Shown here: positions 1-64,000 of the stretch, one piece after another | Layout: every line of letters begins with the position of its first letter | Numbering within the stretch: the stretch's first letter is position 1 | Source of the DNA: Candidatus Wirthbacteria bacterium | GTDB lineage: Bacteria > Patescibacteriota > CG2-30-54-11 | DNA length: 64,000 bases | Assembly (NCBI GenBank): GCA_903889905.1 | Contig: CAISZI010000008.1 | Span: 40,766 to 104,765, forward strand | Direction of reading: 5' to 3' | Made by a program: the position numbers and the translations under genes | Notes under the pieces: generated by a model | Seen by the model: the letters and a program-made list of their open reading frames with translations, nothing else | The model's database searches: none | Told to the model about the DNA's origin: nothing

Positions 1-1726
1 CGACCACCGTTTTGAGCGCTTTCCCTTTGGTGTGGCCAATGCCTTCGCGCAGGGATTGTTCATGGGTTTTGTCCAGCAGTACCAGCACGTCGGCAACGGC
101 GGCAAGCTGTGCACCCACTTCGCGATGCAGACGAGCTGCATCATCCCCCAACTCCATCATGCCTTTGGTCACGACAACTTTACGGCCTTTTTTGTACTGT
201 TCCAGGTATTTAAGCGCTGCCAGGAATCCTGCCGGGTTGGTGGAATAACTGTCATCCACCACTTTGGTTCCGCTCACGCCACTGCGCAACACAATCGCTC
301 CGGCCACCGCGGTGATCTTGCCGGCAGCCGCGCCGATTTCCGGCAAACTCATGCCCATGCACAGTGCGCCACAAACAGCAGCCAGAAAATTGCTCACATA
401 TTGCGCCCCGATCACGGCTAGGTGCACGTGAATTTTTTCCGTCTTGTCCGTGCGGTTGTCGACCAGGTCAAATTCCACATGTTCGGTGCCTTCCTGAATA
501 TTCATGGCCAATACATCGGCACGGTGACCCGACACCTGATAGCGCCCTTTGGTGGAATAAAACATTTTTTTGCCATTGAACTTTTTGGCCATGGCGCGAC
601 AGTAATCGTTATCGGCGTTGAATACTGCCATGCCACCTTCGGGCAAAGCTTCGACAATTTCGTATTTGGCGGCAAGCGTACGCTCAATCGAACCAAACAA
701 GTCCAGATGCTGTTCATTGACCGCTGTCACGATCGCTACATGGGGTCGGGCGATTTGCGTCATTTCCTTGATTTCACTACCGGTATAGGCGCCCATTTCT
801 GCCACCAAAATTTGCGCCTTGGTATCAAAATCCTGACCAAGGATAAAGCTGGCCAGACCAATGGCTGTATTGTGATTTTTGGGTGAACGCATGACATTGA
901 ATTTGGCCACGAGCAAATCGGCGAGCATTTCCTTGGTGCTGCTTTTGCCGTAACTGCCGGTAATGCCTACCACCTGCAAATCAGCCATAGCGCGCAGTTT
1001 GGCATGCGCGGCCACCGCCTTGGCCTGGCGTTGCATCCGCGTCAGTGGCGCCAGCATCAAGACAGCCAGCGAGAGCAACGGGGAGAGCAGCAAGCTCAGT
1101 ATCGTCGCCCCAAAAACGAAGCCAATATGATAGCCAAAAAAAATGAGCAGGACATAGGCGAGTTGATACGGTGTTGCCAAAGCATAGCGCAATGAATGGC
1201 TCAAAGCGTGGTTAAAAATCAGATTGCCTGGATAAAACAGCACTGCCGGCGCGACCCCATAAAGCACCAACACCAGCACGACCAGGATCAGGATCAGTGC
1301 TTTCAAGGTTGGTTTGGGCAGGCGCACTCCTTCCTGGGAAACTTCGCGTGAATGCTGATAAATTTCCATGCCCCACCAGCCCACCATGGCCAGACTCAGC
1401 AGCGCCGCTGCCAGATAAAAATACTGGAACACCGCCGCAGTCAGGGCGGCATTGCCCATGGACGCCACTCCATAAAAAAGCACAAAACCACCGGTGAGCA
1501 AAAGCAGATAAACTTTCCGTATGAGCGGCGACAGCCCGCACCAAAGCCGCTTGCCGCTGTCAGTACGGCGATGAGCCTGCATACGATCGCGGCGGTATTC
1601 CTTGACCTGCCACCAGTAGACTATTTTGAACCCACGCAGCAATGTGCTGATGGCCCAAAAAAAGGGCATAATAATGGCCAGGACGAGTAATCCAGTACTG
1701 ATTTGACTGCTGATGTCACTGTTCAT
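1..1726 (-). CDS. murF: Mur ligase family protein, MurF-like (UDP-MurNAc-tripeptide--D-Ala-D-Ala ligase) ATP-binding and C-terminal domains, fused in-frame to an N-terminal polytopic membrane region. Partial: the 3' end runs off the window start.
   Basis: Minus-strand translation from the ATG at 988 gives MADLQVVGITGSYGKSSTKEM (P-loop), then ...VDDSYSTNPAGFLAALKYL (MurF DDSYNANP-type motif), open to position 1. Hand translation shows the same frame stays open upstream to an ATG at 1726 (stop at 1760-1762). That upstream segment is hydrophobic and helix-rich (GWWGMEIYQH..., LILILVVLVLVLYGV...). Absent from the ORF track because there is no stop inside the window. Confidence 0.6.
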   Translation of the reverse strand, partial: MNSDISSQISTGLLVLAIIMPFFWAISTLLRGFKIVYWWQVKEYRRDRMQAHRRTDSGKRLWCGLSPLIRKVYLLLLTGGFVLFYGVASMGNAALTAAVFQYFYLAAALLSLAMVGWWGMEIYQHSREVSQEGVRLPKPTLKALILILVVLVLVLYGVAPAVLFYPGNLIFNHALSHSLRYALATPYQLAYVLLIFFGYHIGFVFGATILSLLLSPLLSLAVLMLAPLTRMQRQAKAVAAHAKLRAMADLQVVGITGSYGKSSTKEMLADLLVAKFNVMRSPKNHNTAIGLASFILGQDFDTKAQILVAEMGAYTGSEIKEMTQIARPHVAIVTAVNEQHLDLFGSIERTLAAKYEIVEALPEGGMAVFNADNDYCRAMAKKFNGKKMFYSTKGRYQVSGHRADVLAMNIQEGTEHVEFDLVDNRTDKTEKIHVHLAVIGAQYVSNFLAAVCGALCMGMSLPEIGAAAGKITAVAGAIVLRSGVSGTKVVDDSYSTNPAGFLAALKYLEQYKKGRKVVVTKGMMELGDDAARLHREVGAQLAAVADVLVLLDKTHEQSLREGIGHTKGKALKTVV

Positions 1727-1737
1727 GCTAGCTTCCG

Positions 1738-2517
1738 TTAAAGTTTGAGCATCGACTGACTAAGTGGCTGCTCTCGGCATTGTGTCACCGCATCGACAAT
1801 TGTTTGCGGGTGGGTGAGATGCACACCATGCCGCGCACCTCTTTGGATCACAAGTTGCTTGGGGCCGGTAAGCAGTTCAAATATGCGTTTTCCATCACGA
1901 AGTGGCGTCATTGTATCCTGTTCGCCCCACACCAACAAGCACGGCGCCTGGATCTGTCCCACTAGCGTGGAGAGATCCTCTTCCACCACCTTGGCCATAA
2001 TCGCGCGCATCACTCCCGACGTTTGCTCATAATCGTGTGCTCGCGCCAATTGGTAAAGCAATCGACGGCCACGTGACTGCGGGTTATCGCCGATAAGCTG
2101 TTTACCAATGGCAGACAGATGTTTAAATAGCATTTTTTTGGTACGTGTCAGCACGTCATGATGCACAATGCCAGCCGCGGAGCACAAGATCAAACGGTCA
2201 ATCGCCGCCGGCTCCTTCGCCCCCAGGTAAATGCCGATCCTGCCTCCAAACGAATGCCCCAGCACCCAAAACGGTTGGTCCCAGTACTGCCGCCCCAATG
2301 CAAGCACCCATTTGGCATACTCTGCCACGCCCCAAACCTCATCCGGCGCTGGCGTCATTCCAAAACCCGGCAAATCTGGCGCCATCACGTCAAACCCATT
2401 GTCCGCCAGCGCCTTGATCACCGGCAGCCAGCGGGAAGCTTCACTACCCCAACCATGCAATAGCAGGAGCGGGATACCTTTGCCCTGACGGATCACGTGC
2501 GTCTGCTTCAATGCCAA
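1738..2517 (-). CDS. alpha/beta-fold hydrolase
   Basis: 259 aa with a GHSFGG nucleophile-elbow (GXSXG) and an HGWGSEASRW N-terminal motif typical of the alpha/beta hydrolase fold. Confidence 0.75.
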   Translation of the reverse strand: MALKQTHVIRQGKGIPLLLLHGWGSEASRWLPVIKALADNGFDVMAPDLPGFGMTPAPDEVWGVAEYAKWVLALGRQYWDQPFWVLGHSFGGRIGIYLGAKEPAAIDRLILCSAAGIVHHDVLTRTKKMLFKHLSAIGKQLIGDNPQSRGRRLLYQLARAHDYEQTSGVMRAIMAKVVEEDLSTLVGQIQAPCLLVWGEQDTMTPLRDGKRIFELLTGPKQLVIQRGARHGVHLTHPQTIVDAVTQCREQPLSQSMLKL

Positions 2518-2519
2518 AG

Positions 2520-3650
2520 TTACTTCACCTTCACTAGTAGGCTGTGTTTACTACCGGCTTTCGTTTGTCGCGCTTCGATATATATCCGCACCGATGTCAA
2601 AAACAGCATCGCGATCAGTGGCCCATAGATAAACCCGAGAAAACCAAACAGTTCAATCCCGCCCAAGACACTGATCAGGGTCAAAATCGGCGGCAGTTTG
2701 CCTTCGTCTGCTTCCAGGTATTTGGCGCGGATCAGATTGTCGACAGTACTGATCACCAGATGGCCAAATACGCCCAACACAACAGCCTTAAACCAATGCC
2801 CCTGCAGCGCCAGAATAATGGTAGCAGGCCACCAGATCAATCCGGAACCCATCGGAATCAGGGAGGCAATCATCATCATCACGCCCCAAAACACTGGCGC
2901 CGAAATGCCCAGCGCCCAAAACATCACGCCGCCCAGCGTGCCCTGAAACAACGCAATCACAAACGTTCCTTTGACCAGCGACCGGGTAGTCGATTCGAGC
3001 CGCTCCAAAAAAACCTTGTCGTGTTCGTCATACAGCGGGCTCATGGCTGTCACTTTGGCCAGGATGCGATCTTTGTCCTGGAACATATACATGAGGACAA
3101 AAAAGAAAATCACCACATTGGTCAAAAACTGTGCCGTATTCTGGACAAACGACAGCACCGATGAACTAAAAAAATCACCAACACGGCCAGTTATGGTGCG
3201 CAAAGCATTGATGACTTCGCTCTGTTGAAATACATCAGAAATTTTGTAATGCCCGGGAAATCGATCCAGGACACTCTGTCCTGTGGCAATTATCTGATCA
3301 AACCGAATATCTCCCCGCGCAATCGAATGGTTGAGCTGCAGCGCGTACGTCACCGCCTGGTTAGCCGAAATCGCAATAATCACGCCAAGCGGAATCAGAA
3401 TACAGAAAAAAACCGTAATCGTTGCCAGCAGCGATGCCCAGGAACGTTTACCGCCTGTCATTTTGAGCAGCGACAGATACAACGGATCAAACAGTAGCGC
3501 CACAATCAGCGCAAGTAGCAGCATGGTCAGGTATGGCCGCAGCACCAGGTACAGAAAAAAACCAAAGGCAGCCAGTACGGCCAGCACGGTCCACTGATAA
3601 TTGTTACTTTTCGCTTTTAAAAACATATTGCTTTCTTGGATCATCACCAA
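2520..3650 (-). CDS. AI-2E family transporter (PerM/UPF0118-like permease)
   Basis: 376 aa with about 8 hydrophobic helices. Overall layout and the conserved C-terminal ...GLIWWP...LFGFLGFIYGPL region match the AI-2E/UPF0118 family. Confidence 0.75.
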   Translation of the reverse strand: MVMIQESNMFLKAKSNNYQWTVLAVLAAFGFFLYLVLRPYLTMLLLALIVALLFDPLYLSLLKMTGGKRSWASLLATITVFFCILIPLGVIIAISANQAVTYALQLNHSIARGDIRFDQIIATGQSVLDRFPGHYKISDVFQQSEVINALRTITGRVGDFFSSSVLSFVQNTAQFLTNVVIFFFVLMYMFQDKDRILAKVTAMSPLYDEHDKVFLERLESTTRSLVKGTFVIALFQGTLGGVMFWALGISAPVFWGVMMMIASLIPMGSGLIWWPATIILALQGHWFKAVVLGVFGHLVISTVDNLIRAKYLEADEGKLPPILTLISVLGGIELFGFLGFIYGPLIAMLFLTSVRIYIEARQTKAGSKHSLLVKVK

Positions 3651-3750
3651 ACAACGGCATTATAACAAAGTTGACCCAATAAGCGGTAGGGTCGTCGCCA
3701 TTCTTCAAATCTTCCCCTCCCACCTGGGGGAGGGCAGGGAGAGCGGTTGC

Positions 3751-4710
3751 CTAATTTGCATTCCCTAACTCGCCCACCAACTTTTCCAGCGCCCTGAAAT
3801 TCTGAACTTTTGCGTTCATCTGCGGCTCGGGCACCAGCCAGGTATCGGTTGCCCTAAAAACAGCCAGCAACGACTTCATTTGTTCCCGATCCGGCAAGAC
3901 GCCACTGGCAAAATCCTGCTCCGTGACGCCCTGGTGCGAATCCACCCCGTTGAATGGCGGCAGATTGGTAGTCACGTGGATCAATCCAACCGCATCTCGC
4001 AGTTGCAGTGCGGTGTCCAGTACGTAGGTAAACAAAAACTGACGATCCTCTGATATCTGCTGGGCGATCGTATGCCCAATGTCCAGACAGATCGGATACC
4101 CAGCCTTGGCCAGTTCAAAATATTTGGCCGTCTCCATGCCTTCGGCCTGCATCGGCACGACGTTACTGCGACCCTCGTAATCAAAATCGCTGGGCAAAAA
4201 ACGTGGCACTGTTTCAATGAACGGCACAACATTCCGCTCCAGAGCAAACTGCCGAATCCGCGGCATGAACCGCATCAACTGCGCAAAGCCCGCGTCCCGA
4301 TCAATCGGTTTTTCCTGGTCCAGTGTCCGGATGATGTGTTTATCCAAATCCAGTAAACTGACCCGATAAGACTCGGGATGAAAGTTCACATAATGCGCCT
4401 GCCAATGGCCGGCCAGCTCCAACGTGCGACACAGCGAAGTAAACGTTTTCTCGGCCAACCCATCGCGAGCGGACAAAAAGCTGGGAAAATATTTGCCCTC
4501 AATCGCATCCCAGTAGTGCAAACCAAAGGGAATGTGCTGTTGGGTCAAATAGTTAATCAGCCGGTCGTACCTGTCAGCCCAATCCAACCTGAACCAGATT
4601 TCGACACACTCCGGCGTAATCTGCTCAAACGTTGACTCCCAATCGGTCGGGCCGACTTTGACGCCAATTTTCACGCTGGGCCTGCTTTCCGCGCCAAAAT
4701 ATAAATCCAC
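3751..4710 (-). CDS. hypothetical protein, possibly a TIM-barrel sugar-phosphate isomerase/epimerase-like (xylose isomerase-like fold)
   Basis: 319 aa ORF with an LDIGHT motif resembling the metal-binding DxGH of the AP-endonuclease-2 / xylose-isomerase-like TIM-barrel family. Weak assignment. Confidence 0.4.
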   Translation of the reverse strand: MDLYFGAESRPSVKIGVKVGPTDWESTFEQITPECVEIWFRLDWADRYDRLINYLTQQHIPFGLHYWDAIEGKYFPSFLSARDGLAEKTFTSLCRTLELAGHWQAHYVNFHPESYRVSLLDLDKHIIRTLDQEKPIDRDAGFAQLMRFMPRIRQFALERNVVPFIETVPRFLPSDFDYEGRSNVVPMQAEGMETAKYFELAKAGYPICLDIGHTIAQQISEDRQFLFTYVLDTALQLRDAVGLIHVTTNLPPFNGVDSHQGVTEQDFASGVLPDREQMKSLLAVFRATDTWLVPEPQMNAKVQNFRALEKLVGELGNAN

Positions 4711-5324
4711 GCTACTTCTGGACGCCCTTTGGGATTGCGGTCAATTTCCCGGTATTGCTCGCATTGGGTTATTTCAAAACCACTTTTATCCAAATAATTG
4801 GCCAGCTCAGCTTGCGTATAATACCTAAAAAAACGGTCGTGTTGGGCCAGTTTGTCGTTGACGACGGCTGTGTCATAATCTCCTGTTTGAGCCTTTACCA
4901 GCAAATGCAGTATCCCTCCTTGTTTCAAGACTCGCGCAAATTCCGCAATGGCTTTCACCGCATCTGCTTTGGTTTCAAGGTGCACCAGCGAGGCATGTGC
5001 CCAAATACCATCAAACGAGTCATTTGCCAACGGTAATTGTAAAAAACTACCCTGAATGTATGTCGGCCCAGGATAATGCTGCTGTGCTTGGTCTAAGAGT
5101 CCCTGCGAAAGATCCAAACCAGTCACTTTAAAACCTGCCCGATGCAAAAAACCACTATCCCTCCCACCACCACATCCCGCATCCAATACAGCTCCATTGA
5201 TTGCCACCGCTTGTCGAAAATCCTCCAGCTGCCCAAGATTGACATGGTCATCAATCGTTTGGGCATACTTTGCTGCATTCTGGTCATACCAGGCAATGGT
5301 TGCTTTCAGTCCCATACTAGCCAT
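4671..5324 (-). CDS. class I SAM-dependent methyltransferase (paralog 2 of a tandem pair)
   Basis: Contains ILDAGCGGGRDS (SAM-binding motif I). The ORF-track start at 5441 is probably too far upstream. The internal MASMGLKATIAWYDQNAAKY lines up with paralog 1's MTTMGLKETIEWYDQNAAAY, giving an ATG at 5324 that overlaps the upstream stop as ATGGCTAG. Confidence 0.75.
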   Translation of the reverse strand: MASMGLKATIAWYDQNAAKYAQTIDDHVNLGQLEDFRQAVAINGAVLDAGCGGGRDSGFLHRAGFKVTGLDLSQGLLDQAQQHYPGPTYIQGSFLQLPLANDSFDGIWAHASLVHLETKADAVKAIAEFARVLKQGGILHLLVKAQTGDYDTAVVNDKLAQHDRFFRYYTQAELANYLDKSGFEITQCEQYREIDRNPKGRPEVAWIYILARKAGPA

Positions 5325-5988
5325 TGGAGTTTTTTCCTTGTTGCTCGATCTTTCGCCCCAAAATATAAATCCACGCCACCTCGCTGCGGCCATTGGAATT
5401 GCGGTCGATTTCACTGTACTGGCTGGCTTTATCGATTTCAAAACCGGCGTCAGTCAAATATCCCACCAGTTCCTTTTGCGCATAATACCGAAAAAAGCGT
5501 TCATGATTGCTGAATTTATCGCTCACCACAGCCGTGTCATTTACTCCCACTTTGGCATGAACCACGACATGCAAAATTCCACGGGGTTTCAGAATCCGTT
5601 CAAATTCGGCGATAGCCTGAATCGTGTCATCAACTGTATCCATATGCACCAGCGACGCATGCGCCCAGATACCGTCCATGCTGTCGTCGGCCAGTTGCGT
5701 TGCCGTAAAGTCGCCCTGCACAAAGTTGATCGCGGGATAAGCCCTTTTGGCATAGCCAATCAAACCTGAAGACAAATCGATGCCAGTGATATCAAACCCT
5801 TCCTGGTGAAACAAGTTGCTGTCTCTACCGCCAGCCGACCCGGCATCCAGAATTTTGGCACCCGGTGCCAGCTGCTTTTTGAAATCAAGCAACTGATCAT
5901 ACGAAAACTTGTCGCGGATCAATGTCGCGTAAGCGGCGGCATTCTGGTCATACCATTCGATGGTTTCCTTGAGCCCCATGGTTGTCAT
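5317..5988 (-). CDS. class I SAM-dependent methyltransferase (paralog 1)
   Basis: 223 aa with ILDAGSAGGRDS motif I, about 60% identical to the downstream paralog. Confidence 0.8.
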   Translation of the reverse strand: MTTMGLKETIEWYDQNAAAYATLIRDKFSYDQLLDFKKQLAPGAKILDAGSAGGRDSNLFHQEGFDITGIDLSSGLIGYAKRAYPAINFVQGDFTATQLADDSMDGIWAHASLVHMDTVDDTIQAIAEFERILKPRGILHVVVHAKVGVNDTAVVSDKFSNHERFFRYYAQKELVGYLTDAGFEIDKASQYSEIDRNSNGRSEVAWIYILGRKIEQQGKNSNG

Positions 5989-6072
5989 AGCCTGTATATC
6001 CCAACCTAGATAATTGACAAAAATATTAATACGTTCGTGCTAAAAACCATTTGAGTCTGCCGAGTCTAAAAT

Positions 6073-6591
6073 TCACGTGATGCTTTCGGGCAATGATTTT
6101 ATCCTGGCAAAACCGACGCTTGCATAATACTTCACCCCCGGCGTCAAGCCAAATGCTGCTGCTTCCAGTTCCTCTTCACCAAACCAGCGCAGGGCTTCGT
6201 GTTCATCCGTCAGCGTCACGGCATTGGATCGGCTTTGGACAAAATAGATCAGATTCAAGTGCCGGTGCGTGCCCTCGACATTGGTAAAATGGATATCCAT
6301 AAAAGCTGGAGGGTACAGTGCTTTGACCTTGACCGGGTCGCCGATGACACCAGAGGCTGGTTTGCTGGACAGAATGCTGATATCCCTTGCCAACAATCCA
6401 GATTCTTCTTCGATCTCCCTTAGCAGTGCCTGATCAGAATCTTCGTCCAACTCAATGTGCCCGCCCACTGCCAACCACTTACCGCCGTATTTTTTGTGCT
6501 TGACCAGCAGGACCTTGTCCCCATGGTAAATATAGGCGGCAATAGTAAAATCAATCAAATCATGGATATGCGGCATATTGCCCCCTAGCAA
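6073..6591 (-). CDS. NUDIX hydrolase
   Basis: Nudix box GGHIELDEDSDQALLREIEEESGL (GX5EX7REUXEEXGU). Confidence 0.85.
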   Translation of the reverse strand: MLGGNMPHIHDLIDFTIAAYIYHGDKVLLVKHKKYGGKWLAVGGHIELDEDSDQALLREIEEESGLLARDISILSSKPASGVIGDPVKVKALYPPAFMDIHFTNVEGTHRHLNLIYFVQSRSNAVTLTDEHEALRWFGEEELEAAAFGLTPGVKYYASVGFARIKSLPESIT

Positions 6592-6647
6592 TCATTTCTA
6601 ATCAATCTTTTATCAACACAGGACAATGCAATCTGGCACATTATTTT

Positions 6648-7124
6648 TTACTCTTTGATATTCGAAATCAATCCATCCGTTAGTTCCGCCAGCTGCGCCG
6701 GCGACAATCCAAATACGGCGTTGGGCATCCCTGCTGCAGCAAAAATCCGTTCAAACTGCATCAGGTCTTCATCAATCAAGATCGTCGCCGGTTCGCTGTG
6801 CCCGATCGGCGGTACACCGCCAATGGCGAAGCCTGTGTTTTCCTTCACGAAATCCGCATTCGCCCGTTTGACCTTCTCTCCAACCATCGCACTGACTTTG
6901 TCTATCGACACACGATTAATACCAGAGGTGATGACAATGACCAAACGGTTGGTTGCAACTGTGGCCAAGGCTATCGATTTGGCAATTTCAGCCACCTGGC
7001 ACCCAATCGCATCTGCTGCCTCCTGCGCTGTGTGAGTGGATTCGGGAAAAGTCACGACCTTGAGGTCTAATCCTTTGGCGAATAGCAGGTCCTGGATTTT
7101 TTGGGCGCTAGGGGGAAGCGGCAT
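6648..7124 (-). CDS. ybaK: YbaK/ProX-family aminoacyl-tRNA deacylase (Cys-tRNA(Pro)/Ala-tRNA(Pro) editing domain)
   Basis: 158 aa, about the size and spacing of stand-alone YbaK/EbsC proteins, with ...SGINRVSIDKV..., ...GFAIGGVPPIGH... and ...ILIDEDLMQFERIFAAAG. Confidence 0.75.
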   Translation of the reverse strand: MPLPPSAQKIQDLLFAKGLDLKVVTFPESTHTAQEAADAIGCQVAEIAKSIALATVATNRLVIVITSGINRVSIDKVSAMVGEKVKRANADFVKENTGFAIGGVPPIGHSEPATILIDEDLMQFERIFAAAGMPNAVFGLSPAQLAELTDGLISNIKE

Positions 7125-7127
7125 CCG

Positions 7128-7769
7128 TTATTTCCCTTGTTTATTGATAATTTCCAGAATCAACCTCATCTCGTCCACCACCCAATCCGGTTGGAATTCC
7201 CGTACATGATGCCCGTTTGGCCCAAAGGTGACGCCAATTGTTTTCATTCCCGCATTTTGGCCACCTCGGATATCTGCCTCACTATCACCAACCATCACCG
7301 CATTTGGAGGTTCAACCCCGAGCTTGCTGAGGGCCAGCAACAAAGCTTCAGGATGTGGTTTTTGTTGTTGTACGTCCGCTTCCCCAACCACCACATCGAG
7401 CAGCTTATCTAGACCCGATTGTTCCAAAACGCAATGCAAAGTCTTGGGTCCACGCGTCGTGACCAGACCCGTCTTGAACCCCGTTTCCCGCAGACTCTTC
7501 AAAATCGATAGCGAAGCAGGGAACAATTTGATCAATTGCACATTCTCCAGCTGAAACTGAGTGTGCGCGTCCCGCAGCTCTTCATAGTTAAGCCCCGGCG
7601 CCAATACCTGATAACAATCCCGCAGCGGTATCCCGATTAATTTCTTCATGGTCGCATGGTCAACACTGGCCACACCATTAAGTTTCAAAACATGGTCAAA
7701 AGCCTGCAGAATATACTCCGTCGTATCCGCCAGGGTCCCATCGAGATCAAACAGAACAGCTTTGAACAT
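7128..7769 (-). CDS. HAD-superfamily hydrolase (phosphoglycolate phosphatase-like)
   Basis: MFKAVLFDLDGTLADT (HAD motif I DxDGT), and GDSEADIRGGQNAGMKTIGVTFG (motifs III/IV). Confidence 0.85.
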   Translation of the reverse strand: MFKAVLFDLDGTLADTTEYILQAFDHVLKLNGVASVDHATMKKLIGIPLRDCYQVLAPGLNYEELRDAHTQFQLENVQLIKLFPASLSILKSLRETGFKTGLVTTRGPKTLHCVLEQSGLDKLLDVVVGEADVQQQKPHPEALLLALSKLGVEPPNAVMVGDSEADIRGGQNAGMKTIGVTFGPNGHHVREFQPDWVVDEMRLILEIINKQGK

Positions 7770-7807
7770 TGAATTCCCAAATTAAGCTAAAAATCGATAG
7801 CAAAAAA

Positions 7808-8296
7808 TTATGGCAGCACTTTCCATTCGTCCCAACTGATTTCCCTGCCCGGGTATGCCACTTTCGTAAATGGCCACTCTTCGGCCATCCAATGTTTGAC
7901 CGCTTGATAGAGGACTTCGTCCAAACCGTCATTATAAGCACTTTTTCTCACCCACAGGTATACCTCAACCTCAAATCCGTCCTTGACCGAAGGAAACAGG
8001 TAAACACAACCCAGACACTGGCTCTCATCCTGCGTCATCACCGTATAGGCAAAGGACGACCGCAGCTGAAATTCCTTGTGATGCCAGCCCAGATCGATTT
8101 GATCCTGCTCAAAGGATAAATCTCGAGGTGGCCACTCAATTCGCGACCCGAAAACTCCCTGCAAATGATCAATGCTGGTGATCACAGCCTCATAATCTTT
8201 GGCCACGTCCGTAATTTTCAACATCCGCAATTTGAATTGCACTGTCTCCAGCGTTGGTGGCACATCAAAATTCGGAGGGACAAAGGGCTTGACCAT
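7808..8296 (-). CDS. hypothetical protein
   Basis: 162 aa ORF in an operon-like same-strand context. No confident family match by eye (possibly acyltransferase-like). Confidence 0.45.
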   Translation of the reverse strand: MVKPFVPPNFDVPPTLETVQFKLRMLKITDVAKDYEAVITSIDHLQGVFGSRIEWPPRDLSFEQDQIDLGWHHKEFQLRSSFAYTVMTQDESQCLGCVYLFPSVKDGFEVEVYLWVRKSAYNDGLDEVLYQAVKHWMAEEWPFTKVAYPGREISWDEWKVLP

Positions 8297-8310
8297 GATC
8301 GCCTCTTTAT

Positions 8311-8886
8311 TTAAAATTTCCCCGACCTCTGCATGATAGCGGGAATCAGCTTCGCCGTAAAACCCATGCTCAGCAAATTATTCAATCCATGCAGCCCCAT
8401 CGTCGGCAGCAGCGACCGGGTCCTGAGCCTGATCCAGCCAAATACCGGTCCCACAATCAGCATAGTGTAAAACACTTGATAAAGCATCGTCGGTGGCGAA
8501 TAAACCATGGCATTTTTCAAATGATACAGCCCAAACAAAATCGAGGACAAAACAATCTTCTTGCGGTCGCTCCCTTTGATCTGCTCCATTATCCACCCTC
8601 GAAACAGCATTTCCTCCATGATCGGCGTCAATACTAGTCCCGCAAATGACTCCACCAAGCCAATGCGTGGATTGACCCAAACCAGCAACACTGCCATGAC
8701 CATCAATGCGACAAAAGTCAGGACAAAGTGTCGCTTCTCCACTTTTATTCCTGCCCGCCAAAGCAGTCCGATGATCACCAACTTCCAGACGATTGAAAAC
8801 AGTACCAGTTGAGAAAATCCCAACACCAGACTGGCGACAAAATACGATACAATCACCCCAATTAAGACACCAAGGTTTTTTTCCAT
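8311..8886 (-). CDS. CPBP-family intramembrane glutamic endopeptidase (CAAX protease / Abi family)
   Basis: Membrane protein carrying the three CPBP motifs: EEMLFRGW (EExxxR), LFGLYHL (FxxxH) and GLHGLNN (HxxxN). Confidence 0.85.
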   Translation of the reverse strand: MEKNLGVLIGVIVSYFVASLVLGFSQLVLFSIVWKLVIIGLLWRAGIKVEKRHFVLTFVALMVMAVLLVWVNPRIGLVESFAGLVLTPIMEEMLFRGWIMEQIKGSDRKKIVLSSILFGLYHLKNAMVYSPPTMLYQVFYTMLIVGPVFGWIRLRTRSLLPTMGLHGLNNLLSMGFTAKLIPAIMQRSGKF

Positions 8887-9059
8887 CGTTTCAGTTTGTT
8901 AAAGCAATAACAAAAAATCCTCTGTCCCCCGCACTCGCGAGAAACAGAGGATGGCTCCCCGGGTTGGGCTTCCCCCTTCGCCAATAGGCTTCGGGGGACC
9001 ATGCTTCTCGCCCAGTTACAAAACATCCTTCGTAACCCAAGTATTTGAGTGACGAAGGA

Positions 9060-9134
9060 TGGCTCCCCGGGTTGGGCTCGAACCAACAACCTTGCGGTTA
9101 ACAGCCGCTTGCTCTACCATTGAGCTACCGAGGA
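9060..9134 (-). tRNA. tRNA-Asn (anticodon GTT), CCA encoded
   Basis: The reverse complement, TCCTCGGTAGCTCAATGGTAGAGCAAGCGGCTGTTAACCGCAAGGTTGTTGGTTCGAGCCCAACCCGGGGAGCCA, folds as a cloverleaf. It has a 7-bp acceptor stem, TTCGAGC T-loop and CTGTTAA anticodon loop. Confidence 0.85.
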
Positions 9135-9207
9135 ACGCGAGGAGTATAATAACAAAAAGTGTCATTCTAAACAATACCGGGTCAATAAAGCCGATATTGG
9201 CATCAAT

Positions 9208-9627
9208 TTACGCCACAATCTTGATATCTTCGATCTCTACGCCCATTTGGATAGCGTCTTTCCAAGCAAGTGGCACAAAAGGAACTCTGAAATACTGACC
9301 ATAGCTCAAACTACCCTGTCTCAAATCAATCCCAATCGCCTCATCCCCACCATCCGAACCAATCAGCAGCATTCCCGGCACAGAGGCTTCGACTCGGTAA
9401 GCTTGATTCAGTTCAATAACCTCGGCCGCCTTCCAGATCACTACATAGCTGCCATTGGCGACCTGTCCTTCTAACCCGTTAGTTAACAGCAATAAACTCA
9501 AATAAGAATCAGGAAGTATCCCAGCGGCATACTTTTTGATCGGATCCAAATCTTGGTTAGTTGCCGGTGGATTGAGATGACATTTTTCAATAAACTTTTG
9601 CAAATTCTTGATCATAGGCCAAGCCAA
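9208..9627 (-). CDS. SMI1/KNR4 (SUKH-1) family protein, an immunity-protein-like family from polymorphic toxin systems
   Basis: 139 aa with ...LPDSYLSLLLLTNGLEG... and ...IGSDGGDEAIGIDL..., matching the SUKH-1 signature (LPxxYxxFLxxxNG ... GxDGxGxxxxxD). Confidence 0.6.
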   Translation of the reverse strand: MAWPMIKNLQKFIEKCHLNPPATNQDLDPIKKYAAGILPDSYLSLLLLTNGLEGQVANGSYVVIWKAAEVIELNQAYRVEASVPGMLLIGSDGGDEAIGIDLRQGSLSYGQYFRVPFVPLAWKDAIQMGVEIEDIKIVA

Positions 9628-9706
9628 CCATAAATGGACAACTCTTTACCGCCAAAGATTCAGTGTATAAAAAAAGGGACATATTTGGCGATATGTCCCT
9701 TCTGCA

Positions 9707-11527
9707 TTACATCTCGAGATAATCTTTCAGATTCTTGGCCGATAGCGGAAATCTCAATTTCTTCAGGGCCTTGGCTTCGATCTGGCGGATACGTTCGCGG
9801 GTGACACCAAACTGGACGCCCACTTCTTCCAGTGTCCGGGTACGGCCGTCTTCGAGGCCAAACCGCAGGATGAGGACACGTTTTTCACGCGGGGTCAGGA
9901 GGTCAAGCGCTTTCTGGATTTCTTCCTTGAGCAAAGTACGGGAAGCGGCTTCGGGCGGGCTGAGGCCATTGTCGTCTTCAATAAAGTCCATCAGCAGACT
10001 ATCGCCTTCTTCGCCGACGGGAGTTTCAAGCGAGATTGGTTCCTGGGAAATACGCAAAATTTCTTTGACTTTCTTGACCGGAAGTTCCATTTTTTCAGCA
10101 ATTTCATCGGGGGTTGGATCACGGCCTTTTTCCTGCAGCAGTTCGCGGGAGATACGGATCAGGCGGTTAATGGTTTCCACCATATGCACCGGAATACGAA
10201 TCGTACGGGCCTGGTCGGCAATGGCACGTGTGATCGCCTGACGAATCCACCACGTGGCATAGGTCGAAAACTTGAACCCGCGGCGATAGTCGAATTTTTC
10301 CACCGCACGCATGAGGCCGATATTCCCTTCCTGAATGAGGTCCAATAGGGAAAGCCCGCGGCCAATATATTTCTTGGCTACCGACACAACCAGACGCAGG
10401 TTGGCTTCGATCAGCCGTGTACGGCCGAGTTCATTGCCTTCTTCCAGCATTTTGGCGTATTTGACTTCTTCTTCGGGGGTTAAGAGGTCAACGCGGCCGA
10501 TTTCCTTGAGGTACACGCGGACCGGGTCGTCGACGCGCATCTCGTCAATTTCATGTTCAATGTTGACCGACATGCCTTCGCGGTCGTTGCCGCCAGGCAA
10601 ATTGTCCATCATCGACTTGTCACCCTCAACCACATCGATTTCGTTTTCGATAAAGCGTGCATACAACTCATCCAGTTTCTCAACATCATCTTCCGCCTGC
10701 GGAAAAAGATTGGCAATGTCTTCCTGTGTGACAAAGCCCTGCTCCTCCCCCAGCACCAGCAGGTTATGAATGGCTTCCTCATCGCTGATCACACCTGGTT
10801 CGGCTGTCGCGGCATGGTCATCGGTATCGTGATGGGCTTTGTCGATTTCCACATGTGGCGCAGGTCCAGCTTCCAGTGAAACCAGTTCTTCCTCAGGGGG
10901 TTCGGCCATTTCCAGTGGTGGCGACTCTTCTTCAGCCGCTTCCTCGCTCACCTCAACCGCAGGAGTATCATCAATTTCTACTTTAATGCGTTGCTTATTT
11001 TTGAGTTTCTCTGGTTTTTCTGCTTTGAACTGCAGTTTCTTTTTGGCGATCTCGGCTGCTTCGGTCTCTTGCTTGCTTAACGTTTTGGCTTTGACGGGTT
11101 TGACAGGTTTGGCAATTTTGGAAATTGGCAATTTGGTTTCCTTCCCAGGTTTAGTTGGCTTCGCTTTTTGATTAGGTTTAATTTTGGGGATGACTTTAAC
11201 TGGTTTTTTGACCACTTTCGACTTTTTTACCGGTTGGATTGCTTTGGCAGGTTTCACTTTTTTGACAACCGCTTTGCGCACAGGTTTGACGATTTTTTTG
11301 ACCGGTTTGGATGCCTTTTTTGGGGCTTTGGCAACTGCTTTGGCTTTGTGGGAAAGCACTTTTTTGACGACTTGTTTAGGCACCACTTTTTTGAGGTGTT
11401 TTGTCACTTTGGCTGGTTTGACCATTTTCTTGAGTGGTTTTGCCAATTTCTTGACCGGTTTGGCAACTTTTTTCACAGGTTTCTTAACCTTTTTCACCGT
11501 TTGACGAGACACAACTGGTTTGGGCAT
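9707..11527 (-). CDS. rpoD: RNA polymerase sigma-70 factor RpoD with a roughly 170-aa lysine/proline-rich histone-H1-like N-terminal extension
   Basis: C-terminal 330 aa are canonical sigma-70 regions 1.2 to 4 (...[27 protein letters not shown]..., ...[42 protein letters not shown]). N-terminus is [13 protein letters not shown]... repeats followed by an acidic segment. AGGAGG RBS overlaps the dnaG stop. Confidence 0.95.
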
Positions 11528-11539
11528 GAAAATGCCTCC

Positions 11540-12430
11540 TTAAATCCTATCCAATTCTAACTGCTCGCGCCTCACGGTGAGTTGTTGTTGCTCGTGTTGC
11601 AACGCCACGATCGTGGCTTCGTCATCCGCAATTTCGGCACGCGCGATATCTTTGGGAATTGCGGTCAGACGGTCTTTGATGTACCCATACTCGAGCCGAT
11701 CGTGGAGTTTTGCGAATACCACTTCGGGTGCAAAATCGAGTTGCAAGGGAACAAAGACGGCTTCCGCCAGAATTTTTTGTTCAGTAGTGCCAACGTTAGC
11801 ATAAAACGCCTCGAATTGGAAGGAATTCGCATCCTGCCGCATCAGCTCTTCCAGGATATGTCTAATCTCTGGACTGCTGATCCAATTGAGATTGAGCTGC
11901 GAGAGTGCTTTGATCAAAGTCGGATTTTGTACCACCAGTGTCATGAATTCTTTTTCGATGGCGGGCAATTTGGGGATGTCGCCTGTGTCAATATTGGCCA
12001 CGGGTCTGGCACGACTTGGGATGATTTTAAGCCGCTGTAACTCCACTTGCAACGTATCTTGAGACACCTTGAGCGCTTCCCCAAGCTGCTGCAAATAATG
12101 CATGCGGCTGACCTCTGACTCCAGCCGCGCGATCAGCGTCAAGGCTTCTTTGGCTGACTGCTGTTTGCCCAAACTTGAAGTCAAATCATGTGCGCTTAAA
12201 ATCGATTGCAGTCGATACGTCATCACCGGCACTGCCTTGGCTTTGGCATCCTGCCAGATTTTGATGTCTTGCTTGACAGCTTCGTCCGGGTCTTTGGCTC
12301 CAACGAGACGCACGACACGGGCGTCCATGCCATCGTTTTCGGCCAGTTCAAGCGCGTTCAGGGTTGCTTTGGCGCCAGCACTATCGGTGTCAAAGGCCAC
12401 CAGAAGTTTGGTGACAAAGCGTTTGGCCAG
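11540..12430 (-). CDS. dnaG: DNA primase DnaG, C-terminal fragment (rest of TOPRIM plus C-terminal domain), in frame with the upstream fragment across the TAG
   Basis: Straight after the TAG, the same frame reads LAKRFVTKLLVAFDTDSAGAKATLNALELA, the conserved TOPRIM DxD motif region (vvlcfDgDxAGxxA). ORF track begins this fragment at a GTG (12400) in the same frame. Confidence 0.8.
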   Translation of the reverse strand: MAKRFVTKLLVAFDTDSAGAKATLNALELAENDGMDARVVRLVGAKDPDEAVKQDIKIWQDAKAKAVPVMTYRLQSILSAHDLTSSLGKQQSAKEALTLIARLESEVSRMHYLQQLGEALKVSQDTLQVELQRLKIIPSRARPVANIDTGDIPKLPAIEKEFMTLVVQNPTLIKALSQLNLNWISSPEIRHILEELMRQDANSFQFEAFYANVGTTEQKILAEAVFVPLQLDFAPEVVFAKLHDRLEYGYIKDRLTAIPKDIARAEIADDEATIVALQHEQQQLTVRREQLELDRI

Positions 12431-13315
12431 CTACATTTGTTCAGATGTGAGAGCAGTCCCCAGCGGCGCCACCACGTTCTGCTCACCGGCCTGATGCAAT
12501 TGGATCACATCCAGATTGCCTTCGACCAGGATCAGTTCTTCGCTAAGTCTTGCCTGGTGTTTGGCAAAGTTGTAGGCATACAAAATCTGTCCTTTGTGGT
12601 AGATATCGCTGTCGGGCGAATTGATGTATTTGCCACCTTCAAATTCCTTTTTGAGCGTACGGCCGCTGAACCCCACCACCTTGTCCTGCGGGTCAAAAAT
12701 CGGGAACATCAAGCGGTCGCGGAAACGGTCGTAATAGCCATCCTGCCGGTCGGAACGGATGACCAGGCCAAGCTTTTCGGCAGTCGACAAAGTGTACCCT
12801 TTCTCGGCCAATGTCTTGACCACGGTGTCCCAGCGATCTGGCACATAACCAAGCCGAAATTGCTTCGCAATTGCCTCACCAATGCCGCGTTCCCGCAGGT
12901 AGGCACGCGCGGGTTCTCCCACGGGACTTTGCCACAGGAGGTATTCGTAAAGGCCAGCCACAAACGAATTCAAATCGGTAAACAACTCCCGTTCCTTGAT
13001 TTTGCCGGTCGAAGGTGCCTTGATGTCGTTGGTCAATGCCACGCCCGCCTGCCCCGCAAGCTGTTCGAGCGCTTCCCCGAATTCCAAACCCTCGATTTTC
13101 TGCACAAAGGCAAAAACATCGCCACTCTCGCCACAGCCAAAACATTTAAAAATGTTGAGCTCGGGATTGACCATGAACGACGGCGTTTTTTCGTTGTGGA
13201 ACGGGCACAGCGCGCGCAGATTGGTGCCGGCTTTTTTGAGTGTGACATAACGGCCGACCACATCGACGATGTTGAGCCGGTCCTTGATCTGTTCTATTTC
13301 GTTGCGGGTAGCCAT
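12431..13315 (-). CDS. dnaG: DNA primase DnaG, N-terminal fragment (zinc finger plus part of the RNA-polymerase/TOPRIM core), ended by an in-frame TAG
   Basis: CPFHNEKTPSFMV...FKCFGCGESGD (CHC2 zinc finger), then ...EGNLDVIQLHQAGEQNVVAPLGTALTSEQM ending in TAG at 12431-12433. Confidence 0.85.
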   Translation of the reverse strand: MATRNEIEQIKDRLNIVDVVGRYVTLKKAGTNLRALCPFHNEKTPSFMVNPELNIFKCFGCGESGDVFAFVQKIEGLEFGEALEQLAGQAGVALTNDIKAPSTGKIKERELFTDLNSFVAGLYEYLLWQSPVGEPARAYLRERGIGEAIAKQFRLGYVPDRWDTVVKTLAEKGYTLSTAEKLGLVIRSDRQDGYYDRFRDRLMFPIFDPQDKVVGFSGRTLKKEFEGGKYINSPDSDIYHKGQILYAYNFAKHQARLSEELILVEGNLDVIQLHQAGEQNVVAPLGTALTSEQM

Positions 13316-13429
13316 GGTTGCATGAAATCAGCGGTAAGGGGTATAATATAACTCTACAGAAGAGCGGCTACCAGTATAGCGTATTTGGGTCGCAATCTGT
13401 AGCAAATACCAAAACCAAAGGAGAAAACC

Positions 13430-13768
13430 ATGGAAAATCCCGAAGCGGCGCAGCAGGCCAATCTGGAACAGATGAAACAAAACCTGCTCGACAAACTCGA
13501 CAACTTCCTCGACCAGATGCTCCAGACCGCCGGTCTGATTGCCGAAACCGCCGTCGAAATCTTCAGCAACCTCGTCCCCAGCGTCATTCCGTGGCCGCCG
13601 TTCAATACCATCAAAAGCTTCCTCCCACAGATTCTACAGTTCCGGCAACATCACCCCTCTGCCCAGACTGCAAACCCACATATTCCGCATCCGTTCTCGT
13701 TCATCCACAAAGGCAAAGTTCGCCAAAATATCCCCCACCAATACCGTTTGCAACTCAAACTCAACTAA
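13430..13768 (+). CDS. hypothetical small protein
   Basis: 112 aa ORF with an AGGAGA RBS 7 nt upstream. Transcribed divergently from dnaG. No recognisable family. Confidence 0.5.
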   Translation: MENPEAAQQANLEQMKQNLLDKLDNFLDQMLQTAGLIAETAVEIFSNLVPSVIPWPPFNTIKSFLPQILQFRQHHPSAQTANPHIPHPFSFIHKGKVRQNIPHQYRLQLKLN

Positions 13769-13781
13769 CCGAGGAGGCCCC

Positions 13782-14162
13782 ATGCAACTGCCCGATGTCA
13801 GCAAAGTCGATTCCCAGGAATTGCTTGGTAACATTTTACAAACCGCCGACTTTGCCCAGCCTGACCAGAAACGCCTCATGGACAAGCTTGAATCCGCCAT
13901 TTATGTGCGCTCGCTCAAAACCCTGCTCGCGCTCCTCCCCGAAGAGCAGAAACGCAAGCTCGAGACCACCATGCACTTTCAGCCGCACTTTTTCCTCGAA
14001 CGCGTACTGAGCATTTTGCAGGCCTTTTCCACGCCCGAACAAATCGTCGAAATCCTCAACAAGTCCAGTGAAGAGACATTTTTGGAATTTTTTGACACTT
14101 TTTTGACTGAATGCTCGGAAGAACAGAAGAAGAAGATTAATGAGTATTTGAAGTCGGTATAA
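13782..14162 (+). CDS. hypothetical small acidic protein
   Basis: Inside the 13539..14162 ORF, MQLPDVSKVD... starts at 13782 and is preceded by a GAGGAGG RBS. 127 aa, predicted helical and acidic. Confidence 0.55.
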   Translation: MQLPDVSKVDSQELLGNILQTADFAQPDQKRLMDKLESAIYVRSLKTLLALLPEEQKRKLETTMHFQPHFFLERVLSILQAFSTPEQIVEILNKSSEETFLEFFDTFLTECSEEQKKKINEYLKSV

Positions 14163-14183
14163 TTCCTATCGTAAAAGATATTT

Positions 14184-14831
14184 ATGGATAACACCGATAA
14201 CTTTTTTGAAGCCATCCGGTCATCTTCTGAACTCCAGACTATCATTACATGCAACGCGATTTTTCAACGTATGCTGGATGTTGAAATTATCGAACAAATG
14301 GCTTCGAACCAGCCTTATTCAACACCAGATATAGAAGTTCAGCAGGACTACAGTGACGGACTCCAGGCCGAAGCTGCGGCAGCAAAGGCTAAATTGCTGC
14401 AACTTACGAACCTTGACCCCGACGCAGTCGATGGCATTGTTTTTCAGCTTGAAAGTGATGACAACGAAAAACGACAGGCTGTTTATGACCAGGAATTATT
14501 TGCCAAAGCACGCGATGTGGCAGTGCACGCGCAGCAACACAATGTGCGTCTCGATGATGTCTCCCGTACCACTGCTTCGCCTGATCTCACCAACGCCGAC
14601 AAATTACTGACAGCCTACAAGGTATGGATCGTTGCCATCGTGGATGCAGTAAATGCCAAAGACAGCTCACTGCAAGTGGACTTTAACTATGTCAAAGCAT
14701 TAATCGAGCAGGATTTGGATATCCGCGACAATCTAATTTTCGATCCCAAAAAAAATTGTCGGGTAACACTCGCCGAGCGCTACATGTCTCGTCAATCCAC
14801 TTCTTTGCAAAATCCGAAAAAGGTTTCGTAA
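14184..14831 (+). CDS. hypothetical acidic protein
   Basis: 215 aa ORF continuing the small-gene series on the same strand. A repeat-derived terminator hairpin follows at 14902-14941. Confidence 0.5.
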   Translation: MDNTDNFFEAIRSSSELQTIITCNAIFQRMLDVEIIEQMASNQPYSTPDIEVQQDYSDGLQAEAAAAKAKLLQLTNLDPDAVDGIVFQLESDDNEKRQAVYDQELFAKARDVAVHAQQHNVRLDDVSRTTASPDLTNADKLLTAYKVWIVAIVDAVNAKDSSLQVDFNYVKALIEQDLDIRDNLIFDPKKNCRVTLAERYMSRQSTSLQNPKKVS

Positions 14832-14854
14832 TCACCCCAGCTTCACTTCAATAT

Positions 14855-14941
14855 TCTCCCCATCTCCCCCCAATTCCTCCCCACCTCAACATCAACCTTA
14901 AGTGGAACGGACATGATAAATGCCTGTTCCACTCTTTTATT
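14855..14941 (+). repeat. copy 1 of a ~55-85-bp direct repeat derived from the polA 3' end and terminator (att-like)
   Basis: TTCTCCCCATCTCCCCCCAATTCCTCCCCACCTCAACATCAACCTTAAGTGGAAC..., about 90% identical to 16824-16906. Confidence 0.7.
14902..14941 (+). terminator. hairpin plus T-rich terminator after the 14184..14831 gene (copy 1 of the polA-3' repeat)
   Basis: GTGGAACGGACATGATAAATGCCTGTTCCACTCTTTTATT. Confidence 0.5.
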
Positions 14942-15335
14942 GCCACAATCTCATGAACTCGGCAGGCGGGACAATTTTTGTTCCCTTGAATTCAACCAAT
15001 TGCAACAAGTGGTGGTCGCCCGAGACAAGATAATCGGCTTTGGCCGCGAGGGCGCACTCCAAAAACCGGTTGTCACTTGGGTCTTCCGCAATGACCGAAA
15101 GTTGCGGTAAGTCAGCCAGCTGGCTGACGTTGGACGCCATTTCCAACGTTTCGATGATGAAACCAAGGTAATCCGGACTCACATGTTCTGCCAGAATGGC
15201 CCGATATTCAGCCATAATCGCCGCGGAAAGACACAGCTGAAACTTTCCCTCGAGCCAGAGATTAATGATTGCCTGCGCATGGCCACCAAAAAAGCTCGAG
15301 ATCACCACATTGGTGTCCAGCACTACCTTCCTCAT
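14937..15335 (-). CDS. vapC: PIN-domain toxin (VapC-like, PIN_3 family)
   Basis: MRKVVLDTNVVISSFF... (N-terminal acidic Asp) and ...DNRFLECALAAKADYLVSGDHHLL... (C-terminal Asp cluster). Overlaps the upstream antitoxin gene by 4 nt. Confidence 0.85.
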   Translation of the reverse strand: MRKVVLDTNVVISSFFGGHAQAIINLWLEGKFQLCLSAAIMAEYRAILAEHVSPDYLGFIIETLEMASNVSQLADLPQLSVIAEDPSDNRFLECALAAKADYLVSGDHHLLQLVEFKGTKIVPPAEFMRLWQ

Positions 15336-15661
15336 GGGGTGGCCTTCTGCTTCTGCCGGTATGCTTCAATCATCTGTGGTACGTCCGCTGCGGTCAGTCC
15401 CTTGAATCGCATCTCAGCGCCAGCGGCCGACCAAACCTGTTTGATGTCATCAATCTGCATTTGCCTGGCCAAGCCATTGGCGCCGGCATTGATGAAGGTG
15501 CGGCTGAGTTGCTCGGATCTAAAAAACCATTGTTTACCAAATTTATAAGCAGGGATCTGGTTGGTTTGTGCCTTGCGGATGATGGTTTGTACATTTTTCC
15601 ACGGCACAAAATCCAGTTCTGCCACTTGTTTGGCTGTCAAAAAACCTGAAGTCTTTTCCAT
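15332..15661 (-). CDS. helix-turn-helix (excisionase/HTH_17-type) DNA-binding protein, putative antitoxin partner of the PIN toxin
   Basis: ...LTAKQVAELDFVPWKNVQTIIRKAQTNQIPAYKFGKQWFFRSEQL... matches the MerR/excisionase-type HTH_17 pattern. Its 3' end overlaps the PIN gene start as ATGG. Confidence 0.75.
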   Translation of the reverse strand: MEKTSGFLTAKQVAELDFVPWKNVQTIIRKAQTNQIPAYKFGKQWFFRSEQLSRTFINAGANGLARQMQIDDIKQVWSAAGAEMRFKGLTAADVPQMIEAYRQKQKATP

Positions 15662-15740
15662 AGCTCGTCTCCCAGTAATGATAACTGACTGTATTTTATC
15701 ATACTTCTAGATACGACAAAACACTCAAAAATACTGAATA

Positions 15741-15792
15741 TTCCCCATCTGCCCCAATTCCTCCCCACCTCGACATCAACCTTAAGTGGAAC
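15741..15792 (+). repeat. copy 2 of the same repeat (truncated, lacks the distal hairpin arm)
   Basis: TTCCCCATCTGCCCCAATTCCTCCCCACCTCGACATCAACCTTAAGTGGAACG. Confidence 0.7.
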
Positions 15793-15851
15793 GAAAATTA
15801 TGCTTATTTATTTACCATTGTTATCAAAAATAATATAATACAACACAATAC

Positions 15852-15880
15852 TTGACATAATGTCATATTATACGTACAAT
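15852..15880 (+). promoter_or_regulatory. sigma70-like promoter TTGACA-N17-TACAAT. A TGACAT-A-ATGTCA inverted repeat overlaps the -35.
   Basis: TTGACA at 15852-15857, 17-nt spacer, TACAAT at 15875-15880. Sits in a stretch of about 25% GC, 33 nt upstream of the ATG at 15913. Confidence 0.55.
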
Positions 15881-15912
15881 AATACTCCTATTTTTAACAA
15901 ACAGGACACTAA

Positions 15913-16758
15913 ATGGCAACAACGTCAAAATCGACCACAGGAGATTTTCCCGATTCAATTGATCTAACCACAGCGACAGACAATATTGATAGAAATACCG
16001 CTGATCGTTTTAAGCTAGCGTGTAGCAAGGCCGGAGTCAAATTGTGTGAACTAACTACCCTGACTAAATACTTGGCCGCTAGATATGCCCCTCGCAATGG
16101 AACCGCCCAAGTTCCTAACACAACCAATATTGACAATACATTCGAGAATTTTCGGGGTGCTCCAAACACTCTATTGTTAGATGCGGTTGAGGGGGAAATT
16201 AAACTATTCATGGTATCCCTTGAACCGATGTATAAACAACTGATTGATAAATCTACTGATGATATCGAGCACGCGATTGGAAGGAATCACGTTGTTACCA
16301 GCGACGCTGTACTCGCAGCAATTGAATTATGGGGAACAGACGCCATGACGATTGAACCATGGAAGACTAATTTTGGACATCAACCTACTGAAACCAGTGG
16401 GCTAAATGCTCAAGCAGGCGAGGATACTAGTTGGAAAGATCCACTGGCTTCAGTCAGGCAATCAACGGGATTCGCAAATCGTGCAGCCCGTGCCCAGAAA
16501 GGACATAACCGCCGCAAACAGTATGACAAAGCAACTGAAAATGTTCCCGGTATTTTGGGTTTTATCAGGGATCCGGTGTGGGCTCGTGAAACGATTCTCA
16601 ACGCTAGAATTGATAAAAGTCCAGCAGCCAGGGATATTGTGTCGATTGCCTCAGCGACAACACTTCTAAGCATCAAAACTGACTTAGAGGCCATGCTGGA
16701 TGATCTGCGACACCAATTACCAATGGGTAAATTGCCCGAAACACCCACTCAGTCATAA
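15913..16758 (+). CDS. hypothetical protein (accessory, low-GC flank)
   Basis: 281 aa ORF behind a strong sigma70-like promoter in a 120-bp AT-rich stretch, and followed by a hairpin plus T-run terminator. No family recognised. Confidence 0.55.
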   Translation: MATTSKSTTGDFPDSIDLTTATDNIDRNTADRFKLACSKAGVKLCELTTLTKYLAARYAPRNGTAQVPNTTNIDNTFENFRGAPNTLLLDAVEGEIKLFMVSLEPMYKQLIDKSTDDIEHAIGRNHVVTSDAVLAAIELWGTDAMTIEPWKTNFGHQPTETSGLNAQAGEDTSWKDPLASVRQSTGFANRAARAQKGHNRRKQYDKATENVPGILGFIRDPVWARETILNARIDKSPAARDIVSIASATTLLSIKTDLEAMLDDLRHQLPMGKLPETPTQS

Positions 16759-16813
16759 ACAATCTCAGCTTCAGTCCACGCCGATAAACGAAAAAAATAC
16801 TGTTTGCATAAAA

Positions 16814-19753
16814 TTAGTTCATCTTCCCCATCTCCCCCCAGTTCCTCCCCACCTCAACATCAACCTTAAGTGGAACAGACATCTCAAATGCCTGTTCCAT
16901 TTTTTGTCTCACCAGTTCCGCGACAGTGGCAAGCTCGTCGGTTGGGCACTCCAGTACCACTTCGTCGTGGACTTGTAAAATGAGTTTAGACTCGAACTTT
17001 TGGTTCCGCAGAGCCGCAAAAATCTCGATCATGGCGATTTTGACAATGTCAGCGGCGGTGCCCTGAATCGGCATATTGATCGCTTCACGCTGAGCGGCGA
17101 GCTGCAGCGGAACCGACGGGCTGTGAATCTCTGGAATCTGGCGGATACGGCCCAACAGCGTGCTGACATAACCTTTGGTACGGGCTTCGATTTTGATCTT
17201 TTCAAGGAATACCGACACGTCGGGAAAGCTGCTGAAGAAATTCTGGATAAACATCTCCGCTTCCTCGCTCGAGATCGCAAGCTGCCGCGACAGGCCGTAT
17301 TTGGACTGGCCGTAGATGACGCCGAAGTTGACGGTTTTGGCAATACCCCGCTGCTTTTTGGTCACCTGGTCAAGGGATACGTTAAAGATATTGGCAGCCG
17401 TTGCAGTGTGAAAATCACGGCCGGAATTAAAAGCATCGATCAGTTTCTGGTCGCCTGACATGTGCGCCAGAATGCGGAATTCCATCTGGCTGTAGTCAGC
17501 GGCCAAAAGCTGACAGCCATCACGGGCGATGAAAGCTTTGCGGATTTCATTGCCGAGCTCGGTGCGGATCGGGATATTCTGCAAATTCGGATTGGTCGAG
17601 GACAGGCGGCCAGTAGACGTGATGAACTGGTTGTACGAAGTATGCACACGTTGCTCCGGCCCCTGCGCCAGTGGCGGCAAGGCTTCGGCATAGGTAGATC
17701 GCAATTTGGCCAGTTCACGGTACTGCAAAATGTATTCGATCACGACATGTTCGCCACGGATTTTTTCCAGACTGTCAGCGTCCGTGGAGTAACCAGTTTT
17801 GATCTTTTTGGTCTTGCGAATACCCAAATCCTGGAAAAGTAATTTAGCGAGTTGCTGAGTGGAATTGACATTAAAATTGTAGCCCGCAACATTGATCATC
17901 TGGTTTTCCAGCACTTTCATGTCATCCTGGAGCCGCAACGAAAATTTTTCCAACATCCTGATGTCGAGTTTGACCCCGACAAATTCCATGTCTACCAGCA
18001 CTTCGATCAGTGGCATCTCGAGGCCAAAAAAAACCTTTTCCATGTCGGTGTCAGCATGCGTCTCGGCAACACGTAAACTCACGTCTTTGAGCCGATCGCG
18101 AAACAGGTTATAGAGACGGTAAGTCATCACAGCGTCGGCCGCTGCATAGTTCGTGGCTTCCAGGTAAGGCACAAGGTCAAATGTCCGTTGGTCTTTGCCT
18201 TTTTTGCCAATCAATTCGTCAATTTCCTGCATGCGGACGCCAAGCTCAGTAAACGCCAGGTCCTTGAGGCCGTAATTGCGCAATCCGGGATGAAGGACAT
18301 AGGCCGCGAGCAACGTGTCAAAGTAGTAACCCTTGAGCTCGATGCCAGCCACCCGCAGGATGAGCGCATCAAATTTGAGGTGATGGCCGATTTTGCGGAT
18401 TACGGGATTTTCCAGAACAGGTTTGACGATGGCCAGCGCCTGCTCAAGATCAATCAAACTGCAATCAAAGTGCCGTAGTGGCAGATAATACCCGGCCCCA
18501 GCTTCCACCGCAAAAGACATTCCCACCATTTGGGCAGAATAAGGATCGAGAGAGGTCGTTTCGGTGTCAAGACTGATTTCACCTGCCTGTTCCGCACGCG
18601 CCATAAGCGCCTTGAGTTTGGCCAGGCTGTCGATGCATGTCAGCGCCACATCGCTCAGCGAGGTGCTGATCGGCGGCGTTTTGGTTTCAGGAAGTGCCAT
18701 CAACGGTGGCCCGGCGCCTTCGCCAACCGTCGGCGGCAGGTCAAACAGAGAAGCCTGCACACCAGTCGTGGCAATGGTGCCAAGTGTTGACTTGATCACA
18801 GCTTGAACTTCGGCTTTTGGTGCTGGCTGGGACACAGGTGAAACGACCGGTGCGACAGAAACAGATGGCTGATGACCGGGCAGCAATTTGATCAGACTCG
18901 AAAACTCCATTTCCTTGAGCGTTTGCAGGGCTTTTTGCTCGTCATAGTCATGCGTTCGGGCAGCTTCCAGGTCAAGTGTGATCGGCACATTGCGCACAAT
19001 CGTGGCCAGGTGCTTGCTAAGGTATGCCTGCTCCTTCTGCGTCCGCAGCAATTCCTGAATCCGCACTTTGGTCAGTGCCGCATTGCCCGTCTCAACCGCT
19101 TCGTAAATTTGTTCCAGATGACCATAGGCCAGGATCAATTCCGTCGCCGTTTTCTCGCCAATGCCACGCACACCGGGGATGTTGTCGGAACTGTCGCCCC
19201 GCAAAGCTTTATAATCCACCAAAAAATCCGGGCCAAAACCGTACTTGGCTTTGACACCGGCGCTGTCATAAATCGTATCACTCCCGGCGCTGCCGCGGGA
19301 GGCAATCACATGCACGCGACTGTCGACAAGTTGCAACGAATCGTTGTCACCGGTGACGATATACACATCAACGTCCGGTGTTTGGTCTTCGGCCATTTTG
19401 GACAGCGTCCCGATCACATCATCGGCTTCAAAACCGGACTTCTCGATCATCGGGATATTAAATGCCGCCACGATGTCTTTGATCCGGTCGAGCTGGTGCT
19501 TGAGCGACGCGTCTGTCTCGGGCCGATGTGCCTTGTACGGCGCATACTGCGTGTGGCGAAACGTCGGGCCTTTGAAGTCATAGGCGACGATCGAATATTC
19601 GGGCTGGTATTTTTTGAGGATATTGAGCAGAATCAAGGCAAAACCATACACCGCGTTCAGGCTTTCGCCTTTGGAATTGCTCAAGGGTGGAATGGCGTGA
19701 AAAGCGCGGTGGGCAATGCTGTGACCGTCGAAGAGGAAAAGGGATTTGGGCAT
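16814..19753 (-). CDS. polA: DNA polymerase I (5'-3' exonuclease, 3'-5' exonuclease and polymerase domains)
   Basis: 979 aa. N-terminal ...FRHTQYAPYKAHR... (5' nuclease), then ...ISLDTETTSLD... (3'-5' exo motif I), then ...RRQAKTVNFGVIYG... and ...QVHDEVVLE... (pol motifs B and C). Confidence 0.95.
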   Translation of the reverse strand: MPKSLFLFDGHSIAHRAFHAIPPLSNSKGESLNAVYGFALILLNILKKYQPEYSIVAYDFKGPTFRHTQYAPYKAHRPETDASLKHQLDRIKDIVAAFNIPMIEKSGFEADDVIGTLSKMAEDQTPDVDVYIVTGDNDSLQLVDSRVHVIASRGSAGSDTIYDSAGVKAKYGFGPDFLVDYKALRGDSSDNIPGVRGIGEKTATELILAYGHLEQIYEAVETGNAALTKVRIQELLRTQKEQAYLSKHLATIVRNVPITLDLEAARTHDYDEQKALQTLKEMEFSSLIKLLPGHQPSVSVAPVVSPVSQPAPKAEVQAVIKSTLGTIATTGVQASLFDLPPTVGEGAGPPLMALPETKTPPISTSLSDVALTCIDSLAKLKALMARAEQAGEISLDTETTSLDPYSAQMVGMSFAVEAGAGYYLPLRHFDCSLIDLEQALAIVKPVLENPVIRKIGHHLKFDALILRVAGIELKGYYFDTLLAAYVLHPGLRNYGLKDLAFTELGVRMQEIDELIGKKGKDQRTFDLVPYLEATNYAAADAVMTYRLYNLFRDRLKDVSLRVAETHADTDMEKVFFGLEMPLIEVLVDMEFVGVKLDIRMLEKFSLRLQDDMKVLENQMINVAGYNFNVNSTQQLAKLLFQDLGIRKTKKIKTGYSTDADSLEKIRGEHVVIEYILQYRELAKLRSTYAEALPPLAQGPEQRVHTSYNQFITSTGRLSSTNPNLQNIPIRTELGNEIRKAFIARDGCQLLAADYSQMEFRILAHMSGDQKLIDAFNSGRDFHTATAANIFNVSLDQVTKKQRGIAKTVNFGVIYGQSKYGLSRQLAISSEEAEMFIQNFFSSFPDVSVFLEKIKIEARTKGYVSTLLGRIRQIPEIHSPSVPLQLAAQREAINMPIQGTAADIVKIAMIEIFAALRNQKFESKLILQVHDEVVLECPTDELATVAELVRQKMEQAFEMSVPLKVDVEVGRNWGEMGKMN
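16824..16906 (+). repeat. copy 3 of the repeat. It overlaps the last ~13 codons of polA and carries the terminator.
   Basis: TTCCCCATCTCCCCCCAGTTCCTCCCCACCTCAACATCAACCTTAAGTGGAACAGACATCTCAAATGCCTGTTCCATTTTTTG. Confidence 0.7.
16870..16906 (+). terminator. hairpin plus T-run terminator after the 15913..16758 gene (it is also copy 3 of the polA-3' repeat)
   Basis: GTGGAACAGACATCTCAAATGCCTGTTCCATTTTTTG. Confidence 0.6.
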
Positions 19754-19774
19754 GATAAGTCAATCAAATGCAGC

Positions 19775-21712
19775 TTAAGCACTTGCCGTTTTTACCGGGT
19801 CAGCTGGATCTGTTTGCACTGTGTCCTTGACTGGAGGCAATTTTGCTTCTTCCTTTTTTTTGGGGATGTCCGCAAAAAATTCCTCGAATTGTTTGCCATC
19901 CAGAATTTCCTTGTCCAGCAACGCAACCGCAATAGTATCCAGGCGTTTACGTTCCTGATGGATAATCGCCAAAGCTTTGTTGTAACAGTCTTTCATGATT
20001 TTGCGCACTTCGACGTCAATCTCTTTGGCCACTTCTTCGCTGTAGTCGCGCTGGGTCATCAGATCCTTACCCAGGAAAACTTCCTGGTGGTCAGAACCAT
20101 AGGTTTGGGCACCCAATTTGTCGCTCATACCGAATTCTGTGACCATTTTACGGGCCAGGCTGGTGGCACGTTTGAGGTCATCACTAGCACCCGTCGAGAC
20201 GTCTTCAAAGACAACACTTTCGGTGGCGTGTCCAGCCAGCACCGCAGCGATCAAATCCAGGAATTGCAATTTGGTCCAGTTGCCACGGTCTTCTTCGGGC
20301 AAAAAGCGGGTGTAACCACCGGCCATGCCACGCGCAATGATTGAAATTTTGTGTACCGGATCGGCGTGTGGCAGCATGCGGGCGACCAGGGCGTGTCCAG
20401 ATTCATGATAAGCCGTTAACTTTTTCTGGCGCTCGGTGACCAGTTTGGATTTGCGTTCCGGGCCGGCCAGGACGCGATCAATCGCTTCTTCGATTTCGGA
20501 TTTACCAACTTCTTTTTTGTTGCGACGGGCGGTCAGGATGGCGGCTTCATTCATGACATTTTCAAGGTCAGCGCCACTAAAACCGCTGGTTTGCTTGGCA
20601 ACGACTTCAAGGTTGACATCAGGACCCATGGGTTTGCCACGGGCATGAATGCGCAAAATCGCTTCACGGCCACGCATATCGGCGCGGTCTACCAGCACCT
20701 GCCGGTCAAAGCGGCCAGGACGCAGCAAGGCCGGATCGAGCACGTCGGGCCGGTTAGTGGCCGCCATGACAATCACGTTGGTATTGTTGTCAAAACCATC
20801 CATCTCAACCAGAATCTGGTTCAGAGTTTGCTCACGTTCATCGTGTCCGCCGCCCAAGCCAGCGCCACGATGGCGACCGACCGCGTCCAGTTCGTCAACA
20901 AAGACGATACAGGGCGAACTTTTCTTGGCAGTTTCAAACAGGTCACGCACACGGGAGGCACCCACGCCCACAAACATTTCAACAAATTCAGAACCACTGA
21001 TCGAGAAAAACGGCACGCGTGCTTCGCCGGCAACGGCACGGGCAAGCAATGTTTTACCTGTACCCGGCGGTCCGACGAGCAACACACCTTTGGGAATGCG
21101 GGCACCCAGGCTGGTGAATTTCTTGGGATTTTTCAAAAATTCGACAATTTCCTTCAGCTCTTCCTTGGCTTCTTCAAGCGCGGCAACATCGTCAAAAGTG
21201 GTCACTTTCTTTTTGGGTGCGCCATCTTTGCCTTCCTCAGCGCCTTCTTCCTGGAACAGCTTGGCTTTGCTGCGGCCAAACGAGAACGCGCCACCCTGAC
21301 CGCCACCGCCCGAAGCCTGACGCATCATGAAAAGGAAAAAGCCAATAATCAGGACTGACGGCAAAAACGCCGTGAGCAGATCCATAATCACGGTGCTTAC
21401 CTGATTGTTTTTGACCGTGACACCCGCTTTACCCAAATCCACCTGCTGCCCCGAAAGCAGCGTCATGAAATCGGTCGTGCTGGTGACATTGGTCTGGACA
21501 GCCTGACTCCCTTCTTTGAGTGTGGCTTTGACCGTGGTGCCATCAATGATGACCTCCGTGGTGCTGCCCGCTTTGATGTCAGCAATCATTTCACTGACGC
21601 TGATCGTTTTGACCGAGCTCGAAGGTGGAGTAATCACGGCATAGAGGAAGACAACAGCGATCACGGTCAGGATAATCAACCCCAAGTTATTGCGAAGCCA
21701 TTTACGCGACAT
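19775..21712 (-). CDS. ftsH: ATP-dependent zinc metalloprotease FtsH
   Basis: Two N-terminal TM helices, AAA+ motifs GPPGTGKT and DELDAV, second region of homology, and HESGHAL zinc-binding HEXXH. Only 21 nt upstream of polA, so probably co-transcribed. Confidence 0.95.
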
Positions 21713-21735
21713 GACAAGTTCCTTCCATCAATTTG

Positions 21736-21787
21736 TTGCTTAAATAACAGGAAAACCTGCGTCGACATTGTACGTCATTCGCAGGTT
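21736..21787 (-). terminator. putative terminator between rpsA and ftsH
   Basis: Minus strand: AACCTGCG-(19-nt loop)-CGCAGGTT, then TTCCTGTTATTT. Weak T-run. Confidence 0.35.
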
Positions 21788-21814
21788 CCCTGAAAGCATC
21801 ACTTGGTAACACAT

Positions 21815-23398
21815 TTAGGTGTGGTTCTCAGCCGCTTTTTTGATCTTGTCGGCAGAGGCCATGCGGATGCCGGGAATAAGGGAAAGTTCTGCAACCGACG
21901 AGCTGGCAACTTTGACAATGGAATTGTAACCAGCGTCAAACAGTTTGCCGGCAACCACTTCACCCACGCCATCGAGCAGCATCAATTCCTTGATCGCGGT
22001 TTGCTTGTCTTCGTCGCTGGGCTTGGCTTTTTCTGGAATTGCGGCTTTGGCTTTGGGCTTGGGAGCTTCTTCAGCTTTCACTTCGGCAACGACTGGTTCC
22101 ACAGCTTTGACAACAGGTTCGGCTGCGACAGCGGCTACGGGAGCAGCTGCTTTGGCTTCCACAGGAGTTTCGGCTTTGGCGTCGACGGGTTTGTCCTTGG
22201 CTTCGTCTTTGTCCTCGGATTCCGGGAACAAATCCGGATTGGCTTGCCTGTAGCTCAGGCCCAGGCGTTGATTGTCACGATCGAGCAGGATGATTTTAAA
22301 CTTGGCTTCCTGGCCTTCTTGCAAAACATCAGCGGGATCTTTGACATGGAACGGAGAAAGTTCGGAGATATGAACCAGACCATCGAATCCGGCTTCGAGC
22401 TGCACGAATGCGCCGTAATCCACGATCTTGGTCACAATGCCCTTGATCACCTGGCCCATTTGATACTTGGACGAAAGTTTGATCCAGGGATTGTCGCTGA
22501 GCTGTTTCATGCTGAGCGAGACGCGACGGCCGCCTTCATCGATACCAATGACTTTGACTTCCACGGTCTGGCCAACTTTGACAATGTCGCCAGGGTGGTT
22601 GACACGATCCCAGGACATTTCGGAAATATGTACGAGGCCGCTCGCTTTACCCAAATCGACAAACACACCAAAGTCCTTGATGGCGACCACTTTGCCACTC
22701 ACGCCATCGCCCACCTTGAAGTCCAGATCTTCCAGGGGTTCGAAACCCTTGGTACGCTGCAGGAGCACGCGTTCAGAGAGGATCAAACGATTGGTACCAC
22801 GTTCGTATTCAATAATCTGGGTGTCAAAACCCTGACCAATGAACTGCGTCAGATACGCAATCGCGGCATCTGCAAAACCGGGGCCTTTCTGGATGTTGCT
22901 GGGGTAATGCGTGGGGCCAAGCTGTGAAATTGGCACAAAACCCTGCAGACCTTCAGCGTTGACGATCAGGCCGCCCTTGTTGGGTTGGACAATCGTCACC
23001 TTGACCGGAGATTTGTCCTCGAAACGGTCTTTCATTTCACGCCATTTGCGTTCGGCGCGGGCACGGCGGATCGAGAGGATCGCACGGCCTTCTTCGTCTT
23101 CGGGGATAAGCACAATGGCGAGGATTTTGCCACCAATGGAGATGTCATCATCCATGGAAGAATCCACGAGCTCCTTGCCCTGGACAATACCTTCTGCTTT
23201 ACCGCCGAAATCAACCAGGGCTTCCCCTTTGTTCATCCCGACGACCACCCCTTCGATCACCTCACCGACATCGGGTGTTTGGGTGGTTTTGGTTTGCTGC
23301 AACAGGTCAGCAAATACCTTATAGCTAGCTTCACTGGCTTTGAGGCCAGCGCCAGCCTTGGCAACTGATAGAGACATAACACTATCCTCCTTGTTCAC
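21815..23398 (-). CDS. rpsA: 30S ribosomal protein S1 (four S1 domains) with a C-terminal helix-hairpin-helix domain
   Basis: Repeated S1 signatures (...GKVVAIKDFGVFVDLG...HISE...; ...GIVTKIVDYGAFVQLE...HISE...). An Ala/Lys/Pro-rich linker is followed by LLDGVGEVVAGKLFDAGYNSI (HhH). The start could be the second Met. Confidence 0.85.
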   Translation of the reverse strand: MNKEDSVMSLSVAKAGAGLKASEASYKVFADLLQQTKTTQTPDVGEVIEGVVVGMNKGEALVDFGGKAEGIVQGKELVDSSMDDDISIGGKILAIVLIPEDEEGRAILSIRRARAERKWREMKDRFEDKSPVKVTIVQPNKGGLIVNAEGLQGFVPISQLGPTHYPSNIQKGPGFADAAIAYLTQFIGQGFDTQIIEYERGTNRLILSERVLLQRTKGFEPLEDLDFKVGDGVSGKVVAIKDFGVFVDLGKASGLVHISEMSWDRVNHPGDIVKVGQTVEVKVIGIDEGGRRVSLSMKQLSDNPWIKLSSKYQMGQVIKGIVTKIVDYGAFVQLEAGFDGLVHISELSPFHVKDPADVLQEGQEAKFKIILLDRDNQRLGLSYRQANPDLFPESEDKDEAKDKPVDAKAETPVEAKAAAPVAAVAAEPVVKAVEPVVAEVKAEEAPKPKAKAAIPEKAKPSDEDKQTAIKELMLLDGVGEVVAGKLFDAGYNSIVKVASSSVAELSLIPGIRMASADKIKKAAENHT

Positions 23399-23441
23399 AA
23401 GATGCGAAGAGTATAACTGGTAATATCCAACTTGTGAAGAG

Positions 23442-24062
23442 CTATTCCCAAATCACAGCGTTACCGATCAGTTGTAAAAATGTCCAATCCACATCATCGT
23501 AGACAATATGGCTAAAATCCATTCCAGGCCTCAACTTCAATAGAAACGTTGAATTTCCGCGGGAATCACGCGCACTGACACTACCGACAATCAGTTGTTC
23601 TCCCATTCTTTCTACCAAGTTCAGAGCCAACACCCACGTAATTTTCATATAATTTTCCCAAACCCGGCCATCCGAGTGTCCATGCGACTGATCCAAAGAT
23701 TCCACCATGGCATCGACTTCAGGAACTAAATGAATCGCTTGATTCCGTCTCAGGGATGCAACAATCGGGTATAGCTGAGCTCCAACATATCTCAAAAAAT
23801 CTATCATTACCGCTTTTTCCAAATGACTTCCTTCTTGCTTATTCCCAAACAGGACATCAAACCATTCCCGCATTTCTCGGCCAGAAAAATAGCGTAAATC
23901 AGACGTTGCATCACTCTCCTCTAAAAACAATTCGTCAGCATGACTACGCTGCCGTGCAACCTCGAGCAAAGCAGGGTCATTAAGCAAAAGTTTTAGGATG
24001 CCTTGAGTCTGATCACATTCGGCAACAATCTCAGCGGCGGCCTGTTCAAAAAAAGTCGGCAT
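23442..24062 (-). CDS. hypothetical protein
   Basis: 206 aa ORF between rpsA and the divergently transcribed prmA. No recognisable family. Confidence 0.5.
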   Translation of the reverse strand: MPTFFEQAAAEIVAECDQTQGILKLLLNDPALLEVARQRSHADELFLEESDATSDLRYFSGREMREWFDVLFGNKQEGSHLEKAVMIDFLRYVGAQLYPIVASLRRNQAIHLVPEVDAMVESLDQSHGHSDGRVWENYMKITWVLALNLVERMGEQLIVGSVSARDSRGNSTFLLKLRPGMDFSHIVYDDVDWTFLQLIGNAVIWE

Positions 24063-24144
24063 TAGACATCCATTAGACTCAACATTATAATTTCAATCAG
24101 GTTTTCCAGTATACCATCAATTTCGTATCAATAAAGGCACCAAC

Positions 24145-25038
24145 ATGGACCCGATCCGCTGGACCCAAGTCACTCTCCAGGCCGAAATCGAGGGCGTGGA
24201 AACGATCAAAGCCATTCTGCTCCGCCGTGGTTTTGGCGAAGTCTTAGTCACACGGACCTTCAACGAACAAGGCATGCGCTGGTTCGAAGCACAAACTTTT
24301 TTTGTGCAGGATGATGGCCAGAAAGAACACAGGCAAAAGCTGGAAGAAGATCTCTGGCACTTGCGCGCTTTCAACCTTTGTGCCATTTCTGAGCTCCAAA
24401 CCGAAACCGTACTTACCTTACCCGACCGCGATCAACGTCAGTATCTGAGCGACGTTTGCTATGTCACTGACAAAGTAGCCGTGATTGCCGCCGACTACCA
24501 TGGCAAATTGCCGGCGATCAAAATCCCGATTTTCCAGCACCTCAGCGATGCTTTTGGCACGGGATTACATCCTTCGACAGTACTTGCCATGCTGGCGCTG
24601 GAAAAGCACCTGGAATTAGGCCAGACCGTCATGGATGTCGGCACCGGCACAGGTATTCTCGCCTTTGCGGCGGCCAAAATGGGCGCAAGCCAGGTGGACG
24701 CGATTGACCTTAGCCCCGAAGCGATTGCCGAAGCCAAACGCAACCTGACACTCAATTGCACCTTAGCGGTCCCGCTGGATATCCGTTTTTGGCGTGCCAC
24801 AGCCGCTGAATTGGTCGGCCAATACGATCTGGTGGTGGCCAATATCCCCTTTCCCAGTCTGATGCGTAGTGCCAACCACCTGACCAAAGCAGTACTCCCC
24901 CAGGGAAAACTGATCCTAAGTGGCTTCCTGGCACAGGAAAAAATTGAGATCACAAATACCTATCAGGCATTCAGCCTTGAAAAAATTGACGAAATAGACG
25001 ATAATCAATGGATAACGCAGATTTTCATCAAGCGTTGA
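24145..25038 (+). CDS. prmA: ribosomal protein L11 methyltransferase PrmA
   Basis: ...GTGLHPST... (PrmA motif) and LDVGTGTGILAFAAAKMGA (SAM motif I). Length and layout fit PrmA. Confidence 0.85.
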   Translation: MDPIRWTQVTLQAEIEGVETIKAILLRRGFGEVLVTRTFNEQGMRWFEAQTFFVQDDGQKEHRQKLEEDLWHLRAFNLCAISELQTETVLTLPDRDQRQYLSDVCYVTDKVAVIAADYHGKLPAIKIPIFQHLSDAFGTGLHPSTVLAMLALEKHLELGQTVMDVGTGTGILAFAAAKMGASQVDAIDLSPEAIAEAKRNLTLNCTLAVPLDIRFWRATAAELVGQYDLVVANIPFPSLMRSANHLTKAVLPQGKLILSGFLAQEKIEITNTYQAFSLEKIDEIDDNQWITQIFIKR

Positions 25039-25077
25039 TCACCCCAAACACAAACCAAAATTAGGAGCAGCGACAAA

Positions 25078-26865
25078 GTGGTCGCCAAAAACAAAAGTCT
25101 GGAAGAAACGCTACTTGGCCTGGGCATCATCACGCCTGAGCAGATGGCGGAAATACGCAAAAAAATGGCCGTGGAAAACAAAACTGCGCGCCAGGTGATT
25201 TTGGCGATGAATTTGACCAACGAAGAAATCCTGGCCAAAACCGAAGCCATTTTACTCGACGTACCCTTTATTAATCTCGAAAAAGCCAAAATTCCGCTTG
25301 AAATTCTGAAGCTGATTCCTGAACGAATCTCCAAAACCTACGACACCGTGGCCTTTTTCAAAGGTGACGACAATACACTCAAAGTCGCGATGAGCAACCC
25401 CGCCGACTTTCAGGCGATTGAATTCCTGGAAAAGAAAATTGGCATGGTGATTGAGCCCTACATGGCGCTGCCTGAGCACATTCATGTCATCCAGAGTGAA
25501 TATCATGCCCTCGGCAGCGAAGTCAGCAAGGCGCTCGCCGATGTTGAAGAAACCGCTGTCGACATTACAGCGACGACCGCGACCAGTGCTTCTGAAGCCG
25601 AAGCCACGGGCATGACCGATGACATTGGGGACGCTCCTGTCGCCCGTGTCGTCAATACGATCTTGGAATTTGCCATCAAAAACAAAGCCTCTGACATCCA
25701 TATTGAAGCGCTTGAAAACAAAACCCGCGTCCGTTACCGCGTTGACGGCATTATGAGCGAAGCCCTGACCTTGCCCAAGCAGGTCCACCCGGCCGTCGTT
25801 TCCCGCATCAAAATCATGTCCCGCCTCAAAATTGACGAAAAACGCGTCCCGCAGGACGGTCGTTTCCGCGTCACCATCCATGGCAAAGACAATGACCTGC
25901 GTGTCTCGACCCTGCCAACCATTTTTGGTGAAAAAATCGTCATGCGCGTCCTGGACCGCTCGACATCGGCGCCTACCCTGGAACAGCTGGGCTACCGCGG
26001 TCAGGCGCTCAAGACGATTGAGGAAAACATCAAACGGCCACACGGCTTGATTCTCACCACTGGCCCTACCGGCAGCGGTAAATCAACTTCGCTGTTTTCC
26101 GTGCTGACCCAACTCAATACCGGACTCGTCAATACCATTACACTCGAAGACCCGGTTGAATACTGGATCTCGGGGGTAAACCAGGTACAGATCAACGTCC
26201 AGGCTGGACTAACCTTTGCGGCTGGCCTCCGCGCCGTCCTGCGTCAGGACCCCAACATCATCATGGTTGGAGAAATTCGCGACCAGGAAACAGCCGAAAT
26301 GGCCATTCATGCGGCGCTTACCGGTCACCTGGTCGTTTCAACCTTGCACACCAACAGTGCGGCCGGCGCCATTCCCCGCTTTCTGGACATGGGTGTCGAA
26401 CCATTCCTGCTCGCGTCCTCGCTCAAAGTGGTCATTGGTCAGCGTCTCTGCCGCAAAATCTGCCCGGACTGCCTGGAAAGCTATGAAGCCAGCAAAGAAC
26501 TCGAAAAAACCGTGCGCACGGTGCTGCCGGAATTATTTGATCTCAAACATCCCATCCACGACGACATTTTTAAATGGTATCCCAAAATTCCCAAAGACAT
26601 TGGCAAAAAATCGATCTCACTCGTCCGTGGTACGGGTTGTGACACCTGTAACCACATTGGCTACCAGGGCCGGCTGGGTGTTTACGAAGTCATGGAAATT
26701 ACCGATTCGATGGCCCAGCTCGCGCTCAAGAATGTCTCGGAATTCGATTTGCTGGACCATGCCAAAAAAGAAACCCACATGCTCACCCTGCAGCAGGATT
26801 CCTACCTCAAGGCGCTCGAGGGTAAAACCACGCTCGAGGAAGCCATGCGCGTTGCCCAGAACTAG
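25078..26865 (+). CDS. pilB: type IV pilus assembly ATPase PilB (GspE family)
   Basis: N-terminal T2SSE_N-like domain, Walker A GPTGSGKST, Asp box, Walker B ...IMVGEIRD, His box, and a tetracysteine CPDC...CDTC motif. Confidence 0.95.
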   Translation: MVAKNKSLEETLLGLGIITPEQMAEIRKKMAVENKTARQVILAMNLTNEEILAKTEAILLDVPFINLEKAKIPLEILKLIPERISKTYDTVAFFKGDDNTLKVAMSNPADFQAIEFLEKKIGMVIEPYMALPEHIHVIQSEYHALGSEVSKALADVEETAVDITATTATSASEAEATGMTDDIGDAPVARVVNTILEFAIKNKASDIHIEALENKTRVRYRVDGIMSEALTLPKQVHPAVVSRIKIMSRLKIDEKRVPQDGRFRVTIHGKDNDLRVSTLPTIFGEKIVMRVLDRSTSAPTLEQLGYRGQALKTIEENIKRPHGLILTTGPTGSGKSTSLFSVLTQLNTGLVNTITLEDPVEYWISGVNQVQINVQAGLTFAAGLRAVLRQDPNIIMVGEIRDQETAEMAIHAALTGHLVVSTLHTNSAAGAIPRFLDMGVEPFLLASSLKVVIGQRLCRKICPDCLESYEASKELEKTVRTVLPELFDLKHPIHDDIFKWYPKIPKDIGKKSISLVRGTGCDTCNHIGYQGRLGVYEVMEITDSMAQLALKNVSEFDLLDHAKKETHMLTLQQDSYLKALEGKTTLEEAMRVAQN

Positions 26866-26927
26866 TGTTGTGGGACACCAAAAAATAGTATAATTACAAT
26901 TGGTTAACTAAAAGTTCGGAAAACAAA

Positions 26928-28145
26928 ATGGCAAAATATCAATACAAAGCGCGCGACGGCCAGGGAGCCATCAAATCCGGTGTGATTGATGCGATGAACA
27001 AAAACAGCGCCATTTCACAACTGCGGGACAAACAGTTCATCCCGCTCGAGATCAAAGAAAAAACCGGCGACATTGAAATTTTCAACAAGATCAAAGACGC
27101 GCTGGGCGTACCCATGAAAGACAAAGTCATCTTTACGCGACAGCTCGCTTCCATTATCAACGCCGGCATCACGCTGGTCGAAGCCCTGCAACTGATTCAG
27201 GACCAAACCAACAGCCGTCAACTCAAAAATATCATCGCCAAAGTGCTGGAAGACATTCAGGGTGGGCTAACCTTTGCCGACGCGCTCGCCAAATACCCGG
27301 ATGTTTTTTCCGACTTATTCATCAATATCGTCCGCGCCGGTGAAATCAGCGGTACGCTCGACACGTCACTCGAAAACCTGGCCGAACAGATGCAAAAAGA
27401 TGCCGCCGTCATGGGCAAAATTAAAGGCGCTATGACATTGCCCATTCTCGTGCTTATCGTCATCGTCGGGGTGATTATCCTGATGAGTGTGGCTGTCATC
27501 CCACAGCTCAGCGATTTGTTCAAAGAAGCTGGTGCATCTCTGCCCCTGCCGACGCAAATCATGATGGCCATGAGTGAAGTGCTGACGACACCACTCTACG
27601 ATCTCGCACTGGTGGCAATCATCGCGGTCAGCATTTTTTTGCTGACCAAATTCCTCAAAACCAAACGCGGTAAAGAAATCAAGGATACCGCAATTTTCAA
27701 AATGCCGGTTTTTGGCAGCCTGCAGAAACTGGTCATTTACACACGTCTTACCGGCGTCCTGGCGATGTTGCTCAAAAGTGGCGTGCCCCTGCTCAAGGCC
27801 ATGGATATTATTGCCGACCTGGTGGGCAATACGCTCTATACAAGAGCCCTGCACAAAGTAGCCAAGGAAGTGGAAAAAGGTGTTCCCCTCTCGCAAGCCA
27901 TCTCCCAGGATCCCCTTTTCCCCAATATGATTTCCCAAATGCTGAATATCGGCGAACAAACCGGTTCCATTGACAACATGCTGGAAAAAGTCTGCAAACT
28001 CTACGAAACCGATATGAGTAACCTCATCGGGAACCTCACCACTTTGCTCGAACCGATGCTGATGGTCATTATGGGTGGCGCTGTAGCGTTCATTGTCATG
28101 GCCGTGCTCATGCCTATTTACAACCTGGTAAATGTGATACAATAA
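26928..28145 (+). CDS. pilC: type IV pilus platform protein PilC (T2SS F-domain, GspF family)
   Basis: 405 aa with two T2SSF repeats and three TM segments. Conserved ...PLLKAMDIIADLVGN... segment. Confidence 0.95.
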   Translation: MAKYQYKARDGQGAIKSGVIDAMNKNSAISQLRDKQFIPLEIKEKTGDIEIFNKIKDALGVPMKDKVIFTRQLASIINAGITLVEALQLIQDQTNSRQLKNIIAKVLEDIQGGLTFADALAKYPDVFSDLFINIVRAGEISGTLDTSLENLAEQMQKDAAVMGKIKGAMTLPILVLIVIVGVIILMSVAVIPQLSDLFKEAGASLPLPTQIMMAMSEVLTTPLYDLALVAIIAVSIFLLTKFLKTKRGKEIKDTAIFKMPVFGSLQKLVIYTRLTGVLAMLLKSGVPLLKAMDIIADLVGNTLYTRALHKVAKEVEKGVPLSQAISQDPLFPNMISQMLNIGEQTGSIDNMLEKVCKLYETDMSNLIGNLTTLLEPMLMVIMGGAVAFIVMAVLMPIYNLVNVIQ

Positions 28146-28208
28146 TTTTTGATAATGTGCTATAATAAAAAGAAGTCGAAAAAATTAATTAATAAAAAAA
28201 ACCAAAAG

Positions 28209-28661
28209 ATGCCAAAATCAACTGAAAACAATGTTCAAGCAAATGTCTCCCTGCTGCATGTAACCCACGCACGGGGGTTTACGCTCATCGAACTGCTGGT
28301 GGTGATCGCCATCATTGGCGTGATGGCCGCCCTGGTTATTGTCAACCTAAGCACAGCCAATAAGAAATCGCGCGACGCACGGCGTAAAGCCGACCTCAGC
28401 GAAGTCCGCACAGCCATGGAATTGTACTATGATTCTTATTTGTCATACCCTCTAGCCCCGGCTACAGCTACCAACATTGCGGCACTTTCGAGCTATCTGA
28501 GCCCACAATACATTCAAAAACTACCTGTTGATCCCAAAAATACCGGATCCAATATCTATCTCTATACCATGCCGGCTGTTTCTCCCAGCTCTGCCGGTTA
28601 TCAGTTAAATGTGAGCCTTGAGAATGCGGCCACTCCCTATACGGTTTATGGTACCAATTAA
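28209..28661 (+). CDS. type IV pilin (class III signal peptide), paralog 1
   Basis: Leader MPKSTENNVQANVSLLHVTHARG|FTLIELLVVIAIIGVMAALVIV, with the prepilin cleavage site G|FTLIE and Glu+5. The ORF track's upstream Met at 28149 is less likely. Confidence 0.85.
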   Translation: MPKSTENNVQANVSLLHVTHARGFTLIELLVVIAIIGVMAALVIVNLSTANKKSRDARRKADLSEVRTAMELYYDSYLSYPLAPATATNIAALSSYLSPQYIQKLPVDPKNTGSNIYLYTMPAVSPSSAGYQLNVSLENAATPYTVYGTN

Positions 28662-28707
28662 TCTTCACATAAATTTATTATTTTTTCTCACGAAAGGAGA
28701 AAAACAA

Positions 28708-29127
28708 ATGAAGAGACAAAAAGGCTTCACCCTCATCGAACTCCTGGTGGTGATTGCTATCATTGGCGTGATGGCCGCCCTGGTCATCGTCAACCTCAGT
28801 ACAGCCAACAAAAAATCGCGCGATGCCCGCCGCAAGGCCGACCTCAGCGAAGTCCGCACAGCCATGGAACTGTATTTCGATGCCAATACAGGCTATCCTC
28901 CCCTGACGGTTTCGGGTGCGAATATCACCGGACTGTCCAGCTATCTTAGCCCGACCTACATCCAGACTTTGCCTCTCGACCCCAAAAATACGGCAACCGG
29001 TGGATTCATCTATACCTATACCATGCCAGCAGTCACGCCAAGCACGGCCGGGTATCAGATCAATGCCACCATGGAAAATCCTTCGGCCACGAACCCTTCT
29101 CCTTACTCGGTCTACGGTTCAAACTAA
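28708..29127 (+). CDS. type IV pilin, paralog 2
   Basis: AAGGAGAAAA RBS then MKRQKG|FTLIELLVVIAIIGVMAALVIV. First roughly 50 aa nearly identical to paralog 1, C-terminal domains differ. Strong rho-independent terminator just downstream. Confidence 0.9.
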   Translation: MKRQKGFTLIELLVVIAIIGVMAALVIVNLSTANKKSRDARRKADLSEVRTAMELYFDANTGYPPLTVSGANITGLSSYLSPTYIQTLPLDPKNTATGGFIYTYTMPAVTPSTAGYQINATMENPSATNPSPYSVYGSN

Positions 29128-29144
29128 GTCCTCCATCATGCATC

Positions 29145-29178
29145 AAAAAGTCCCGCCCGCCTGGGCGGGACTTTTTTG
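29145..29178 (+). terminator. rho-independent terminator after the tandem pilin genes
   Basis: AAAAAGTCCCGCCCGCCTGGGCGGGACTTTTTTGA. A 10-bp GC-rich stem with a 4-nt loop, then a T6 run. Confidence 0.8.
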
Positions 29179-29213
29179 ATACACCCCTGCTTTCTCTTAC
29201 CAAAAACAACACC

Positions 29214-30044
29214 ATGCCTATTCCCTATTTTTTTGCCCTTTGTCTGGTTTTTTTGATCGGTGCCGCCATTGCCAGTTTTTTGTGTAACGTCGTTTACCGT
29301 TTGCTGCATCAGGAAAAATTTCTCAAAAACCGTTCCAAATGTGAACATTGTCAGCATTTTCTCGAACCCTGGGACCTGATCCCTGTCCTCAGTTTTGCCT
29401 GGCTCAGAGGCCGATGCCGGTATTGCCGTCAACCGATTCCAGCCAAGTATTGGCTGACAGAAATCATCACAGGTGTCATTTTTGTCATTAGTTTTGTCAC
29501 TGTTTTCCCCTCTATTGCAGCGGATTTCAACAACCCTGAACTCTATTTCAAGCTACTGTTTGAGTGGTGGAGCATCGGTATCCTGCTGTTTGTGGCGCTC
29601 TATGACATAGAGGCCATGATGGTCATCGAAGCAGTGGTCTGGATCGCTATCCTGGTGACGGCCATTTTCCGTATGCTGCTCCTGTCCTGGCAACCACTTG
29701 GCCCCAGTCTGGCAGCCTTTGCTTCCATGGCGGGCGTCGCAATTTTAAACGCCTTGTTTATCTGGACGATTGTGCTGATTTCCAAAGAACAAGGCATGGG
29801 CAAAGGTGACATCGGACTCGCCTTTCTGATTGGACTGATTGCCGGTTGGCCGGGTGCTGTGGCGAGCTTGCTGCTGGCTTTTGTCTCCGGCGCCACCGTG
29901 GGGTTAATGCTGATTGCCCTGCGCACCAAAACCCTGCGCCAGGTTATCCCTTTTGCGCCATTTCTCGCTTTTGGCGGAATTACCGCCATGTTGTTTGGTG
30001 AAGCGATCATCCGTTGGTATAGTCAAACCTTTTTGTTGTTTTAG
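29214..30044 (+). CDS. pilD: prepilin peptidase PilD (A24 family) with N-terminal zinc-finger
   Basis: CEHCQH...CRYCRQ tetracysteine motif, eight TM helices, catalytic Asp regions (...ALYDIE..., ...GKGDIGLAFLIG...). Confidence 0.9.
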   Translation: MPIPYFFALCLVFLIGAAIASFLCNVVYRLLHQEKFLKNRSKCEHCQHFLEPWDLIPVLSFAWLRGRCRYCRQPIPAKYWLTEIITGVIFVISFVTVFPSIAADFNNPELYFKLLFEWWSIGILLFVALYDIEAMMVIEAVVWIAILVTAIFRMLLLSWQPLGPSLAAFASMAGVAILNALFIWTIVLISKEQGMGKGDIGLAFLIGLIAGWPGAVASLLLAFVSGATVGLMLIALRTKTLRQVIPFAPFLAFGGITAMLFGEAIIRWYSQTFLLF

Positions 30045-30046
30045 TC

Positions 30047-30631
30047 ATGCTCAACCTGCACCACAAGCATCAACAGCCATTTGCCTTTACCCTGATCGAA
30101 CTTCTGGTCGTCGTCAGTATTGTCATCCTGGTGTCGGTCATGATTTTGCCACGTCTGCAGCAACAAAACCTCCGTACCCGTGTCTCCAGCGGTGCCAACC
30201 AGATGCGCGCAGATCTCCGCAATGTTCGTGCCTGGGCCCAGGCCGTGCGCAACGGCACCCACGACGCCAGCAGTTTTAATAATCAGTTGGTTGCCTATGC
30301 CTTTCACGCCGACATCACCCCAGGTCAAAATTCCCAGTATTCGATCTGGGAAGTCTGGACCAATGCCAGCGGCCTTCTCGCCACCTACAGTCAGACACCG
30401 GATACACGCAGACACTACTATGCGCTGCCTGATAAAGTCGTCGTGAGCAGCATCACTCCCGTCAACCCTGACAACTCTGGCACAGTTGATATATACTTCC
30501 AGACGCCAACCGGGACTCCCGATACCCACTACACGACTTTTGATACCAATGGACGGGTTGTGATCAATCTCAACCTGAATAACAGCTATCCCCAAACGGT
30601 CACAATATCCTCCAACGGTGTTATTTTTTAA
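30047..30631 (+). CDS. minor pilin / pseudopilin-like protein (prepilin-type N-terminus)
   Basis: N-terminus ...PFA|FTLIELLVVVSIVILVSVMIL, a class III signal with Glu+5. Confidence 0.75.
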   Translation: MLNLHHKHQQPFAFTLIELLVVVSIVILVSVMILPRLQQQNLRTRVSSGANQMRADLRNVRAWAQAVRNGTHDASSFNNQLVAYAFHADITPGQNSQYSIWEVWTNASGLLATYSQTPDTRRHYYALPDKVVVSSITPVNPDNSGTVDIYFQTPTGTPDTHYTTFDTNGRVVINLNLNNSYPQTVTISSNGVIF

Positions 30632-30643
30632 ACGCAAGCACGC

Positions 30644-31282
30644 ATGCGCAGACGGACACATCCAAAGGCTCAAATCCTGATCGAGGTCATCGTCGGCCTT
30701 GCCATGGTTTCTGTCGTGCTGGTTGCACTGATGTCGCTCAGCATTCACTCCCTGCAGGTACAAATCAGCAACAAGCTCAAACAACAGACTTCCCAACTCA
30801 ACCGCGAATCGATGGAAGTGGTGCGACAAATCCGCGACGGCCTGGGACAGGTCAAAGTGAGCGGCAGTGAATGCCCCTGGAACTGGTCCAATACCGCTGC
30901 CAGCAGCGACCCGTGCCAAACGATTTGGGTCAGCAATGACTGGACATACTTTCGGCTGTATTATGAAACCAATAATGGTGCGGCGCACTGGGTTCTGGAA
31001 GCCATGACCAACGCGGCCTGCAATAACGACGTCACCAATCCCAAAGCCGATTGCTACAAACTGAGTTACAATAAAAACACCAACCAATTTGGCTACAAAA
31101 ACGTCGGGGGATTTACGGCCACAACGGATAGTATTTTTTATCGCCAGATCCGGTTGCGGGACCGCACGGCATCCGGCAACAACGGTGTCGTTCTGTCCAA
31201 AACACTGTATTCCATCCTCAGCTGGCGTCAGGCCTCGACCAACCAGAAAAGTGAAGTTTATACTGTATTATCGATGTGGTAA
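30644..31282 (+). CDS. pilin-like protein (prepilin-type hydrophobic N-terminus)
   Basis: N-terminus ...KAQILIEVIVGLAMVSVVLVALMS (Glu+5 in a hydrophobic helix). Sits inside the pilus operon. Confidence 0.6.
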   Translation: MRRRTHPKAQILIEVIVGLAMVSVVLVALMSLSIHSLQVQISNKLKQQTSQLNRESMEVVRQIRDGLGQVKVSGSECPWNWSNTAASSDPCQTIWVSNDWTYFRLYYETNNGAAHWVLEAMTNAACNNDVTNPKADCYKLSYNKNTNQFGYKNVGGFTATTDSIFYRQIRLRDRTASGNNGVVLSKTLYSILSWRQASTNQKSEVYTVLSMW

Positions 31283-31825
31283 ATGAAAAACCATCAACAT
31301 CATGGCATGTCGGTGATTGAAGCGCTGGTTGCCATCACGATTTTTTCGTTCATGACCATGATCGCCATGTCCGTGCTGACCACCATCAGCCGCAGCCAGA
31401 AAAAAACCACCATTGCCAACGACGTTTACGGTTCCGCACAGGAGATGATGGACAACATCGTACAGATCACCAAACAATCCAACGACACTCTCACCAGCGT
31501 CGGTCCGCAGGGCAACCAGCAAGCTTGTGTCAACTCGTGCCTGGCGCTGCTTCAACCCGACGGTTCCACGGTAATTTTTACATTGGTCAACAAACAATTA
31601 TTAATGCTCAAAAGTGACCTCAACGACCCCAGCCCGACACGGCTGAGTTCCCCCAATGTCAATGTCGACAACCTGACGTTTACCATCAACCGGCCGGCCA
31701 TCAATCCTCCCCCACCGTCGGTCAGCATTGGACTCGATGTCTCGGCGATTACCAGCGATCCCAAACACCCGCAACTTTCTGCGAGTACGCATTTACAAAA
31801 TGTTATCGTGCTGCGTAATTACTAA
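31283..31825 (+). CDS. minor pilin-like protein (PilW/PulJ-like)
   Basis: N-terminus ...HHG|MSVIEALVAITIFSFMTMIAMSV, a class III signal. Confidence 0.7.
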   Translation: MKNHQHHGMSVIEALVAITIFSFMTMIAMSVLTTISRSQKKTTIANDVYGSAQEMMDNIVQITKQSNDTLTSVGPQGNQQACVNSCLALLQPDGSTVIFTLVNKQLLMLKSDLNDPSPTRLSSPNVNVDNLTFTINRPAINPPPPSVSIGLDVSAITSDPKHPQLSASTHLQNVIVLRNY

Positions 31826-31839
31826 ATAGACTGCCCAAG

Positions 31840-33150
31840 ATGCCCCCAAAAACAAAAACCAATACGTCTGTCGCTCCCACCTTCAAAACCGGCCAGCTGC
31901 ATCGCGAGGCGCTGCTGCCTCCACTTTCACACATGATCCTGTTTGGTGCTGTGGTGATGCTGGGCTTGGCACTGATCTACAGTTTGCTGCGCCTCAGTGA
32001 TGCCAGCGCTGCGGATGAGATCGCCGTTCAAACCAATCTGGAACAGGAAGTGGAACTGTTGCGCGGCAGTCGTACCGTACTGCGTGACCAACAATTAGCC
32101 ACCACGGCTGCCCGCCAGGACATGCTGGACCAACTCAACGCGATGGGCGCGGCGCTTACGGCTGAAGCATCCAAAGATGCCAATAGTCAATTGGCCAAAA
32201 TCAACGCCGTCTATGACCAGATGGCGGCGATAGACCTGAAGGCACAGGCTGATGGCAAACTCGGGGTCAATCTGGACGAATACAATAAAGCCATACAGGA
32301 CTGGAAAAACAAACTATTTGCCCGTGACTATGCCGGCATTACAGCTGGCATCGCCGATCAAAACACTAAACTCGACGCGGCACTTACAGTCCTCCAAAAA
32401 CAACAGCAGATTGCGCAACAAGCAGCACCCCCCAAAGCCGCGGCCGCTGCCAAAAAAGCAACCGTGTCCAAACCCAGCGGCACCACAGTGAATACGTCAG
32501 CCGGAACTTTTCGCTATGTCAAAATCACAGCCCCGATCGGGACGCGTGTCTTGACACTGACTGCCGCCACTGATGACTGCACCAACAATTGCCCGGCCAA
32601 ATCGCTCGCCGATTATGTCACGAGCGTGGGAGGTTTTGCCGGTATGAACGGGTCGTATTTCTGCCCGCCGGATTACAGTTTTTGCAACACTCAGCTCAAT
32701 GTTTTCTGGTCCTCGGTTTACAATAGCTCCCTCAGCCAGTGGATCTACTGGGACAAACGCAGCTGGAATGACCGCGCTGGCATCACTTTTAGCGGGACAA
32801 CCCCATCGTTTCATGCAACCGGCGCATCGGTGCCTGCCAGTGTCACCGCAGGGATCATGAATTATCCGGCATTGCTGGACAATGGCAACATCGCCGTCGA
32901 CGTCGCTACGCTCGACACCAAACAAAAAAGCAAGGGCACACGCGGGGCATTTGGATTTAATGGCTCAACCCTGTTCCTGGTCACCATGTACAACGCATCC
33001 GTCACGGACGAAGCCTATATCATGCAGGCGCTGGGTGCCACCAATGCCATCAACCTCGATGGCGGCGGGTCGTCAGCCATGTACCAAAACGGACATTACA
33101 TCGTCGGACCAGGAAGATTACTACCCAATGCAATTGTCTTTGCGAATTAG
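31840..33150 (+). CDS. membrane-anchored protein with C-terminal phosphodiester glycosidase (NAGPA/DUF2233) domain
   Basis: N-terminal TM helix (ILFGAVVMLGLALIYSLL), a coiled-coil/Ala-Gln-rich spacer, and a C-terminal ...ATNAINLDGGGSSAMYQNGHYIV... matching the NAGPA-family DGGGSS signature. Last gene of the pilus operon. Confidence 0.7.
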   Translation: MPPKTKTNTSVAPTFKTGQLHREALLPPLSHMILFGAVVMLGLALIYSLLRLSDASAADEIAVQTNLEQEVELLRGSRTVLRDQQLATTAARQDMLDQLNAMGAALTAEASKDANSQLAKINAVYDQMAAIDLKAQADGKLGVNLDEYNKAIQDWKNKLFARDYAGITAGIADQNTKLDAALTVLQKQQQIAQQAAPPKAAAAAKKATVSKPSGTTVNTSAGTFRYVKITAPIGTRVLTLTAATDDCTNNCPAKSLADYVTSVGGFAGMNGSYFCPPDYSFCNTQLNVFWSSVYNSSLSQWIYWDKRSWNDRAGITFSGTTPSFHATGASVPASVTAGIMNYPALLDNGNIAVDVATLDTKQKSKGTRGAFGFNGSTLFLVTMYNASVTDEAYIMQALGATNAINLDGGGSSAMYQNGHYIVGPGRLLPNAIVFAN

Positions 33151-33159
33151 ATTTCGATA

Positions 33160-33245
33160 ACTTCTCCCCCCCCCAGCGGGGGAGGATTAAAGGAGAGGGG
33201 ATTCCCTCTCTCTAGCTCTCCCCCAGCGGGGGAGAGGAAATGAGG
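33160..33245. repeat. two REP-like hairpins downstream of the pilus operon
   Basis: CTCCCCCCC-CAGC-GGGGGAG and CTCTCCCCCAGCGGGGGAGAG (9-bp stem, AGC loop). Confidence 0.7.
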
Positions 33246-33311
33246 GTTGGCCATTTCCCACGCATCTGCTAGAATCCTTCTGTTGAAGCCCATATCACGG
33301 AAGGAATTTCC

Positions 33312-34067
33312 ATGTCCGGTCACAACAAGTGGTCCAAGATCAAGAACAAAAAAGCCGTCACCGACGCCCAGAAAAACTCGGCTTTTACCAAAGCATTGAA
33401 ACTCATTCACAGCACGGTCAAAGCCGGTGGTCCCAATCCCGAGACCAATTTCAAGCTCAAAATGGCCATGGACAGCGCCAAACAAAGCGGCGTGCCGATT
33501 ACCACGATTGAAAATGGCATCAAAAAAGCCAGTGGCGCCGGTGCTGATGCGACGGTCATGGAAGACATCACCTATGAAGGCTATGGCCCGGGCGGCGTCG
33601 CCGTACTGATCCACGTTACCACCGACAACCGCAACCGCTCGGTCTCGGAAATCCGCCACAGTTTCAACAAACACAACGGCAGTTTGGGTGAAAACGGTTG
33701 CGTGGGATGGATGTTTGAACAAAAAGGCGCGATTTATGTCGCGGCTCCCAAGGCAACCCAGGAAGAGCTGATGCTGAAAGTGATGGAACTGCCCGTCGAA
33801 GACATAGAACAGGACGATGCAGGCATGACGATTTATACGCTGGCTGAAAATCTACATACCGTCAAAATAGGCTTGGAAACGGCTAAAATCATCCCCGAAA
33901 ACCCAGAACTGATCATGAAACCCAAAAACACGGTCAAAGTGGAAGATCCAGCCATCGCCAAACAAGTCGTGGCACTGCTCAGCGACATGGAAGACCACGA
34001 AGACGTCCAGGGCGTTTACGCCAACGCCGACTTCCCCGACAGTGTCCTGGCCAATTTGGAAGAATAG
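33312..34067 (+). CDS. yebC: YebC/PmpR family DNA-binding transcriptional regulator
   Basis: MSGHNKWSKIKNKKAVTDAQK...FTKALKLI...AGGPNPETNFKLK... is the highly conserved YebC N-terminus. 251 aa. Confidence 0.95.
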   Translation: MSGHNKWSKIKNKKAVTDAQKNSAFTKALKLIHSTVKAGGPNPETNFKLKMAMDSAKQSGVPITTIENGIKKASGAGADATVMEDITYEGYGPGGVAVLIHVTTDNRNRSVSEIRHSFNKHNGSLGENGCVGWMFEQKGAIYVAAPKATQEELMLKVMELPVEDIEQDDAGMTIYTLAENLHTVKIGLETAKIIPENPELIMKPKNTVKVEDPAIAKQVVALLSDMEDHEDVQGVYANADFPDSVLANLEE

Positions 34068-34156
34068 CTTTCTCGTCCCATTAATAAAATCCTAGACAAA
34101 TTCTCCCTGAACCCATACAATATCCAAGCGTTGTTTGCAGCCCTTTAATAATCCTC

Positions 34157-34251
34157 TCAATCCGTCCAATTTGCGCAGGACCGCTCCAAGCAAATTGGAC
34201 ACCGATTCGTTCTTTTGCCTACTTTTCTTACTCAAAGAAAAGTAGATTCTC
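34157..34251 (+). repeat. conserved ~95-nt tRNA leader element with two hairpins (copy 1, upstream of tRNA-Leu-CAG)
   Basis: AATCCGTCCAATTTGCGCAGGACCGCTCCAAGCAAATTGGACACCGATTCGTTCTTTTGCCTACTTTTCTTACTCAAAGAAAAGTAGATTCT. Confidence 0.75.
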
Positions 34252-34338
34252 GCCGAAGTGGTGAAATTGGTAGACACGCAACGTTCAGGGCGTTGTGAGC
34301 TCACGCTCATGAGAGTTCAACTCTCTCCTTCGGCACCA
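34252..34338 (+). tRNA. tRNA-Leu (anticodon CAG), long variable arm, CCA encoded
   Basis: GCCGAAGTGGTGAAATTGGTAGACACGCAACGTTCAGGGCGTTG...CTTCGGCACCA. Anticodon loop TTCAGGG. Type II variable arm. Confidence 0.85.
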
Positions 34339-34436
34339 ACCTACGCTCGGGATAGCCGTCTAAGAAGCGGCGAGCTACGGTTGGCTGCGCCAGGCTACAA
34401 AAGGTACGCAGCCATTTATGAACATTAAAACTCCCC

Positions 34437-34532
34437 ATCAATCCGTCCAATTTGTGCAGGACCGCTCCAAGCAAATTGGACACCGATTCGTTTTTTGCCT
34501 ACTTTTTTACTCAAAAAAAGTAGAAAGTCTTT
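34437..34532 (+). repeat. tRNA leader element copy 2 (upstream of tRNA-Leu-GAG)
   Basis: Same element. Hairpin 2 reads CTACTTTTTTACTCAAAAAAAGTAG, a compensated change relative to copy 1. Confidence 0.75.
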
Positions 34533-34618
34533 GCCGAGGTGGTGAAATGGTAGACACGCAAGCTTGAGGGGCTTGTGGGAGCAATCCTGTGGAGGTTCAA
34601 GTCCTCTCCTCGGCACCA
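34533..34618 (+). tRNA. tRNA-Leu (anticodon GAG), CCA encoded
   Basis: GCCGAGGTGGTGAAATGGTAGACACGCAAGCTTGAGGGGCTTG...CCTCGGCACCA. Anticodon loop TTGAGGG. Confidence 0.85.
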
Positions 34619-34789
34619 ACCTTCGCTCGCAGCGAGCTGCGGTTGGCAGGCCATCACCCAATTGATGGCTTCGCCAGCTTAATGAACTTATAGCGTACAA
34701 CTGTTAAACCAACACGCAGTTGAGCCAAAGAGGGCCTGCCCTCCGAAGCTTGTCAGGTTACGAGTAACCTGACTTCCCGAAGCGTAGGA

Positions 34790-34866
34790 GGGCGATTAGC
34801 TCAGTTGGTTAGAGCGTCTGCCTTACACGCAGAATGTCGCAGGTTCGAGTCCTGCATCGCCCACCA
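34790..34866 (+). tRNA. tRNA-Val (anticodon TAC), CCA encoded
   Basis: GGGCGATTAGCTCAGTTGGTTAGAGCGTCTGCCTTACACGCAGAA...GGTTCGAGTCCTGCATCGCCCACCA. Anticodon loop CTTACAC. Confidence 0.85.
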
Positions 34867-35010
34867 GCCTACGCTGTAGGCATCCCCATCATAATCATAC
34901 GTAGTGGGTTACCCATATTTCCGCTTTCAGCTTCGGCTGGCAGGCCATCTCTCCCCTCTTGGTTATGTGTTAGCTAACACATAACGGGATTGAACCTTAA
35001 AATCCTAATG

Positions 35011-35105
35011 TAATCCGTTCGTTTTGCGCAGGGCCGTCCCAAGCAAAACGAACACCGCTTCGTTCTTTTGCCAACTTTTCTTACTCAAAGAAAAGTTGAA
35101 TCTCC
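35011..35105 (+). repeat. tRNA leader element copy 3 (upstream of tRNA-Phe)
   Basis: GTTCGTTTTGCGCAGGGCCGTCCCAAGCAAAACGAAC and CAACTTTTCTTACTCAAAGAAAAGTTG. Both stems carry compensatory changes relative to copy 1. Confidence 0.75.
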
Positions 35106-35181
35106 GCCGAGATAGCTCAGCCGGTAGAGCGAAGGACTGAAAATCCTTGCGTCCCCAGTTCGATCCTGGGTCTCGGCACCA
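35106..35181 (+). tRNA. tRNA-Phe (anticodon GAA), CCA encoded
   Basis: GCCGAGATAGCTCAGCCGGTAGAGCGAAGGACTGAAAATCCTTG...GGTCTCGGCACCA. Anticodon loop CTGAAAA. Confidence 0.85.
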
Positions 35182-35305
35182 CTTCGAAAATCCCCCTTGG
35201 CAACCAATTGCCATTTCGTTATACTTCTCTCCGTTGGTTTTGTGAAAATGGCACCACAAACGTTAGTTCCCAGGCGGGCCTGCCCGCCGTAGCTTCTGAG
35301 CGTAG

Positions 35306-35381
<76 letters not shown>

Positions 35382-35397
35382 GATTGCAATCATCACT

Positions 35398-35428
35398 AAA
35401 AGCCCCGATAATTGTCGGGGCTTTTTTG
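35398..35428 (+). terminator. rho-independent terminator after tRNA-Gly
   Basis: AAAAGCCCCGATAATTGTCGGGGCTTTTTTGG. A 7-bp GC stem, then a T6 run. Confidence 0.8.
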
Positions 35429-35449
35429 GTAAATCAGAAGGATTGGGCC

Positions 35450-36076
35450 ATGAAACTATACTTATCGTCTTTTCATCTCGGCAATCAACCCGATCAACTA
35501 GCCTGCCTTGTTGGCCCCAACAAACATGCAGCGGTCATTCTCAACGCCCAGGACCATCAAAATCCCATAAAACGCAATCAGGATCTGCAACGCGAGGTAA
35601 ATGATCTGACTTCCCTCGGTTTGGTGCCTGAAGAAATCGATCTGCGCCAATATTTTGGTCGTCACACAAATCTAGAGACACGGCTCAGTAATTTTGGCTT
35701 GATCTGGGTGCGCGGCGGCAATGTGTTTGTGCTGCGTCGGGCGATGCAGGCAAGCGGTTTTGACCAAATCCTGCTGTCCCTGGCCAAAAAGGATACGATT
35801 GTTTACGGCGGATTCAGTGCAGGCGTTTGCGTACTTGCCCCATCACTGCATGGACTGGAACTGGTCGACGACCCGGCCATTGTTCCTTCCGGCTATCCTG
35901 AAGCCATTTGTTGGGACGGGCTTGGATTGATTGAGTATGGCATTGCGCCACATTATCGTTCCAACCATCCGGAATCGCTTGCGGTGGAACAGGAAGTCGC
36001 CTATTTCGAGCATCACCAGATTCCCTACCGCACTCTGAGGGATGGTGAAGTGATCCTGACAAAAACAGGAGGCTAA
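35450..36076 (+). CDS. peptidase E-like (S51 family) / type-1 glutamine amidotransferase-like protein
   Basis: MKLYLSSFHLGNQPDQL... N-terminus and a GGFSAGVCV nucleophile motif (S51 GxSAG). Start moved to 35450 (AAGGA RBS), because the tRNA-Gly terminator sits inside the longer ORF-track version. Confidence 0.7.
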   Translation: MKLYLSSFHLGNQPDQLACLVGPNKHAAVILNAQDHQNPIKRNQDLQREVNDLTSLGLVPEEIDLRQYFGRHTNLETRLSNFGLIWVRGGNVFVLRRAMQASGFDQILLSLAKKDTIVYGGFSAGVCVLAPSLHGLELVDDPAIVPSGYPEAICWDGLGLIEYGIAPHYRSNHPESLAVEQEVAYFEHHQIPYRTLRDGEVILTKTGG

Positions 36077-36712
36077 CTATGGTTTTGTTTTGGCGGCCTG
36101 CTGGCGTTCACGCAACAGGTGGACAACCGGTGGCAAGATCGAAAGCACAACAATCCCAATGATGATCGGGAGCAAATATTTGTCGATGTTAGGAATGGTC
36201 GTGCCCAGGAAATACCCCGCAACAGACACCCCCATGGCCCACAAAATACCGCCCACAACATTGTAGGTCACAAAGGTCTGGTACTGCATCTGGCCCACAC
36301 CAGCCACGATCGGAGTAAAGGTGCGGACAATGGGGATAAAACGCGCCAGCACGATGGTTTTGGAACCGTGTTTATCAAAAAAAGCCTGGGCTTTGAGCAC
36401 GTTTTTCTTCTGGAATAACAAGGAATCGTCGCGGTTAAAGAGACGGGGCCCAATGCGCCGCCCAAACATATACCCCACGCTATCGCCCAAAATCGCGGCA
36501 ACTGCCACCAGTGGCGCAAGCAGATAAATCGACAACAGTCCCTGCGCAGCCAGCAGTCCCGCAGTAAAAAGCAGGCTATCACCCGGCAGGAAAAAACCAA
36601 TCAGCAGGCCAGATTCGGCAAAAATGATGACAAAGACGCCAATGTAACCCACGGTTTTGATCAGATTTTCCAGGCCTGCGCCACTGAACATACTTAGAAT
36701 TTGATGCAGCAT
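36077..36712 (-). CDS. dedA: DedA family membrane protein (SNARE-associated / TVP38 family)
   Basis: ...VFVIIFAESGLLIGFFLPGDSLLF... DedA signature with multiple TM helices. Tail-to-tail with the pepE-like gene. Confidence 0.85.
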   Translation of the reverse strand: MLHQILSMFSGAGLENLIKTVGYIGVFVIIFAESGLLIGFFLPGDSLLFTAGLLAAQGLLSIYLLAPLVAVAAILGDSVGYMFGRRIGPRLFNRDDSLLFQKKNVLKAQAFFDKHGSKTIVLARFIPIVRTFTPIVAGVGQMQYQTFVTYNVVGGILWAMGVSVAGYFLGTTIPNIDKYLLPIIIGIVVLSILPPVVHLLRERQQAAKTKP

Positions 36713-36823
36713 AAAGCGATCCCGCCATCATGATTTGATCTCTATTCGACGGTCGGGATCATAACATAATGACATTATTCTGTCATATCAGGCCATGGAT
36801 GGCCTAAGCTGATGCGAAGCTAG

Positions 36824-37609
36824 CTATTTCCCCGTTGTCGTATCCTGGTAACCAACCACTTCATAGTGATGATAATTTGGCGACGGGCAGCTCGCGGAAG
36901 CGGAAGCAGAAGTTTGGGCCGCTAGTGACGTTAGTACCTTTCCACTGGCCGTATCTGCGATGCTTGCCTGCGACAGACAAATCGGATGATTGTTCAAATC
37001 AAATCCGACAAAAGTGACTGCGGGATTGGTGACCGGCGTCGAAAGCGGATTTAGAACCACTGCCGTAAATTCGGTCTGGTCTTTGGATGCATTGTGAATG
37101 ACCTGCACCTGGTTAACAGTGAGCGGTGCGACCGGCTGACGTGAAGCGGATGAAGCAAAGACAACCCAGGCCTTGGCCGGAGTTGTGCTACCCGTATAGC
37201 TGAATTCCACATAGGCTTTGGCCTTTGCCAAAAGTCGAGAAGGTCGCATCAATGCTTGCTGCGTTTGGATAATGTTGCCATTATTGTCGGAAAACGTACA
37301 GGTCGCGGTCGCCAAATCAATGGTCTTCTGACCGTTATTCGCAGCAATCGCAATCACGTGCATTGTCACCTGACCCGCGTCGCTGGAGGTAGTGGTGACG
37401 AATTTGTCGACAAAAGTGAGCGGATCGCTAACCGGCGCCGTTACAAGCGCTGAAACCGGTGCGGACAACTTCGTCTCTGGTACCAAGGGGCTGGAAGCAG
37501 GAACTGCAGCCGAGATGGATGAACTTTTCTTTTGGGTACAGGCTGATAACAGCACCAATCCCAGGCAAAAAGCGGTAAAAAGCAATTTGTTTTTGTTTGG
37601 TATTAGCAT
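36824..37609 (-). CDS. hypothetical lipoprotein
   Basis: Signal peptide with lipobox MLIPNKNKLLFTAFCLGLVLLSAC. Ser/Thr/Ala-rich mature protein. No family recognised. Confidence 0.6.
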   Translation of the reverse strand: MLIPNKNKLLFTAFCLGLVLLSACTQKKSSSISAAVPASSPLVPETKLSAPVSALVTAPVSDPLTFVDKFVTTTSSDAGQVTMHVIAIAANNGQKTIDLATATCTFSDNNGNIIQTQQALMRPSRLLAKAKAYVEFSYTGSTTPAKAWVVFASSASRQPVAPLTVNQVQVIHNASKDQTEFTAVVLNPLSTPVTNPAVTFVGFDLNNHPICLSQASIADTASGKVLTSLAAQTSASASASCPSPNYHHYEVVGYQDTTTGK

Positions 37610-37624
37610 AAGTTGCGGGTTAAA

Positions 37625-38209
37625 TTAAAAAGTTTTAATCATTTCCAGATAATTGTTACCCTTATCCCCGGCTGGCAACTGGTCCAGTACCGGCGTTTTA
37701 TCACACAGGGTACCGTTGCGTTCGCCTACGTAATCGGGATACGACGACCATTTGTAGCTATTCAAGTATTCAAATTTGTCATGCGCGGTCAGAAACGCCG
37801 ACAGATTGGTTGGTTGCAGGTGGATATATACCGTCATGCCCAGGATTTCCTTGGGTGTGAGCTCTTTGGCCCGGAAAGGCCCCTCAAACAGTCGGCCACG
37901 CCGCTGCGCCTTACGGTTGAAGTACATGGAGTAGCCCGTCCCAAGCTGATGCATAAAATCCGTCAATCCCCCGTCATTTTCCTGACGCAGAAGCAAGTGA
38001 AATTCGCTATCGAGCAGAACATAAGCAATGAAACTGACGAGTGGCTGCGATACGGCATCCAGGTAATCTTTTTCCTTGGTATTGCGAAAGCGTCGCATGT
38101 ATTCCAAAAACCGTTTACGGTCATCGTCGTCCAAAAAAAGTGGCCGGTTTTCCACGCCACGGTTCATGATGTAGTAGTATTGGTGATTGCTGAATTCAGT
38201 ACGACGCAT
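37625..38209 (-). CDS. IS200/RAYT-family Y1 (HUH) transposase-like protein (REP-associated tyrosine transposase-like) with a degenerate HUH motif
   Basis: ...YYYIMNRGVENRPLFLDDDDRKRFLEYM..., ...IAYVLLDSEFHLLL... (where canonical members have NHvHLLv), ...YFNRKAQRRGRLFEGPFRAKEL..., ...VYIHLQP...YKWSSYPDY. Collinear with PF01797/COG1943 Y1 transposases, with a catalytic Tyr before IHLQP. Confidence 0.8.
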   Translation of the reverse strand: MRRTEFSNHQYYYIMNRGVENRPLFLDDDDRKRFLEYMRRFRNTKEKDYLDAVSQPLVSFIAYVLLDSEFHLLLRQENDGGLTDFMHQLGTGYSMYFNRKAQRRGRLFEGPFRAKELTPKEILGMTVYIHLQPTNLSAFLTAHDKFEYLNSYKWSSYPDYVGERNGTLCDKTPVLDQLPAGDKGNNYLEMIKTF

Positions 38210-38284
38210 AGCGGTATAGTAAAATAATAGGATGTTCCAGTCCTATTATTATACTTGAAATCGTTGATTCGCTCAAGGCTTAGC

Positions 38285-41200
38285 CTAATTGAAGTTGACT
38301 GCGCTGCCATTATTATAAAGCATCTGCACCTGGGCGGCGGTGAGGCCATAATTATAGAATCTCACATCATCTATCTGGCCATCGATAACACGCCAAAAGA
38401 CGGCATCGGGATTCCGGCCAATCATGAAATTACGGGCAACACTGACATTACCGGCTGCAGCGCCACTGCCTTCCAATTTTCCATTGACATAAATATATCC
38501 TACACCAGCGCTGCGCACACCAACGATATGGTACCAGGTACCGGTGGCGATGACCGTCGTGCTGCAAATGGTTGAGCTGGTGACAGAGAAATCCATACGG
38601 TTGGCGACACCGCAGATTGACCCTCCCGTATCATTTTCAAAATGCGTCCCGTCCCAGGTGCCAGAATAGACTGAATTGGAGACAGGCGGATAGTAATCGG
38701 CGAGTCCAGCGTATTTGACCCAGTAGGCAATGCTGTAATCCCCCGTCCCGAAATTGAACTGCGAGGCTGTGCCCAAATCCACATAATCATTAACGGCCGG
38801 ATTAAATGCCAGACTCGCATTCCACTTCCCAGCCGCCCCATTCCCCCAGGCCGTACCCGCCGTGCTACATGTACCCGCCGCGGTCACTCCCATCCAGGTA
38901 CCATTGAACTGATTGGAGCTCACATCGTGAATCGTCGTGCCCTGACATTCGTCCAGGTTGTAGTAGGAGATTGGCTTGCCACGATTGTAGTCCCAGGCAA
39001 CCTGGGCGGCGGAGCGGGCATAATTATAAACCTTGACATCATCGATGGCACCATTAAATGGCCAGACGGTTGCCCCTTCGCGACCGATTTCAAAAGCGCC
39101 CGAACTGGTGGTCGGATTGGAATGGGTTCCCTGGGAGGCATAACCCAGCAAAACACCATTTTTATAAAACTTGACCGTAGTGCCACTGCGCACAGCCACC
39201 ACATGCTGCCAGACATTGGTGACGACACTTCCGGATGCGCTAAAGGAGTTTTGCAGCGCGCCTGCCTGATTGGTCGTCACATTCAACTCATCCCCAAGCA
39301 ACGAAAAATTGTAGCCGTCGGTGTTGTACGTTCCGCGAGCCATAATCCGTGTCGCTGCGGGTAATGCAGTCGGATTGATCCAAGCCTCGAGCGTAAAATC
39401 CGAACTGGTAAAATTCAGTGCAGATGAGGGCGAGTTGTCATTGGCCGTGATGTAATCTCCACTCGCACTGCCGTTACTCCCCGTAAAACTACCCGCTTTG
39501 CCAATTTTGCCGCTCTGCCAATGGCTGTCTGATCCAGTCCAGGTCCCGATGATCCCATTGCCACTGATATCATTGGCCGTGCTGCCGGTTCCTTCGTTTA
39601 GATTCCAATACGCCACCGGCGCGCTGCAGCTGGTACTATCCCCCGGCACGCAATACTCGCGGGCGGCGGAATTATCAGGAACACCGGCCGCAGTGGTACC
39701 GGTGGTGCCAAGCGTAAGGGCTGAACCATGGTTGTAGTCAAGCAGAACCTCGTCGGGCGACAGGGCGTAGTTATAGATCTTGATCTCATCCAAAAGTCCA
39801 TTGAGATAACGACTGGCTAATCCTGAATTGTCATTGCCAAAATAGAGCTTGTCGTCAGCGGCTGAAACCGCACCCTGTGACCAGGTAGCGGAACCTTGGC
39901 TTACCCCATTCAGATACAAGGTCGCCACCTGATTTTGATAAACGCCAACAAGCTGGTACCAGGTGCCCGTTGTCAGGGTCGCCGTGGCATAAGGAGAATT
40001 ACACGCGACGTTGGTTTTACAAATGCTGAAGTAAAATTTGTTCTGTGCTTGATCAATACCCAATCCATAACCAAACTTATTGGCAGTCGAATATTGACTG
40101 ACAATCATGGGCGAAGACAAACTGACTGAGCTCACATTTACCCACGTCGAAATCGTGAAATCATTGGTGGAATTAAACTTATAAATGCTGTTAGTCGCAT
40201 CAACATAGCCGTTTGCGTTAGCCGGGAATGACAGCGCTTTGTTGTATTTGCCAGCTGTGCTCCATGTCACCGAAGAGCCCAGCGTGCCGCTGACATTACT
40301 TGGACTGGCATCGTGTGCAGTAGTGCCATAACCTTCGTCAAATTTCCACCAACCAATGGTCGATCCCACCGGACTTCCGCCCGCCGGATGGCCACCATTC
40401 ATGTCTTCAACGACCTGCTTCCCGGTACGGGCATAGTTATAAATCTTGACCTCGTCGATCTGACCATTGGTGCGATAGTTGACGCCGCTGTTGGCACCGA
40501 TGTTGAGAGTGGAATCCGACTGTTTCATCGTGCCCGTCGTCGTATCGGTCCAGGTGGTGCTGTCTACACCATCAACATACATTTTGAACTGGGTACCACT
40601 ACGGACAACCTCAACATGATGCCAGGCGTTGATACTGATCGTGGGGCCATCAGCCTCGTACTTGGTATTGCTGGTATTCCACCAGTGAAAATATAATTTG
40701 TCGTCAGCGGCCAGCGAGGTCAGGTCAAAGGACGCATAAGGCGAGGCCACGTTACGCTGTACATAAATAATTTGGTCTTCCCCTTTGGCCGACGACAGTT
40801 GACTCAGTTTGACCCAGATCGAGATGGACAGGTCATTGGGTGGCATCAGCGTAGCGCTGTTACTGACACTCAAAAAGTTATCCGAACCATTGAAATTGAG
40901 TGAAGTACCAAATTTCCCCGGTTTCCACTGGCTACCAAGCGTACCATTCAAGGTGCCGCTAAAGCCATTGCCACTCGAGTCATTGGCAGTGACACCCGTG
41001 TGGTCATCGAATTTCCAATACCCCACTGGCCCCGGCGCCCAGTTGTAAAGTTGGGAAACCTCACTGACGGACAAGGCGCGATTGTATAGCCGGACTTCAT
41101 CAATCAATCCATTATAAAAATTGGTGGGCGTGGTGGTTGAATCCTGAGCACCAACCTGGAAGCGTCCGAGGGTGGCAGATATGCTGGAGGGAATTGTGCC

Positions 41201-44200
41201 GGTGGTGGTGGTTGCCTGCAGCACACCGTTAATGAAGATCGTGACAGTCTGCGCTGTTGCGTTGTAGGTGCCGACGACATGATACCAGTTGCCGGTAACC
41301 AGACCGGCGGACGAGGTGGTGACATAATTGCTGGAACTTCCGACATAAAAACGGATATCGGTGGCGTATTGGGCCAGCTGATAATCCGTATTGGCACCAT
41401 CCCACTTGCCCGCAATATCAAATTGGGTCGCTGCTGTGACGGACGAGGGTTTGATCCAGGCGGAGACCGTCAGATTACTTGAAAGACTCACCGTGCTTGG
41501 ATAATTAACGACCAATTGGGGCCGATTCCCGGATGTAGCCCCGTCACTGGAAGTAAAATTTTTATAAGTGCTTGTAGATCCTTCGTTACCGATCAGCCAA
41601 AGACCGTAATTGGTCGCTGATCCGGCTACCCAGGCGGCGACATCGGCCTTAACGTCCCAATTGAGAAACCCGGTAACGTATGTAGCACTTGTGCTGGAAG
41701 TGGGCGAAACGGCAAAGTCAGTCCCGCTCAAGCCACCGGCAGTATTGGATCCCCATTGGACATAGTTACCGGTATTATTGTTTCTGTAATTCCAGGTAGA
41801 ACCGTCGGCAGCACCGGGCGGGGCAACATTTTGACTGCCCTCCCACCACTGGGTTAGGCCCCGATACACTCCGATGTTTTCAGTGGTGCCGCCACCACCC
41901 TCGTTATAGAGCGTCAATGTTGATGAGCTGATCGTGGCATTGCTGGGTATTGAGGAAACATCGAATTTAATTAAAGTACGAAAGAGTGAAGTGGTCGCAC
42001 CACGGCCAACTTCAATGTTAATGGCAGTCCCTTGGTTTGAACCCGGTGCGACCACACCATAAAGATACGTATCCAATCCTGAAGCAGCATCGGGCTGAAG
42101 CGTCAGAGATTGCGACTGATACATGTACTGCGAACTGGCTGCTGTGAAACTGCCGGCATTACTGAATTTACCACTGCTGAACGCAGGAGTATTGACGCTG
42201 GTCAGGGTGTTACCGTTGCCCGAGGAATCATTGGCATTGCCAGAACTCTCATCCATCTTCCAATAACCAACCAACCCGTTGCTCAGTGCCATCGAATTTT
42301 GGGCATTTGAGCCAATCGAAACACCTGTACCATCATCGGCATTACCGCCGTGAGCATTGAAATCTTGTTTGACCTGAATTGCCGTCCGACCATAGTTATA
42401 AATTTTAACTTCATCCATAAAACCACCAAAATATCCGGTCATTGAGGCCATCTTCACACCCAAACCCAACGATAGGCTATTGGTTGGGATTGAACTTGGC
42501 ACTGTCCCAGTCCCATCTGCTTTGCCATTGACATAAAACGTAACTGTCGTCCCAGACTTAACGACTGCCAGATGGTACCACTGACTGGCACTCAATACCG
42601 TATTACCATTAATCGACGTTGGATGAATATATAACGACAATTGCCCGCTGCTATTTAAAAACATCGAATAACCATTGGAGTTATCTTTTTGAATTAAATA
42701 TTGGGTAATGCCGGTGACTGTTATAAATTTGAACCAGCCCTCCCAAGTAGCATCGCCTGTCAGATTTATAGCCGCTGTTGACGGAACGCTGGCATACTGA
42801 GTGCTGCCGTCAAATTTGAGGCACTTGCCACTGACACACATGTCTTCGGCTGCCCAGGTGGGATCAACTGGCAAGGATGTATCGCTACCGCCCAAATACC
42901 CGTTATTACCCATGAGGTAGGTACTGGCTGCAGGGCTGGCGGCCCCCGATGGTACGCCACTAGAATAAACCGTCACACGTCCAACACTGCCTGCGCCTCC
43001 TGTCGCACCACCACCACCACCACCACCACCCCAGCCGTTACAGCCACCATTACCTGCTGCATAACCGCCACCACCACCACCGCCATTGGCAGCGCCAGCA
43101 GGCCCGGCTGTTCCCGTACCGCAACCATCGTCACCATGCCCGCCCGCACCGCCTGCAGCACCGGTTCCGGCCGTACCACCAGAGGCAGTCACCAAACTGG
43201 AACCCAACGTTGCTAGACCAGTCTTGATCAGGACACTACCACCTGCACCGCCACCGCCACTACCTCCGCCGCCGCCGCCCGCACCAATCAACCAAGTCGA
43301 GCCAGCACCCGCCGTTCCTGCCGTTCCATTGGAACCATTTCCCCCATTGCTTCGAATCGCACCACTAGTAGTGACGATTGGAGCAAATATTGTCAGAATC
43401 CCGCCACCTGTCCCACCGCCACCACCGGCTCCACCGGTACCTGGGCTTGCAAGACCATTACCATTTGCTCCCGTTCCGCCTGTCGCTCCATTACTACCTA
43501 GATACAATTTCTGTAAGTCTGAGCTCCCGTATGTAGAGACATTTTTAAAATTATCGGACCCCACTCCCGCAGGACCGGGAGTGCCAATATCCGCATAATA
43601 TCCACCATTCCCATTGCCACTGGTACTAATCGCTCCTCCATTACCAGCATTGGGCGGAGCCGTACAAGGCATTTGCAGACAACTGCTCGTGCCACCCGCA
43701 CCACCAGTCAACGTCACCGCGCCACTACCACCGCCACCACCGGAATTGGCACCAGCACTGCCTGTTGTACTGCTATTTCCTCCCACCACACCATCACCGG
43801 AGCCACCTATTGCGCCGGTACTTGTATTGTTCATCTGAGCATACGCGCCACCGCCGCCACCACCACCACCTTTGGCTGGCATAGATCCGACTGCACCATA
43901 AGATCCCCCTTGACCGCCACCGCCGCCACCACCGCCAGGAAAAGTAGATGACCCGGAACCACCACCAGCACTACCACCGGGCACACCCATCACAACAGGA
44001 TAGGTCGCCGTATAGCCTTTGGCATTCATATCAATTGTTCCGGAAGCAGTCACTGTACCGGTGGCCCGAAAAAAAAGCACGCCATTTTTGGTCCCGTTAA
44101 ACGCATCCACGGTCAACGTTGCACCGCCCGAAACAGTTACTGTTCCATAATTCGGTACGCGCTGCACCATAATTTGCTGAGTGGTGCCATCATAAGCATT

Positions 44201-46108
44201 GGCAAACGGAACTGTCACGTTGATGTTGACGTTATTAGCGCCCGAAAAGCTAGCAATGCGCCTGGTTTCATACTGGCCGACGGTGGAATAATTGGATGAG
44301 GTTCCCTGCAGATTGATGACCAGAATTTCATCCCCAACCGCGAGTCCTAGCGTATCCGGATTGTTGGTTGAAACCGTGACATAAGTCGCACCAACCGAAG
44401 TCAGCACTGTGGAGCTGAAATTCACCGCATCAGCTTTGGCGCGACTGACGCAGGTATTGGAAGATGCGGCGGTTACATTCACCGTACCGCTGGGGACGCT
44501 GCAGTTGCCATCGGCGCCAGTACCATAGTCAGCACTGTCTTTGGCGGTGACGGAGTCATAAACTTTTTGACCACTTCCCTCATCAAATTTCCAGTAAGCA
44601 GCTGGCCCGGTTGACTGCTCCTCGGTCCCGCTCAGCGTCACTGTCGGCATCGTACTGACTGTCTTGTGCACAAACACCCAATCCAACGTCGTGGTAAAAG
44701 TCAGCGTATTGCTAAATTCCAGCTCCAAACTACCCGTCGGCACATTGGTTGTGGGATTAGAAATTTGGGAACCATTTTGATAAAACAATGTACCCGATGC
44801 ACTATAACGATTGATTCGGTAATTCTGCATGGCCGTACGGTCAGTCACCGTCAGGGCAGCACTCGTCGTTGCTGAACTGGCTGCCTTGGAACTCGAATAG
44901 ACATTGGTCGTTGTGGCACTATTGGTATAAAGTATGGCGTTGTTCGTATCGGTCACGTCACGATAGCCCGCAGCCGCCAGTTTATTGGTACCATCTCCGG
45001 CCGCGGTCTGCATGCGATAATCCATGATTGAATAACCATAACTGAGATTGGAACGAATTTTGGCACCAGTGCTGATTGAAGCCAATCCGCTGCCTGCTGT
45101 CACTGAGCCCGTTACAGTCCAATTTCCAGTATCAATACTACTGCCACTGAAATCATCAAAAAACTGAAAAACACTGGTTCCACTGGCAATGTTAACCACC
45201 TGCGAATTGCCATAGTAAACATAAATTGCCGTGCCTGTTGTGACAACAGAGGGGACCTTGGTCCAGATGGCAGTAGTCTGACTGTCGCACTGATTGGTTC
45301 CTGTCTCGATCCAGTGCGGGAGCAATTTCCCATTGATGTCGGTAACCCGTATATCGGCGCAATCTGAAAGCAGCTTGCCCTGGTAGATCAATCCGGAAGC
45401 ATTATTGCTGCGAGTATCCAGCGTAATCGACACCTGGAAATCCGTCTGGTTGGACGAAATACTGGTGAGGTCAACACGTTTGCGATAAAGCCAGTTTTCG
45501 TTCCACCAAGCCGCGGCTGCGGATTTGCGGTTGAGGAAGAAGACGATGCCCACGATCACGACCAGAGAAGCAGCCAGGCCAAACCAGAAACGGCGGGAAC
45601 GGAGAGAGAGTAACCCCTCCTTGCCTCCCCTTACTCTAAGGGGAGGAATAAGAAAATGCCAAAAGCGACTTAAACCTCCTTCCCTTAGAGTAAGGGAAGG
45701 TTGGGATGGGTTACTCTGTCTTATCTGCTCAGTGCTGGAGCCTGCGACGTGCTTAGAGTAAGAGGGGGCAGGGGGAGTTACTCCCCATTCTTTTTTCGGT
45801 TTCTCCCGCGCTGCCGCCACCATCCCTTCCGCCCGCTGCTCAACCACCGGCGGCAAATCCATTTTTTTGACAAATATTTTGGGCTTTTTGATCACAAATA
45901 CCGGCATCCCAGCCTTGGGGCGGAGGTCGATGGGGTGGGCATGGTTGGTTGAAGGTTGTGGTTTTTTCGTTGTTTCAGCTTGATCTAACCCACCTTTATC
46001 CTCCCTTACTCTAAGGGAGGACTTCTGAAAGTCTCCCCTTAAAGTAAGGGGAGATTTAGAGGGGTTATGATTCTCCCCGAATTCTAGTTTTTTCCTGGCA
46101 TTTGACAT
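38285..46108 (-). CDS. giant membrane-anchored surface protein (2607 aa). Layout: N-terminal cytoplasmic tail with REP-derived repeats, TM anchor, DUF2341-like domain, Gly-rich region, about 10 LamG-like (concanavalin A-like) domains.
   Basis: TM helix FWFGLAASLVVIVGIVFFL. DUF2341-like block WWNENWLYRKRVDL...DIRVTD...IYVYYGN. Gly-rich low-complexity stretch about 330 aa long. Repeated LamG-like units of the form VGYWKxDExSG...DSSGNGN.GT...GKFG.A.SF.G...Y, each ending ...IDEV+IYNYA. Confidence 0.9.
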   Translation of the reverse strand: MSNARKKLEFGENHNPSKSPLTLRGDFQKSSLRVREDKGGLDQAETTKKPQPSTNHAHPIDLRPKAGMPVFVIKKPKIFVKKMDLPPVVEQRAEGMVAAAREKPKKEWGVTPPAPSYSKHVAGSSTEQIRQSNPSQPSLTLREGGLSRFWHFLIPPLRVRGGKEGLLSLRSRRFWFGLAASLVVIVGIVFFLNRKSAAAAWWNENWLYRKRVDLTSISSNQTDFQVSITLDTRSNNASGLIYQGKLLSDCADIRVTDINGKLLPHWIETGTNQCDSQTTAIWTKVPSVVTTGTAIYVYYGNSQVVNIASGTSVFQFFDDFSGSSIDTGNWTVTGSVTAGSGLASISTGAKIRSNLSYGYSIMDYRMQTAAGDGTNKLAAAGYRDVTDTNNAILYTNSATTTNVYSSSKAASSATTSAALTVTDRTAMQNYRINRYSASGTLFYQNGSQISNPTTNVPTGSLELEFSNTLTFTTTLDWVFVHKTVSTMPTVTLSGTEEQSTGPAAYWKFDEGSGQKVYDSVTAKDSADYGTGADGNCSVPSGTVNVTAASSNTCVSRAKADAVNFSSTVLTSVGATYVTVSTNNPDTLGLAVGDEILVINLQGTSSNYSTVGQYETRRIASFSGANNVNINVTVPFANAYDGTTQQIMVQRVPNYGTVTVSGGATLTVDAFNGTKNGVLFFRATGTVTASGTIDMNAKGYTATYPVVMGVPGGSAGGGSGSSTFPGGGGGGGGQGGSYGAVGSMPAKGGGGGGGGAYAQMNNTSTGAIGGSGDGVVGGNSSTTGSAGANSGGGGGSGAVTLTGGAGGTSSCLQMPCTAPPNAGNGGAISTSGNGNGGYYADIGTPGPAGVGSDNFKNVSTYGSSDLQKLYLGSNGATGGTGANGNGLASPGTGGAGGGGGTGGGILTIFAPIVTTSGAIRSNGGNGSNGTAGTAGAGSTWLIGAGGGGGGSGGGGAGGSVLIKTGLATLGSSLVTASGGTAGTGAAGGAGGHGDDGCGTGTAGPAGAANGGGGGGGYAAGNGGCNGWGGGGGGGGATGGAGSVGRVTVYSSGVPSGAASPAASTYLMGNNGYLGGSDTSLPVDPTWAAEDMCVSGKCLKFDGSTQYASVPSTAAINLTGDATWEGWFKFITVTGITQYLIQKDNSNGYSMFLNSSGQLSLYIHPTSINGNTVLSASQWYHLAVVKSGTTVTFYVNGKADGTGTVPSSIPTNSLSLGLGVKMASMTGYFGGFMDEVKIYNYGRTAIQVKQDFNAHGGNADDGTGVSIGSNAQNSMALSNGLVGYWKMDESSGNANDSSGNGNTLTSVNTPAFSSGKFSNAGSFTAASSQYMYQSQSLTLQPDAASGLDTYLYGVVAPGSNQGTAINIEVGRGATTSLFRTLIKFDVSSIPSNATISSSTLTLYNEGGGGTTENIGVYRGLTQWWEGSQNVAPPGAADGSTWNYRNNNTGNYVQWGSNTAGGLSGTDFAVSPTSSTSATYVTGFLNWDVKADVAAWVAGSATNYGLWLIGNEGSTSTYKNFTSSDGATSGNRPQLVVNYPSTVSLSSNLTVSAWIKPSSVTAATQFDIAGKWDGANTDYQLAQYATDIRFYVGSSSNYVTTSSAGLVTGNWYHVVGTYNATAQTVTIFINGVLQATTTTGTIPSSISATLGRFQVGAQDSTTTPTNFYNGLIDEVRLYNRALSVSEVSQLYNWAPGPVGYWKFDDHTGVTANDSSGNGFSGTLNGTLGSQWKPGKFGTSLNFNGSDNFLSVSNSATLMPPNDLSISIWVKLSQLSSAKGEDQIIYVQRNVASPYASFDLTSLAADDKLYFHWWNTSNTKYEADGPTISINAWHHVEVVRSGTQFKMYVDGVDSTTWTDTTTGTMKQSDSTLNIGANSGVNYRTNGQIDEVKIYNYARTGKQVVEDMNGGHPAGGSPVGSTIGWWKFDEGYGTTAHDASPSNVSGTLGSSVTWSTAGKYNKALSFPANANGYVDATNSIYKFNSTNDFTISTWVNVSSVSLSSPMIVSQYSTANKFGYGLGIDQAQNKFYFSICKTNVACNSPYATATLTTGTWYQLVGVYQNQVATLYLNGVSQGSATWSQGAVSAADDKLYFGNDNSGLASRYLNGLLDEIKIYNYALSPDEVLLDYNHGSALTLGTTGTTAAGVPDNSAAREYCVPGDSTSCSAPVAYWNLNEGTGSTANDISGNGIIGTWTGSDSHWQSGKIGKAGSFTGSNGSASGDYITANDNSPSSALNFTSSDFTLEAWINPTALPAATRIMARGTYNTDGYNFSLLGDELNVTTNQAGALQNSFSASGSVVTNVWQHVVAVRSGTTVKFYKNGVLLGYASQGTHSNPTTSSGAFEIGREGATVWPFNGAIDDVKVYNYARSAAQVAWDYNRGKPISYYNLDECQGTTIHDVSSNQFNGTWMGVTAAGTCSTAGTAWGNGAAGKWNASLAFNPAVNDYVDLGTASQFNFGTGDYSIAYWVKYAGLADYYPPVSNSVYSGTWDGTHFENDTGGSICGVANRMDFSVTSSTICSTTVIATGTWYHIVGVRSAGVGYIYVNGKLEGSGAAAGNVSVARNFMIGRNPDAVFWRVIDGQIDDVRFYNYGLTAAQVQMLYNNGSAVNFN

Positions 46109-46300
46109 CGGTTTTGGGCTTGGTTTGGGTGGAATGGTGGTTATCGAATTAGTATAGGGGAAATTTGTGGAAATAAGATGGATAGGGTGTCCGGATCTAA
46201 CCCCTCCTAACCTCCCCTTGCTCCAAGGGGAGGAATCGAACCCGCACTTTCACTTTCTGTGCTCCTCCCCTTAAGCTAAGGGGAGGCTGGGAAGGGTTAT
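45590..46300. repeat. cluster of G/C-rich REP-like palindromic hairpins (CCTCCCC-loop-GGGGAGG family) in the 5' end of giant gene 1 and the gene-1/gene-2 spacer
   Basis: CCTCCCCTTACTCTAAGGGGAGG (45612-45634), CTCCCTTACTCTAAGGGAGG, CTCCCCTTAAAGTAAGGGGAG, CCTCCCCTTGCTCCAAGGGGAGG, CTCCCCTTAAGCTAAGGGGAGG. Confidence 0.8.
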
Positions 46301-46306
46301 GCATCC

Positions 46307-49300
46307 CTATTTCAGGTTTACCACGGCGTTTTGATTATACAATATTTGGACCTGGGTGGGAGTGAGGGAATAATTATAAAGTCGGACATCGTCGATCTGG
46401 CCGGTGAAGGGGAAATCGGTGCCACCAATATAGGTGGTCGCCGCTGAGGATGGCAACGTGGCCGGAATGCTCGTCGTGGTATAAACTTTACGAATAGCAT
46501 CAACATAAATCGCAATAGACGTGGATGGAGTATAAATCGCAACCAAATGATGCCAGCCACCATCGGCAACCGTCACGGCATTGTCATACACTTGCGTTGA
46601 CCCAAAGAACACGGCCGGCACTTTGCCATTCACACCTGCGCCCAAACCAATCGACATCATATAGGTGCCTGACCCCTTGGCAATTACCCGTCCTGCATTG
46701 GCCGACGTTTTGACCCAGGTAGACATGGTCATCGGGCCGGTGAAATCCAGTCCGCTGGGGTTGCCCAAGGTTACGACATCATCCGTCCCATCAAAGTTCA
46801 AACTACCATTGTACTTGCCACTGCGCCCACTGTACCAGGCCGTGGAAGCATTGGTCGCGCACTTCCCTACCGACGTCTGACTGCCACCGGCCCCACTCCA
46901 GGTGCCGCTCAGGTTATTGCCGCTCGAATCATGCAGAGTTGCGTTTTGGCATTCATCAAACTTCCACCACGCCACGGGCAGGCCACGGTTGTAATCCCAG
47001 GCGATCTGGGCAGGAGTGCGGGCGTAATTGTAGAGGCGTAAATCGTCGATCTTGCCATGAAACATGTTTGCAGCAGCGACATCAGTGCCAATGCGCGGCA
47101 CAAAATTCGGCGTTGTATTGTCAAAGGCAACGCTCGCAGTACTTTGGGAATAATTCACGCCATTTAGATAAATATGATGGACATCCGCAACTGAGTCATA
47201 GACAACGGCCACGTGGTACCAGGTATTGGCTGACAGCGCACGCGAATCCGATGCCCAGGTAACATATCCACCGGCATCCGGGGCGCGTCCGCCGATGCCA
47301 AGCATGTTGGATGCATTGACCATAAACTGGAATCGATTGGATCCATCGACATTGATCGGTTCCGTGAAAATCGGATTGATAACACCCAATTGTGTGAGAT
47401 AGATCCATCCTTCTATTGTAACTTGTGTCAATCCTTTGATTGAATTCCCATTATTGGTCGTCAGATAATTATTTGTCCCATTAAAATTTCCCGCTCCCCC
47501 TATCTTCCCCGGTTTCCACTGACTTCCCAATGATCCCTGCCATGCTCCGTTAAAGGCATTCCCACTGGTATCCGTCGCCGTACTTCCTGTCCCCTCATCA
47601 AACTTCCACTCTGCCACCGGCGGATTACACGAACTGGCATCTCCCGGCACGCAGTAAAGCGATGCATCCGACCGGCTGGCATTGCCCGACGAGTCGACGG
47701 TATTGGCGCCCACCACTGTGGCTGAACCGTGATTGAAGTCGAGCAGCACTTCGTCGGGGGTGATGGCGTAGGTATAGACTTTGACTTCATCGATGGGGCC
47801 ACTGAAGTAGTGTGTACTATTATCATTACCAATACGGAGAGCATCGGCATTAGTGATATTGGGCCAGGTGCCGTGCGTGGTGAGGGTGGTGGCGACTTCT
47901 TTGCCATCGACAAACAGCCGCACTTTGTCCGTACTTTGGTCAGCAACCATGGCGTAATAATGCCAGTTGCCATCGGCCACATCGGCCGTGCTCACCGCGA
48001 TCCGATCGACGGTACCGTTTGCCTGAGTGAACGACCCAACCAGAAACTGCCCCGCAGCCGAACAGTCGCTGTTGCCACAAATCATCAGGCTGTATTGCGG
48101 GTAATTGGCGCTGTTCTGGCGCTTGGTGACAATCGGCCCAGTCTGATCACTGTTTGCGGGTTTGGCCCAGGCGCTCACGGTCCAGCTCGCACCTGCGCCG
48201 GGCTGCAGGCTGGCGGCATCGGGAACATTGACATAGGCGCTGCTGCCATTAAATGTGAGCGCTTTGCCGAATTGCCCAGCCGTCGTCCAGGTGGCGCTAA
48301 CAATGCTACCGTCGTGGCCTTTGGCTTCGGAGTCATGCGCCGTGCTGCCCGTGCCTTCATCAAATTTCCAGTAGGCGGCCATCATCTTGGTACCCACGGC
48401 AGGATGATCGGCAGCCTGGGTGGATTCGATTTGTTTTTGGGTCAAGGCATAGTTGTAGATGCGGATGTCATCCAAGGCACCAACAAAAGCATGACTATTC
48501 AAGCCAATATCCCAAGTACCAATTTGGAAATTCTCAGCAGTATTAAATACACTTGTAGGTAAACCTGATTGGGTGGAATCTAAAATACCATTGACATAAA
48601 AATCAACTGTCCCAGAGCTAGCATGATAAACCGCCGAGACATAAGTCCAAGCACCGGCTACAATAGATGAATTAGATGCTACTTGAACTGCATTCGTACC
48701 ATCATTACTGATTGTGAATAACAGCTTGCCCGCGCCATTTCCAATACCAAAACGATAACCACGGTTTCCGACAGTGTTATAAAATTTAGAAACCATGCCG
48801 CGACTATAAGTCGCATCAATATTGGCCACTTTTTCCCACAGGCTGATCGTGAAGTCTGACCTCATTTGCAGCGGCGTGGTGTTTCCCTCATCCACCCAGG
48901 TATTCGTACCAGAGAAATTTAATGCATTGCTGATCTTACCAGCCGGTAGCCAAGTTGCCCCGGTGATGGTTCCGGTCGATCCTTTGCCTGATGAATCGGC
49001 AGTGCTAGTTCCGCTCCCCTCATCCATCTTCCACCAACCCACCGGCCCCGGCGCCCAGGTGTAGAGCTGCTGGACTTCCAGGGCGGTGAGGGCGCGGTTG
49101 TAGATGCGGACGTCGTCTTGCGAGCCATTCCACCAGTTCTCCCACATGGTGTTAGCAAGTTTGAAATGTGGCAACGTAATATTACCTGTCAATGTTGTTG
49201 GGGCCGACGCATCAAGCTTGCCATCGATATAAATCGACATGATTTTGAGTCGTTGCACCGAAACCACCACATGATGCCACGCTCCATCTCGAACACCCGT

Positions 49301-52300
49301 TACCGAACACAAGCCGGTCTCGCGATTTGTACCATTGGCAAAATTAAAATAAAGTTTATCGGTTCCGCTGCACGCCCAACCTGACGCAATGATCAAACCA
49401 TAACCAGAGGTAAAGGACCCGCCGCTATTGTTGGAAGCATCGATAATATCTGCTGCGGTTGACGTCTTAATCCAGGCAGCCAGTGTAAAATTGCTCGCGC
49501 CCGGGGAAATATTGGCATAAGTCGTCACATCGGCATGATCATCAGCACCATCAAAGACACAACCTCCCCCATATTTCCCCGCTCCTGTGCAATTCATCCC
49601 CGTCGTGTTGGCACCATAATGCGTCGTCCCATTATTTCCCGCCCCCGACGCATCCACCAGCGTCTGGTTGTCACCACTGACGTTATCATCCATTTTCCAA
49701 TACCCCACCAGCCCATCCACCAGCGCCGTGTAATTGTTGGCAAGCCGGCTGAGGGCGAAGCCACCGTTGGTGCTCGCGCCGCTGCGGTTATTGTAGTTGA
49801 GGTTGACGATCGTGGCGGAGATCGCGCTGTTGTAGACTTTGACGTCGTCCATGAACCCGTTCAAATAGGCTGCGCCTACCCGTCCCAGCACGATGTTGGG
49901 CGAATCCATGCCCGTGCCCGTTGTAACCACCACATACTGCCACTGATAAAGTGCAAGTTGCGAGCTGACCTTGCCATTGACATAAACCGTGGGCGAATTA
50001 AATCCGGCTCCTACCTGAATCACACCCGACCCGTTGGTTGTTAGCGTGGCGGTGCCGGCAGTGCCATCGAGCGCTCCCAGTGGCGCGGGCCAAACGGTGG
50101 GACGTACCCAGAATGAGAGTGTCTGTACTCCCGTGATCGCCGAGTTGATATTGACGTATTGCGACGATGCTGCTGTAAATTTAAGACACTTGCCACTCAT
50201 GCACATATCCTCGGTCACCCAGGTTGGATCATCGGCGGCGACGGATGAATTGGCGCCCAGAGTGCCACTGTTGGCATTGAACGCCGAATCATGCACCACC
50301 TGGCCGCTGCCTTCATCCAATTTCCAGTAACCCACCACCGGCCCGGGCATGGGAAAACCCCAGTTGGTGTTGTGACCTTCGTCGGTGAGATCGAGCCCGG
50401 AGATGTCGATCACATTGACGTTGATGTTGTTGGAATATTTGACATTGAGGTAATTAAAATCGCGCGTGCTCTGCGGGTCAAAGCGCCACTGCGTATTGGC
50501 GGCCGACGAATGCAGGCTGAGGCGGTTGACGGTGGAATTACCCTTGAGCGTCGTCGTCCCGAGGATGACTTGCGTTTTGGTGGCGTTACCCGGGAAAACC
50601 AATGTCTGCGGTGATGTCGCGATTTTGCTCAAACTGTTGAACGTCGTACTGCCGACAATGGTCTGGTCAGTACCAGTTAAATGCACCGTGCCACCGTTGT
50701 GGTTAAAGGTGCCGTTGTTGGTCCAGTTGCCCGCCACGTTGAAGGTGCCCGGCGAGGTAAACCCACCACTATTAATACTAAAATCCTTGGCCACCGTGAT
50801 TGTACCCAGCGCACCGGGCACGACCGTATCACTGGCATCGGTCATGTCGATCGAGAGGTTGCTGTAAGACCAGTTCTGGATGTTGTAGTTATCGGCGGCA
50901 CTATCTCCGTCACCCTTATACGACACAGTCGAGCCACTGCTAAGCGTTGGCGCCGTGGGTGTTTCTGACCCAACCAGCCGCAAAGTTCCGGTAGCCTGAA
51001 CAGTAAAGGTCGAGCCACAGACAAAAGCCTGACCATTGATGTCCAAAGTCCCTTGTTGCAACGTACAGGTCTGGCCCGAGACCGTGAGTGCATTGTTGAG
51101 CGTCAACGTTCCACCGGCTTTGTTGACATTAAAAATCGAGGCAAAGGTACCATTCGTTTTGGTGAAACCTTGCGCGCCGGTGCCGTTAAAATTAATCGTC
51201 AAATTGGCGCCGCCCAGGTTGTTGGCCGACGACTCGCTGAAATTACCCGCTACATTCAAGATCATGCCGCCGACCGGGTTGGAAATCGTACCAGCCGAAT
51301 AAGTAAAATCCGTCGTCGTAAAGCCCTGCGTCAAAGTCAGGGCAGAAGCGGCTGACTTGCTCCAGGCGTTGTAAGTCACATTGGCAGCATCCAAAGTCTG
51401 GGTACCACCACTGCCGTTCAGGATCAAGGATATTGGCGTGGTAAAAGTCGACGCACCATTAATGGTCAGGTTGCCAAAAATAGTAAAGGTTGGGTTGGCA
51501 GCTGTCGTCAATGTCTTGCCGGAATTGTTGGTAAGATGACCAAAACTGTACCCATACGCCGCCGCCGTGTAAGTGGTCAATGACGAAAGTGTGGTCGTGC
51601 CATTGTTGACATAATCGCCGTTCATGGCCCACGTCGTGACATTGCCAGACAAGGTGCCGGTGTTGGTAAAAATCCCGCCCACGTTGGCTGTAAGCGTGCC
51701 GGTCCCGACAGTAATCGTGCCATTGTTGGTGAGTCCGTAGCTGCAATTACTATTGGCACAATACGTGTTAACGAGCGTCAGCGTCGGTGTATTACCCAGT
51801 GGCAACGTGGTGCCGCTGGCCACGGTCATGAGCGCATTGGTGCCAAAGCTGGACATGGAACGGTTGATACTGACCGGCGTATTAAAAGTGACGGTGGGCG
51901 CATCGATCGTACTATTGTAAGAGCTGCTGCCATTCAGATTGAGCGTGACATTGGAGGTCGGAAAACCGGTATTGGGACTGGTGATGATGAAACTATCGGC
52001 CACATTGAAGGTCACACCGGCGGCGGCCGTAAAGGTTTTGCTGGCATTGTTGGTAAAACTGCCCTGACCATGGAAATACGCACTGGAGCTAAAAGTCGCC
52101 AGTGACGCCAACGTCACCGTGCCGTTATTGACAAAGTCTCCACTGTGCGACCACGCCGTGGCACTGCCGGAGATCGTGCCTGCATTGGTAAAAAAGCCGC
52201 TCACGTTGGAGGTAAAAGTACCTGTCCCGACGGTAATCGTGCCGTTGTTGGTCAAATCGTACTGGCATACTCCCATGCAACCGTTATTGACCACCGTAAT

Positions 52301-55144
52301 GGTCGGGGCATTGCCCAGGGGCAAGGTCGTGCCACTCGCAATCGTCATGCCGATCTGAACACTGATGGAACCAAAGACGCGATTAATCCCCACCGGTGCA
52401 TTGAAGGTCACACTGGAGGCGTCAATCGTAGAATTCCCCTGATAAGTACCGTTTAGATTGAGATTGACATTGGCAGCCGGAAAACCGGTATTGGGATTGT
52501 TGATAAGAAAACTGCTGGCGATATTGAATGTCGGTCCAGCGGCAGCGGTAAAAGTCTTGTTGGCATTATTGGTAAAAGCGCCGGTACCGTTGAAATAAGT
52601 ACTCGACGAATAAGTAGCCAGCGACGCCAAAGTCACGGTGCCGTTGTTAACAAAATCCCCATTCATGTTCCAGGTGGTGGCGGAACCGGAAATCGTCCCG
52701 TTGTTGGTCAACACGGCACCGACATTGCTCGTGAACGTACCTGTGCCAACCGTGATCGTACCGTTGTTGGTCAGGAAATACTGGCACCAACTCGAGGTAC
52801 AATAAGTATTCACCAGCGTGAGGGTCGCAGTATTGCCGAGCGGCAAAGTTGTCCCGTTGGCCACGGTCAACACCGGCGAATCGGCAAAACTACTGATCGA
52901 ACGACTGATCGTCACCAGATTAAAAGTGATTCCCGCGGCATCCACCGAACTACTGCCGACGACTGTCCCGTCAAACGCCACCGTACCGCCATTGGCGCTA
53001 AAGGTGGGTGCACCGGATTTGGTAAAACTGGCGGTGATATGCATGGTGCCGGAGGTATTGGTAAAAGTCCCGCTCGACAGGGTAAAACTGCCGGCATTGC
53101 CGCCCGACCCGATGTTGATCGCGCCACTGCCCCCCGCAAAGGTGCCCGCGCCAAAGACAAAGTTCGACGTCCCCACCGTCACCTGGTAACTGCCTGATTG
53201 GGTAAAAGTGCCACTGTAACTGCTGCCAAAACTCAGTCCCGCCACGTTGACATCCGCGCCCAGTGTCACTGATCCATTATGCGTGCTGGTAAAAACTGCC
53301 GTGTCACCGGATTGCGGATAGGAACCGCTGCAGCTGCCCCAGTTGCCGGCCGTGGCAAAAGTTCCGGTCGTGTCATTGAGCCAGGCGCAGGCCGCGTCCG
53401 AGGCGATCTGCCACGACCGCGCTTCGATAAAAAAAAGCGAACCGGTCGCCGAACCGGTCAAAAATTTGAGCGGCCCCACCAGATAAAATTCTGGCGATAC
53501 TTCGGGCGCCTTGTACTGGTAACCAATCGTTAGTACCGTGTTCGCATGCATGTCGACGGTCCAGTCGATGTGTTGCACATCACCGACTCTGCGCACCGTA
53601 GCGTAAGCTGTTGTCGATGCCAAAGGCGTTATCACAAAGTTCGCTGGCACGGTTTCTTCGATAACTCCCTGAAACGACTGATTGGCCGTGATGCGCAACG
53701 TGACCGGCAGCGGATTAAAGGGGAACAAACGTGTGGCAGCGATGCGTTCAACGGTAAGTGGTACACTGTCTTGGACGACGATGGTATCTGTAATCGTATA
53801 GGGCCCTTTGTCAGTCCGCGCCAGCAACGTGAGTTGATAATCGCCGCTATCGCCCAGTTTGTAGGTCGCCTCAAAGTCTGGCCTGGTATTGATACCATAA
53901 ACAAGGCACTCGGGGTTACGCACAATTTTGCCATTGGCCGTCGACAGTTCATCCACCTGACCATTGTGGCTAATACGCAAAAACAAGGCTGCATTGCAAT
54001 TCATATCCCCACGCTCATCGAGCACGGCAAAGGACAATTTGGCCATCTGGTTGGGTGTGTAAATGGACTGGTTGGCATTCATGGCCAGCACACCCCAGGT
54101 AAAATCCTGGGTAATTTGTTTGTGGTTACCGTTTTGGATGACGTCAACGGCCAGCCGATATTTGCCGGGCTTAAACGTATTCCCCTGTTTGGGCACAACG
54201 GCAAAGGAATAGGTATGATCCACGAGCGGCGACACCTGCACGCCAACGATGGCTGACTCAGTCCTGGCTTGATTCAAATCCGCATTGTCGCGCACGTAAT
54301 AGACTTTGGCATCCACCGTGGTCTGGCTGTCGGTGATTGTCGATGATACCGGTGCTACATCGGCGGCATAAGCTGTGGCAATCAGCGACGAAGTGGCCTT
54401 GGCCGGCAATTTGGCACTGGCGTCATAGGCCATGACAAACACCACCGCTTCACTGGCGCTGAAGTTAGTCTTGGGTTTGAGCAGCGTCTGCTGATCGTTT
54501 GCCACGCTAAACAGCGCGGCTGAGGAAACCGCAGTATTCCTGGATGAGGCAAAAGTCTGCGGTTTGGAGACAAAATAACTCGCCCCCAACCCCGCCAGCA
54601 GAACAATAAAAATCGCCCCCAGCGCGACCCGACGAGCATGTACAAAACGGCCAAAAACGGATTTAAGAGCGGGCAGGTGGATGGGAGTGGTGAGGAGGGG
54701 AATCACCCCCCTCATGGCCTCCCCCCGCTGCTGCAAGGGGAGGGATAAAATCTGCCCCGCCCCTGCCTTAGCAGGCTTTAGTCCCCCTTGCGGGGGGGAG
54801 GGCAGGGAGGGTGTAGTTTTGACCGCCACTGTCTCAACGGGCTTCATTCCCCCTTGCGGAAAGGAAGGTTGGGAAGGGGTAGTCTTATTAAACGTCACCA
54901 ATCTTCCCCTCCCCCCTTGGGGGAGGGCTGGGGAAAGGGGTCTTGCAGAAATCCCCTCTCTCTGTCTCTCCCCCGGGGGGGGAGAGGAAAGTTTGTTCCT
55001 CAGATCAACTGTCCTCGTCACTGGCATACTTCGCCCAATCCCATAACCTGTTTGCGGTCGCGGGGTATCGGTTGCATCGTCAAATTGTAGTTTTTGTCTG
55101 ATCTTGGCCATGGGTTCCTGTTTGATCTGACGGTATTGTAGCAC
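46307..55144 (-). CDS. giant membrane-anchored surface protein (2945 aa). Layout: N-terminal tail, TM anchor, beta-sandwich-like domains, beta-helix-like tandem repeats (autotransporter-associated type), about 9 LamG-like domains.
   Basis: TM helix VALGAIFIVLLAGLGASYFV. Three near-identical ~160-aa tandem repeats (NGTITVGTGTFTSNV...GTISGSATTW..GDFVNNGTVTLASL...). The C-terminal half is LamG-like repeats ending ...QIDDVRLYNYSLT.... A plausible internal start is the ATG at 54715. Confidence 0.9.
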   Translation of the reverse strand: MLQYRQIKQEPMAKIRQKLQFDDATDTPRPQTGYGIGRSMPVTRTVDLRNKLSSPPPGERQREGISARPLSPALPQGGRGRLVTFNKTTPSQPSFPQGGMKPVETVAVKTTPSLPSPPQGGLKPAKAGAGQILSLPLQQRGEAMRGVIPLLTTPIHLPALKSVFGRFVHARRVALGAIFIVLLAGLGASYFVSKPQTFASSRNTAVSSAALFSVANDQQTLLKPKTNFSASEAVVFVMAYDASAKLPAKATSSLIATAYAADVAPVSSTITDSQTTVDAKVYYVRDNADLNQARTESAIVGVQVSPLVDHTYSFAVVPKQGNTFKPGKYRLAVDVIQNGNHKQITQDFTWGVLAMNANQSIYTPNQMAKLSFAVLDERGDMNCNAALFLRISHNGQVDELSTANGKIVRNPECLVYGINTRPDFEATYKLGDSGDYQLTLLARTDKGPYTITDTIVVQDSVPLTVERIAATRLFPFNPLPVTLRITANQSFQGVIEETVPANFVITPLASTTAYATVRRVGDVQHIDWTVDMHANTVLTIGYQYKAPEVSPEFYLVGPLKFLTGSATGSLFFIEARSWQIASDAACAWLNDTTGTFATAGNWGSCSGSYPQSGDTAVFTSTHNGSVTLGADVNVAGLSFGSSYSGTFTQSGSYQVTVGTSNFVFGAGTFAGGSGAINIGSGGNAGSFTLSSGTFTNTSGTMHITASFTKSGAPTFSANGGTVAFDGTVVGSSSVDAAGITFNLVTISRSISSFADSPVLTVANGTTLPLGNTATLTLVNTYCTSSWCQYFLTNNGTITVGTGTFTSNVGAVLTNNGTISGSATTWNMNGDFVNNGTVTLASLATYSSSTYFNGTGAFTNNANKTFTAAAGPTFNIASSFLINNPNTGFPAANVNLNLNGTYQGNSTIDASSVTFNAPVGINRVFGSISVQIGMTIASGTTLPLGNAPTITVVNNGCMGVCQYDLTNNGTITVGTGTFTSNVSGFFTNAGTISGSATAWSHSGDFVNNGTVTLASLATFSSSAYFHGQGSFTNNASKTFTAAAGVTFNVADSFIITSPNTGFPTSNVTLNLNGSSSYNSTIDAPTVTFNTPVSINRSMSSFGTNALMTVASGTTLPLGNTPTLTLVNTYCANSNCSYGLTNNGTITVGTGTLTANVGGIFTNTGTLSGNVTTWAMNGDYVNNGTTTLSSLTTYTAAAYGYSFGHLTNNSGKTLTTAANPTFTIFGNLTINGASTFTTPISLILNGSGGTQTLDAANVTYNAWSKSAASALTLTQGFTTTDFTYSAGTISNPVGGMILNVAGNFSESSANNLGGANLTINFNGTGAQGFTKTNGTFASIFNVNKAGGTLTLNNALTVSGQTCTLQQGTLDINGQAFVCGSTFTVQATGTLRLVGSETPTAPTLSSGSTVSYKGDGDSAADNYNIQNWSYSNLSIDMTDASDTVVPGALGTITVAKDFSINSGGFTSPGTFNVAGNWTNNGTFNHNGGTVHLTGTDQTIVGSTTFNSLSKIATSPQTLVFPGNATKTQVILGTTTLKGNSTVNRLSLHSSAANTQWRFDPQSTRDFNYLNVKYSNNINVNVIDISGLDLTDEGHNTNWGFPMPGPVVGYWKLDEGSGQVVHDSAFNANSGTLGANSSVAADDPTWVTEDMCMSGKCLKFTAASSQYVNINSAITGVQTLSFWVRPTVWPAPLGALDGTAGTATLTTNGSGVIQVGAGFNSPTVYVNGKVSSQLALYQWQYVVVTTGTGMDSPNIVLGRVGAAYLNGFMDDVKVYNSAISATIVNLNYNNRSGASTNGGFALSRLANNYTALVDGLVGYWKMDDNVSGDNQTLVDASGAGNNGTTHYGANTTGMNCTGAGKYGGGCVFDGADDHADVTTYANISPGASNFTLAAWIKTSTAADIIDASNNSGGSFTSGYGLIIASGWACSGTDKLYFNFANGTNRETGLCSVTGVRDGAWHHVVVSVQRLKIMSIYIDGKLDASAPTTLTGNITLPHFKLANTMWENWWNGSQDDVRIYNRALTALEVQQLYTWAPGPVGWWKMDEGSGTSTADSSGKGSTGTITGATWLPAGKISNALNFSGTNTWVDEGNTTPLQMRSDFTISLWEKVANIDATYSRGMVSKFYNTVGNRGYRFGIGNGAGKLLFTISNDGTNAVQVASNSSIVAGAWTYVSAVYHASSGTVDFYVNGILDSTQSGLPTSVFNTAENFQIGTWDIGLNSHAFVGALDDIRIYNYALTQKQIESTQAADHPAVGTKMMAAYWKFDEGTGSTAHDSEAKGHDGSIVSATWTTAGQFGKALTFNGSSAYVNVPDAASLQPGAGASWTVSAWAKPANSDQTGPIVTKRQNSANYPQYSLMICGNSDCSAAGQFLVGSFTQANGTVDRIAVSTADVADGNWHYYAMVADQSTDKVRLFVDGKEVATTLTTHGTWPNITNADALRIGNDNSTHYFSGPIDEVKVYTYAITPDEVLLDFNHGSATVVGANTVDSSGNASRSDASLYCVPGDASSCNPPVAEWKFDEGTGSTATDTSGNAFNGAWQGSLGSQWKPGKIGGAGNFNGTNNYLTTNNGNSIKGLTQVTIEGWIYLTQLGVINPIFTEPINVDGSNRFQFMVNASNMLGIGGRAPDAGGYVTWASDSRALSANTWYHVAVVYDSVADVHHIYLNGVNYSQSTASVAFDNTTPNFVPRIGTDVAAANMFHGKIDDLRLYNYARTPAQIAWDYNRGLPVAWWKFDECQNATLHDSSGNNLSGTWSGAGGSQTSVGKCATNASTAWYSGRSGKYNGSLNFDGTDDVVTLGNPSGLDFTGPMTMSTWVKTSANAGRVIAKGSGTYMMSIGLGAGVNGKVPAVFFGSTQVYDNAVTVADGGWHHLVAIYTPSTSIAIYVDAIRKVYTTTSIPATLPSSAATTYIGGTDFPFTGQIDDVRLYNYSLTPTQVQILYNQNAVVNLK
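51330..52850 (-). repeat. three tandem ~500-bp intragenic repeats (about 80% identity) encoding the beta-helix-like repeat units of giant gene 2
   Basis: DNA and protein repeat units match, for example ...LTNNGTITVGTGTFTSNV...GTISGSATTW.NGDFVNNGTVTLASLAT.SSS.YF.G.G.FTNNA.KTFTAAAG.TFN... three times. Confidence 0.8.
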
Positions 55145-55320
55145 CTCAAAGCAGTGGCAAGCTACAGGAATGCAACTACCCCCTACCTAGCCTCCCCCCG
55201 CTGCTGCAGGGGGAGGGATATGATCTTCACCGCCCCTGTCTTAGCGGGGGAGGATGTAGGAGGGGGTAGGTTTGTCCGCCCCTGACCATTCTGATGGACG
55301 GGGGAGGGCAGCGAGGGGGT
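54700..55320. repeat. array of at least 8 G/C-rich REP-like hairpins, in the 5' end of giant gene 2 and the spacer toward the ATPase gene
   Basis: CCTCCCCCCGCTGCTGCAAGGGGAGG, CCCCCTTGCGGGGGGGAGG, CCCCCTTGCGGAAAGG, CCTCCCCCCTTGGGGGAGG, TCTCCCCCGGGGGGGGAGAGG, CCTCCCCCCGCTGCTGCAGGGGGAGG. Confidence 0.8.
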
Positions 55321-55323
55321 AAT

Positions 55324-56451
55324 TCAGACCACAAACCCCAACCAATTCTCCTTGCTCACCACCTCCCAACTTGCATCCGGATAGGTCCGGCGCCACAGTT
55401 TGGGTTCTTTGGATTTTTTGATGCCCCACTTGAATTCATAACCATGTAATTTGCCATCGTAGTCTTCGACGTAGTCCACTTCCTGCTGGGTGTAGGTGCG
55501 CCAGAAGTAGGTATTAGCATGGTGCAGTAAATAATGATTGCGCTTGAGGCGCTCGGTGAACAGGTAATTTTCCCACAACTGGCCGACATCATTACGCTGG
55601 TCAAGCGGATTGAAATTATTGATCAACGCGTTACGGACACCATTGTCAAAAAAATAAAAACGGGAACTTTTACTAATTTCCTTGCGCAGGTTGCGGCTAA
55701 AACCAGTAACACGCCGGATGACAAACACTTTTTCCAGAAGATCCAGATAACGTTCAATCGTGCCCAGGTTCAATGTTAGCGAGGATGCCAACTCCTTGAG
55801 CGAAACCTCATGGCCAATCTGAAACGCAACCAGGCGCAGTAGATCCAGCAATTTGTCGGCGTGGCGAATATCCTGGAGAGCAAGCAAATCCCGAAACAGG
55901 TAATTGTCGACGACCGAACCCAGAATTCCCCGCTTGTCGCCCATATCCACCGCCGTCACCACGTCAGGAAAACCACCAAAAATAAGCCGCTCGGGGAGAC
56001 GCTCTGTTGTCTGCATGAAATTTTCGGTCTTGCCAATCTCCATTTGCGCCAATGGATACAGATAATACATCCACTTGCGGCCCACCAGTGGTTCACCCAC
56101 CTGATTGGCTAGTTCAAAAGAGGATGAGCCAGTCGCCATGACGCGGATACCGGGAAAGCTATCCACGATAATTTTGAGATTCAGCCCTATCTCATCAATG
56201 CGTTGCGCCTCATCAATCAAAAGCACATCGGCGTTACCAATATTATTTTTCAATATTTCAAAACTACGCGAGCTGAGCCAGCGTGAATTCACATCATCGC
56301 CATTGACCCGAAGGACTTTGCCCTCAATCTGCGACTCGATATGTTTCATCAGCGTCGTTTTGCCCGTACGCCGTGGACCATAGAGAACAACAACTTTGTT
56401 GGGCGTCAGATGTGACAAAATAGTAGACGTGAGGGCTCGCTCAATGTACAT
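55324..56451 (-). CDS. AAA+ superfamily ATPase (AAA_14 + DUF4143 family, COG1373)
   Basis: Walker A LYGPRRTGKTT, Walker B ...VLLIDEAQ..., and a C-terminal DUF4143-like region with DNA-binding characteristics. Confidence 0.85.
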   Translation of the reverse strand: MYIERALTSTILSHLTPNKVVVLYGPRRTGKTTLMKHIESQIEGKVLRVNGDDVNSRWLSSRSFEILKNNIGNADVLLIDEAQRIDEIGLNLKIIVDSFPGIRVMATGSSSFELANQVGEPLVGRKWMYYLYPLAQMEIGKTENFMQTTERLPERLIFGGFPDVVTAVDMGDKRGILGSVVDNYLFRDLLALQDIRHADKLLDLLRLVAFQIGHEVSLKELASSLTLNLGTIERYLDLLEKVFVIRRVTGFSRNLRKEISKSSRFYFFDNGVRNALINNFNPLDQRNDVGQLWENYLFTERLKRNHYLLHHANTYFWRTYTQQEVDYVEDYDGKLHGYEFKWGIKKSKEPKLWRRTYPDASWEVVSKENWLGFVV

Positions 56452-56537
56452 ATTTGACCAAATTAGTATGTTGTACTATTCTAATTATATTGAATTAGTA
56501 CGTTTTTGTAAATAATCAATACCACGCAGTTGTTATA

Positions 56538-56613
56538 TTTGACTGAATTCGTAAGGTTGAGTTCACGAATTTGACTGAATTGGTCTAGTACGATGTGCGT
56601 ATTTGATGGAATT
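56538..56613. promoter_or_regulatory. three direct repeats, (A)TTTGA(C/T)(T/G)GAATT, phased exactly 32 bp apart, in the AT-rich region upstream of the ATPase gene
   Basis: TTTGACTGAATT at 56538 and at 56570. TTTGATGGAATT at 56602. Confidence 0.5.
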
Positions 56614-56624
56614 GGGATGGTGAC

Positions 56625-56725
56625 TATGGGAAGGGGAGTAACACCCCCCGCCCCCTCTTACTCTAAGAGGGGGTCTGATCCGATCCCCCCGCTTAAGGTA
56701 AGCGGGGGCTAGGGGGCGTTATGAA
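56625..56725. repeat. two REP-like hairpins between giant gene 3 and the ATPase gene
   Basis: CCCCCTCTTACTCTAAGAGGGGG and CCCCCCGCTTAAGGTAAGCGGGGG. Confidence 0.75.
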
Positions 56726-56728
56726 TCT

Positions 56729-59700
56729 TTATCTGAACTCCACCGCCGAACTCCCATTGGCCAGGGTCTGCACCTGCGTCGCGGTCAGGGCGTAGTTGTA
56801 GATGCGGACGTCGTCGATTTGGCCATTGTAATAAAGTCCTGAATAAGATCGTCTACCAATTTCAGTTGTGGCAGTACTGTAATCTATCACCGCACCTGCG
56901 TCATTATCCCCAATTACAAGTGTCTGACTGATGCCATTAATATAAATATGAATCCCCGACGCATTGCCTGATCCGTCATATGTCATGACAACATGATTCC
57001 ATGAGTTCAGAATCAACCCGTTTGACACCGTGACATAGTATTTATCAGTTCCCGAAGAAGCGAGAACTGCAGAAAGTCCATCGTCGTCAAATATAGTGAA
57101 ATTCCAACCATTAAATGTAGAGGCACTCTGGTTTTGGATTATAGCGGAATAATTTGTCATACCTGTGATTGGTTTGATCCAAGCCGAAGCAGAAAAAGAA
57201 CTAGTTGTCTGAAATGATAATGCGGTTTTGTTGGTTCCAGCATTTAAATAATCACTATTCCCACTATTAAACGCCAGACTCCCATTAATCTTCCCACTCG
57301 CCCCGTTCCCCCACGCCGTCGCTGCTGTGGTGCAAGTCCCGACCGCTGTCCCGCCCATCCATGTTCCGTTCAATCCATTGCCACTCCGATCATGCAACAC
57401 CGTACCCGTACACTCGTCGAAATCCCAGTACGCCACTGGCGCGCCACGGTTGTAGTCCCAGGCAATCTGTGCAGGCGAGAGTGTATAAGTATAAATCCTG
57501 ACTTGATCTATCAGTCCATTAAATGCATTGGTATAGCTTGCACCATTTTTGAGTGCACCGAGATAAAGCGGTCTACTGTTATTGTTTAACCCTGCAAAAG
57601 TTGTCGCCACTTCGTTTTTGCCATCAATATAGCCACTTACCGCCGTTCCACTGATCGTAATCGCCACATAATGCCACTTGCCATCCTTGAGGTTGGTAGT
57701 CGAAAGAGTAACGCTGTTGTTGGAACCAAAATACAGTGTCAGATATCCGGTTGCATTGGCAACATACATTCCATAGTCATAGATCGGTGATAGAGCCATA
57801 TCGCCTTTGCCAACGATGAAACTTCCGCCAGCCGATGTTTTGATCCAGGCCGAATAAGTCATCTGAGCTGACGACGCAAGTGCTGCCGGTGTCGAAAGAT
57901 CAACATGTTTTGTGGCATTAAAATTCCCAGCATTCCCAAACTTGCCTGGCTTCCATGAATTCCCCCCCTGCCACGTCCCATTATTACCGCCACCACTTGA
58001 ATCATTGACCGTCCCGCCGCTGCCCTCATCAAATTTCCACTCCCCCACCGGCGGGTTACAAGTGCTGCTATCCCCAGGCACGCAATACGCCCGGCTGGCA
58101 GAGTTGTCCGGAGCTCCGGTCGAAGTCGTGCCACTAGCGCCCATGGCGGTCAGGGAACCGTGGTTGAAGTCGACGATGACGTCGTCGGAGGTCAGATTGT
58201 AGTTATAAATTTTGGTTTCATCGATAGTGCCAGCCATGCGATTCGCTGTGCCACCATCCTCGGAACCGGTCTCCAGATTGGCATTGGCGGCGCTATCGTA
58301 GATGGCAGCTGGGATCGCAGTGGTGTTCTGGCCGTTCTGTTTGGAACCGACGTAAACCGTGAGTGACGTACTCGGAACATAAACACCCGTGACGTAATAC
58401 CAGGTGCCCGTGGCAAGCGTCGTCGTACCCGTTGCGGTTTTGACATTACCTGCGGTGCCGTCCGAACTGATATCAAAGTTCACCTTGCCGCTCGCGTCGG
58501 TATAGAGGCGGTATGAACGGTAGTTGGTCGCACCTGACGTCTTCCATTTGGCCATGATGTCATGCGCCGCGTTGTTGGTCGTAAGGTTGACCCAGCCCGA
58601 TAGGGTGATCGCACCGGTTTGACGCAAGATCGAGTTATTGCCATGGGTGACATAAGCTGTGGTGCCGTTGAAGCTTAGTGCTTTGCCAAATTTGCCGCTA
58701 TTGGTCCAGCTCGGCAGTGTGGCGCCGGATAAGGTGCCATTCAGCACAGAACCCGAGTTGCCGGAATTGTTGATCGTACCGCCAAACCCTTCGTCCATGT
58801 CCCAGTGGCCAATCATCATTTTGGTCCCCACACCGGGGTGGTTGTAATTCATGTCTTCGACAATTTGTTCAGGGGTGCGGGCGTAGTTGTAAATTATCAA
58901 GTTATCTATAGAACCGTTAAAAAAAGCACTTCTTTTTCCAATTGCCAAGTTGCCCGCATTTGCCAATGACAAGGCTGAAGACCATGTATCCTGCTGGACA
59001 CCATTGAAGTAAGTATAAAAATTATTCCCATTGCGCTCGACAGTACGGTAAACCCACTGTCCAAGACTATATGGACCAATACTGCGTGCACTGGCAATGT
59101 CCCAGCCTGAACCGTTAGAACTTGCCCAGAATCGTGAATAATCGCAAGTAAAATCCTGGCCCGCGACAAAACCGACATAGCCACCGACATTCGCCGCATC
59201 TGAAAGTAGTACCGCCTGGTCAAAAGAACAACTCTTTTTATTTTCCCACCATGAAATAGTAAAACCACCTGTCCCAAAATTAAATACCGAGCTACTGGGA
59301 ACCTGGACAAAATTATCCGTCCCATTGAAATTCCCCGCATTACTGATCTTCCCCACTCTCCACTGATTCCCCAATGTCCCCGCCCATGTCCCCGTATTCC
59401 CAAAACCGCTGCTGTCATTGACCTTGGCGCCACTGGCTTCATCAAACTTCCACCACCCCACCGGTCCCGGCGCGAAGTTATAAAGTTTCTGAACATCGTC
59501 GGCACTGAGAACGCGGTTATAAACACGCACCTCATCAATGGTACCCGGGAACAAATTGAGCAGTGCACTGGCAGAATCCGAATACGACGCCCCGATATAG
59601 AAATTATGGTAATACCCGTTGAGTGTGCGGGCGCCTGAGTTTTCCAGTAAACCATTGAGATAAAGTTTGGCGGTCGTGCCATCGAATGTTCCTACCACGT

Positions 59701-62700
59701 GATACCAGGTATTGGCCACGATCGTCGTTGCGGACTTCATGTCATTGCCGTTGCCGCAGCCGGTGGGGTCAAGGTTCCAGTCAACTTTGCTGTCATTGGT
59801 AATGCCAATACGATAGCCATAAAGGCAGCTCGAGACGTCCTGTCCCATCATGCCTGCAATTGCATACAAATTGTTGACACTAGTGGGTTTGACCCAGGCT
59901 GAAACCGTAATCGTCGTTGGTTTGAGCAGTGACTGATCACCCATGCTGACATTATCATTGGTTCCATTAAAACCACCACCTTTGCCGTATTTTCCCACGG
60001 TGTAATGGTTTGCGCCTGCTCCTGCCCAAGTGCCGGTAAGCCCATTTCCCGATGCATCAGCCAGTGATCCCGAAGATTCATCCATTTTCCAATACCCCAC
60101 CAATCCATCGGTCAGTGCCGGGTCATTGGCATTCGACGAACCCAGTTTGATGCCACTACCATCAGCTGAAAGACTGCCGCGGGCATTGAAATCGTTTTTG
60201 ACCTGCGCCAAGGTGCGCGGGTAACTAAACAGCCGGATCTCATCCATAAACCCGGCAAAATATCCGCCATTGACCCGGCCCAGCATAACATTGGAGGCGA
60301 TGACGGCGGTCGACGAAGTGACCGTCACCAGTTGCCATTTGTTCAAGGTGAGTTGCGAACTAACCACATTATTGACATAAATCGTGGGAGAGACAAAACC
60401 TGCTCCGGCGACAATCACATTGGATCCATTGGTCGTAAGATTGGCGTCACCGGTGGCACCGTTGAGGACTAGCAGGCTGGTCGAGGCTGCGGTTGGTTTG
60501 ACCCAGAATGAAACGGATTTGATGCCACTCAAAGCCGTTGCAACATTGATATACTGGGACGAAACCGCAGTAAACTGCAAACATTTGCCACTCACGCACA
60601 TGTCCTCGGTCGCCCAGGTCGGGTCATTCGCGGCGACGGCATCAGTCGCACCCAGAGTTCCAGTTTGTCCATTGGGCAAAGTGGCAAAAGTTGGTGTCGT
60701 GGTACCAGAAATGGCAATATTGGAATAAACCGCCACACGACCGACACTGCCAGCACCACCCGATGCTCCACCACCGCCGCCGCCACCGGCGTACAAATAA
60801 GTACAGCAGTCCCACATCCAGACATAACCATGCCCGCCACCGCCACCATCTGCAGTCCCGCCACTCCCTGGTGTGATCGTATAGGATTGCCCATAATCAT
60901 GGGTATTGACGCCGCTGCCACTACCGCCGATGGCACCAGTGCCGGCAGTTCCACCCGCTGCGGTAACGATACCTGCGCCCAATGTGACTGCTGCCGACTT
61001 GATGACGAGACTGCCACCGGCACCACCGCCACCACCTCCTCCGCCACCACCACCACCGGCAGGCCCACCAGCGCCGGAACCAGCAGTTCCATTAGAGCCC
61101 ACCGCACCATTGCTGCGAATCGCTCCGCTGGTGGTGATAGAACTTGCATAAATCGCTACAATCCCCCCACCGGCCCCTCCTGCTCCACCCGCCTGTCCCA
61201 CGCCAGCACTTCCACCTTCCGAACCGCCACTGCCTCCAGCAGCACCTGATGCTCCCTGGCTACCAAAATACAATCTCGTCAGATTTGCCGCACCATAGGT
61301 AGCATTATTTTTGAAACGGCTGGATCCACTACCTGGTGTTGGTGTGACAAAATCAGTATAGCTACCGCCCGCTCCGTTACCACTGGTGGCAATTGAACCA
61401 CCCGCGCCACCCACAGAAAAAACACCGCTCCCTCCCCCACTGGCTCCACCGGCAGCAGTAGCGGCACCACTGCCACCACCCGGCCCTGGGCCAAAAATAG
61501 TACCGGGGACTTCATAAGTATCATAACCATACCCATCATCACCCGATCCAGCAATCCCATCGCCACTCCCACCACTACCTCCTGTAGAGTCACCACCACT
61601 CTCGCCAATATCCGCACCACCGCCACCGCCGCCACCACCTTTGGTCGGCATGGCGCCAGCGGTTGCATAGGCACCCCCCTGACCGCCGCCACCACCACCG
61701 CCACCCGGCATATGGGAACCACCCGACCCGCCACCAGCACTGCCGCCGGGAATTGCGAGTAAACTCGGATTGGCCGCTGAATAACCTTTGCCATTCATAT
61801 CAATTGTTCCCGTCGCCGTCACGGCACCGGTGGCGCGAAAAAAAAGCACACCGCCTTTGGTGCCATTAAACGCATCAACAGTTAGCGTCGCTCCGCCGGT
61901 AACGCTGACGGTGGTGTAATTCGGTACGCGCTGCACTATGATCTTCTGGGAAATACCATCATAGCGGTAATCAAAAGGGTCCGTTACATTGATGTCGGTA
62001 TTGTTGGTGCCACTGAAACTTGCAATGCGTCTGGTTTCGTATAACCCGACGGAACTGTAATCCGTTGCCGTCCCCTGTAGATCCATGACCAGAATTTCAT
62101 CACCGACCGCAAGCCCAAGTGTATTGGGATTGGAGGAAGTTACCGTGATTTTGGTGTCACCAACACTAGTCAAAGTCGTTGAACTGAAATTCACGGCATC
62201 GGCCTTGGCTCTCGCCACGCAGGTGTTGGTCGCGGCCGCAGTCAACGTGATCGTGCCACTCGGGACACTGCAAGCTCCGTCAGCGCCATTGCCATAATCA
62301 GGGTTGGCCTTGCCGCCTACGGCATCATTCAGAATCTGGCCAGTGCCTTCATCCAGCTTCCAGTAAACTACCGGGCTCGATGACAGTTCCTCTGTTCCGC
62401 TCACCGCAACGCCTGGGAGTGACGATGCTGTTTTCCTGACAAATATCCAATCCACAGAAGTGGCAAAGGCCAACGTATTGCCAAATTCCAATTCCAGGCT
62501 ACCCGTCGGCACATTGGTCGTGGGATTGGAAAGCTGTGCGCCATTTTGATAGAACTTGGAACCAGCGGCACTGTAACGGTTGATGCGGTAATTCTGCATG
62601 GCAGAGCGATCCGTGACCGTAAGCGCGCCGCTGGTAGTGGCGGTACTGCTGGCTTTGGAACGGGTCACGACATTGGTCAAGGTACTCGTGTTGGTCAGGA

Positions 62701-63994
62701 ATTCCACGTCATTGGTATCACCACTGTCGCGATAACCGGCCGAAGCCAGATAATTTACCGCATCCCCGGGAATCGTACGCATCCCAAACTCGGCGATCGA
62801 ATATCCAAAATTGGCAACCGACCGGATTTTGGAATTGGTGCCGATCGTGGCAACACCATTGGCCAATGTCACAGTACCGGTCGTGGCCCACTTACTGCTG
62901 TCCAAAAACGTACCGCTGAAATCTTCAAAAAATTGAAAGACACTGCTGCCATTTTGTATCGATGGCGCACTGGGATTGCCGTAGTAAACATAAATCGTGG
63001 CGCCGGAGGTCGGGAGAATAGGAACTTTGGTCCAGATGGTGGTGGTCTGGGTATCGCAGGCATTGTTGCCGGTTTCAATCCAGTAATTCAGCAAAACTCC
63101 ATTGCCGTCAGTCACGCGGACATCACTGCAATCCGATGTCATTTTGCCCTGATAAATGAGTCCACTGGAATTAGCACTACGGGTGTCGAGGGTAAAGGAC
63201 ACCTGAAAATCCGTCAGATCACCACCCGAACCATTGGTCAGGGCAACCGACTGGCGATAAAGCCAGCTGTCGTTCCACCAGGAAGCCTGTGCGCTGCCAC
63301 GACCAACGAGATACCAGGTGAGTGCCGTGCTGAAGAGGATGAGGACCGCGATCGCGGCAAGGGACGCCCGGCCTTTTGATGTCTTGATTCTTCGGCCAAA
63401 CTCCCCCAGCCCCCCCTTTAACCAAAGTGGGGGTAAAGCAAGACGACGAAAGATACCCCCTATTAGAGTAAGAGGGGGCAGGGGGGTGTTACTCTCCGTC
63501 TTTGTCCCACTCCCCTCTTTGATTAAAGAAGGGGGAAGGGAGTTCTCTTTCCCCACCGACGGTGCCGGGGAGGGCGCATTACGATGCGCCCCTACGGGAG
63601 GTTTGGGTTCTTTCTTCTTTTTCCTATACAGCGAGGCAAAGGGAGAGGAGGGATTGGGTACGGGGGTGGGTTCGGGGGCAGATACGGGTTCGGGTTCAGG
63701 GGAAGACCGGCCCTGGGCCGCTTCTACGGGGACAAAGGATTGGGGATTTACCCCCCTCCTGCCTCCCCCCGCTGCTGCAGGGTAAGGGATGACAGTCTCA
63801 ATCTTCCCCGCCCCTGTATCCGCACGGGGGAGGGCAGGGAGGGGGGCGTTCGTCTGCGATCTCAAATCCATCACCCGTCGCTCATCAGCATGAGCTATGG
63901 ATGACTTCGCCACACGCCCAAAATCCAACCGCTTACGGGCTGAGGCGGTATCATTGGCTGTTTTGAATTGTGGGGTGGGTTTGGTTTGGGACAT
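56729..63994 (-). CDS. giant membrane-anchored surface protein (2421 aa), paralog of the 38285..46108 gene. Layout: DUF2341-like domain, Gly-rich region, about 8 LamG-like domains.
   Basis: TM helix ASLAAIAVLILFSTALTWYLV. DUF2341-like block ASWWNDSWLYRQSVAL...DVRVTD...IYVYYGN. About 600 aa after it are 60-70% identical to the other paralog. Gly-rich region, then LamG-like repeats ending ...QIDDVRIYNYALT.... Confidence 0.9.
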   Translation of the reverse strand: MSQTKPTPQFKTANDTASARKRLDFGRVAKSSIAHADERRVMDLRSQTNAPLPALPRADTGAGKIETVIPYPAAAGGGRRGVNPQSFVPVEAAQGRSSPEPEPVSAPEPTPVPNPSSPFASLYRKKKKEPKPPVGAHRNAPSPAPSVGKENSLPPSLIKEGSGTKTESNTPLPPLTLIGGIFRRLALPPLWLKGGLGEFGRRIKTSKGRASLAAIAVLILFSTALTWYLVGRGSAQASWWNDSWLYRQSVALTNGSGGDLTDFQVSFTLDTRSANSSGLIYQGKMTSDCSDVRVTDGNGVLLNYWIETGNNACDTQTTTIWTKVPILPTSGATIYVYYGNPSAPSIQNGSSVFQFFEDFSGTFLDSSKWATTGTVTLANGVATIGTNSKIRSVANFGYSIAEFGMRTIPGDAVNYLASAGYRDSGDTNDVEFLTNTSTLTNVVTRSKASSTATTSGALTVTDRSAMQNYRINRYSAAGSKFYQNGAQLSNPTTNVPTGSLELEFGNTLAFATSVDWIFVRKTASSLPGVAVSGTEELSSSPVVYWKLDEGTGQILNDAVGGKANPDYGNGADGACSVPSGTITLTAAATNTCVARAKADAVNFSSTTLTSVGDTKITVTSSNPNTLGLAVGDEILVMDLQGTATDYSSVGLYETRRIASFSGTNNTDINVTDPFDYRYDGISQKIIVQRVPNYTTVSVTGGATLTVDAFNGTKGGVLFFRATGAVTATGTIDMNGKGYSAANPSLLAIPGGSAGGGSGGSHMPGGGGGGGGQGGAYATAGAMPTKGGGGGGGGADIGESGGDSTGGSGGSGDGIAGSGDDGYGYDTYEVPGTIFGPGPGGGSGAATAAGGASGGGSGVFSVGGAGGSIATSGNGAGGSYTDFVTPTPGSGSSRFKNNATYGAANLTRLYFGSQGASGAAGGSGGSEGGSAGVGQAGGAGGAGGGIVAIYASSITTSGAIRSNGAVGSNGTAGSGAGGPAGGGGGGGGGGGGAGGSLVIKSAAVTLGAGIVTAAGGTAGTGAIGGSGSGVNTHDYGQSYTITPGSGGTADGGGGGHGYVWMWDCCTYLYAGGGGGGGASGGAGSVGRVAVYSNIAISGTTTPTFATLPNGQTGTLGATDAVAANDPTWATEDMCVSGKCLQFTAVSSQYINVATALSGIKSVSFWVKPTAASTSLLVLNGATGDANLTTNGSNVIVAGAGFVSPTIYVNNVVSSQLTLNKWQLVTVTSSTAVIASNVMLGRVNGGYFAGFMDEIRLFSYPRTLAQVKNDFNARGSLSADGSGIKLGSSNANDPALTDGLVGYWKMDESSGSLADASGNGLTGTWAGAGANHYTVGKYGKGGGFNGTNDNVSMGDQSLLKPTTITVSAWVKPTSVNNLYAIAGMMGQDVSSCLYGYRIGITNDSKVDWNLDPTGCGNGNDMKSATTIVANTWYHVVGTFDGTTAKLYLNGLLENSGARTLNGYYHNFYIGASYSDSASALLNLFPGTIDEVRVYNRVLSADDVQKLYNFAPGPVGWWKFDEASGAKVNDSSGFGNTGTWAGTLGNQWRVGKISNAGNFNGTDNFVQVPSSSVFNFGTGGFTISWWENKKSCSFDQAVLLSDAANVGGYVGFVAGQDFTCDYSRFWASSNGSGWDIASARSIGPYSLGQWVYRTVERNGNNFYTYFNGVQQDTWSSALSLANAGNLAIGKRSAFFNGSIDNLIIYNYARTPEQIVEDMNYNHPGVGTKMMIGHWDMDEGFGGTINNSGNSGSVLNGTLSGATLPSWTNSGKFGKALSFNGTTAYVTHGNNSILRQTGAITLSGWVNLTTNNAAHDIMAKWKTSGATNYRSYRLYTDASGKVNFDISSDGTAGNVKTATGTTTLATGTWYYVTGVYVPSTSLTVYVGSKQNGQNTTAIPAAIYDSAANANLETGSEDGGTANRMAGTIDETKIYNYNLTSDDVIVDFNHGSLTAMGASGTTSTGAPDNSASRAYCVPGDSSTCNPPVGEWKFDEGSGGTVNDSSGGGNNGTWQGGNSWKPGKFGNAGNFNATKHVDLSTPAALASSAQMTYSAWIKTSAGGSFIVGKGDMALSPIYDYGMYVANATGYLTLYFGSNNSVTLSTTNLKDGKWHYVAITISGTAVSGYIDGKNEVATTFAGLNNNSRPLYLGALKNGASYTNAFNGLIDQVRIYTYTLSPAQIAWDYNRGAPVAYWDFDECTGTVLHDRSGNGLNGTWMGGTAVGTCTTAATAWGNGASGKINGSLAFNSGNSDYLNAGTNKTALSFQTTSSFSASAWIKPITGMTNYSAIIQNQSASTFNGWNFTIFDDDGLSAVLASSGTDKYYVTVSNGLILNSWNHVVMTYDGSGNASGIHIYINGISQTLVIGDNDAGAVIDYSTATTEIGRRSYSGLYYNGQIDDVRIYNYALTATQVQTLANGSSAVEFR
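63395..63860. repeat. array of G/C-rich REP-like hairpins in the 5' end of giant gene 3
   Basis: CCCCCCTTTAACCAAAGTGGGGG, CCCCCTATTAGAGTAAGAGGGGG, CCCCTCTTTGATTAAAGAAGGGGG, CCTCCCCCCGCTGCTGCAGGGTAAGGG, CCCCGCCCCTGTATCCGCACGGGGGAGGG. Confidence 0.75.
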
Positions 63995-64000
63995 AAGTCT

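Follow-up and report, generated by a model that had tools for sequence, protein, structure and literature searches.

An in-frame TAG codon inside the TOPRIM region of a Wirthbacteria-like dnaG gene

The gene dnaG, encoding the bacterial DNA primase, is essential in bacteria, but in the stretch of DNA analysed here (64 kb, from now on referred to as the window) its reading frame is interrupted by a TAG codon. This raises the question of whether the stop is an error in the sequence, a recent change in an otherwise ordinary gene or a codon that is translated in some way. An earlier note on the same DNA had proposed three explanations (sequencing or assembly error; recent mutation or population variant; suppression or readthrough), and these turned out to be the right set, with no positive evidence for the third.

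Position of the TAG and the domains that it separates

The gene dnaG is located on the minus strand at 11540..13315 and consists of 591 codons, the internal TAG included, followed by a terminal TAA (11540..11542). The in-frame TAG is codon 295 (12431..12433, minus strand, seen as cta on the plus strand), and the peptide flanking it on the minus strand reads ...NVVAPLGTALTSEQM up to the stop and LAKRFVTKLLVAFDTDSAGAKA... after it. Residues 1–294 (12434..13315, minus strand), the product expected under the standard code, contain the zinc ribbon, the core N-terminal subdomain and the first third of TOPRIM, and the continuation, residues 296–591 (11543..12430, minus strand), contains the remainder of TOPRIM followed by the DnaB-binding and C-terminal domains. 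The ORF at 13315..12431 (294 aa and the TAG) and its continuation to 11540 are in the identical frame, in line with the earlier note, where the frame was described as continuous through the TAG.

When dnaG was scored against the NCBIfam dnaG model TIGR01391, with an X substituted at the TAG, residues 2–414 matched model positions 2–413/414 in a single ungapped stretch (E = 4.6e-124) and the score of 414.4 bits was above the curated cut-off of 283.6, which places the protein within the equivalog. Since this one ungapped stretch runs across the TAG, a single sense codon has been replaced without any indel or frameshift, and the same claim in the earlier note is thereby upheld. The run of 296 stop-free codons that follows the TAG is homologous to primase and has a probability of ~2e-6 of arising by chance at this composition. 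The in-frame TAG is confirmed as a real feature of the given sequence, beyond chance; the uninterrupted frame of the DnaG family is not found here, the break being at codon 295.

Pfam searches identified the CHC2 zinc ribbon PF01807 (Zn_ribbon_DnaG, residues 4–96, E = 1.4e-35), DNAG_N PF08275 (residues 129–251, E = 9.4e-39) and Toprim_4 (residues 260–293) upstream of the TAG, and Toprim_2 (profile positions 39–87) together with DnaB_bind downstream of it. The TOPRIM profile is itself divided by the TAG, with positions about 1–37 found before and about 39–88 after the stop, so the earlier placing of the TAG within the TOPRIM region agrees with the domain map. In an alignment of 25 sequences the zinc-ribbon columns C37, H40, C58 and C61 are invariant, as are the TOPRIM acidic residues E265, D269, D309, D311 and D342, and the conserved primase blocks previously suggested to flank the TAG can be recognised on either side of it both as Pfam domains and as invariant columns. 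The invariant TOPRIM glutamate (VEGxxD), Glu265, is encoded by GAA at 12521..12523 (minus strand), 5' of the TAG, and the invariant DxD metal-binding motif of TOPRIM, Asp309-Thr-Asp311, is encoded by GAC ACC GAT at 12383..12391 (minus strand), 3' of the TAG. The stop codon separates the catalytic Glu265 from Asp309-x-Asp311 within the TOPRIM fold, a site across which the solved primases 2au3, 5guj and 1dd9 all align. In the order of its domains (zinc ribbon, core N-subdomain, TOPRIM, DnaB-binding) and in the presence of the invariant residues the protein is like bacterial DnaG as represented by TIGR01391 and by 1dd9, 2au3 and 5guj.

Codon 295 in relatives and the state of the downstream half

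Among the matches listed, the closest homologs of the protein are the primase of Candidatus Wirthbacteria CG2_30_54_11 and four metagenomic proteins, all five uninterrupted and about 593–598 aa long. They are merely 46–50% identical to it, which together with the TAG at codon 295 sets this gene apart from other bacterial DnaG. All of the 120 homologs listed are uninterrupted, nearly all of them at full length (about 550–630 aa). Scans of genome and metagenome contigs for relatives gave matches at ≤45% identity only, and searches for exact-protein matches to the N-terminal ORF of DnaG, to RpoD and to one neighbouring ORF found none. Three distant DnaG homologs (P0079, P0080 and P0093) are about 980 aa long and carry LAGLIDADG/Hint-type domains, and are therefore intein-containing primases, unrelated to the TAG described here.

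The alignment column that corresponds to codon 295 is variable, with the residues R, R, R, R, R, Q, R, Q, S, G, E, D, R, D, E, E, K, S, N, D, R, E, E and K in the 24 homologs. The five closest relatives have an Arg at this position, encoded by AGA, CGG and CGA in the three closest relatives that were checked at the DNA level, and the solved primases have Gln (1dd9), Lys (5guj) and Asn (2au3). The TAG is not conserved, all aligned relatives having sense residues at position 295. Gln, Lys and Glu each occur at this position in the homologs, and their codons CAG, AAG and GAG are one base away from TAG. Judged from this column, one of these three codons most likely stood here before the change, and the changed base would then be 12433 and not 12432, the base pointed to in the earlier note.

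Downstream of the TAG no second stop or frameshift occurs in residues 296–591, and the invariant columns after the stop (R299, D309, D311, A313, G314, A317, D342 and P343) are all kept. The mean identity to 24 homologs is 50.4% for residues 1–294 (47–50% in intact relatives), 38.6% for residues 296–420 (33–36%) and 17.5% for residues 421–591 (17–20%), and no relaxed selection after the TAG was detected when these regional identities were compared with those of the intact relatives. A decaying pseudogene was considered and rejected, the gene having a single lesion and a downstream conservation equal to that of intact relatives. As the downstream half is both intact and normally conserved, the TAG is very young, is read through or is not really there.

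Origin of the stop and its alternatives

Very probably the gene is an ordinary, single-copy-type housekeeping dnaG with a one-base lesion, for which there are two possible origins. There is about an even chance that cells of the living population have a sense codon here and that the TAG is a consensus error or a captured minority allele, and that the TAG is a very recent real nonsense mutation with no further decay as yet is a possibility to be taken seriously, if a less probable one. According to this explanation a single-base change would have converted the variable TOPRIM codon 295 to TAG, and with the standard code, in use in the other genes of this genome, translation would end after residue 294. 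The resulting 294-residue fragment would keep the zinc ribbon and Glu265 but neither the DxD metal site nor the domain that binds DnaB and, going by what is known of TOPRIM catalysis and by the domain map, it should not prime. Since dnaG is essential and such a fragment is without half its metal site and its helicase-binding domain, a fixed nonsense allele that is not rescued is unlikely. This is also what counts against a lesion, since a fixed nonsense allele in an essential gene needs rescue, and it favours either an error or readthrough.

The gene has much in common with the genes flagged as having an internal stop in assemblies, in that a lone premature stop is found in an otherwise intact conserved gene whose relatives are without it. 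Patterns of this kind usually point to an error in the consensus, to a captured minor allele or to a nonsense mutation of very recent date, and isolated internal stops in conserved genes are flagged routinely when genome and metagenome assemblies are annotated. The case of dnaG is a familiar one, although it differs from the usual case in that the gene affected is essential, which again makes a fixed and unrescued mutation unlikely. In an annotation the gene is best named dnaG and given an internal-stop flag (possible sequencing error or pseudogene), and it should not be taken as evidence for an alternative code.

The sequence surrounding dnaG is of good quality as far as the other genes of the window tell, with PolA (979 aa), FtsH, S1, RpoD, PilB, PilC and a Mur ligase all intact together with three genes of 2,421–2,945 aa. 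No assembly damage was seen elsewhere in the window, and nothing indicates a high error rate. A random substitution in these genes has a chance of about 3.4% of yielding a stop, and a single stop therefore fits either a low background of substitution errors that are otherwise invisible or one unlucky event. Two specific sources of error were examined and rejected. A mis-join or repeat at the TAG site disagrees with the finding that no 12-mer or 14-mer from 12380..12480 occurs a second time in the window, and the site is far from the window edges. A base-calling error at a methylated CAGCTG, which would apply if the codon was CAG, disagrees with the number of CAGCTG sites in the window (23 occurrences, 24.6 expected), and neither TAGCTG nor CAGCTA is enriched.

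When analysing the use of TAG in the window, the TAG in dnaG was found to be the only internal stop in the 19,506 codons of a curated set of 40 genes covering 91% of the window, and nowhere else in the window does a TAG join two long segments of one frame on a coding strand. TAG terminates 11 of the 37 other genes (30%) and is the second most used terminator (TAA 22, TAG 11, TGA 4). Both PilB and YebC end in TAG, with complete Pfam profiles at their C-termini, and TAG also terminates the genes whose ends lie at 5317, 3751 and 46307, as the earlier note said when it described TAG as an ordinary stop elsewhere. Six tRNA genes were found, five of them in a cluster on the plus strand at 34252..35381 (Leu-CAG, Leu-GAG, Val-TAC, Phe-GAA and Gly-GCC) and one, Asn-GTT, placed separately on the minus strand at 9060..9134. 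None of the six tRNAs of the 64 kb has the anticodon CUA, and no pyrrolysine-type (pylSBCD) or release-factor genes were found in the window.

Natural decoding of amber codons occurs as pyrrolysine insertion in some Firmicutes and Deltaproteobacteria and as recoding of TAG to Gln in some phages, and in such systems in-frame TAGs are numerous, TAG is used less as a terminator and a tRNA-CUA is dedicated to the decoding. The dnaG described here is similar to them in that an in-frame TAG interrupts a gene whose translation should continue past it, but differs in that there is one TAG in 19,506 codons, in that TAG ends 30% of the genes and in that the window is without a tRNA-CUA. Reassignment of TAG is ruled out for this window, which is also the scope within which the earlier judgement, that a wide reassignment is unlikely, holds good.

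Of the alternatives to an error or recent mutation, the one that survives best, although improbable, is site-specific amber suppression or leaky readthrough, in which the TAG is real and some of the ribosomes insert a residue at codon 295, using either a near-cognate tRNA or a suppressor tRNA-CUA whose gene lies elsewhere. Enough full-length primase could then be made, as any residue would be tolerated and few molecules are needed, and position 295 does indeed tolerate at least eight different residues. The intact and conserved half downstream of the TAG would also be accounted for, and the base following the TAG is a C, a context that reportedly gives the weakest termination in E. coli. However, three ordinary TAG terminators also have C as the next base, among them that of YebC with its complete Pfam profile, and a genome suppressing TAG would tolerate poorly that 11 of 37 genes are closed by this codon. 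The absence of a tRNA-CUA among the six tRNAs of the window also speaks against suppression, as does the absence of the stop from the relatives, both among the 120 listed and in the 25-sequence alignment. Folding of a 120-nt segment starting with the TAG gave -35.2 kcal/mol compared to -33.0 ± 3.1 for shuffled sequences (z = -0.70), meaning that no readthrough-stimulating RNA structure was detected 3' of the TAG within these 120 nt.

In these respects the gene is unlike cases of programmed readthrough, since its stop is not conserved in relatives and has no stimulatory structure, and the TAG-C context is common to ordinary terminators. A literature search found nothing relevant on Wirthbacteria, or on an in-frame stop or readthrough in dnaG, and nothing found here supports programmed readthrough or suppression. 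That the TAG is both real and fixed, with full-length primase being made by site-specific amber suppression or near-cognate readthrough, is considered very unlikely. If true, it would mean that an essential bacterial gene depends on stop-codon readthrough in a deep-branching Wirthbacteria-like bacterium, and a fixed TAG together with in-frame TAGs in other essential genes would point to suppression of amber codons in a lineage near the Candidate Phyla Radiation that has hardly been studied.

A true loss of dnaG, in which the gene is a young pseudogene and priming is left to a different primase encoded elsewhere in the genome (by a second dnaG or a mobile element, for example), is likewise very improbable. 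It would agree with the TAG being present in the given sequence and with the lack of any general assembly error in the window. Nevertheless, there is no second lesion in the 591 codons, conservation downstream of the stop is normal, the gene is in the conserved dnaG-rpoD operon position, which is that of the housekeeping copy, and no other primase was found within the 64 kb.

Even less probable is a functional split primase, in which residues 1–294 and a polypeptide restarting downstream of the stop come together again as an active TOPRIM fold. The only candidate for a restart is a GTG, encoding Val306, at 12398..12400 (minus strand); located 11 codons past the TAG, it is the first start-type codon in this frame after the stop. 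No SD-like motif was found upstream of this GTG; this is weak evidence against a restart because, even with a liberal definition, an SD-like motif was present within 22 nt upstream of the start in only 12 of 38 genes. Promoter-like and terminator-like matches around the split were at chance level, and nothing promoter-like precedes GTG306. A restart at this codon would lose ten residues including the invariant R299, and the break lies inside TOPRIM with Glu265 parted from DxD. Naturally split genes differ from this one in that its downstream half is without an SD-like start signal of its own and its relatives are unsplit, no split form being found among the 120 homologs listed.

Finally, a reassignment of TAG to an amino acid across the genome (code 15-like, or pyrrolysine) has the single in-frame TAG and nothing further in its favour and can practically be dismissed, given one internal TAG per 19,506 codons, 11 of the 37 other genes closed by TAG where the family profiles end, and a window without tRNA-CUA or Pyl-type genes.

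Neighbouring genes and other loci in the window

Directly downstream of dnaG, on the same minus strand, lies rpoD (sigma-70, 9707..11527), with GGAGG as its ribosome-binding site. On the contigs of the relatives dnaG is likewise paired with rpoD, so that dnaG is like its DnaG relatives in forming an operon with rpoD, and on the Wirthbacteria contig the neighbourhood of dnaG also includes polA, an AI-2E transporter and two small ORFs, as in the window. The RpoD of the window (606 aa) has an N-terminal extension of ~240 aa before sigma region 1.1, rich in Lys, Pro and Val and with KKxxKPVKK-like repeats. Its Pfam domains start at residue 250, and the RpoD proteins of the closest relatives are just 361–497 aa long.

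On the opposite strand of dnaG an ORF of 381 aa (12206..13351, plus strand) with low-complexity sequence was found; rather than a gene, it most likely represents a shadow ORF produced by the dnaG frame. Between dnaG and polA there are several ORFs of 110–280 aa on the plus strand (13430..14831 and 15913..16758) without any Pfam match, and relatives also have small unannotated ORFs at the equivalent site (L043 9223..9938 and L046 2642..3563). The same region between dnaG and polA contains a gene for a PIN_3 domain protein (14937..15661, minus strand), which overlaps the end of a small upstream HTH_17 gene by 4 nt, and the two are likely a toxin-antitoxin pair.

A type IV pilus gene set is located on the plus strand at 25078..30044, comprising a PilB-type ATPase (T2SSE), PilC (T2SSF), two pilins with N-methyl motifs and a prepilin peptidase, and is followed on the same strand by three ORFs without assigned function (30047..31825). 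Further along the window three consecutive giant genes, all on the minus strand (38285..46108, 46307..55144 and 56729..63994), encode proteins of 2,607, 2,945 and >2,421 aa, respectively, and probably represent surface or adhesion proteins. Each of the three, all of which are uninterrupted, contains 5–6 Laminin_G_3 (ConA-like lectin) domains, and DUF2341 is found in two of them. A small gene encoding an AAA_14/DUF4143 ATPase is situated between the second and the third giant gene.

What the first reader, a model, noticed from the sequence alone, without database searches (positions are those of the whole stretch)
34143..35105. Conserved ~95-nt leaders with two hairpins showing compensatory base changes, upstream of three tRNA genes
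tRNA-Leu(CAG), tRNA-Leu(GAG) and tRNA-Phe(GAA) are each preceded by the same element, which has two hairpins.

- Hairpin 1 is GTCCAATTTGC...GCAAATTGGAC in copies 1 and 2, and GTTCGTTTTGC...GCAAAACGAAC in copy 3.
- Hairpin 2 is CTACTTTTCTT-ACTCA-AAGAAAAGTAG in copy 1, CTACTTTTTT-ACTCA-AAAAAAGTAG in copy 2, and CAACTTTTCTT-ACTCA-AAGAAAAGTTG in copy 3.

Base changes on one arm are matched on the other in both stems. That indicates selection for structure, not only for sequence. Possible roles are a structured pre-tRNA leader, a promoter-proximal regulatory element, or a small RNA.

Each tRNA having its own copy suggests independent transcription units.
Basis: seen in the sequence. Interest (0 to 1): 0.55.

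Follow-up and report, generated by a model that had tools for sequence, protein, structure and literature searches.

The report
Triple-helix RNA leader before tRNAs
Three tRNA genes of an uncultivated bacterium are each preceded by the same ~95-base RNA module, whose second hairpin looks built to fold into a three-stranded helix right beside the tRNA cutting site; that design is so far described only for animal long non-coding RNAs such as MALAT1.

Summary
Three ~95-nt copies sit directly 5' of tRNA-Leu(CAG), tRNA-Leu(GAG) and tRNA-Phe(GAA), at 34157-34251, 34438-34532 and 35010-35105. There is no Rfam match.

Homologous copies exist in related uncultivated bacteria (YebC 56% identical; the same yebC-tRNA cluster). 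There they precede other tRNAs (Val, Gly), and presence varies between strains.

On eight copies, 97% of stem cells pair and 12 of 22 pairs change on both sides (0 of 500 shuffles).

The new finding concerns the U-rich tract in the linker. In all eight copies, across five distinct variants, it is the parallel (Hoogsteen) match of hairpin 2's A-rich arm. Length and the C/G position both agree. Copies 1 and 2 differ in the core by one substitution and three 1-nt deletions, one in each of the three strands. This points to a 6-9-layer U•A-U/C+•G-C triple helix 6-13 nt upstream of the RNase P site.

Best reading: it is a transcribed leader whose triple helix caps the 3' end left by RNase P cleavage, a bacterial analogue of the MALAT1 triple helix and mascRNA. 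The structure is well supported. The function is inferred. Hairpin 1's invariant internal loop remains unexplained.

The parts
34093..34121 (+). Sigma-70-like promoter candidate (TAGACA-17-TACAAT) between the yebC stop (34067) and copy 1
   Evidence: No terminator-like site lies between yebC and copy 1.
34144..34152 (+). A/T-rich motif TTTAATAAT upstream of copy 1. Its counterparts are ATTAAAAC (34424-34431) and TTAAAAT (34997-35003). It is either a -10-like box or a transcribed boxA-like motif; this is undecided.
   Evidence: For copy 3, CTAACA-18-TAAAAT was scored as promoter-like.
34157..34251 (+). Element copy 1 (E1), the leader of tRNA-Leu(CAG)
   Evidence: MFE -32.4 kcal/mol, z -6.8; 87.2 bits.
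34164..34200 (+). E1 hairpin 1: 11-bp stem (34164-34174 with 34190-34200), internal loop GCA (34175-34177) opposite AA (34188-34189), inner 3-bp helix plus CCGC loop (34178-34187)
   Evidence: (I12).
34210..34216 (+). E1 Hoogsteen strand TTCTTTT. It is the parallel match of the purine arm AAGAAAA.
34219..34245 (+). E1 hairpin 2: lower stem CTAC/GTAG, Watson-Crick arm TTTTCTT (34223-34229), loop ACTCA, purine arm AAGAAAA (34235-34241). A 6-nt tail ATTCTC follows, up to the tRNA.
   Evidence: (I15).
34252..34338 (+). tRNA-Leu(CAG). Its 5' end is the presumed RNase P site.
34438..34532 (+). Element copy 2 (E2), the leader of tRNA-Leu(GAG). Hairpin 1 is 34445-34481 (with a G•U pair). The Hoogsteen tract T6 is 34491-34496. 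Hairpin 2 is 34499-34523 (T6/A6). The tail is 34524-34532.
   Evidence: (79.7 bits). Versus E1, the core differs only by one C>T and three 1-nt deletions, one per triplex strand.
34533..34618 (+). tRNA-Leu(GAG)
35010..35105 (+). Element copy 3 (E3), the leader of tRNA-Phe(GAA). Hairpin 1 is 35017-35053. The Hoogsteen tract TTCTTTT is 35063-35069. Hairpin 2 is 35072-35098 (CAAC/GTTG lower stem). The tail is 35099-35105.
   Evidence: (88.0 bits).
35106..35181 (+). tRNA-Phe(GAA)

Best explanation
The element (E) is a transcribed module placed immediately 5' of tRNA genes. It has two domains.

(1) Hairpin 1 has a 9-11-bp stem that is free to covary. It carries an invariant asymmetric internal loop (5'-RCA opposite 3'-AA), a 3-bp cap and a tetraloop.

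(2) Hairpin 2 has an A-rich 3' arm that is Watson-Crick paired to the U-rich 5' arm. I infer that the same A-rich arm is also Hoogsteen-paired to a mirror-image U-rich tract in the linker. This would give an intramolecular triple helix of 6-9 layers (U•A-U with one C+•G-C). The triple helix sits on a 4-5-bp lower stem, 6-13 nt upstream of the tRNA 5' end.

Inferred mechanism: RNase P cuts at the tRNA 5' end. The RNA left upstream then ends in this triple helix. That RNA could be the ~100-nt leader itself, the preceding spacer, or, for copy 1, possibly the yebC mRNA. The triple helix blocks 3'->5' exonucleases, so the upstream RNA is stabilised. This makes it a bacterial counterpart of the MALAT1/MEN-beta triple helix upstream of the RNase P-cleaved mascRNA.

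What is shown: sequence, secondary structure, three-strand covariation, position and homologues.
What is inferred: formation of the triplex in RNA, RNase P cleavage, and stabilisation.
What is unknown: the partner of the conserved loop in hairpin 1.
For: - Three copies lie directly 5' of tRNAs.
- No promoter-like site lies within or after E, so E must be in the primary transcript of these tRNAs.
- Homologues were found by a degenerate pattern and a covariance model. In related organisms they sit before tRNA-Val and tRNA-Gly (L001/L002/L137/L142) and at L138/L146/L145, scoring 77-96 bits.
- Secondary structure: 97.1% of cells pair, 12 of 22 pairs change on both sides, 0 of 500 shuffles reach this, and slid controls give 38-61%.
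- Triplex, sequence match: in 8 of 8 modules the linker tract equals the parallel A->U, G->C reading of the purine arm. In the five copies with an asymmetric tract (three distinct variants) it does not equal the antiparallel Watson-Crick complement or a direct copy of the 5' arm.
- Triplex, permutation tests: only 50 of 200,000 permutations reach 8 of 8. For the five distinct variants, 1 of 120 permutations fits.
- E1 and E2 cores differ by one C>T and three 1-nt deletions that remove the same layer from all three strands.
- A generic scan for this three-tract architecture finds only the three E copies in both strands of the 64-kb window, and none in 100 block shuffles. In related loci it finds only E copies and the leader of tRNA-Pro itself.
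- Triple-helical stability elements coupled to RNase P are documented for MALAT1 and MEN-beta. Reviews list stability-type triple helices only in viruses, animals, fungi and plants (PMC7583470 section 3.4; PMC13541005).
Against: - There are no expression or end-mapping data, so cleavage and accumulation are inferred.
- After cleavage the RNA would still carry a 4-5-bp lower stem plus a 6-13-nt 3' tail. That is not a blunt triplex end as in MALAT1.
- The topology differs from the ENE clamp. Here it is a paperclip: Hoogsteen strand, 2-3-nt connector, Watson-Crick arm, loop, purine arm.
- Only about 8 copies are known, from two or three related lineages.
- C+•G-C needs cytosine protonation.
- E also occurs facing the antisense of tRNA 3' ends: tRNA-Pro in L138/L146, and diverged inverted copies in L001/L002. 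A pure 'tRNA leader' role does not predict this.
- In L145 a terminator on the opposite strand lies just upstream of E.
- No benefit of a stable leader is known.
- The invariant loop of hairpin 1 plays no part in this mechanism.
Confidence: 0.4

Rival explanations
1. E is an ordinary structured spacer or leader. Its hairpins only insulate tRNA folding, position RNase P or slow nucleases. The mirror U-tract is not a third strand, or the triplex has only a local folding role, and the excised leader is simply degraded.
For: E is always a few nucleotides from a tRNA boundary. Other tRNAs of the same cluster use different structured leaders and trailers, so structured spacers are a general habit of this lineage. 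There is no evidence of leader accumulation.
Against: This reading does not explain the exact three-way covariation of tract length and C/G position. It also does not explain the invariant hairpin 1 loop, conserved between organisms whose YebC is only 56% identical.
Confidence: 0.25
2. E is an rrn-like antitermination leader with hairpin (boxB-like), boxA and hairpin (boxC-like). NusB/NusE bind the pyrimidine tract GUUCUUUUG, or the upstream UUUAAUAAU motif, and make RNA polymerase resistant to Rho on these untranslated transcripts.
For: The linker of E1 and E3 contains GUUCUUU, as in Firmicute-type boxA (my recollection of the consensus). A more distant relative (L125) has UGCUCUUUAAUAA and AGCUCUUUGACAU in its two tRNA-Leu leaders, and L122 has UGUUCUUUU. 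The tract lies at a fixed 20 nt from hairpin 1.
Against: The tract varies exactly as the purine arm of hairpin 2 varies (U6 in E2, UUUCUUUUU in RG). A Hoogsteen strand predicts this; a protein-binding consensus does not. The upstream motif may simply be a -10 box. No rRNA leader of this lineage could be retrieved for comparison. No paper linking boxA to tRNA operons was found.
Confidence: 0.08
3. E is a DNA-level repeat: a small mobile or recombining palindromic element (MITE/REP/BOX-like, or an att-like site) that lodges at tRNA gene ends. Stem complementarity is maintained for single-stranded DNA hairpins, or the mirror repeat forms H-DNA.
For: - E is multi-copy.
- Its position differs between relatives and even between strains: L001 and L002 have identical YebC, but the whole Phe-Gly spacer is swapped.
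- It occurs in both orientations relative to tRNA genes, always with the hairpin 2 end facing the tRNA.
- A 19-bp direct repeat flanks an 87-bp insert next to tRNA-Pro in L138/L146.
Against: - No terminal inverted repeats or target duplications bound E itself.
- No copy lies away from tRNA flanks in 64 kb.
- No match was found in viral contigs.
- Spacers are replaced from tRNA end to tRNA end rather than E being inserted.
- Having all three tracts on one strand is the signature of a single-strand fold. H-DNA needs only the mirror repeat.
- Mirror repeats are not produced by duplication or inversion.
Confidence: 0.12
4. E is a cis-regulatory switch controlling tRNA transcription or processing, for example a sensor of ligand, pH or temperature that uses the C+•G-C triple or the hairpin 1 loop.
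For: It shows riboswitch-like conservation: invariant unpaired nucleotides inside covarying helices. Bacterial triple helices are otherwise known from riboswitch aptamers.
Against: There is no expression platform. Hairpin 2 is not followed by a U-run, and no terminator-like site was scored in any copy. No alternative pairing is conserved: the antiparallel linker-purine pairing fails in the five asymmetric copies. There is no Rfam hit.
Confidence: 0.07

Closest known systems
MALAT1 / MEN-beta (NEAT1_2) 3'-end triple helix with downstream mascRNA-type tRNA-like structure cleaved by RNase P
   Same: Both have two U-rich tracts plus a genomically encoded A-rich tract that can form stacked U•A-U triples interrupted by a C+•G-C. 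Both sit immediately upstream of an RNase P cleavage site. In MALAT1 the consequence is protection of the new 3' end (PMC7583470).
   Different: E is bacterial. A genuine tRNA, not a tRNA-like mimic, supplies the RNase P site. The topology is a paperclip (Hoogsteen strand 5' of a simple hairpin) rather than a U-rich internal loop clamping a distal A-tract. A lower stem and a 6-13-nt tail would remain 3' of the triplex. There is no sequence homology, and the function here is untested.
Viral and transposon ENEs (KSHV PAN RNA, TWIFB1 and others)
   Same: These use a U•A-U major-groove triple helix as an RNA stability device.
   Different: ENEs clamp a post-transcriptional poly(A) tail, and they occur in eukaryotic viruses and transposons. 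E pairs with an encoded A-tract inside its own hairpin.
Bacterial triplex-containing riboswitch pseudoknots (SAM-II, preQ1-II)
   Same: These are bacterial RNAs with U•A-U major-groove triples made by a pyrimidine strand lying in the deep groove.
   Different: They are ligand-binding H-type pseudoknots in mRNA 5' UTRs with expression platforms. E has no pseudoknot, no downstream ORF and no terminator.
Pre-tRNA spacer-derived small RNAs of E. coli (such as the 3'ETS of leuZ and other external or internal transcribed spacers)
   Same: Non-tRNA parts of tRNA precursors can persist and act as RNAs in their own right. (The existence of this literature is seen; the details are from my own knowledge.)
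   Different: Those RNAs are released by RNase E and bound by Hfq, and they have no triple helix or conserved two-domain fold. Whether E persists at all is unknown.
rrn leader boxB-boxA-boxC (Nus-factor antitermination)
   Same: Both show a hairpin, a pyrimidine-rich single strand and a second hairpin, downstream of a stable-RNA promoter.
   Different: The pyrimidine tract of E covaries with hairpin 2 instead of keeping a consensus. No link to rRNA operons could be tested.
Small bacterial palindromic repeats (REP/BIME, BOX, ERIC, Correia, RPE)
   Same: These are short, multi-copy, hairpin-forming modular elements in intergenic DNA.
   Different: Those repeats are dispersed genome-wide. E is found only at tRNA gene boundaries and has conserved unpaired motifs and a three-strand covariation.

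Membership tests
Triple-helical RNA stability elements (ENE / MALAT1 type) | Two pyrimidine (U-rich) tracts and one A-rich tract able to form consecutive U•A-U (and C+•G-C) major-groove triples | tested here: met
   The match is exact in 8 of 8 modules over five distinct variants. Only 50 of 200,000 permutations reach this. A triple deletion separates E1 from E2.
Triple-helical RNA stability elements (ENE / MALAT1 type) | The U-rich tracts form the two sides of an internal loop in a stem-loop that clamps the A-tract | tested here: not met
   In E the Hoogsteen tract lies 5' of a plain hairpin, joined by a 2-3-nt connector and a 4-5-bp lower stem. This is a different topology.
Triple-helical RNA stability elements (ENE / MALAT1 type) | The A-rich tract lies at the mature 3' end, created by RNase P cleavage upstream of a tRNA-like structure (MALAT1 subtype) | tested here: inconclusive
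   The purine arm ends 10-13 nt (4-bp lower stem plus 6-9-nt tail) before the tRNA 5' end in the window. Cleavage and the resulting end are not observable with these tools.
Triple-helical RNA stability elements (ENE / MALAT1 type) | Confers RNA stabilisation | not testable with these tools
   This needs decay assays or end-mapping.
rrn-type Nus antitermination leader (boxA) | A conserved boxA consensus (GCUCUUUAACAA or GUUCUUUGAAAA type) kept in the transcript | tested here: not met
   The linker tract is GUUCUUUUG, GUUUUUUG, UUUCUUUG or UUUCUUUUUG, and it varies with hairpin 2. The upstream UUUAAUAAU-like motif matches boxA at only 8-11 of 14 positions and may be a -10 box.
rrn-type Nus antitermination leader (boxA) | The same element is present in the rRNA operon leaders of the organism | not testable with these tools
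   There is no rRNA in the window. The collection scans were exhausted.
MITE / REP-like mobile palindromic repeats | Dispersed copies in many intergenic regions, bounded by terminal inverted repeats and/or target-site duplications | tested here: not met
   Only three copies occur in 64 kb, all in the tRNA cluster. No TIR or TSD was seen at E borders. Whole spacers are exchanged from tRNA end to tRNA end.
Known RNA families (Rfam 15) | A match to any curated covariance model | tested here: not met
   Only tRNA hits appeared, even at E <= 10. Only tRNAs appeared at gathering scores in the window and in relatives.
T-box / riboswitch-type leaders | A terminator or sequestering expression platform, and a specifier or ligand pocket matched to the downstream gene | tested here: not met
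   No terminator-like site was scored in E. The hairpin 1 loops do not track the identity of the downstream tRNA.

The most novel reading that the evidence does not exclude
E is an autonomous family of small stable RNAs, and of 3' caps for upstream mRNAs such as yebC. These RNAs have no terminator of their own. They borrow any adjacent tRNA, mirror-tRNA or tRNA-like helix as an RNase P site to form their 3' end, and they protect that end with a genomically encoded triple helix. This would be the first bacterial triple-helix stability element and a prokaryotic parallel to MALAT1-mascRNA. Hairpin 1's invariant loop would be the binding site for an unknown protein partner, and the module would spread between tRNA flanks by recombination.
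Probability: 0.25. Interest if true: 0.88.

Novelty: new variant of a known kind. Interest (0 to 1): 0.72.

Why it matters
Stability-type RNA triple helices are known from eukaryotic lncRNAs, viruses and transposons. In bacteria, triple helices are known only inside riboswitches and group II introns.

A bacterial triple helix encoded next to an RNase P site would have three consequences:
- It would show that the strategy 'cut with RNase P, cap with a triplex' arose independently in, or is older than, eukaryotic lncRNAs.
- It would give a compact natural module (~45 nt plus a tRNA) for stabilising RNAs without terminators.
- It would point to unexplored RNA biology in a barely sampled bacterial lineage related to Candidatus Wirthbacteria.

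It is directly testable with short synthetic RNAs.

Tried and rejected
- **Genome-contig scan.** I used the G+C-rich hairpin 1 loop pattern. The one locus with the longer motif (L079) gave no model hit.
- **Exact look-ups of the window's own YebC and of P0126.** Neither was on record, so the rest of the source genome could not be reached.
- **Metagenome hits.** Twelve of the 17 loci were chance matches lacking hairpin 1.
- **Viral contigs.** No match.
- **Promoter inside hairpin 2** (TTGCCx as -35, AAAAGT as -10). The spacing fits copies 1 and 3 only and fails where the length of hairpin 2 differs (reading).
- **T-box-like specifier in the hairpin 1 loop.** GUA in the tRNA-Val copy is a coincidence; the other copies do not match their tRNAs.
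- **K-turn or C/D-like reading of hairpin 1.** It is seen in one copy only.
- **Linker pairing with the tRNA 5' end.** Not conserved.
- **tRNA-like fold downstream of E in L145/L138.** Folding gave weak z-scores (-1.5 to -2.0), so the idea of a minihelix RNase P substrate there stays speculative.
- **More distant relatives.** L122 (Candidatus Wirthbacteria), L125, L147/L148 and L149 have the same tRNAs but no E.
Full report
**1. Observation**

The window carries a cluster of five tRNA genes downstream of a yebC homologue (33312-34067; Pfam TACO1/YebC). They are Leu(CAG) 34252-34338, Leu(GAG) 34533-34618, Val(TAC) 34790-34866, Phe(GAA) 35106-35181 and Gly(GCC) 35306-35381. The cluster ends in a canonical G+C-rich hairpin followed by a T-run at 35398-35430.

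Leu, Leu and Phe are each directly preceded by one ~95-nt element, called E here. The copies lie at 34157-34251, 34438-34532 and 35010-35105. Val and Gly have an unrelated leader.

The copies are not a chance match:
- The loop motif occurs 3 times against 0.27 expected.
- Each copy folds far better than shuffled sequence, with z from -5.0 to -6.8.
- Rfam has no family for it, even at E <= 10.

**2. Anatomy**

Hairpin 1 consists of:
- an 11-bp stem;
- an asymmetric internal loop (5'-GCA opposite 3'-AA);
- a 3-bp inner helix, GGA/UCC in copies 1 and 2 and GGG/CCC in copy 3;
- a tetraloop.

A linker of about 20 nt follows. Hairpin 2 is A/U-rich, with a pyrimidine 5' arm and a purine 3' arm. It stands on a 4-bp lower stem (CUAC/GUAG, or CAAC/GUUG in copy 3). 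It ends 6-9 nt before the tRNA.

**3. Organism and relatives**

The YebC protein has no close relative among 5.8 billion proteins. The best matches are 56% (an unclassified 'MAG TPA bacterium', GCA_035340955.1), 50%, and 49% (Candidatus Wirthbacteria CG2_30_54_11). All of these share the gene order prepilin peptidase, pseudopilins, yebC, then the same five tRNAs. The window therefore comes from a sparsely sampled lineage related to Wirthbacteria.

In the 56% relative, E is absent from Leu, Leu and Phe but present before tRNA-Val (L001/L002). In one strain it is also present before tRNA-Gly (L002, L137, L142). Strain L001 has an identical YebC but carries the other leader type there. The whole Phe-Gly spacer is exchanged, from tRNA end to tRNA end.

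A degenerate pattern that fits all five copies found further true copies in metagenomes: L138 (two copies) and L145. It also returned 12 chance loci. It found nothing in viral contigs.

A covariance model (R1) scores eight copies at 77-96 bits and finds nothing else in the window. It also detects another copy in MAG GCA_029573015.1 (L146).

Reduced forms exist:
- The tRNA-Ser(TGA) leader of L146 has a single hybrid hairpin, ACUUUUC-GCAGAAGCGUUCCAAG-AAAAGU, 12 nt before the tRNA.
- The Wirthbacteria tRNA-Leu(GAG) leader has CUUUUCC-GCAGAUACCCUCAU-GGAAAAG.

More distant relatives (L125, L147-L149) have the same tRNAs without E.

**4. Secondary-structure covariation**

The eight copies were aligned to the model, so the alignment leans towards the structure. 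On that alignment, 97.1% of cells form standard pairs. Of 22 pairs, 12 show changes on both sides. None of 500 shuffles reach the observed values. Sliding the 3' partners by 1-3 columns drops pairing to 38-61%.

Direct pairwise comparison agrees. Every stem difference between copies 1 and 3 is compensated.

By contrast, several unpaired features are invariant between organisms that are only 56% identical in YebC:
- the internal loop RCA/AA;
- the frame GCAG-R-N5-YYCAA-G;
- the spacing of 20 nt from CAA to the pyrimidine tract.

**5. The key new finding: three-strand covariation**

The pyrimidine tract in the linker is neither a direct nor an inverted repeat of hairpin 2. It is the mirror image of the 5' arm. 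Equivalently, it is the parallel Hoogsteen reading (A->U, G->C) of the purine 3' arm. Length and the position of the single C/G both match.

| Copies | Linker tract | 5' arm | Purine 3' arm |
|---|---|---|---|
| E1, E3 | UUCUUUU | UUUUCUU | AAGAAAA |
| E2 | UUUUUU | UUUUUU | AAAAAA |
| Val copy | UUUCUUU | UUUCUUU | AAAGAAA |
| Gly copy | UUUCUUUUU | UUUUUCUUU | AAAGAAAAA |
| L138, L146, L145 | UUUCUUUU | UUUUCUUU | AAAGAAAA |
| tRNA-Pro's own leader in L146/L138 | U6 | U6 | A6 |

(Table.)

The match is exact in 8 of 8 modules. Five of the eight modules have an asymmetric tract; they comprise three distinct variants. In all five the antiparallel (Watson-Crick) alternative fails, and so does the reading of the tract as a copy of the 5' arm.

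Dealing the linker tracts among the copies reaches 8 of 8 in only 50 of 200,000 permutations. With one representative per variant, 1 of 120 permutations fits.

The cores of E1 and E2 are otherwise identical. They differ by one C>T and three single-nucleotide deletions: the C of the linker tract, the C of the 5' arm and the G of the 3' arm. One whole layer has been removed from all three strands.

A generic scan for this architecture (Hoogsteen tract, 2-12 nt, Watson-Crick arm, 3-8-nt loop, purine arm of at least 6) gives these results:
- It finds only the three E copies on both strands of the 64-kb window.
- It finds none in 100 block shuffles.
- In related loci it finds only E copies and the tRNA-Pro leader.

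Mirror repeats are not made by duplication or inversion, so selection is the simplest cause.

The fold implied is an intramolecular pyrimidine-motif triple helix of 6-9 layers, made of U•A-U with one C+•G-C. The third strand is followed in every E copy by a G aligned with the G that starts the lower stem. The 2-3-nt connector has to cross the deep groove of a 4-5-bp lower stem. From general knowledge of H-type pseudoknots, where 1-2 nt span 6-7 bp of deep groove, this is sterically reasonable.

On the opposite strand the same DNA would give a hairpin followed by a purine tract. That is a purine-motif arrangement, which to my knowledge RNA does not adopt stably. The triplex therefore also argues that the functional strand is that of the tRNAs.

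**6. Transcription and context**

No promoter-like site lies inside E or between E and the tRNA, and no terminator-like site separates the five tRNAs or yebC from E1. By position, then, E is part of the primary transcripts that give these tRNAs.

Promoter-like sites lie upstream of E1 (TAGACA-17-TACAAT, 34093-34121) and E3 (CTAACA-18-TAAAAT). An A/T-rich motif (TTTAATAAT, ATTAAAAC, TTAAAAT) precedes all three copies. Whether it is a -10 box or a transcribed motif cannot be decided here. Both own promoters and read-through remain possible.

**7. Complications**

In L138/L146, E lies next to tRNA-Pro but on the opposite strand. It is followed after 10 nt by the antisense of the tRNA-Pro 3' end. 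A 19-bp direct repeat (AATGGTCGGGGTGCGCGGA) flanks an 87-bp insert there, so E originally abutted the antisense tRNA at the usual spacing.

In L001/L002, diverged inverted copies (42-50 bits) lie head-to-head with the Val and Gly copies and abut the 3' ends of the upstream tRNAs. They keep a short U4/A4 version of the three-tract arrangement (reading).

The antisense tRNA-Pro folds as a mirror cloverleaf. Whether RNase P would cut it is unknown. In L145 an intrinsic terminator on the opposite strand lies just upstream of E.

Two readings fit these facts. Either E uses any tRNA-shaped neighbour, or E spreads as DNA between tRNA flanks.

**8. Mechanism**

The explanation I commit to, at about 0.4, is this. 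RNase P cleavage at the tRNA 5' end leaves the upstream RNA ending in the hairpin 2 triple helix. That RNA could be the ~100-nt leader, the preceding spacer, or the yebC mRNA in the case of E1. The triple helix blocks 3'->5' exonucleases.

This is the logic shown for MALAT1 and MEN-beta. There, RNase P cuts upstream of a tRNA-like structure, and a genomically encoded A-rich tract is locked into a U•A-U/C+•G-C triple helix (PMC7583470 section 3.4).

I rate the structure itself at about 0.7. The function is inferred by analogy.

Rivals, with their confidences:
- an ordinary insulating or processing leader (0.25);
- a DNA-level repeat (0.12);
- a Nus/boxA leader (0.08). The tract resembles boxA in E1 and E3, and relatives L125 and L122 have boxA-like strings in tRNA leaders, but the tract covaries with hairpin 2 rather than holding a consensus;
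- a regulatory switch (0.07).

None of these explains hairpin 1's invariant loop. I consider it a probable protein-binding site.

**9. Comparison and novelty**

E works like the MALAT1-type triple helix but is not a member of the ENE family. The U-rich internal-loop clamp is not present, a lower stem and a tail remain 3' of the triplex, and there is no homology.

Two reviews (2020 and 2026) list stability-type triple helices in viruses, animals, fungi, plants and transposons. For bacteria they list only riboswitch and group II intron triplexes. A 2026 triple-helix detection paper makes no mention of bacterial RNAs in its main text.

I therefore file E as a new variant of a known kind. It is restricted, as far as could be searched, to two or three related uncultivated lineages.

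**10. Limits**

- About eight copies are known, and some are paralogues within one genome.
- The alignment was fitted to the model.
- There are no expression data.
- The rest of the source genome and its rRNA leaders could not be reached.
- One of the two large collection scans was wasted on a G+C-rich pattern.

Noticed in passing
window 34725-34789 and 35265-35305 (leaders of tRNA-Val and tRNA-Gly); 34629-34655, 34929-34950, 34367-34385 (trailers): A second leader type, GGGCCTGCCC(T/G)CCG(A/T)AGC...GCGTAGG, precedes Val and Gly. Its CCCTCC or CCCGCC pairs with the last leader bases plus the first bases of the tRNA's own acceptor strand (GGAGGG or GGCGGG; this covaries between Val and Gly). 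It is also complementary to a motif in the trailers, AGCTxCGGxTGGCAGGCC. For example, 34729-34750 and 34929-34950 (22 nt, 86% complementary) bracket tRNA-Val like a processing stalk. The same leader is conserved before Val and Gly in Wirthbacteria (L122) and before Gly in L001.
   Followed up: partly
window 34339-34385, 34619-34650; L122 6877-6900 and after each tRNA: Hairpins start within or right after the encoded CCA of each tRNA. In the window the form is CCAACCTxCGCTCG...CGAGCTxCGGTTGG. In Wirthbacteria a nearly identical GTCGCTC-TCGA-GAGCGAC follows four of the five tRNAs. This is a conserved trailer element of unknown role.
   Followed up: no
window about 8948-8970 (- strand), about 90 nt downstream of tRNA-Asn (9060-9134, -): A 23-nt duplicate of the tRNA-Asn 3' end (AGCCCAACCCGGGGAGCCATCCT) is followed by its own hairpin and T-run. 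It looks like an att-type remnant of an integration at tRNA-Asn.
   Followed up: no
L001 6940-7140; L138 2620-2740 (-); L145 1780-1873; L146 145-190: A second repeat family (units such as AATTATCCTGCGAGGTACTCCGAGCAGTTGATTGGA, tandem with a 71-nt period in L001) lies in tRNA-Leu leaders and downstream of E. It folds into a long hairpin with tandem G•A/A•G mismatches and shows CUGC/GCAG to CUAC/GUAG compensatory change.
   Followed up: partly
L138 2405-2510 (-) / L146 125-245 (+): A 19-bp direct repeat, AATGGTCGGGGTGCGCGGA (antisense of the tRNA-Pro 3' end), flanks an 87-bp insert that consists mainly of one family-2 hairpin. It looks like a small insertion with target duplication at the tRNA-Pro 3' end.
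   Followed up: partly
L001 versus L002, between tRNA-Phe and tRNA-Gly (L001 8155-8304; L002 8246-8544): Two strains with identical YebC carry completely different Phe-Gly spacers, exchanged exactly from tRNA end to tRNA end. tRNA spacers seem to be swapped as cassettes by recombination within the tRNA genes.
   Followed up: partly
L125 3100-3165 and 3440-3517: In the 50% YebC relative, both tRNA-Leu leaders contain near-consensus boxA-like strings (TGCTCTTTAATAA and AGCTCTTTGACAT). The second lies downstream of a perfect TTGACA-17-TATAAT promoter.
   Followed up: partly
window 38285-46108 (- strand): A giant ORF of 2607 aa carries six LamG-type (Laminin_G_3) repeats plus DUF2341 and a disaggregatase-related repeat. 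It is probably a surface or adhesion protein.
   Followed up: no
L145 about 1625-1645: A hairpin AGATAC-CTC-GTATCT is preceded by A8 on the + strand. Read on the - strand, this is an intrinsic terminator. It lies just upstream of E and implies antisense transcription across E in that organism.
   Followed up: no

Follow-up and report, generated by a model that had tools for sequence, protein, structure and literature searches.

RAYTs are textbook domesticated bacterial transposases and, to our knowledge, every one described so far carries an intact HUH/Tyr centre. Most relevant here is subclass 2.1 of the TnpA-Y1 transposases (Quentin et al., 2018, PMC6006769), equivalent to the group 1 RAYTs of Bertels et al. 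(2017, PMC5581495) and the TIRYTs of Di Nocera et al. (2013, PMC3733652). This subclass has been reported not to be associated with REPs, while subclasses 2.4, 2.7 and 2.8, which are REP-associated, come from Cyanobacteria or Bacteroidetes; in the same scheme, Y-x-x-x-Q is the signature of IS200 (class 1) and Y---NP that of class 2 (Quentin et al., 2018, PMC6006769). The view that REP/RAYT pairs are found mainly in Proteobacteria, adopted in an earlier reading of the DNA analysed here (the original prediction), is thus only partly right.

We analysed a 64-kb stretch of DNA (hereafter, the window) from a Wirthbacteria-like CPR sibling. The original prediction had placed a RAYT/IS200-family Y1-like gene 75 nt downstream of a giant-gene locus; the gene is real, belongs to the RAYT branch and does start 75 nt past the stop codon of the LamG-repeat gene. 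Coordinates of all features are collected in Table 1.

Table 1. Positions of the Y1-like gene, its upstream signals, the giant gene and the hairpin clusters within the window.
Feature	Position	Strand	Basis or placement
Y1/HUH transposase-like gene, 194-aa ORF, ATG start	37625..38209	minus	ORF, homologues, alignments, model, Foldseek, motif table of Quentin et al.
Palindrome AGTATAATAATAGGA-CTGGAACA-TCCTATTATTTTACT, 15-nt arms	38218..38255	minus	Inverted-repeat and hairpin scan
Predicted sigma-70-like promoter, TTGAGC-17 nt-TATAAT	38248..38276	minus	Promoter scan, 10/12 matches
15-mer TAGGCTAAGCCTTGA, identical in window and L001	38273..38287	minus	Upstream sequences compared
Giant LamG-repeat surface protein gene 1, 2607 aa	38285..46108	minus	ORF, domain scan
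Family-1 REPIN-like doublet A-B	45613..45715	.	In frame, N-terminal tail of giant gene 1
Family-1 doublet C-D, 39-nt arms, 77% complementary	45988..46067	.	Inverted-repeat scan
Family-1 doublet E-F	46198..46299	.	Ends 7 nt short of giant gene 2 stop codon
About seven family-2 C-run/G-run hairpins, feet CTACCCCCT.../...AGGGGGTAG	54691..55310	.	
Family-1 doublet G-H	56640..56721	.	Ends 7 nt short of giant gene 3 stop codon
Three family-2 hairpins	33162..33236	.	Between NAGPA-like gene and yebC, outside giant-gene locus

An AlphaFold model of the window protein (pLDDT 91.5) has the RRM-like beta-alpha-beta-beta-alpha-beta core and catalytic helix seen in solved TnpA structures. Its best PDB match by Foldseek was 4ER8_A, the E. 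coli TnpA-REP (subclass 2.2) with a bound REP hairpin (E 5e-6, TM 0.56/0.64), followed by the TnpA structures of IS608, ISDra2 and IS200, with a probability of 1.00 for 4ER8, 2A6M/2A6O, 2XMA, 2VJV and 2F4F. The two proteins share the core, a tyrosine on the following helix and the arrangement Y-x-x-x-(N/Q)-P, but are only 11% identical in sequence; moreover, the motif in TnpA-REP is DHLH and its gene lies in a REPtron with GTAG-headed REPs, whereas the window gene encodes E-F-H and has no flanking REPs.

Sequence searches with phmmer linked the window protein to more than 100 PF01797-carrying proteins at E 1e-24 to 1e-31; we recovered 323 homologues, most of them bearing PF01797, and 18,160 family representatives at E ≤ 1e-3. 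The motifs quoted previously (YYYIMNRG, SEFHLLL, YFNRK..RRGRLFEGPF, VYIHLQP and YKWSSYPDY) are all present, but the claim of direct collinearity with PF01797 was overstated. The relationship stands on the homologues and the fold rather than on a direct profile match: hmmscan against Pfam returned no PF01797 match and the NCBIfam model REP_Tyr_transpos (NF047646) scored 19.1 bits, below its cutoff of 80. Direct Pfam and PDB sequence searches yielded no informative match, and a HEPN match (E ~0.8) was dismissed as spurious. The window gene is thus a Y1/HUH transposase homologue on the RAYT/TnpA-REP side.

The wider family shows all four motifs of the subclass 2.1 set (NH[FY]H, FQ, Y[IV]HLNP and SS), at which sites the window protein reads SEFH, FE, YIHLQP and WSS. 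By these motifs the family, which is common in CPR bacteria, is assigned to TnpA-Y1 subclass 2.1 (Bertels group 1, 'TIRYT'), and the window protein appears to be a member by descent with altered signatures. The likeness to TIRYTs extends to the Ser-Ser of WSSY after the catalytic helix, a length of ~190–240 aa, low copy number, the lack of a GTAG-type REP association and frequent bracketing of the gene by inverted or palindromic repeats. There are also clear differences: all described RAYTs and TIRYTs keep the HUH motif and tyrosine, whereas catalytic residues have been lost in the window clade; Pfam detected no C-terminal Bac_DnaA_C, HTH_23 or HTH_28 domain in the window protein at E ≤ 1; CPR members have long perfect ...AGGN-loop-NCCT... 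palindromes rather than GGGGWSAS TIRs; and the host does not belong to the Proteobacteria. The HUH/Y1 fold and the Y-x-x-x-Q spacing of class 1 recall the TnpA proteins of IS200/IS605 elements (IS608, ISDra2), but the window gene has neither a tnpB partner nor IS ends, is present in single copy and has its sequence affinity with class 2 (Y---NP) proteins.

In an alignment with 268 homologues, the H-u-H column of the family corresponds to E69-F70-H71 in the window protein and the Y-x-x-x-N column to Y128/Q132. The family-invariant residues H13, replaced by Y13, and N68 are both lost; Y128-I-H-L-Q132-P133 aligns with YIHLNP of the family, so that the nucleophilic tyrosine and a polar residue at +4 (Gln for Asn) are present. 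The loss of an HUH histidine, as originally proposed, is hence borne out, and a search of the whole window protein for a second H-x-H found none, histidine occurring solely at positions 9, 71, 87, 130 and 143. The codon for E69 is GAA, two base changes away from a histidine codon, which excludes a single-base sequencing error. As counter-evidence to complete inactivation, the protein retains H71, Y128 and the IS200-like glutamine at +4; glutamate can bind divalent metals and, with these three residues in place, some residual activity may persist.

The H-x-H motif and tyrosine are intact in 259/269 aligned family sequences. In a neighbour-joining tree the window protein falls into a small monophyletic clade, known from only 4–5 metagenomic lineages, in which the HUH, Tyr and +4 states differ from lineage to lineage: E-F-H/Y/Q in the window, G-F-Y/Y/C in the P0002 lineage, H-F-H/R/C in P0003 (Tyr to Arg) and H-F-H/F/N in P0004 (Tyr to Phe). 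Changes affected 10/20 cells in catalytic columns compared with 13/84 in other columns conserved at ≥90% (Fisher p = 0.002), or 8/16 compared with 15/88 when H13 was left out of the catalytic set (p = 0.007). On these alignments, the clade no longer conserves the beta-1 histidine, either HUH histidine, the nucleophilic tyrosine or the +4 asparagine. Full-length ORFs are nonetheless found in all four lineages (47–51% identity), with 59 columns invariant among them, including N16, G18, F25, D30, R75, Q76, N98, G105, H130, P133 and W154-S155-S156. Q109E, in the 'FQ' motif, was rejected as a clade-specific change, as it occurs in 41/261 outgroup sequences.

Upstream of the gene lies a predicted promoter dedicated to it, with an equivalent in L001 (TTGATT-17-TACAAT, read from the sequence). 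The two loci share a 15-mer that covers the stop codon of the giant gene and extends to TTGA, the first four bases of the -35 box, despite only 47% identity between the window and L001 proteins. The palindrome listed in Table 1 overlaps the -10 box, ends 8 nt from the ATG and occurs once within the 64 kb; it fits the ...TAGGA-CTG-TCCTA... theme of the palindromes that bracket intact family members. In the flanks of 80 family loci, a hairpin of ≥10 bp was found ≤80 nt upstream of 57% of family genes, compared with 17% of control genes, and the same palindrome often lay on both sides; these bracketing ...AGGN-loop-NCCT... palindromes of intact relatives are unlike the CCTCCCC hairpins discussed below. 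At the window gene, only the upstream palindrome was found, with no downstream partner.

In 4/4 lineages of the degenerate clade, the Y1-like gene is immediately preceded by a giant gene in the same orientation, and in L003 the gene downstream of the Y1-like gene is another giant-gene N-terminus. An ORF of ≥800 aa also precedes the gene by no more than 2 kb in 11/38 intact relatives; the giant-gene neighbourhood is to some extent a tendency of the whole family and may be no more than a marker of variable genome regions. Synteny of the 261-aa lipoprotein-like gene downstream is not conserved. A PF05635 Avd-like gene beside the Y1-like gene in L003 raised the prospect of a DGR, which we rejected because none of the neighbouring genes scanned has a reverse-transcriptase domain.

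The window contains six exact matches to CCTCCCC-N(0-30)-GGGGAGG, compared with none in 100 shuffled sequences. In total, we counted eight family-1 units (four doublets) and ~10 family-2 hairpins, all in spacers and none in the bodies of the giant genes; the palindromic hairpins reported earlier are thus real and form REPIN-like doublets, but they are confined to a few spacers rather than saturating the locus. Doublet A-B has the form TAACCCCTCC-N3-(CCTCCCCTTA ctc TAAGGGGAGG)...(CCTTCCCTTA gag TAAGGGAAGG)-N3-GGATGGGTTA, and the largest family-2 cluster is placed upstream of ATG 54713, where giant gene 2 probably has its true start. These hairpins are short imperfect palindromes, extragenic, multi-copy and often paired as inverted doublets whose foot is conserved, and the 23-nt units (~35 nt including the foot) are clustered, much like the REPs, REPINs and BIMEs of Proteobacteria. 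The family-1 feet, however, are TAACCCCTCC/GGAGGGGTTA (TAAC/GTTA), with no conserved 5′ GT[AG]G or CGTC head, while the CTAC.../...GTAG ends of family 2 lie distal to a G-run. On inspection, the TAAC...GTTA feet were judged not to be those of integron attC sites, as the right end, GTTAYG, does not fit GTTRRRY.

Elements with the same TAACCCCTCC/GGAGGGGTTA feet occur in Desulfuromonadales, Nitrospirae, Ignavibacteria, Bacteroidota, Clostridia, Gammaproteobacteria, several CPR phyla and viral contigs. What had been taken for a REP family expanded in an unusual lineage is therefore a palindrome class found across many phyla, arranged here as REPIN-like inverted doublets that have built up in the long spacers preceding giant genes. 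Whereas each classical REP family is restricted to a lineage and evolves together with its RAYT, this sequence is essentially the same throughout. A Y1 protein was encoded at 0/120 hairpin-bearing loci from other genomes, a test that would be weak if REPs were numerous and the RAYT single-copy, and for this reason we added the flank analysis of family loci. The nearest CCTCCCC-type unit is 7.4 kb from the window gene, with none inside 7 kb. In the P0002 lineage, a doublet of this type sits 34 nt past the stop codon of the Y1-like gene, in a spacer that also forms the 5′ flank of the giant gene that follows. C/G-run hairpins showed a raw fourfold enrichment around Y1 genes, but this was not accepted as evidence, because such flanks are by definition intergenic and the hairpins concerned are of a different palindrome type. 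With no detectable link between the two, the CCTCCCC hairpins are not the cognate repeats of the window protein, and the pairing of gene and hairpins as a REP/RAYT system is not supported.

The active site has been damaged differently in each lineage, yet the other invariant residues, the ORFs and the promoter persist, which points to a maintained and probably non-catalytic protein. On balance, we favour the view, at a probability of about 0.55, that the window protein is a non-catalytic Y1/HUH derivative from a degenerate clade, retained as a DNA-binding protein. The fold for hairpin binding, the reading frame and a dedicated promoter have been kept, while the clade has ceased to conserve the catalytic set; judged from sequence, DNA cutting and joining have most likely been lost, and the protein has probably been kept to bind DNA in a sequence- or structure-specific manner. 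A plausible target would be the single family-type palindrome over its own promoter, implying autoregulation; alternatively, it might play a role within the giant surface-protein gene arrays, its constant location. The gene could instead be a non-functional relic, a TIRtron/REPtron-type element, stripped of its catalytic residues and of the palindrome at one end, that is drifting to a pseudogene with no host role. Such decay would agree with the loss of catalytic residues in every lineage of the clade, with the survival in the window of just one of the two typical bracketing palindromes (L001–L003 show no recognisable one) and with a shortened C-terminal tail (39 aa after WSS compared with a median of 53 in relatives). 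We nevertheless consider it unlikely: neutral decay over such a distance should have disrupted the frame, whereas full-length ORFs survive in at least four lineages at 47–51% identity, most non-catalytic invariant positions have been spared, the promoter is strong, the 15-nt upstream block is common to the window and L001, and synteny is conserved.

Continued catalysis is less probable still, in either of two forms. Glutamate is a competent metal ligand and some viral Reps have H-u-Q, so an active RAYT with an E-x-H metal site might be imagined to mobilise the CCTCCCC...GGGGAGG doublets, which have a REPIN architecture of inverted pairs with conserved feet and of which 4/5 clusters lie ≤19 kb from the gene; the retention of H71, Y128 and Q132, the structural match to TnpA-REP and the adjacent doublet in P0002 point the same way. 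That doublet, however, belongs to a lineage without any HUH, both histidines being absent, just as the tyrosine is absent from P0003 and P0004; different palindromes flank intact family members, hairpins of this class are spread over many phyla and viral contigs, with no Y1 gene at the 120 sampled loci, the family-1 feet are not a GT[AG]G head, and subclass 2.1 is reported not to be REP-associated (Quentin et al., 2018, PMC6006769), all of which makes this scenario very improbable. We give equally little credence to a still-active TIRYT-type enzyme with E69 in place of histidine, acting only on the 38218–38255 palindrome and any partner copies. The same three retained residues speak for it, as does a palindrome that fits the family in theme and position (~10–30 nt from the start codon); against it stand the presence of the palindrome only once in 64 kb, the gap of only 15 nt between the stop codon and the next gene, the additional loss of H13 and N68 and the clear catalytic death of sister lineages.

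If our preferred reading of a retained, non-catalytic binder is true, a clade that keeps fold, frame and promoter without the chemistry would represent a further step in domestication, to a pseudo-enzyme, and provide a handle on the role of the non-catalytic surfaces of RAYTs. The analysis also corrects a tempting mis-pairing, as the G/C hairpins nearby are not the REPs of the window gene. A bolder and, in our view, doubtful proposal links two ideas: that the clade is an undescribed, catalytically dead 'pseudo-transposase' branch of RAYTs/TIRYTs, domesticated as a hairpin- or palindrome-binding regulator in the giant surface-protein arrays of Wirthbacteria/CPR-type bacteria, and that the TAACCCCTCC-footed doublets are an undescribed REPIN-like superfamily, near-identical in sequence across many phyla and phages, with no known mobilising enzyme. 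Rfam searches returned only sub-threshold miRNA-hairpin noise on the window and only tRNAs on 18 diverse hairpin loci, and full-text literature searches with hairpin and foot sequences yielded nothing relevant; a cross-phylum palindromic element so strikingly conserved and absent from Rfam and the REP literature searched may merit a study of its own. The constancy of the doublet sequence would, if the proposal is true, imply recognition by widely shared machinery, with SD/anti-SD mimicry as one idea. Hairpin G of the window (56651–56673) is identical to one in L003, another genome.

The 194-aa product of the window gene carries every motif quoted in the original prediction of a RAYT-like gene with a degenerate HUH site, and this gene-level observation was confirmed and extended here. 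The gene begins 75 nt beyond the stop of giant gene 1, which encodes a 2607-aa Laminin_G_3-repeat protein. The window protein had no Pfam match to PF01797, gave a collinear match of 19 bits (cutoff 80) to NCBIfam REP_Tyr_transpos (residues 7–133 against model positions 6–131 of 146) and returned nothing meaningful from a sequence search of the PDB. Despite these weak direct scores, its kinship to Y1/RAYT transposases is solid, because it has 323 homologues (most with PF01797, several called transposase or RayT by their sources) and because an AlphaFold model built from 27 homologues (pLDDT 91.5) gave, as top Foldseek match in the PDB, 4ER8 (E. coli TnpA-REP with a REP hairpin), followed by the IS608, ISDra2 and IS200 transposases.

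Features of the window and their coordinates
Feature	Coordinates	Strand	Remarks
Y1/HUH transposase-like gene, 194 aa	37625..38209	minus	ATG start; ORF, homologues and model
Family-type palindrome AGTATAATAATAGGA-CTGGAACA-TCCTATTATTTTACT	38218-38255		ends 8 nt 5' of the ATG
Giant LamG-repeat gene 1	38285-46108	minus	
Giant LamG-repeat gene 2	46307-55144	minus	
AAA_14/DUF4143 ATPase gene	55324-56451		between giant genes 2 and 3
Giant LamG-repeat gene 3	56729-63994	minus	
Family-1 inverted doublet	45613-45715		doublet A-B
Family-1 inverted doublet	45988-46067		
Family-1 inverted doublet	46198-46299		
Family-1 inverted doublet	56640-56721		
Family-2 hairpins	54691-55310		stretch filled; feet CTACCCCCT/AGGGGGTAG
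Family-2 hairpins	33162-33236		outside the giant-gene locus

The family motifs (NH[FY]H, FQ, Y[IV]HLNP, and SS after the catalytic helix; length ~190–240 aa) are those of TnpA-Y1 subclass 2.1 (PMC6006769, Table 1), which, according to Quentin et al. (2018, PMC6006769), corresponds to the group 1 RAYTs of Bertels and, for the most part, to the TIRYTs of Di Nocera. HUH and Tyr were kept in every RAYT and TIRYT aligned by Di Nocera et al. (PMC3733652).

In our alignments, the family consensus LMPNHFHLLLRQ is replaced in the window protein by LLDSEFHLLLRQ, and YIHLNP by YIHLQP; no alternative H-x-H occurs anywhere in the protein, and the E69 codon (GAA) would need two base changes to encode His. 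The 269 family members tabulated were gathered in two ways: the window protein served as query in a word-indexed search, and a profile of its clade was run exhaustively with HMMER (yielding 18,160 representatives at E ≤ 1e-3). Among these 269, H-x-H plus Tyr was present in 259, Asn four residues past the Tyr in 260 and His at position 13 in 263/267. Exceptions were concentrated in the window protein's clade, where the damage differs lineage by lineage.

Active-site residues of the degenerate clade, by lineage
Lineage	HUH position	Tyr position	+4	Position 13
Window	E-F-H	Y	Q	Y
P0002/P0121/P0122	G-F-Y	Y	C	F
P0003	H-F-H	R	C	H
P0004	H-F-H	F	N	H

This clade was monophyletic in a neighbour-joining tree, with scores falling from ~370 bits within it to 192 bits or less for all other sequences. 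Across 26 columns at least 90% conserved among 261 outgroup sequences, changed clade cells made up 10/20 in five active-site columns versus 13/84 elsewhere (Fisher p = 0.002; p = 0.007 with the H13 column omitted), the HUH motif neighbours M66 and N68 being among the changed 'other' columns. All four lineages keep a full-length ORF and share 59 invariant columns at pairwise identities of only 47–51%. Judged from these sequences, this is the pattern expected if catalysis was abandoned while selection still acted, unlike that of a random pseudogene. The representative search also gave P0253 (156 aa), a family member placed outside this clade in the tree, whose active site shows comparable decay (Y13, S-L-H, Lys replacing Tyr) and whose C-terminus is clade-like (...YQWSSYPDYLGKRQGTL). 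P0253 could be a fragment, or else represent an independent second loss.

Flanks were surveyed in 80 metagenomic loci of family relatives, with other genes in those loci as controls. A hairpin of at least 10 bp lay within 80 nt upstream of 44/77 family genes (57%) versus 74/439 controls (17%), and downstream of 45/77 versus 142/462. An identical long palindrome frequently stands at both gene ends; its sequence is genome-specific, on the common theme ...(T/C)AGG(N)-3/4-nt loop-(N)CCT(A/G).... Strict criteria left 12 of 64 genes bracketed, only three of them with extra copies nearby: these are TIRtron-type gene-end elements rather than dispersed REPs. TIRYTs are flanked by terminal inverted repeats (Di Nocera et al., PMC3733652), whereas subclass 2.1 was published as lacking REP-like flanks (PMC6006769), a statement with which the frequent REPtron/TIRtron-like bracketing of intact CPR relatives contrasts (long perfect palindromes, for example at loci L133, L134, L137, L149, L153, L160, L165, L175, L185 and L196).

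The window gene has a palindrome of this type upstream, with no second copy in the 64-kb window; the 15-nt gap between its stop codon and the following gene leaves no room for a downstream partner. The upstream palindrome shares bases with the -10 box of a good promoter, TTGAGC-17-TATAAT (10/12 matches). At the matching place, the sister locus L001 has TTGATT-17-TACAAT, and an identical 15-mer, TAGGCTAAGCCTTGA, runs in both as far as TTGA, the opening four bases of the -35 box. The window gene thus comes with a conserved promoter of its own.

A giant gene lies just upstream on the same strand in all four degenerate-clade lineages. Its product is a LamG-repeat protein in the window and L001, and a Peptidase_S74-containing protein in L002 (another sister locus) and L003 (P0002 lineage). 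In the P0002 lineage, the giant gene and the Y1-like gene are separated by a four-helix-bundle gene (PF05635). This 23S_rRNA_IVP/Avd-like gene (L003 3800–4400; also L004 and L005) is flanked by GTTAACGAGTT/GTTAACGGGTT repeat runs, and no reverse transcriptase was found among the neighbouring genes scanned. The gene downstream in L003 shows homology to the N-terminal ends of giant genes 1 and 3, so the Y1-like gene sits inside a giant-gene array in both L003 and the window. This synteny should not be over-read: 11/38 intact relatives likewise carry, within 2 kb upstream, an ORF of at least 800 aa, the large neighbours being mixed, mostly surface-type proteins plus one DnaE. The tandem giant genes 1–3 have a common C-terminal motif (...GQIDDVR.YNY.LT..QVQ.L...), and giant gene 2 probably starts at ATG 54713, not GTG 55144.

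The CCTCCCC...GGGGAGG hairpins of the window are real (six exact matches versus none in shuffles), but they form restricted clusters and do not saturate the giant-gene locus as had been claimed. Family-1 doublets are REPIN-like, with the architecture TAACCCCTCC-N3-[CCYCCCC-TTA-NNN-TAA-GGGGRGG]-spacer-[hairpin]-N3-GGRRGGGTTA. Doublet A-B appears to be translated, in frame, as part of the cytoplasmic N-terminal tail encoded by giant gene 1 (...NPSQPSLTLREGGLSRFWHFLIPPLRVRGGKEGLL...); no in-frame ATG, GTG or TTG occurs from 45820 to the transmembrane helix. In L003, a CCTCCCC-type doublet lies 34 nt past the Y1-like gene within the long spacer upstream of the next giant gene, the position of the window clusters, so the hairpins track giant-gene upstream spacers and not the Y1-like gene.

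Scanning one genome per species with CCTCCCCTTNNNNNAAGGGGAGG, feet left unspecified, returned at least 120 stretches. The matches listed came from Desulfuromonadales and other 'delta' lineages, Nitrospirae, Ignavibacteria, Bacteroidota, Clostridia, Gammaproteobacteria, Uhr-, Gottesman-, Doudna- and Saccharibacteria, and one Methanolobus. Feet AACCCCNCC or GGNGGGGTT lay within 20 nt in 101/140 hairpin matches listed (72%) versus ~1/140 control windows, and many matches listed were doublets with a CCCCCTCTTA...TAAGAGGGGG partner. The element, (T)AACCCCTCC-N3-CCTCCCCTT...AAGGGGAGG-N3-GGAGGGGTTA, often in inverted doublets, is near-identical throughout many bacterial phyla, one archaeon and viral contigs (23 with the hairpin). 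Rfam held no family matching it, text searches of the literature for its sequence found nothing relevant, and the 120 hairpin loci listed (~780 kb) contained no Y1-family protein gene. The hairpin is thus neither lineage-specific nor tied to the window gene, and neither the proposed REP/RAYT pairing nor the idea of a REP family expanded in an unusual lineage is supported. Of the by-products of the analysis, this cross-phylum footed palindrome is the most intriguing. In a Desulfuromonadaceae MAG (JAQUHA010000012.1; L039 2714–4117), eight copies in 1.4 kb, the first four ~220 nt apart, suggest a tandemly amplified, BIME-array-like composite unit.

We read the window gene, with a probability of roughly 0.55, as derived from a subclass-2.1 RAYT/TIRYT, catalytically degenerate yet kept by selection. 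The hairpin-binding fold is retained, and the window protein may recognise the palindrome in its own promoter region and play a regulatory part there. For the clade as a whole, loss of catalysis is the simplest explanation because sister lineages lack the Tyr or both histidines. Catalytic death of the window protein alone cannot be declared from its sequence: it retains H71, Y128 and a Gln at +4, and glutamate is able to ligate metals, all of which would be compatible with residual activity. Set against the sister lineages, an active E-x-H RAYT mobilising the CCTCCCC doublets is nonetheless improbable, and an active enzyme limited to its own palindrome equally so. That the gene is a functionless relic seems unlikely given its conserved frame, residues and promoter. 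What is new under the preferred reading of a degenerate derivative is a pseudo-enzyme clade within an already known transposase family.

The host appears to be Candidatus Wirthbacteria-like, a CPR sibling lineage and no classical CPR phylum: its FtsH shares 68% identity with the Candidatus Wirthbacteria CG2_30_54_11 protein and ~57% with those of Chloroflexota, GC content is ~51%, and type IV pilus genes and giant LamG proteins fit this placement. Two near-identical small perfect hairpins (34219–34245, CTACTTTTCTT/AAGAAAAGTAG; 35072–35098, CAACTTTTCTT/AAGAAAAGTTG) lie directly upstream of tRNA genes in the window's tRNA cluster (34252–35381).
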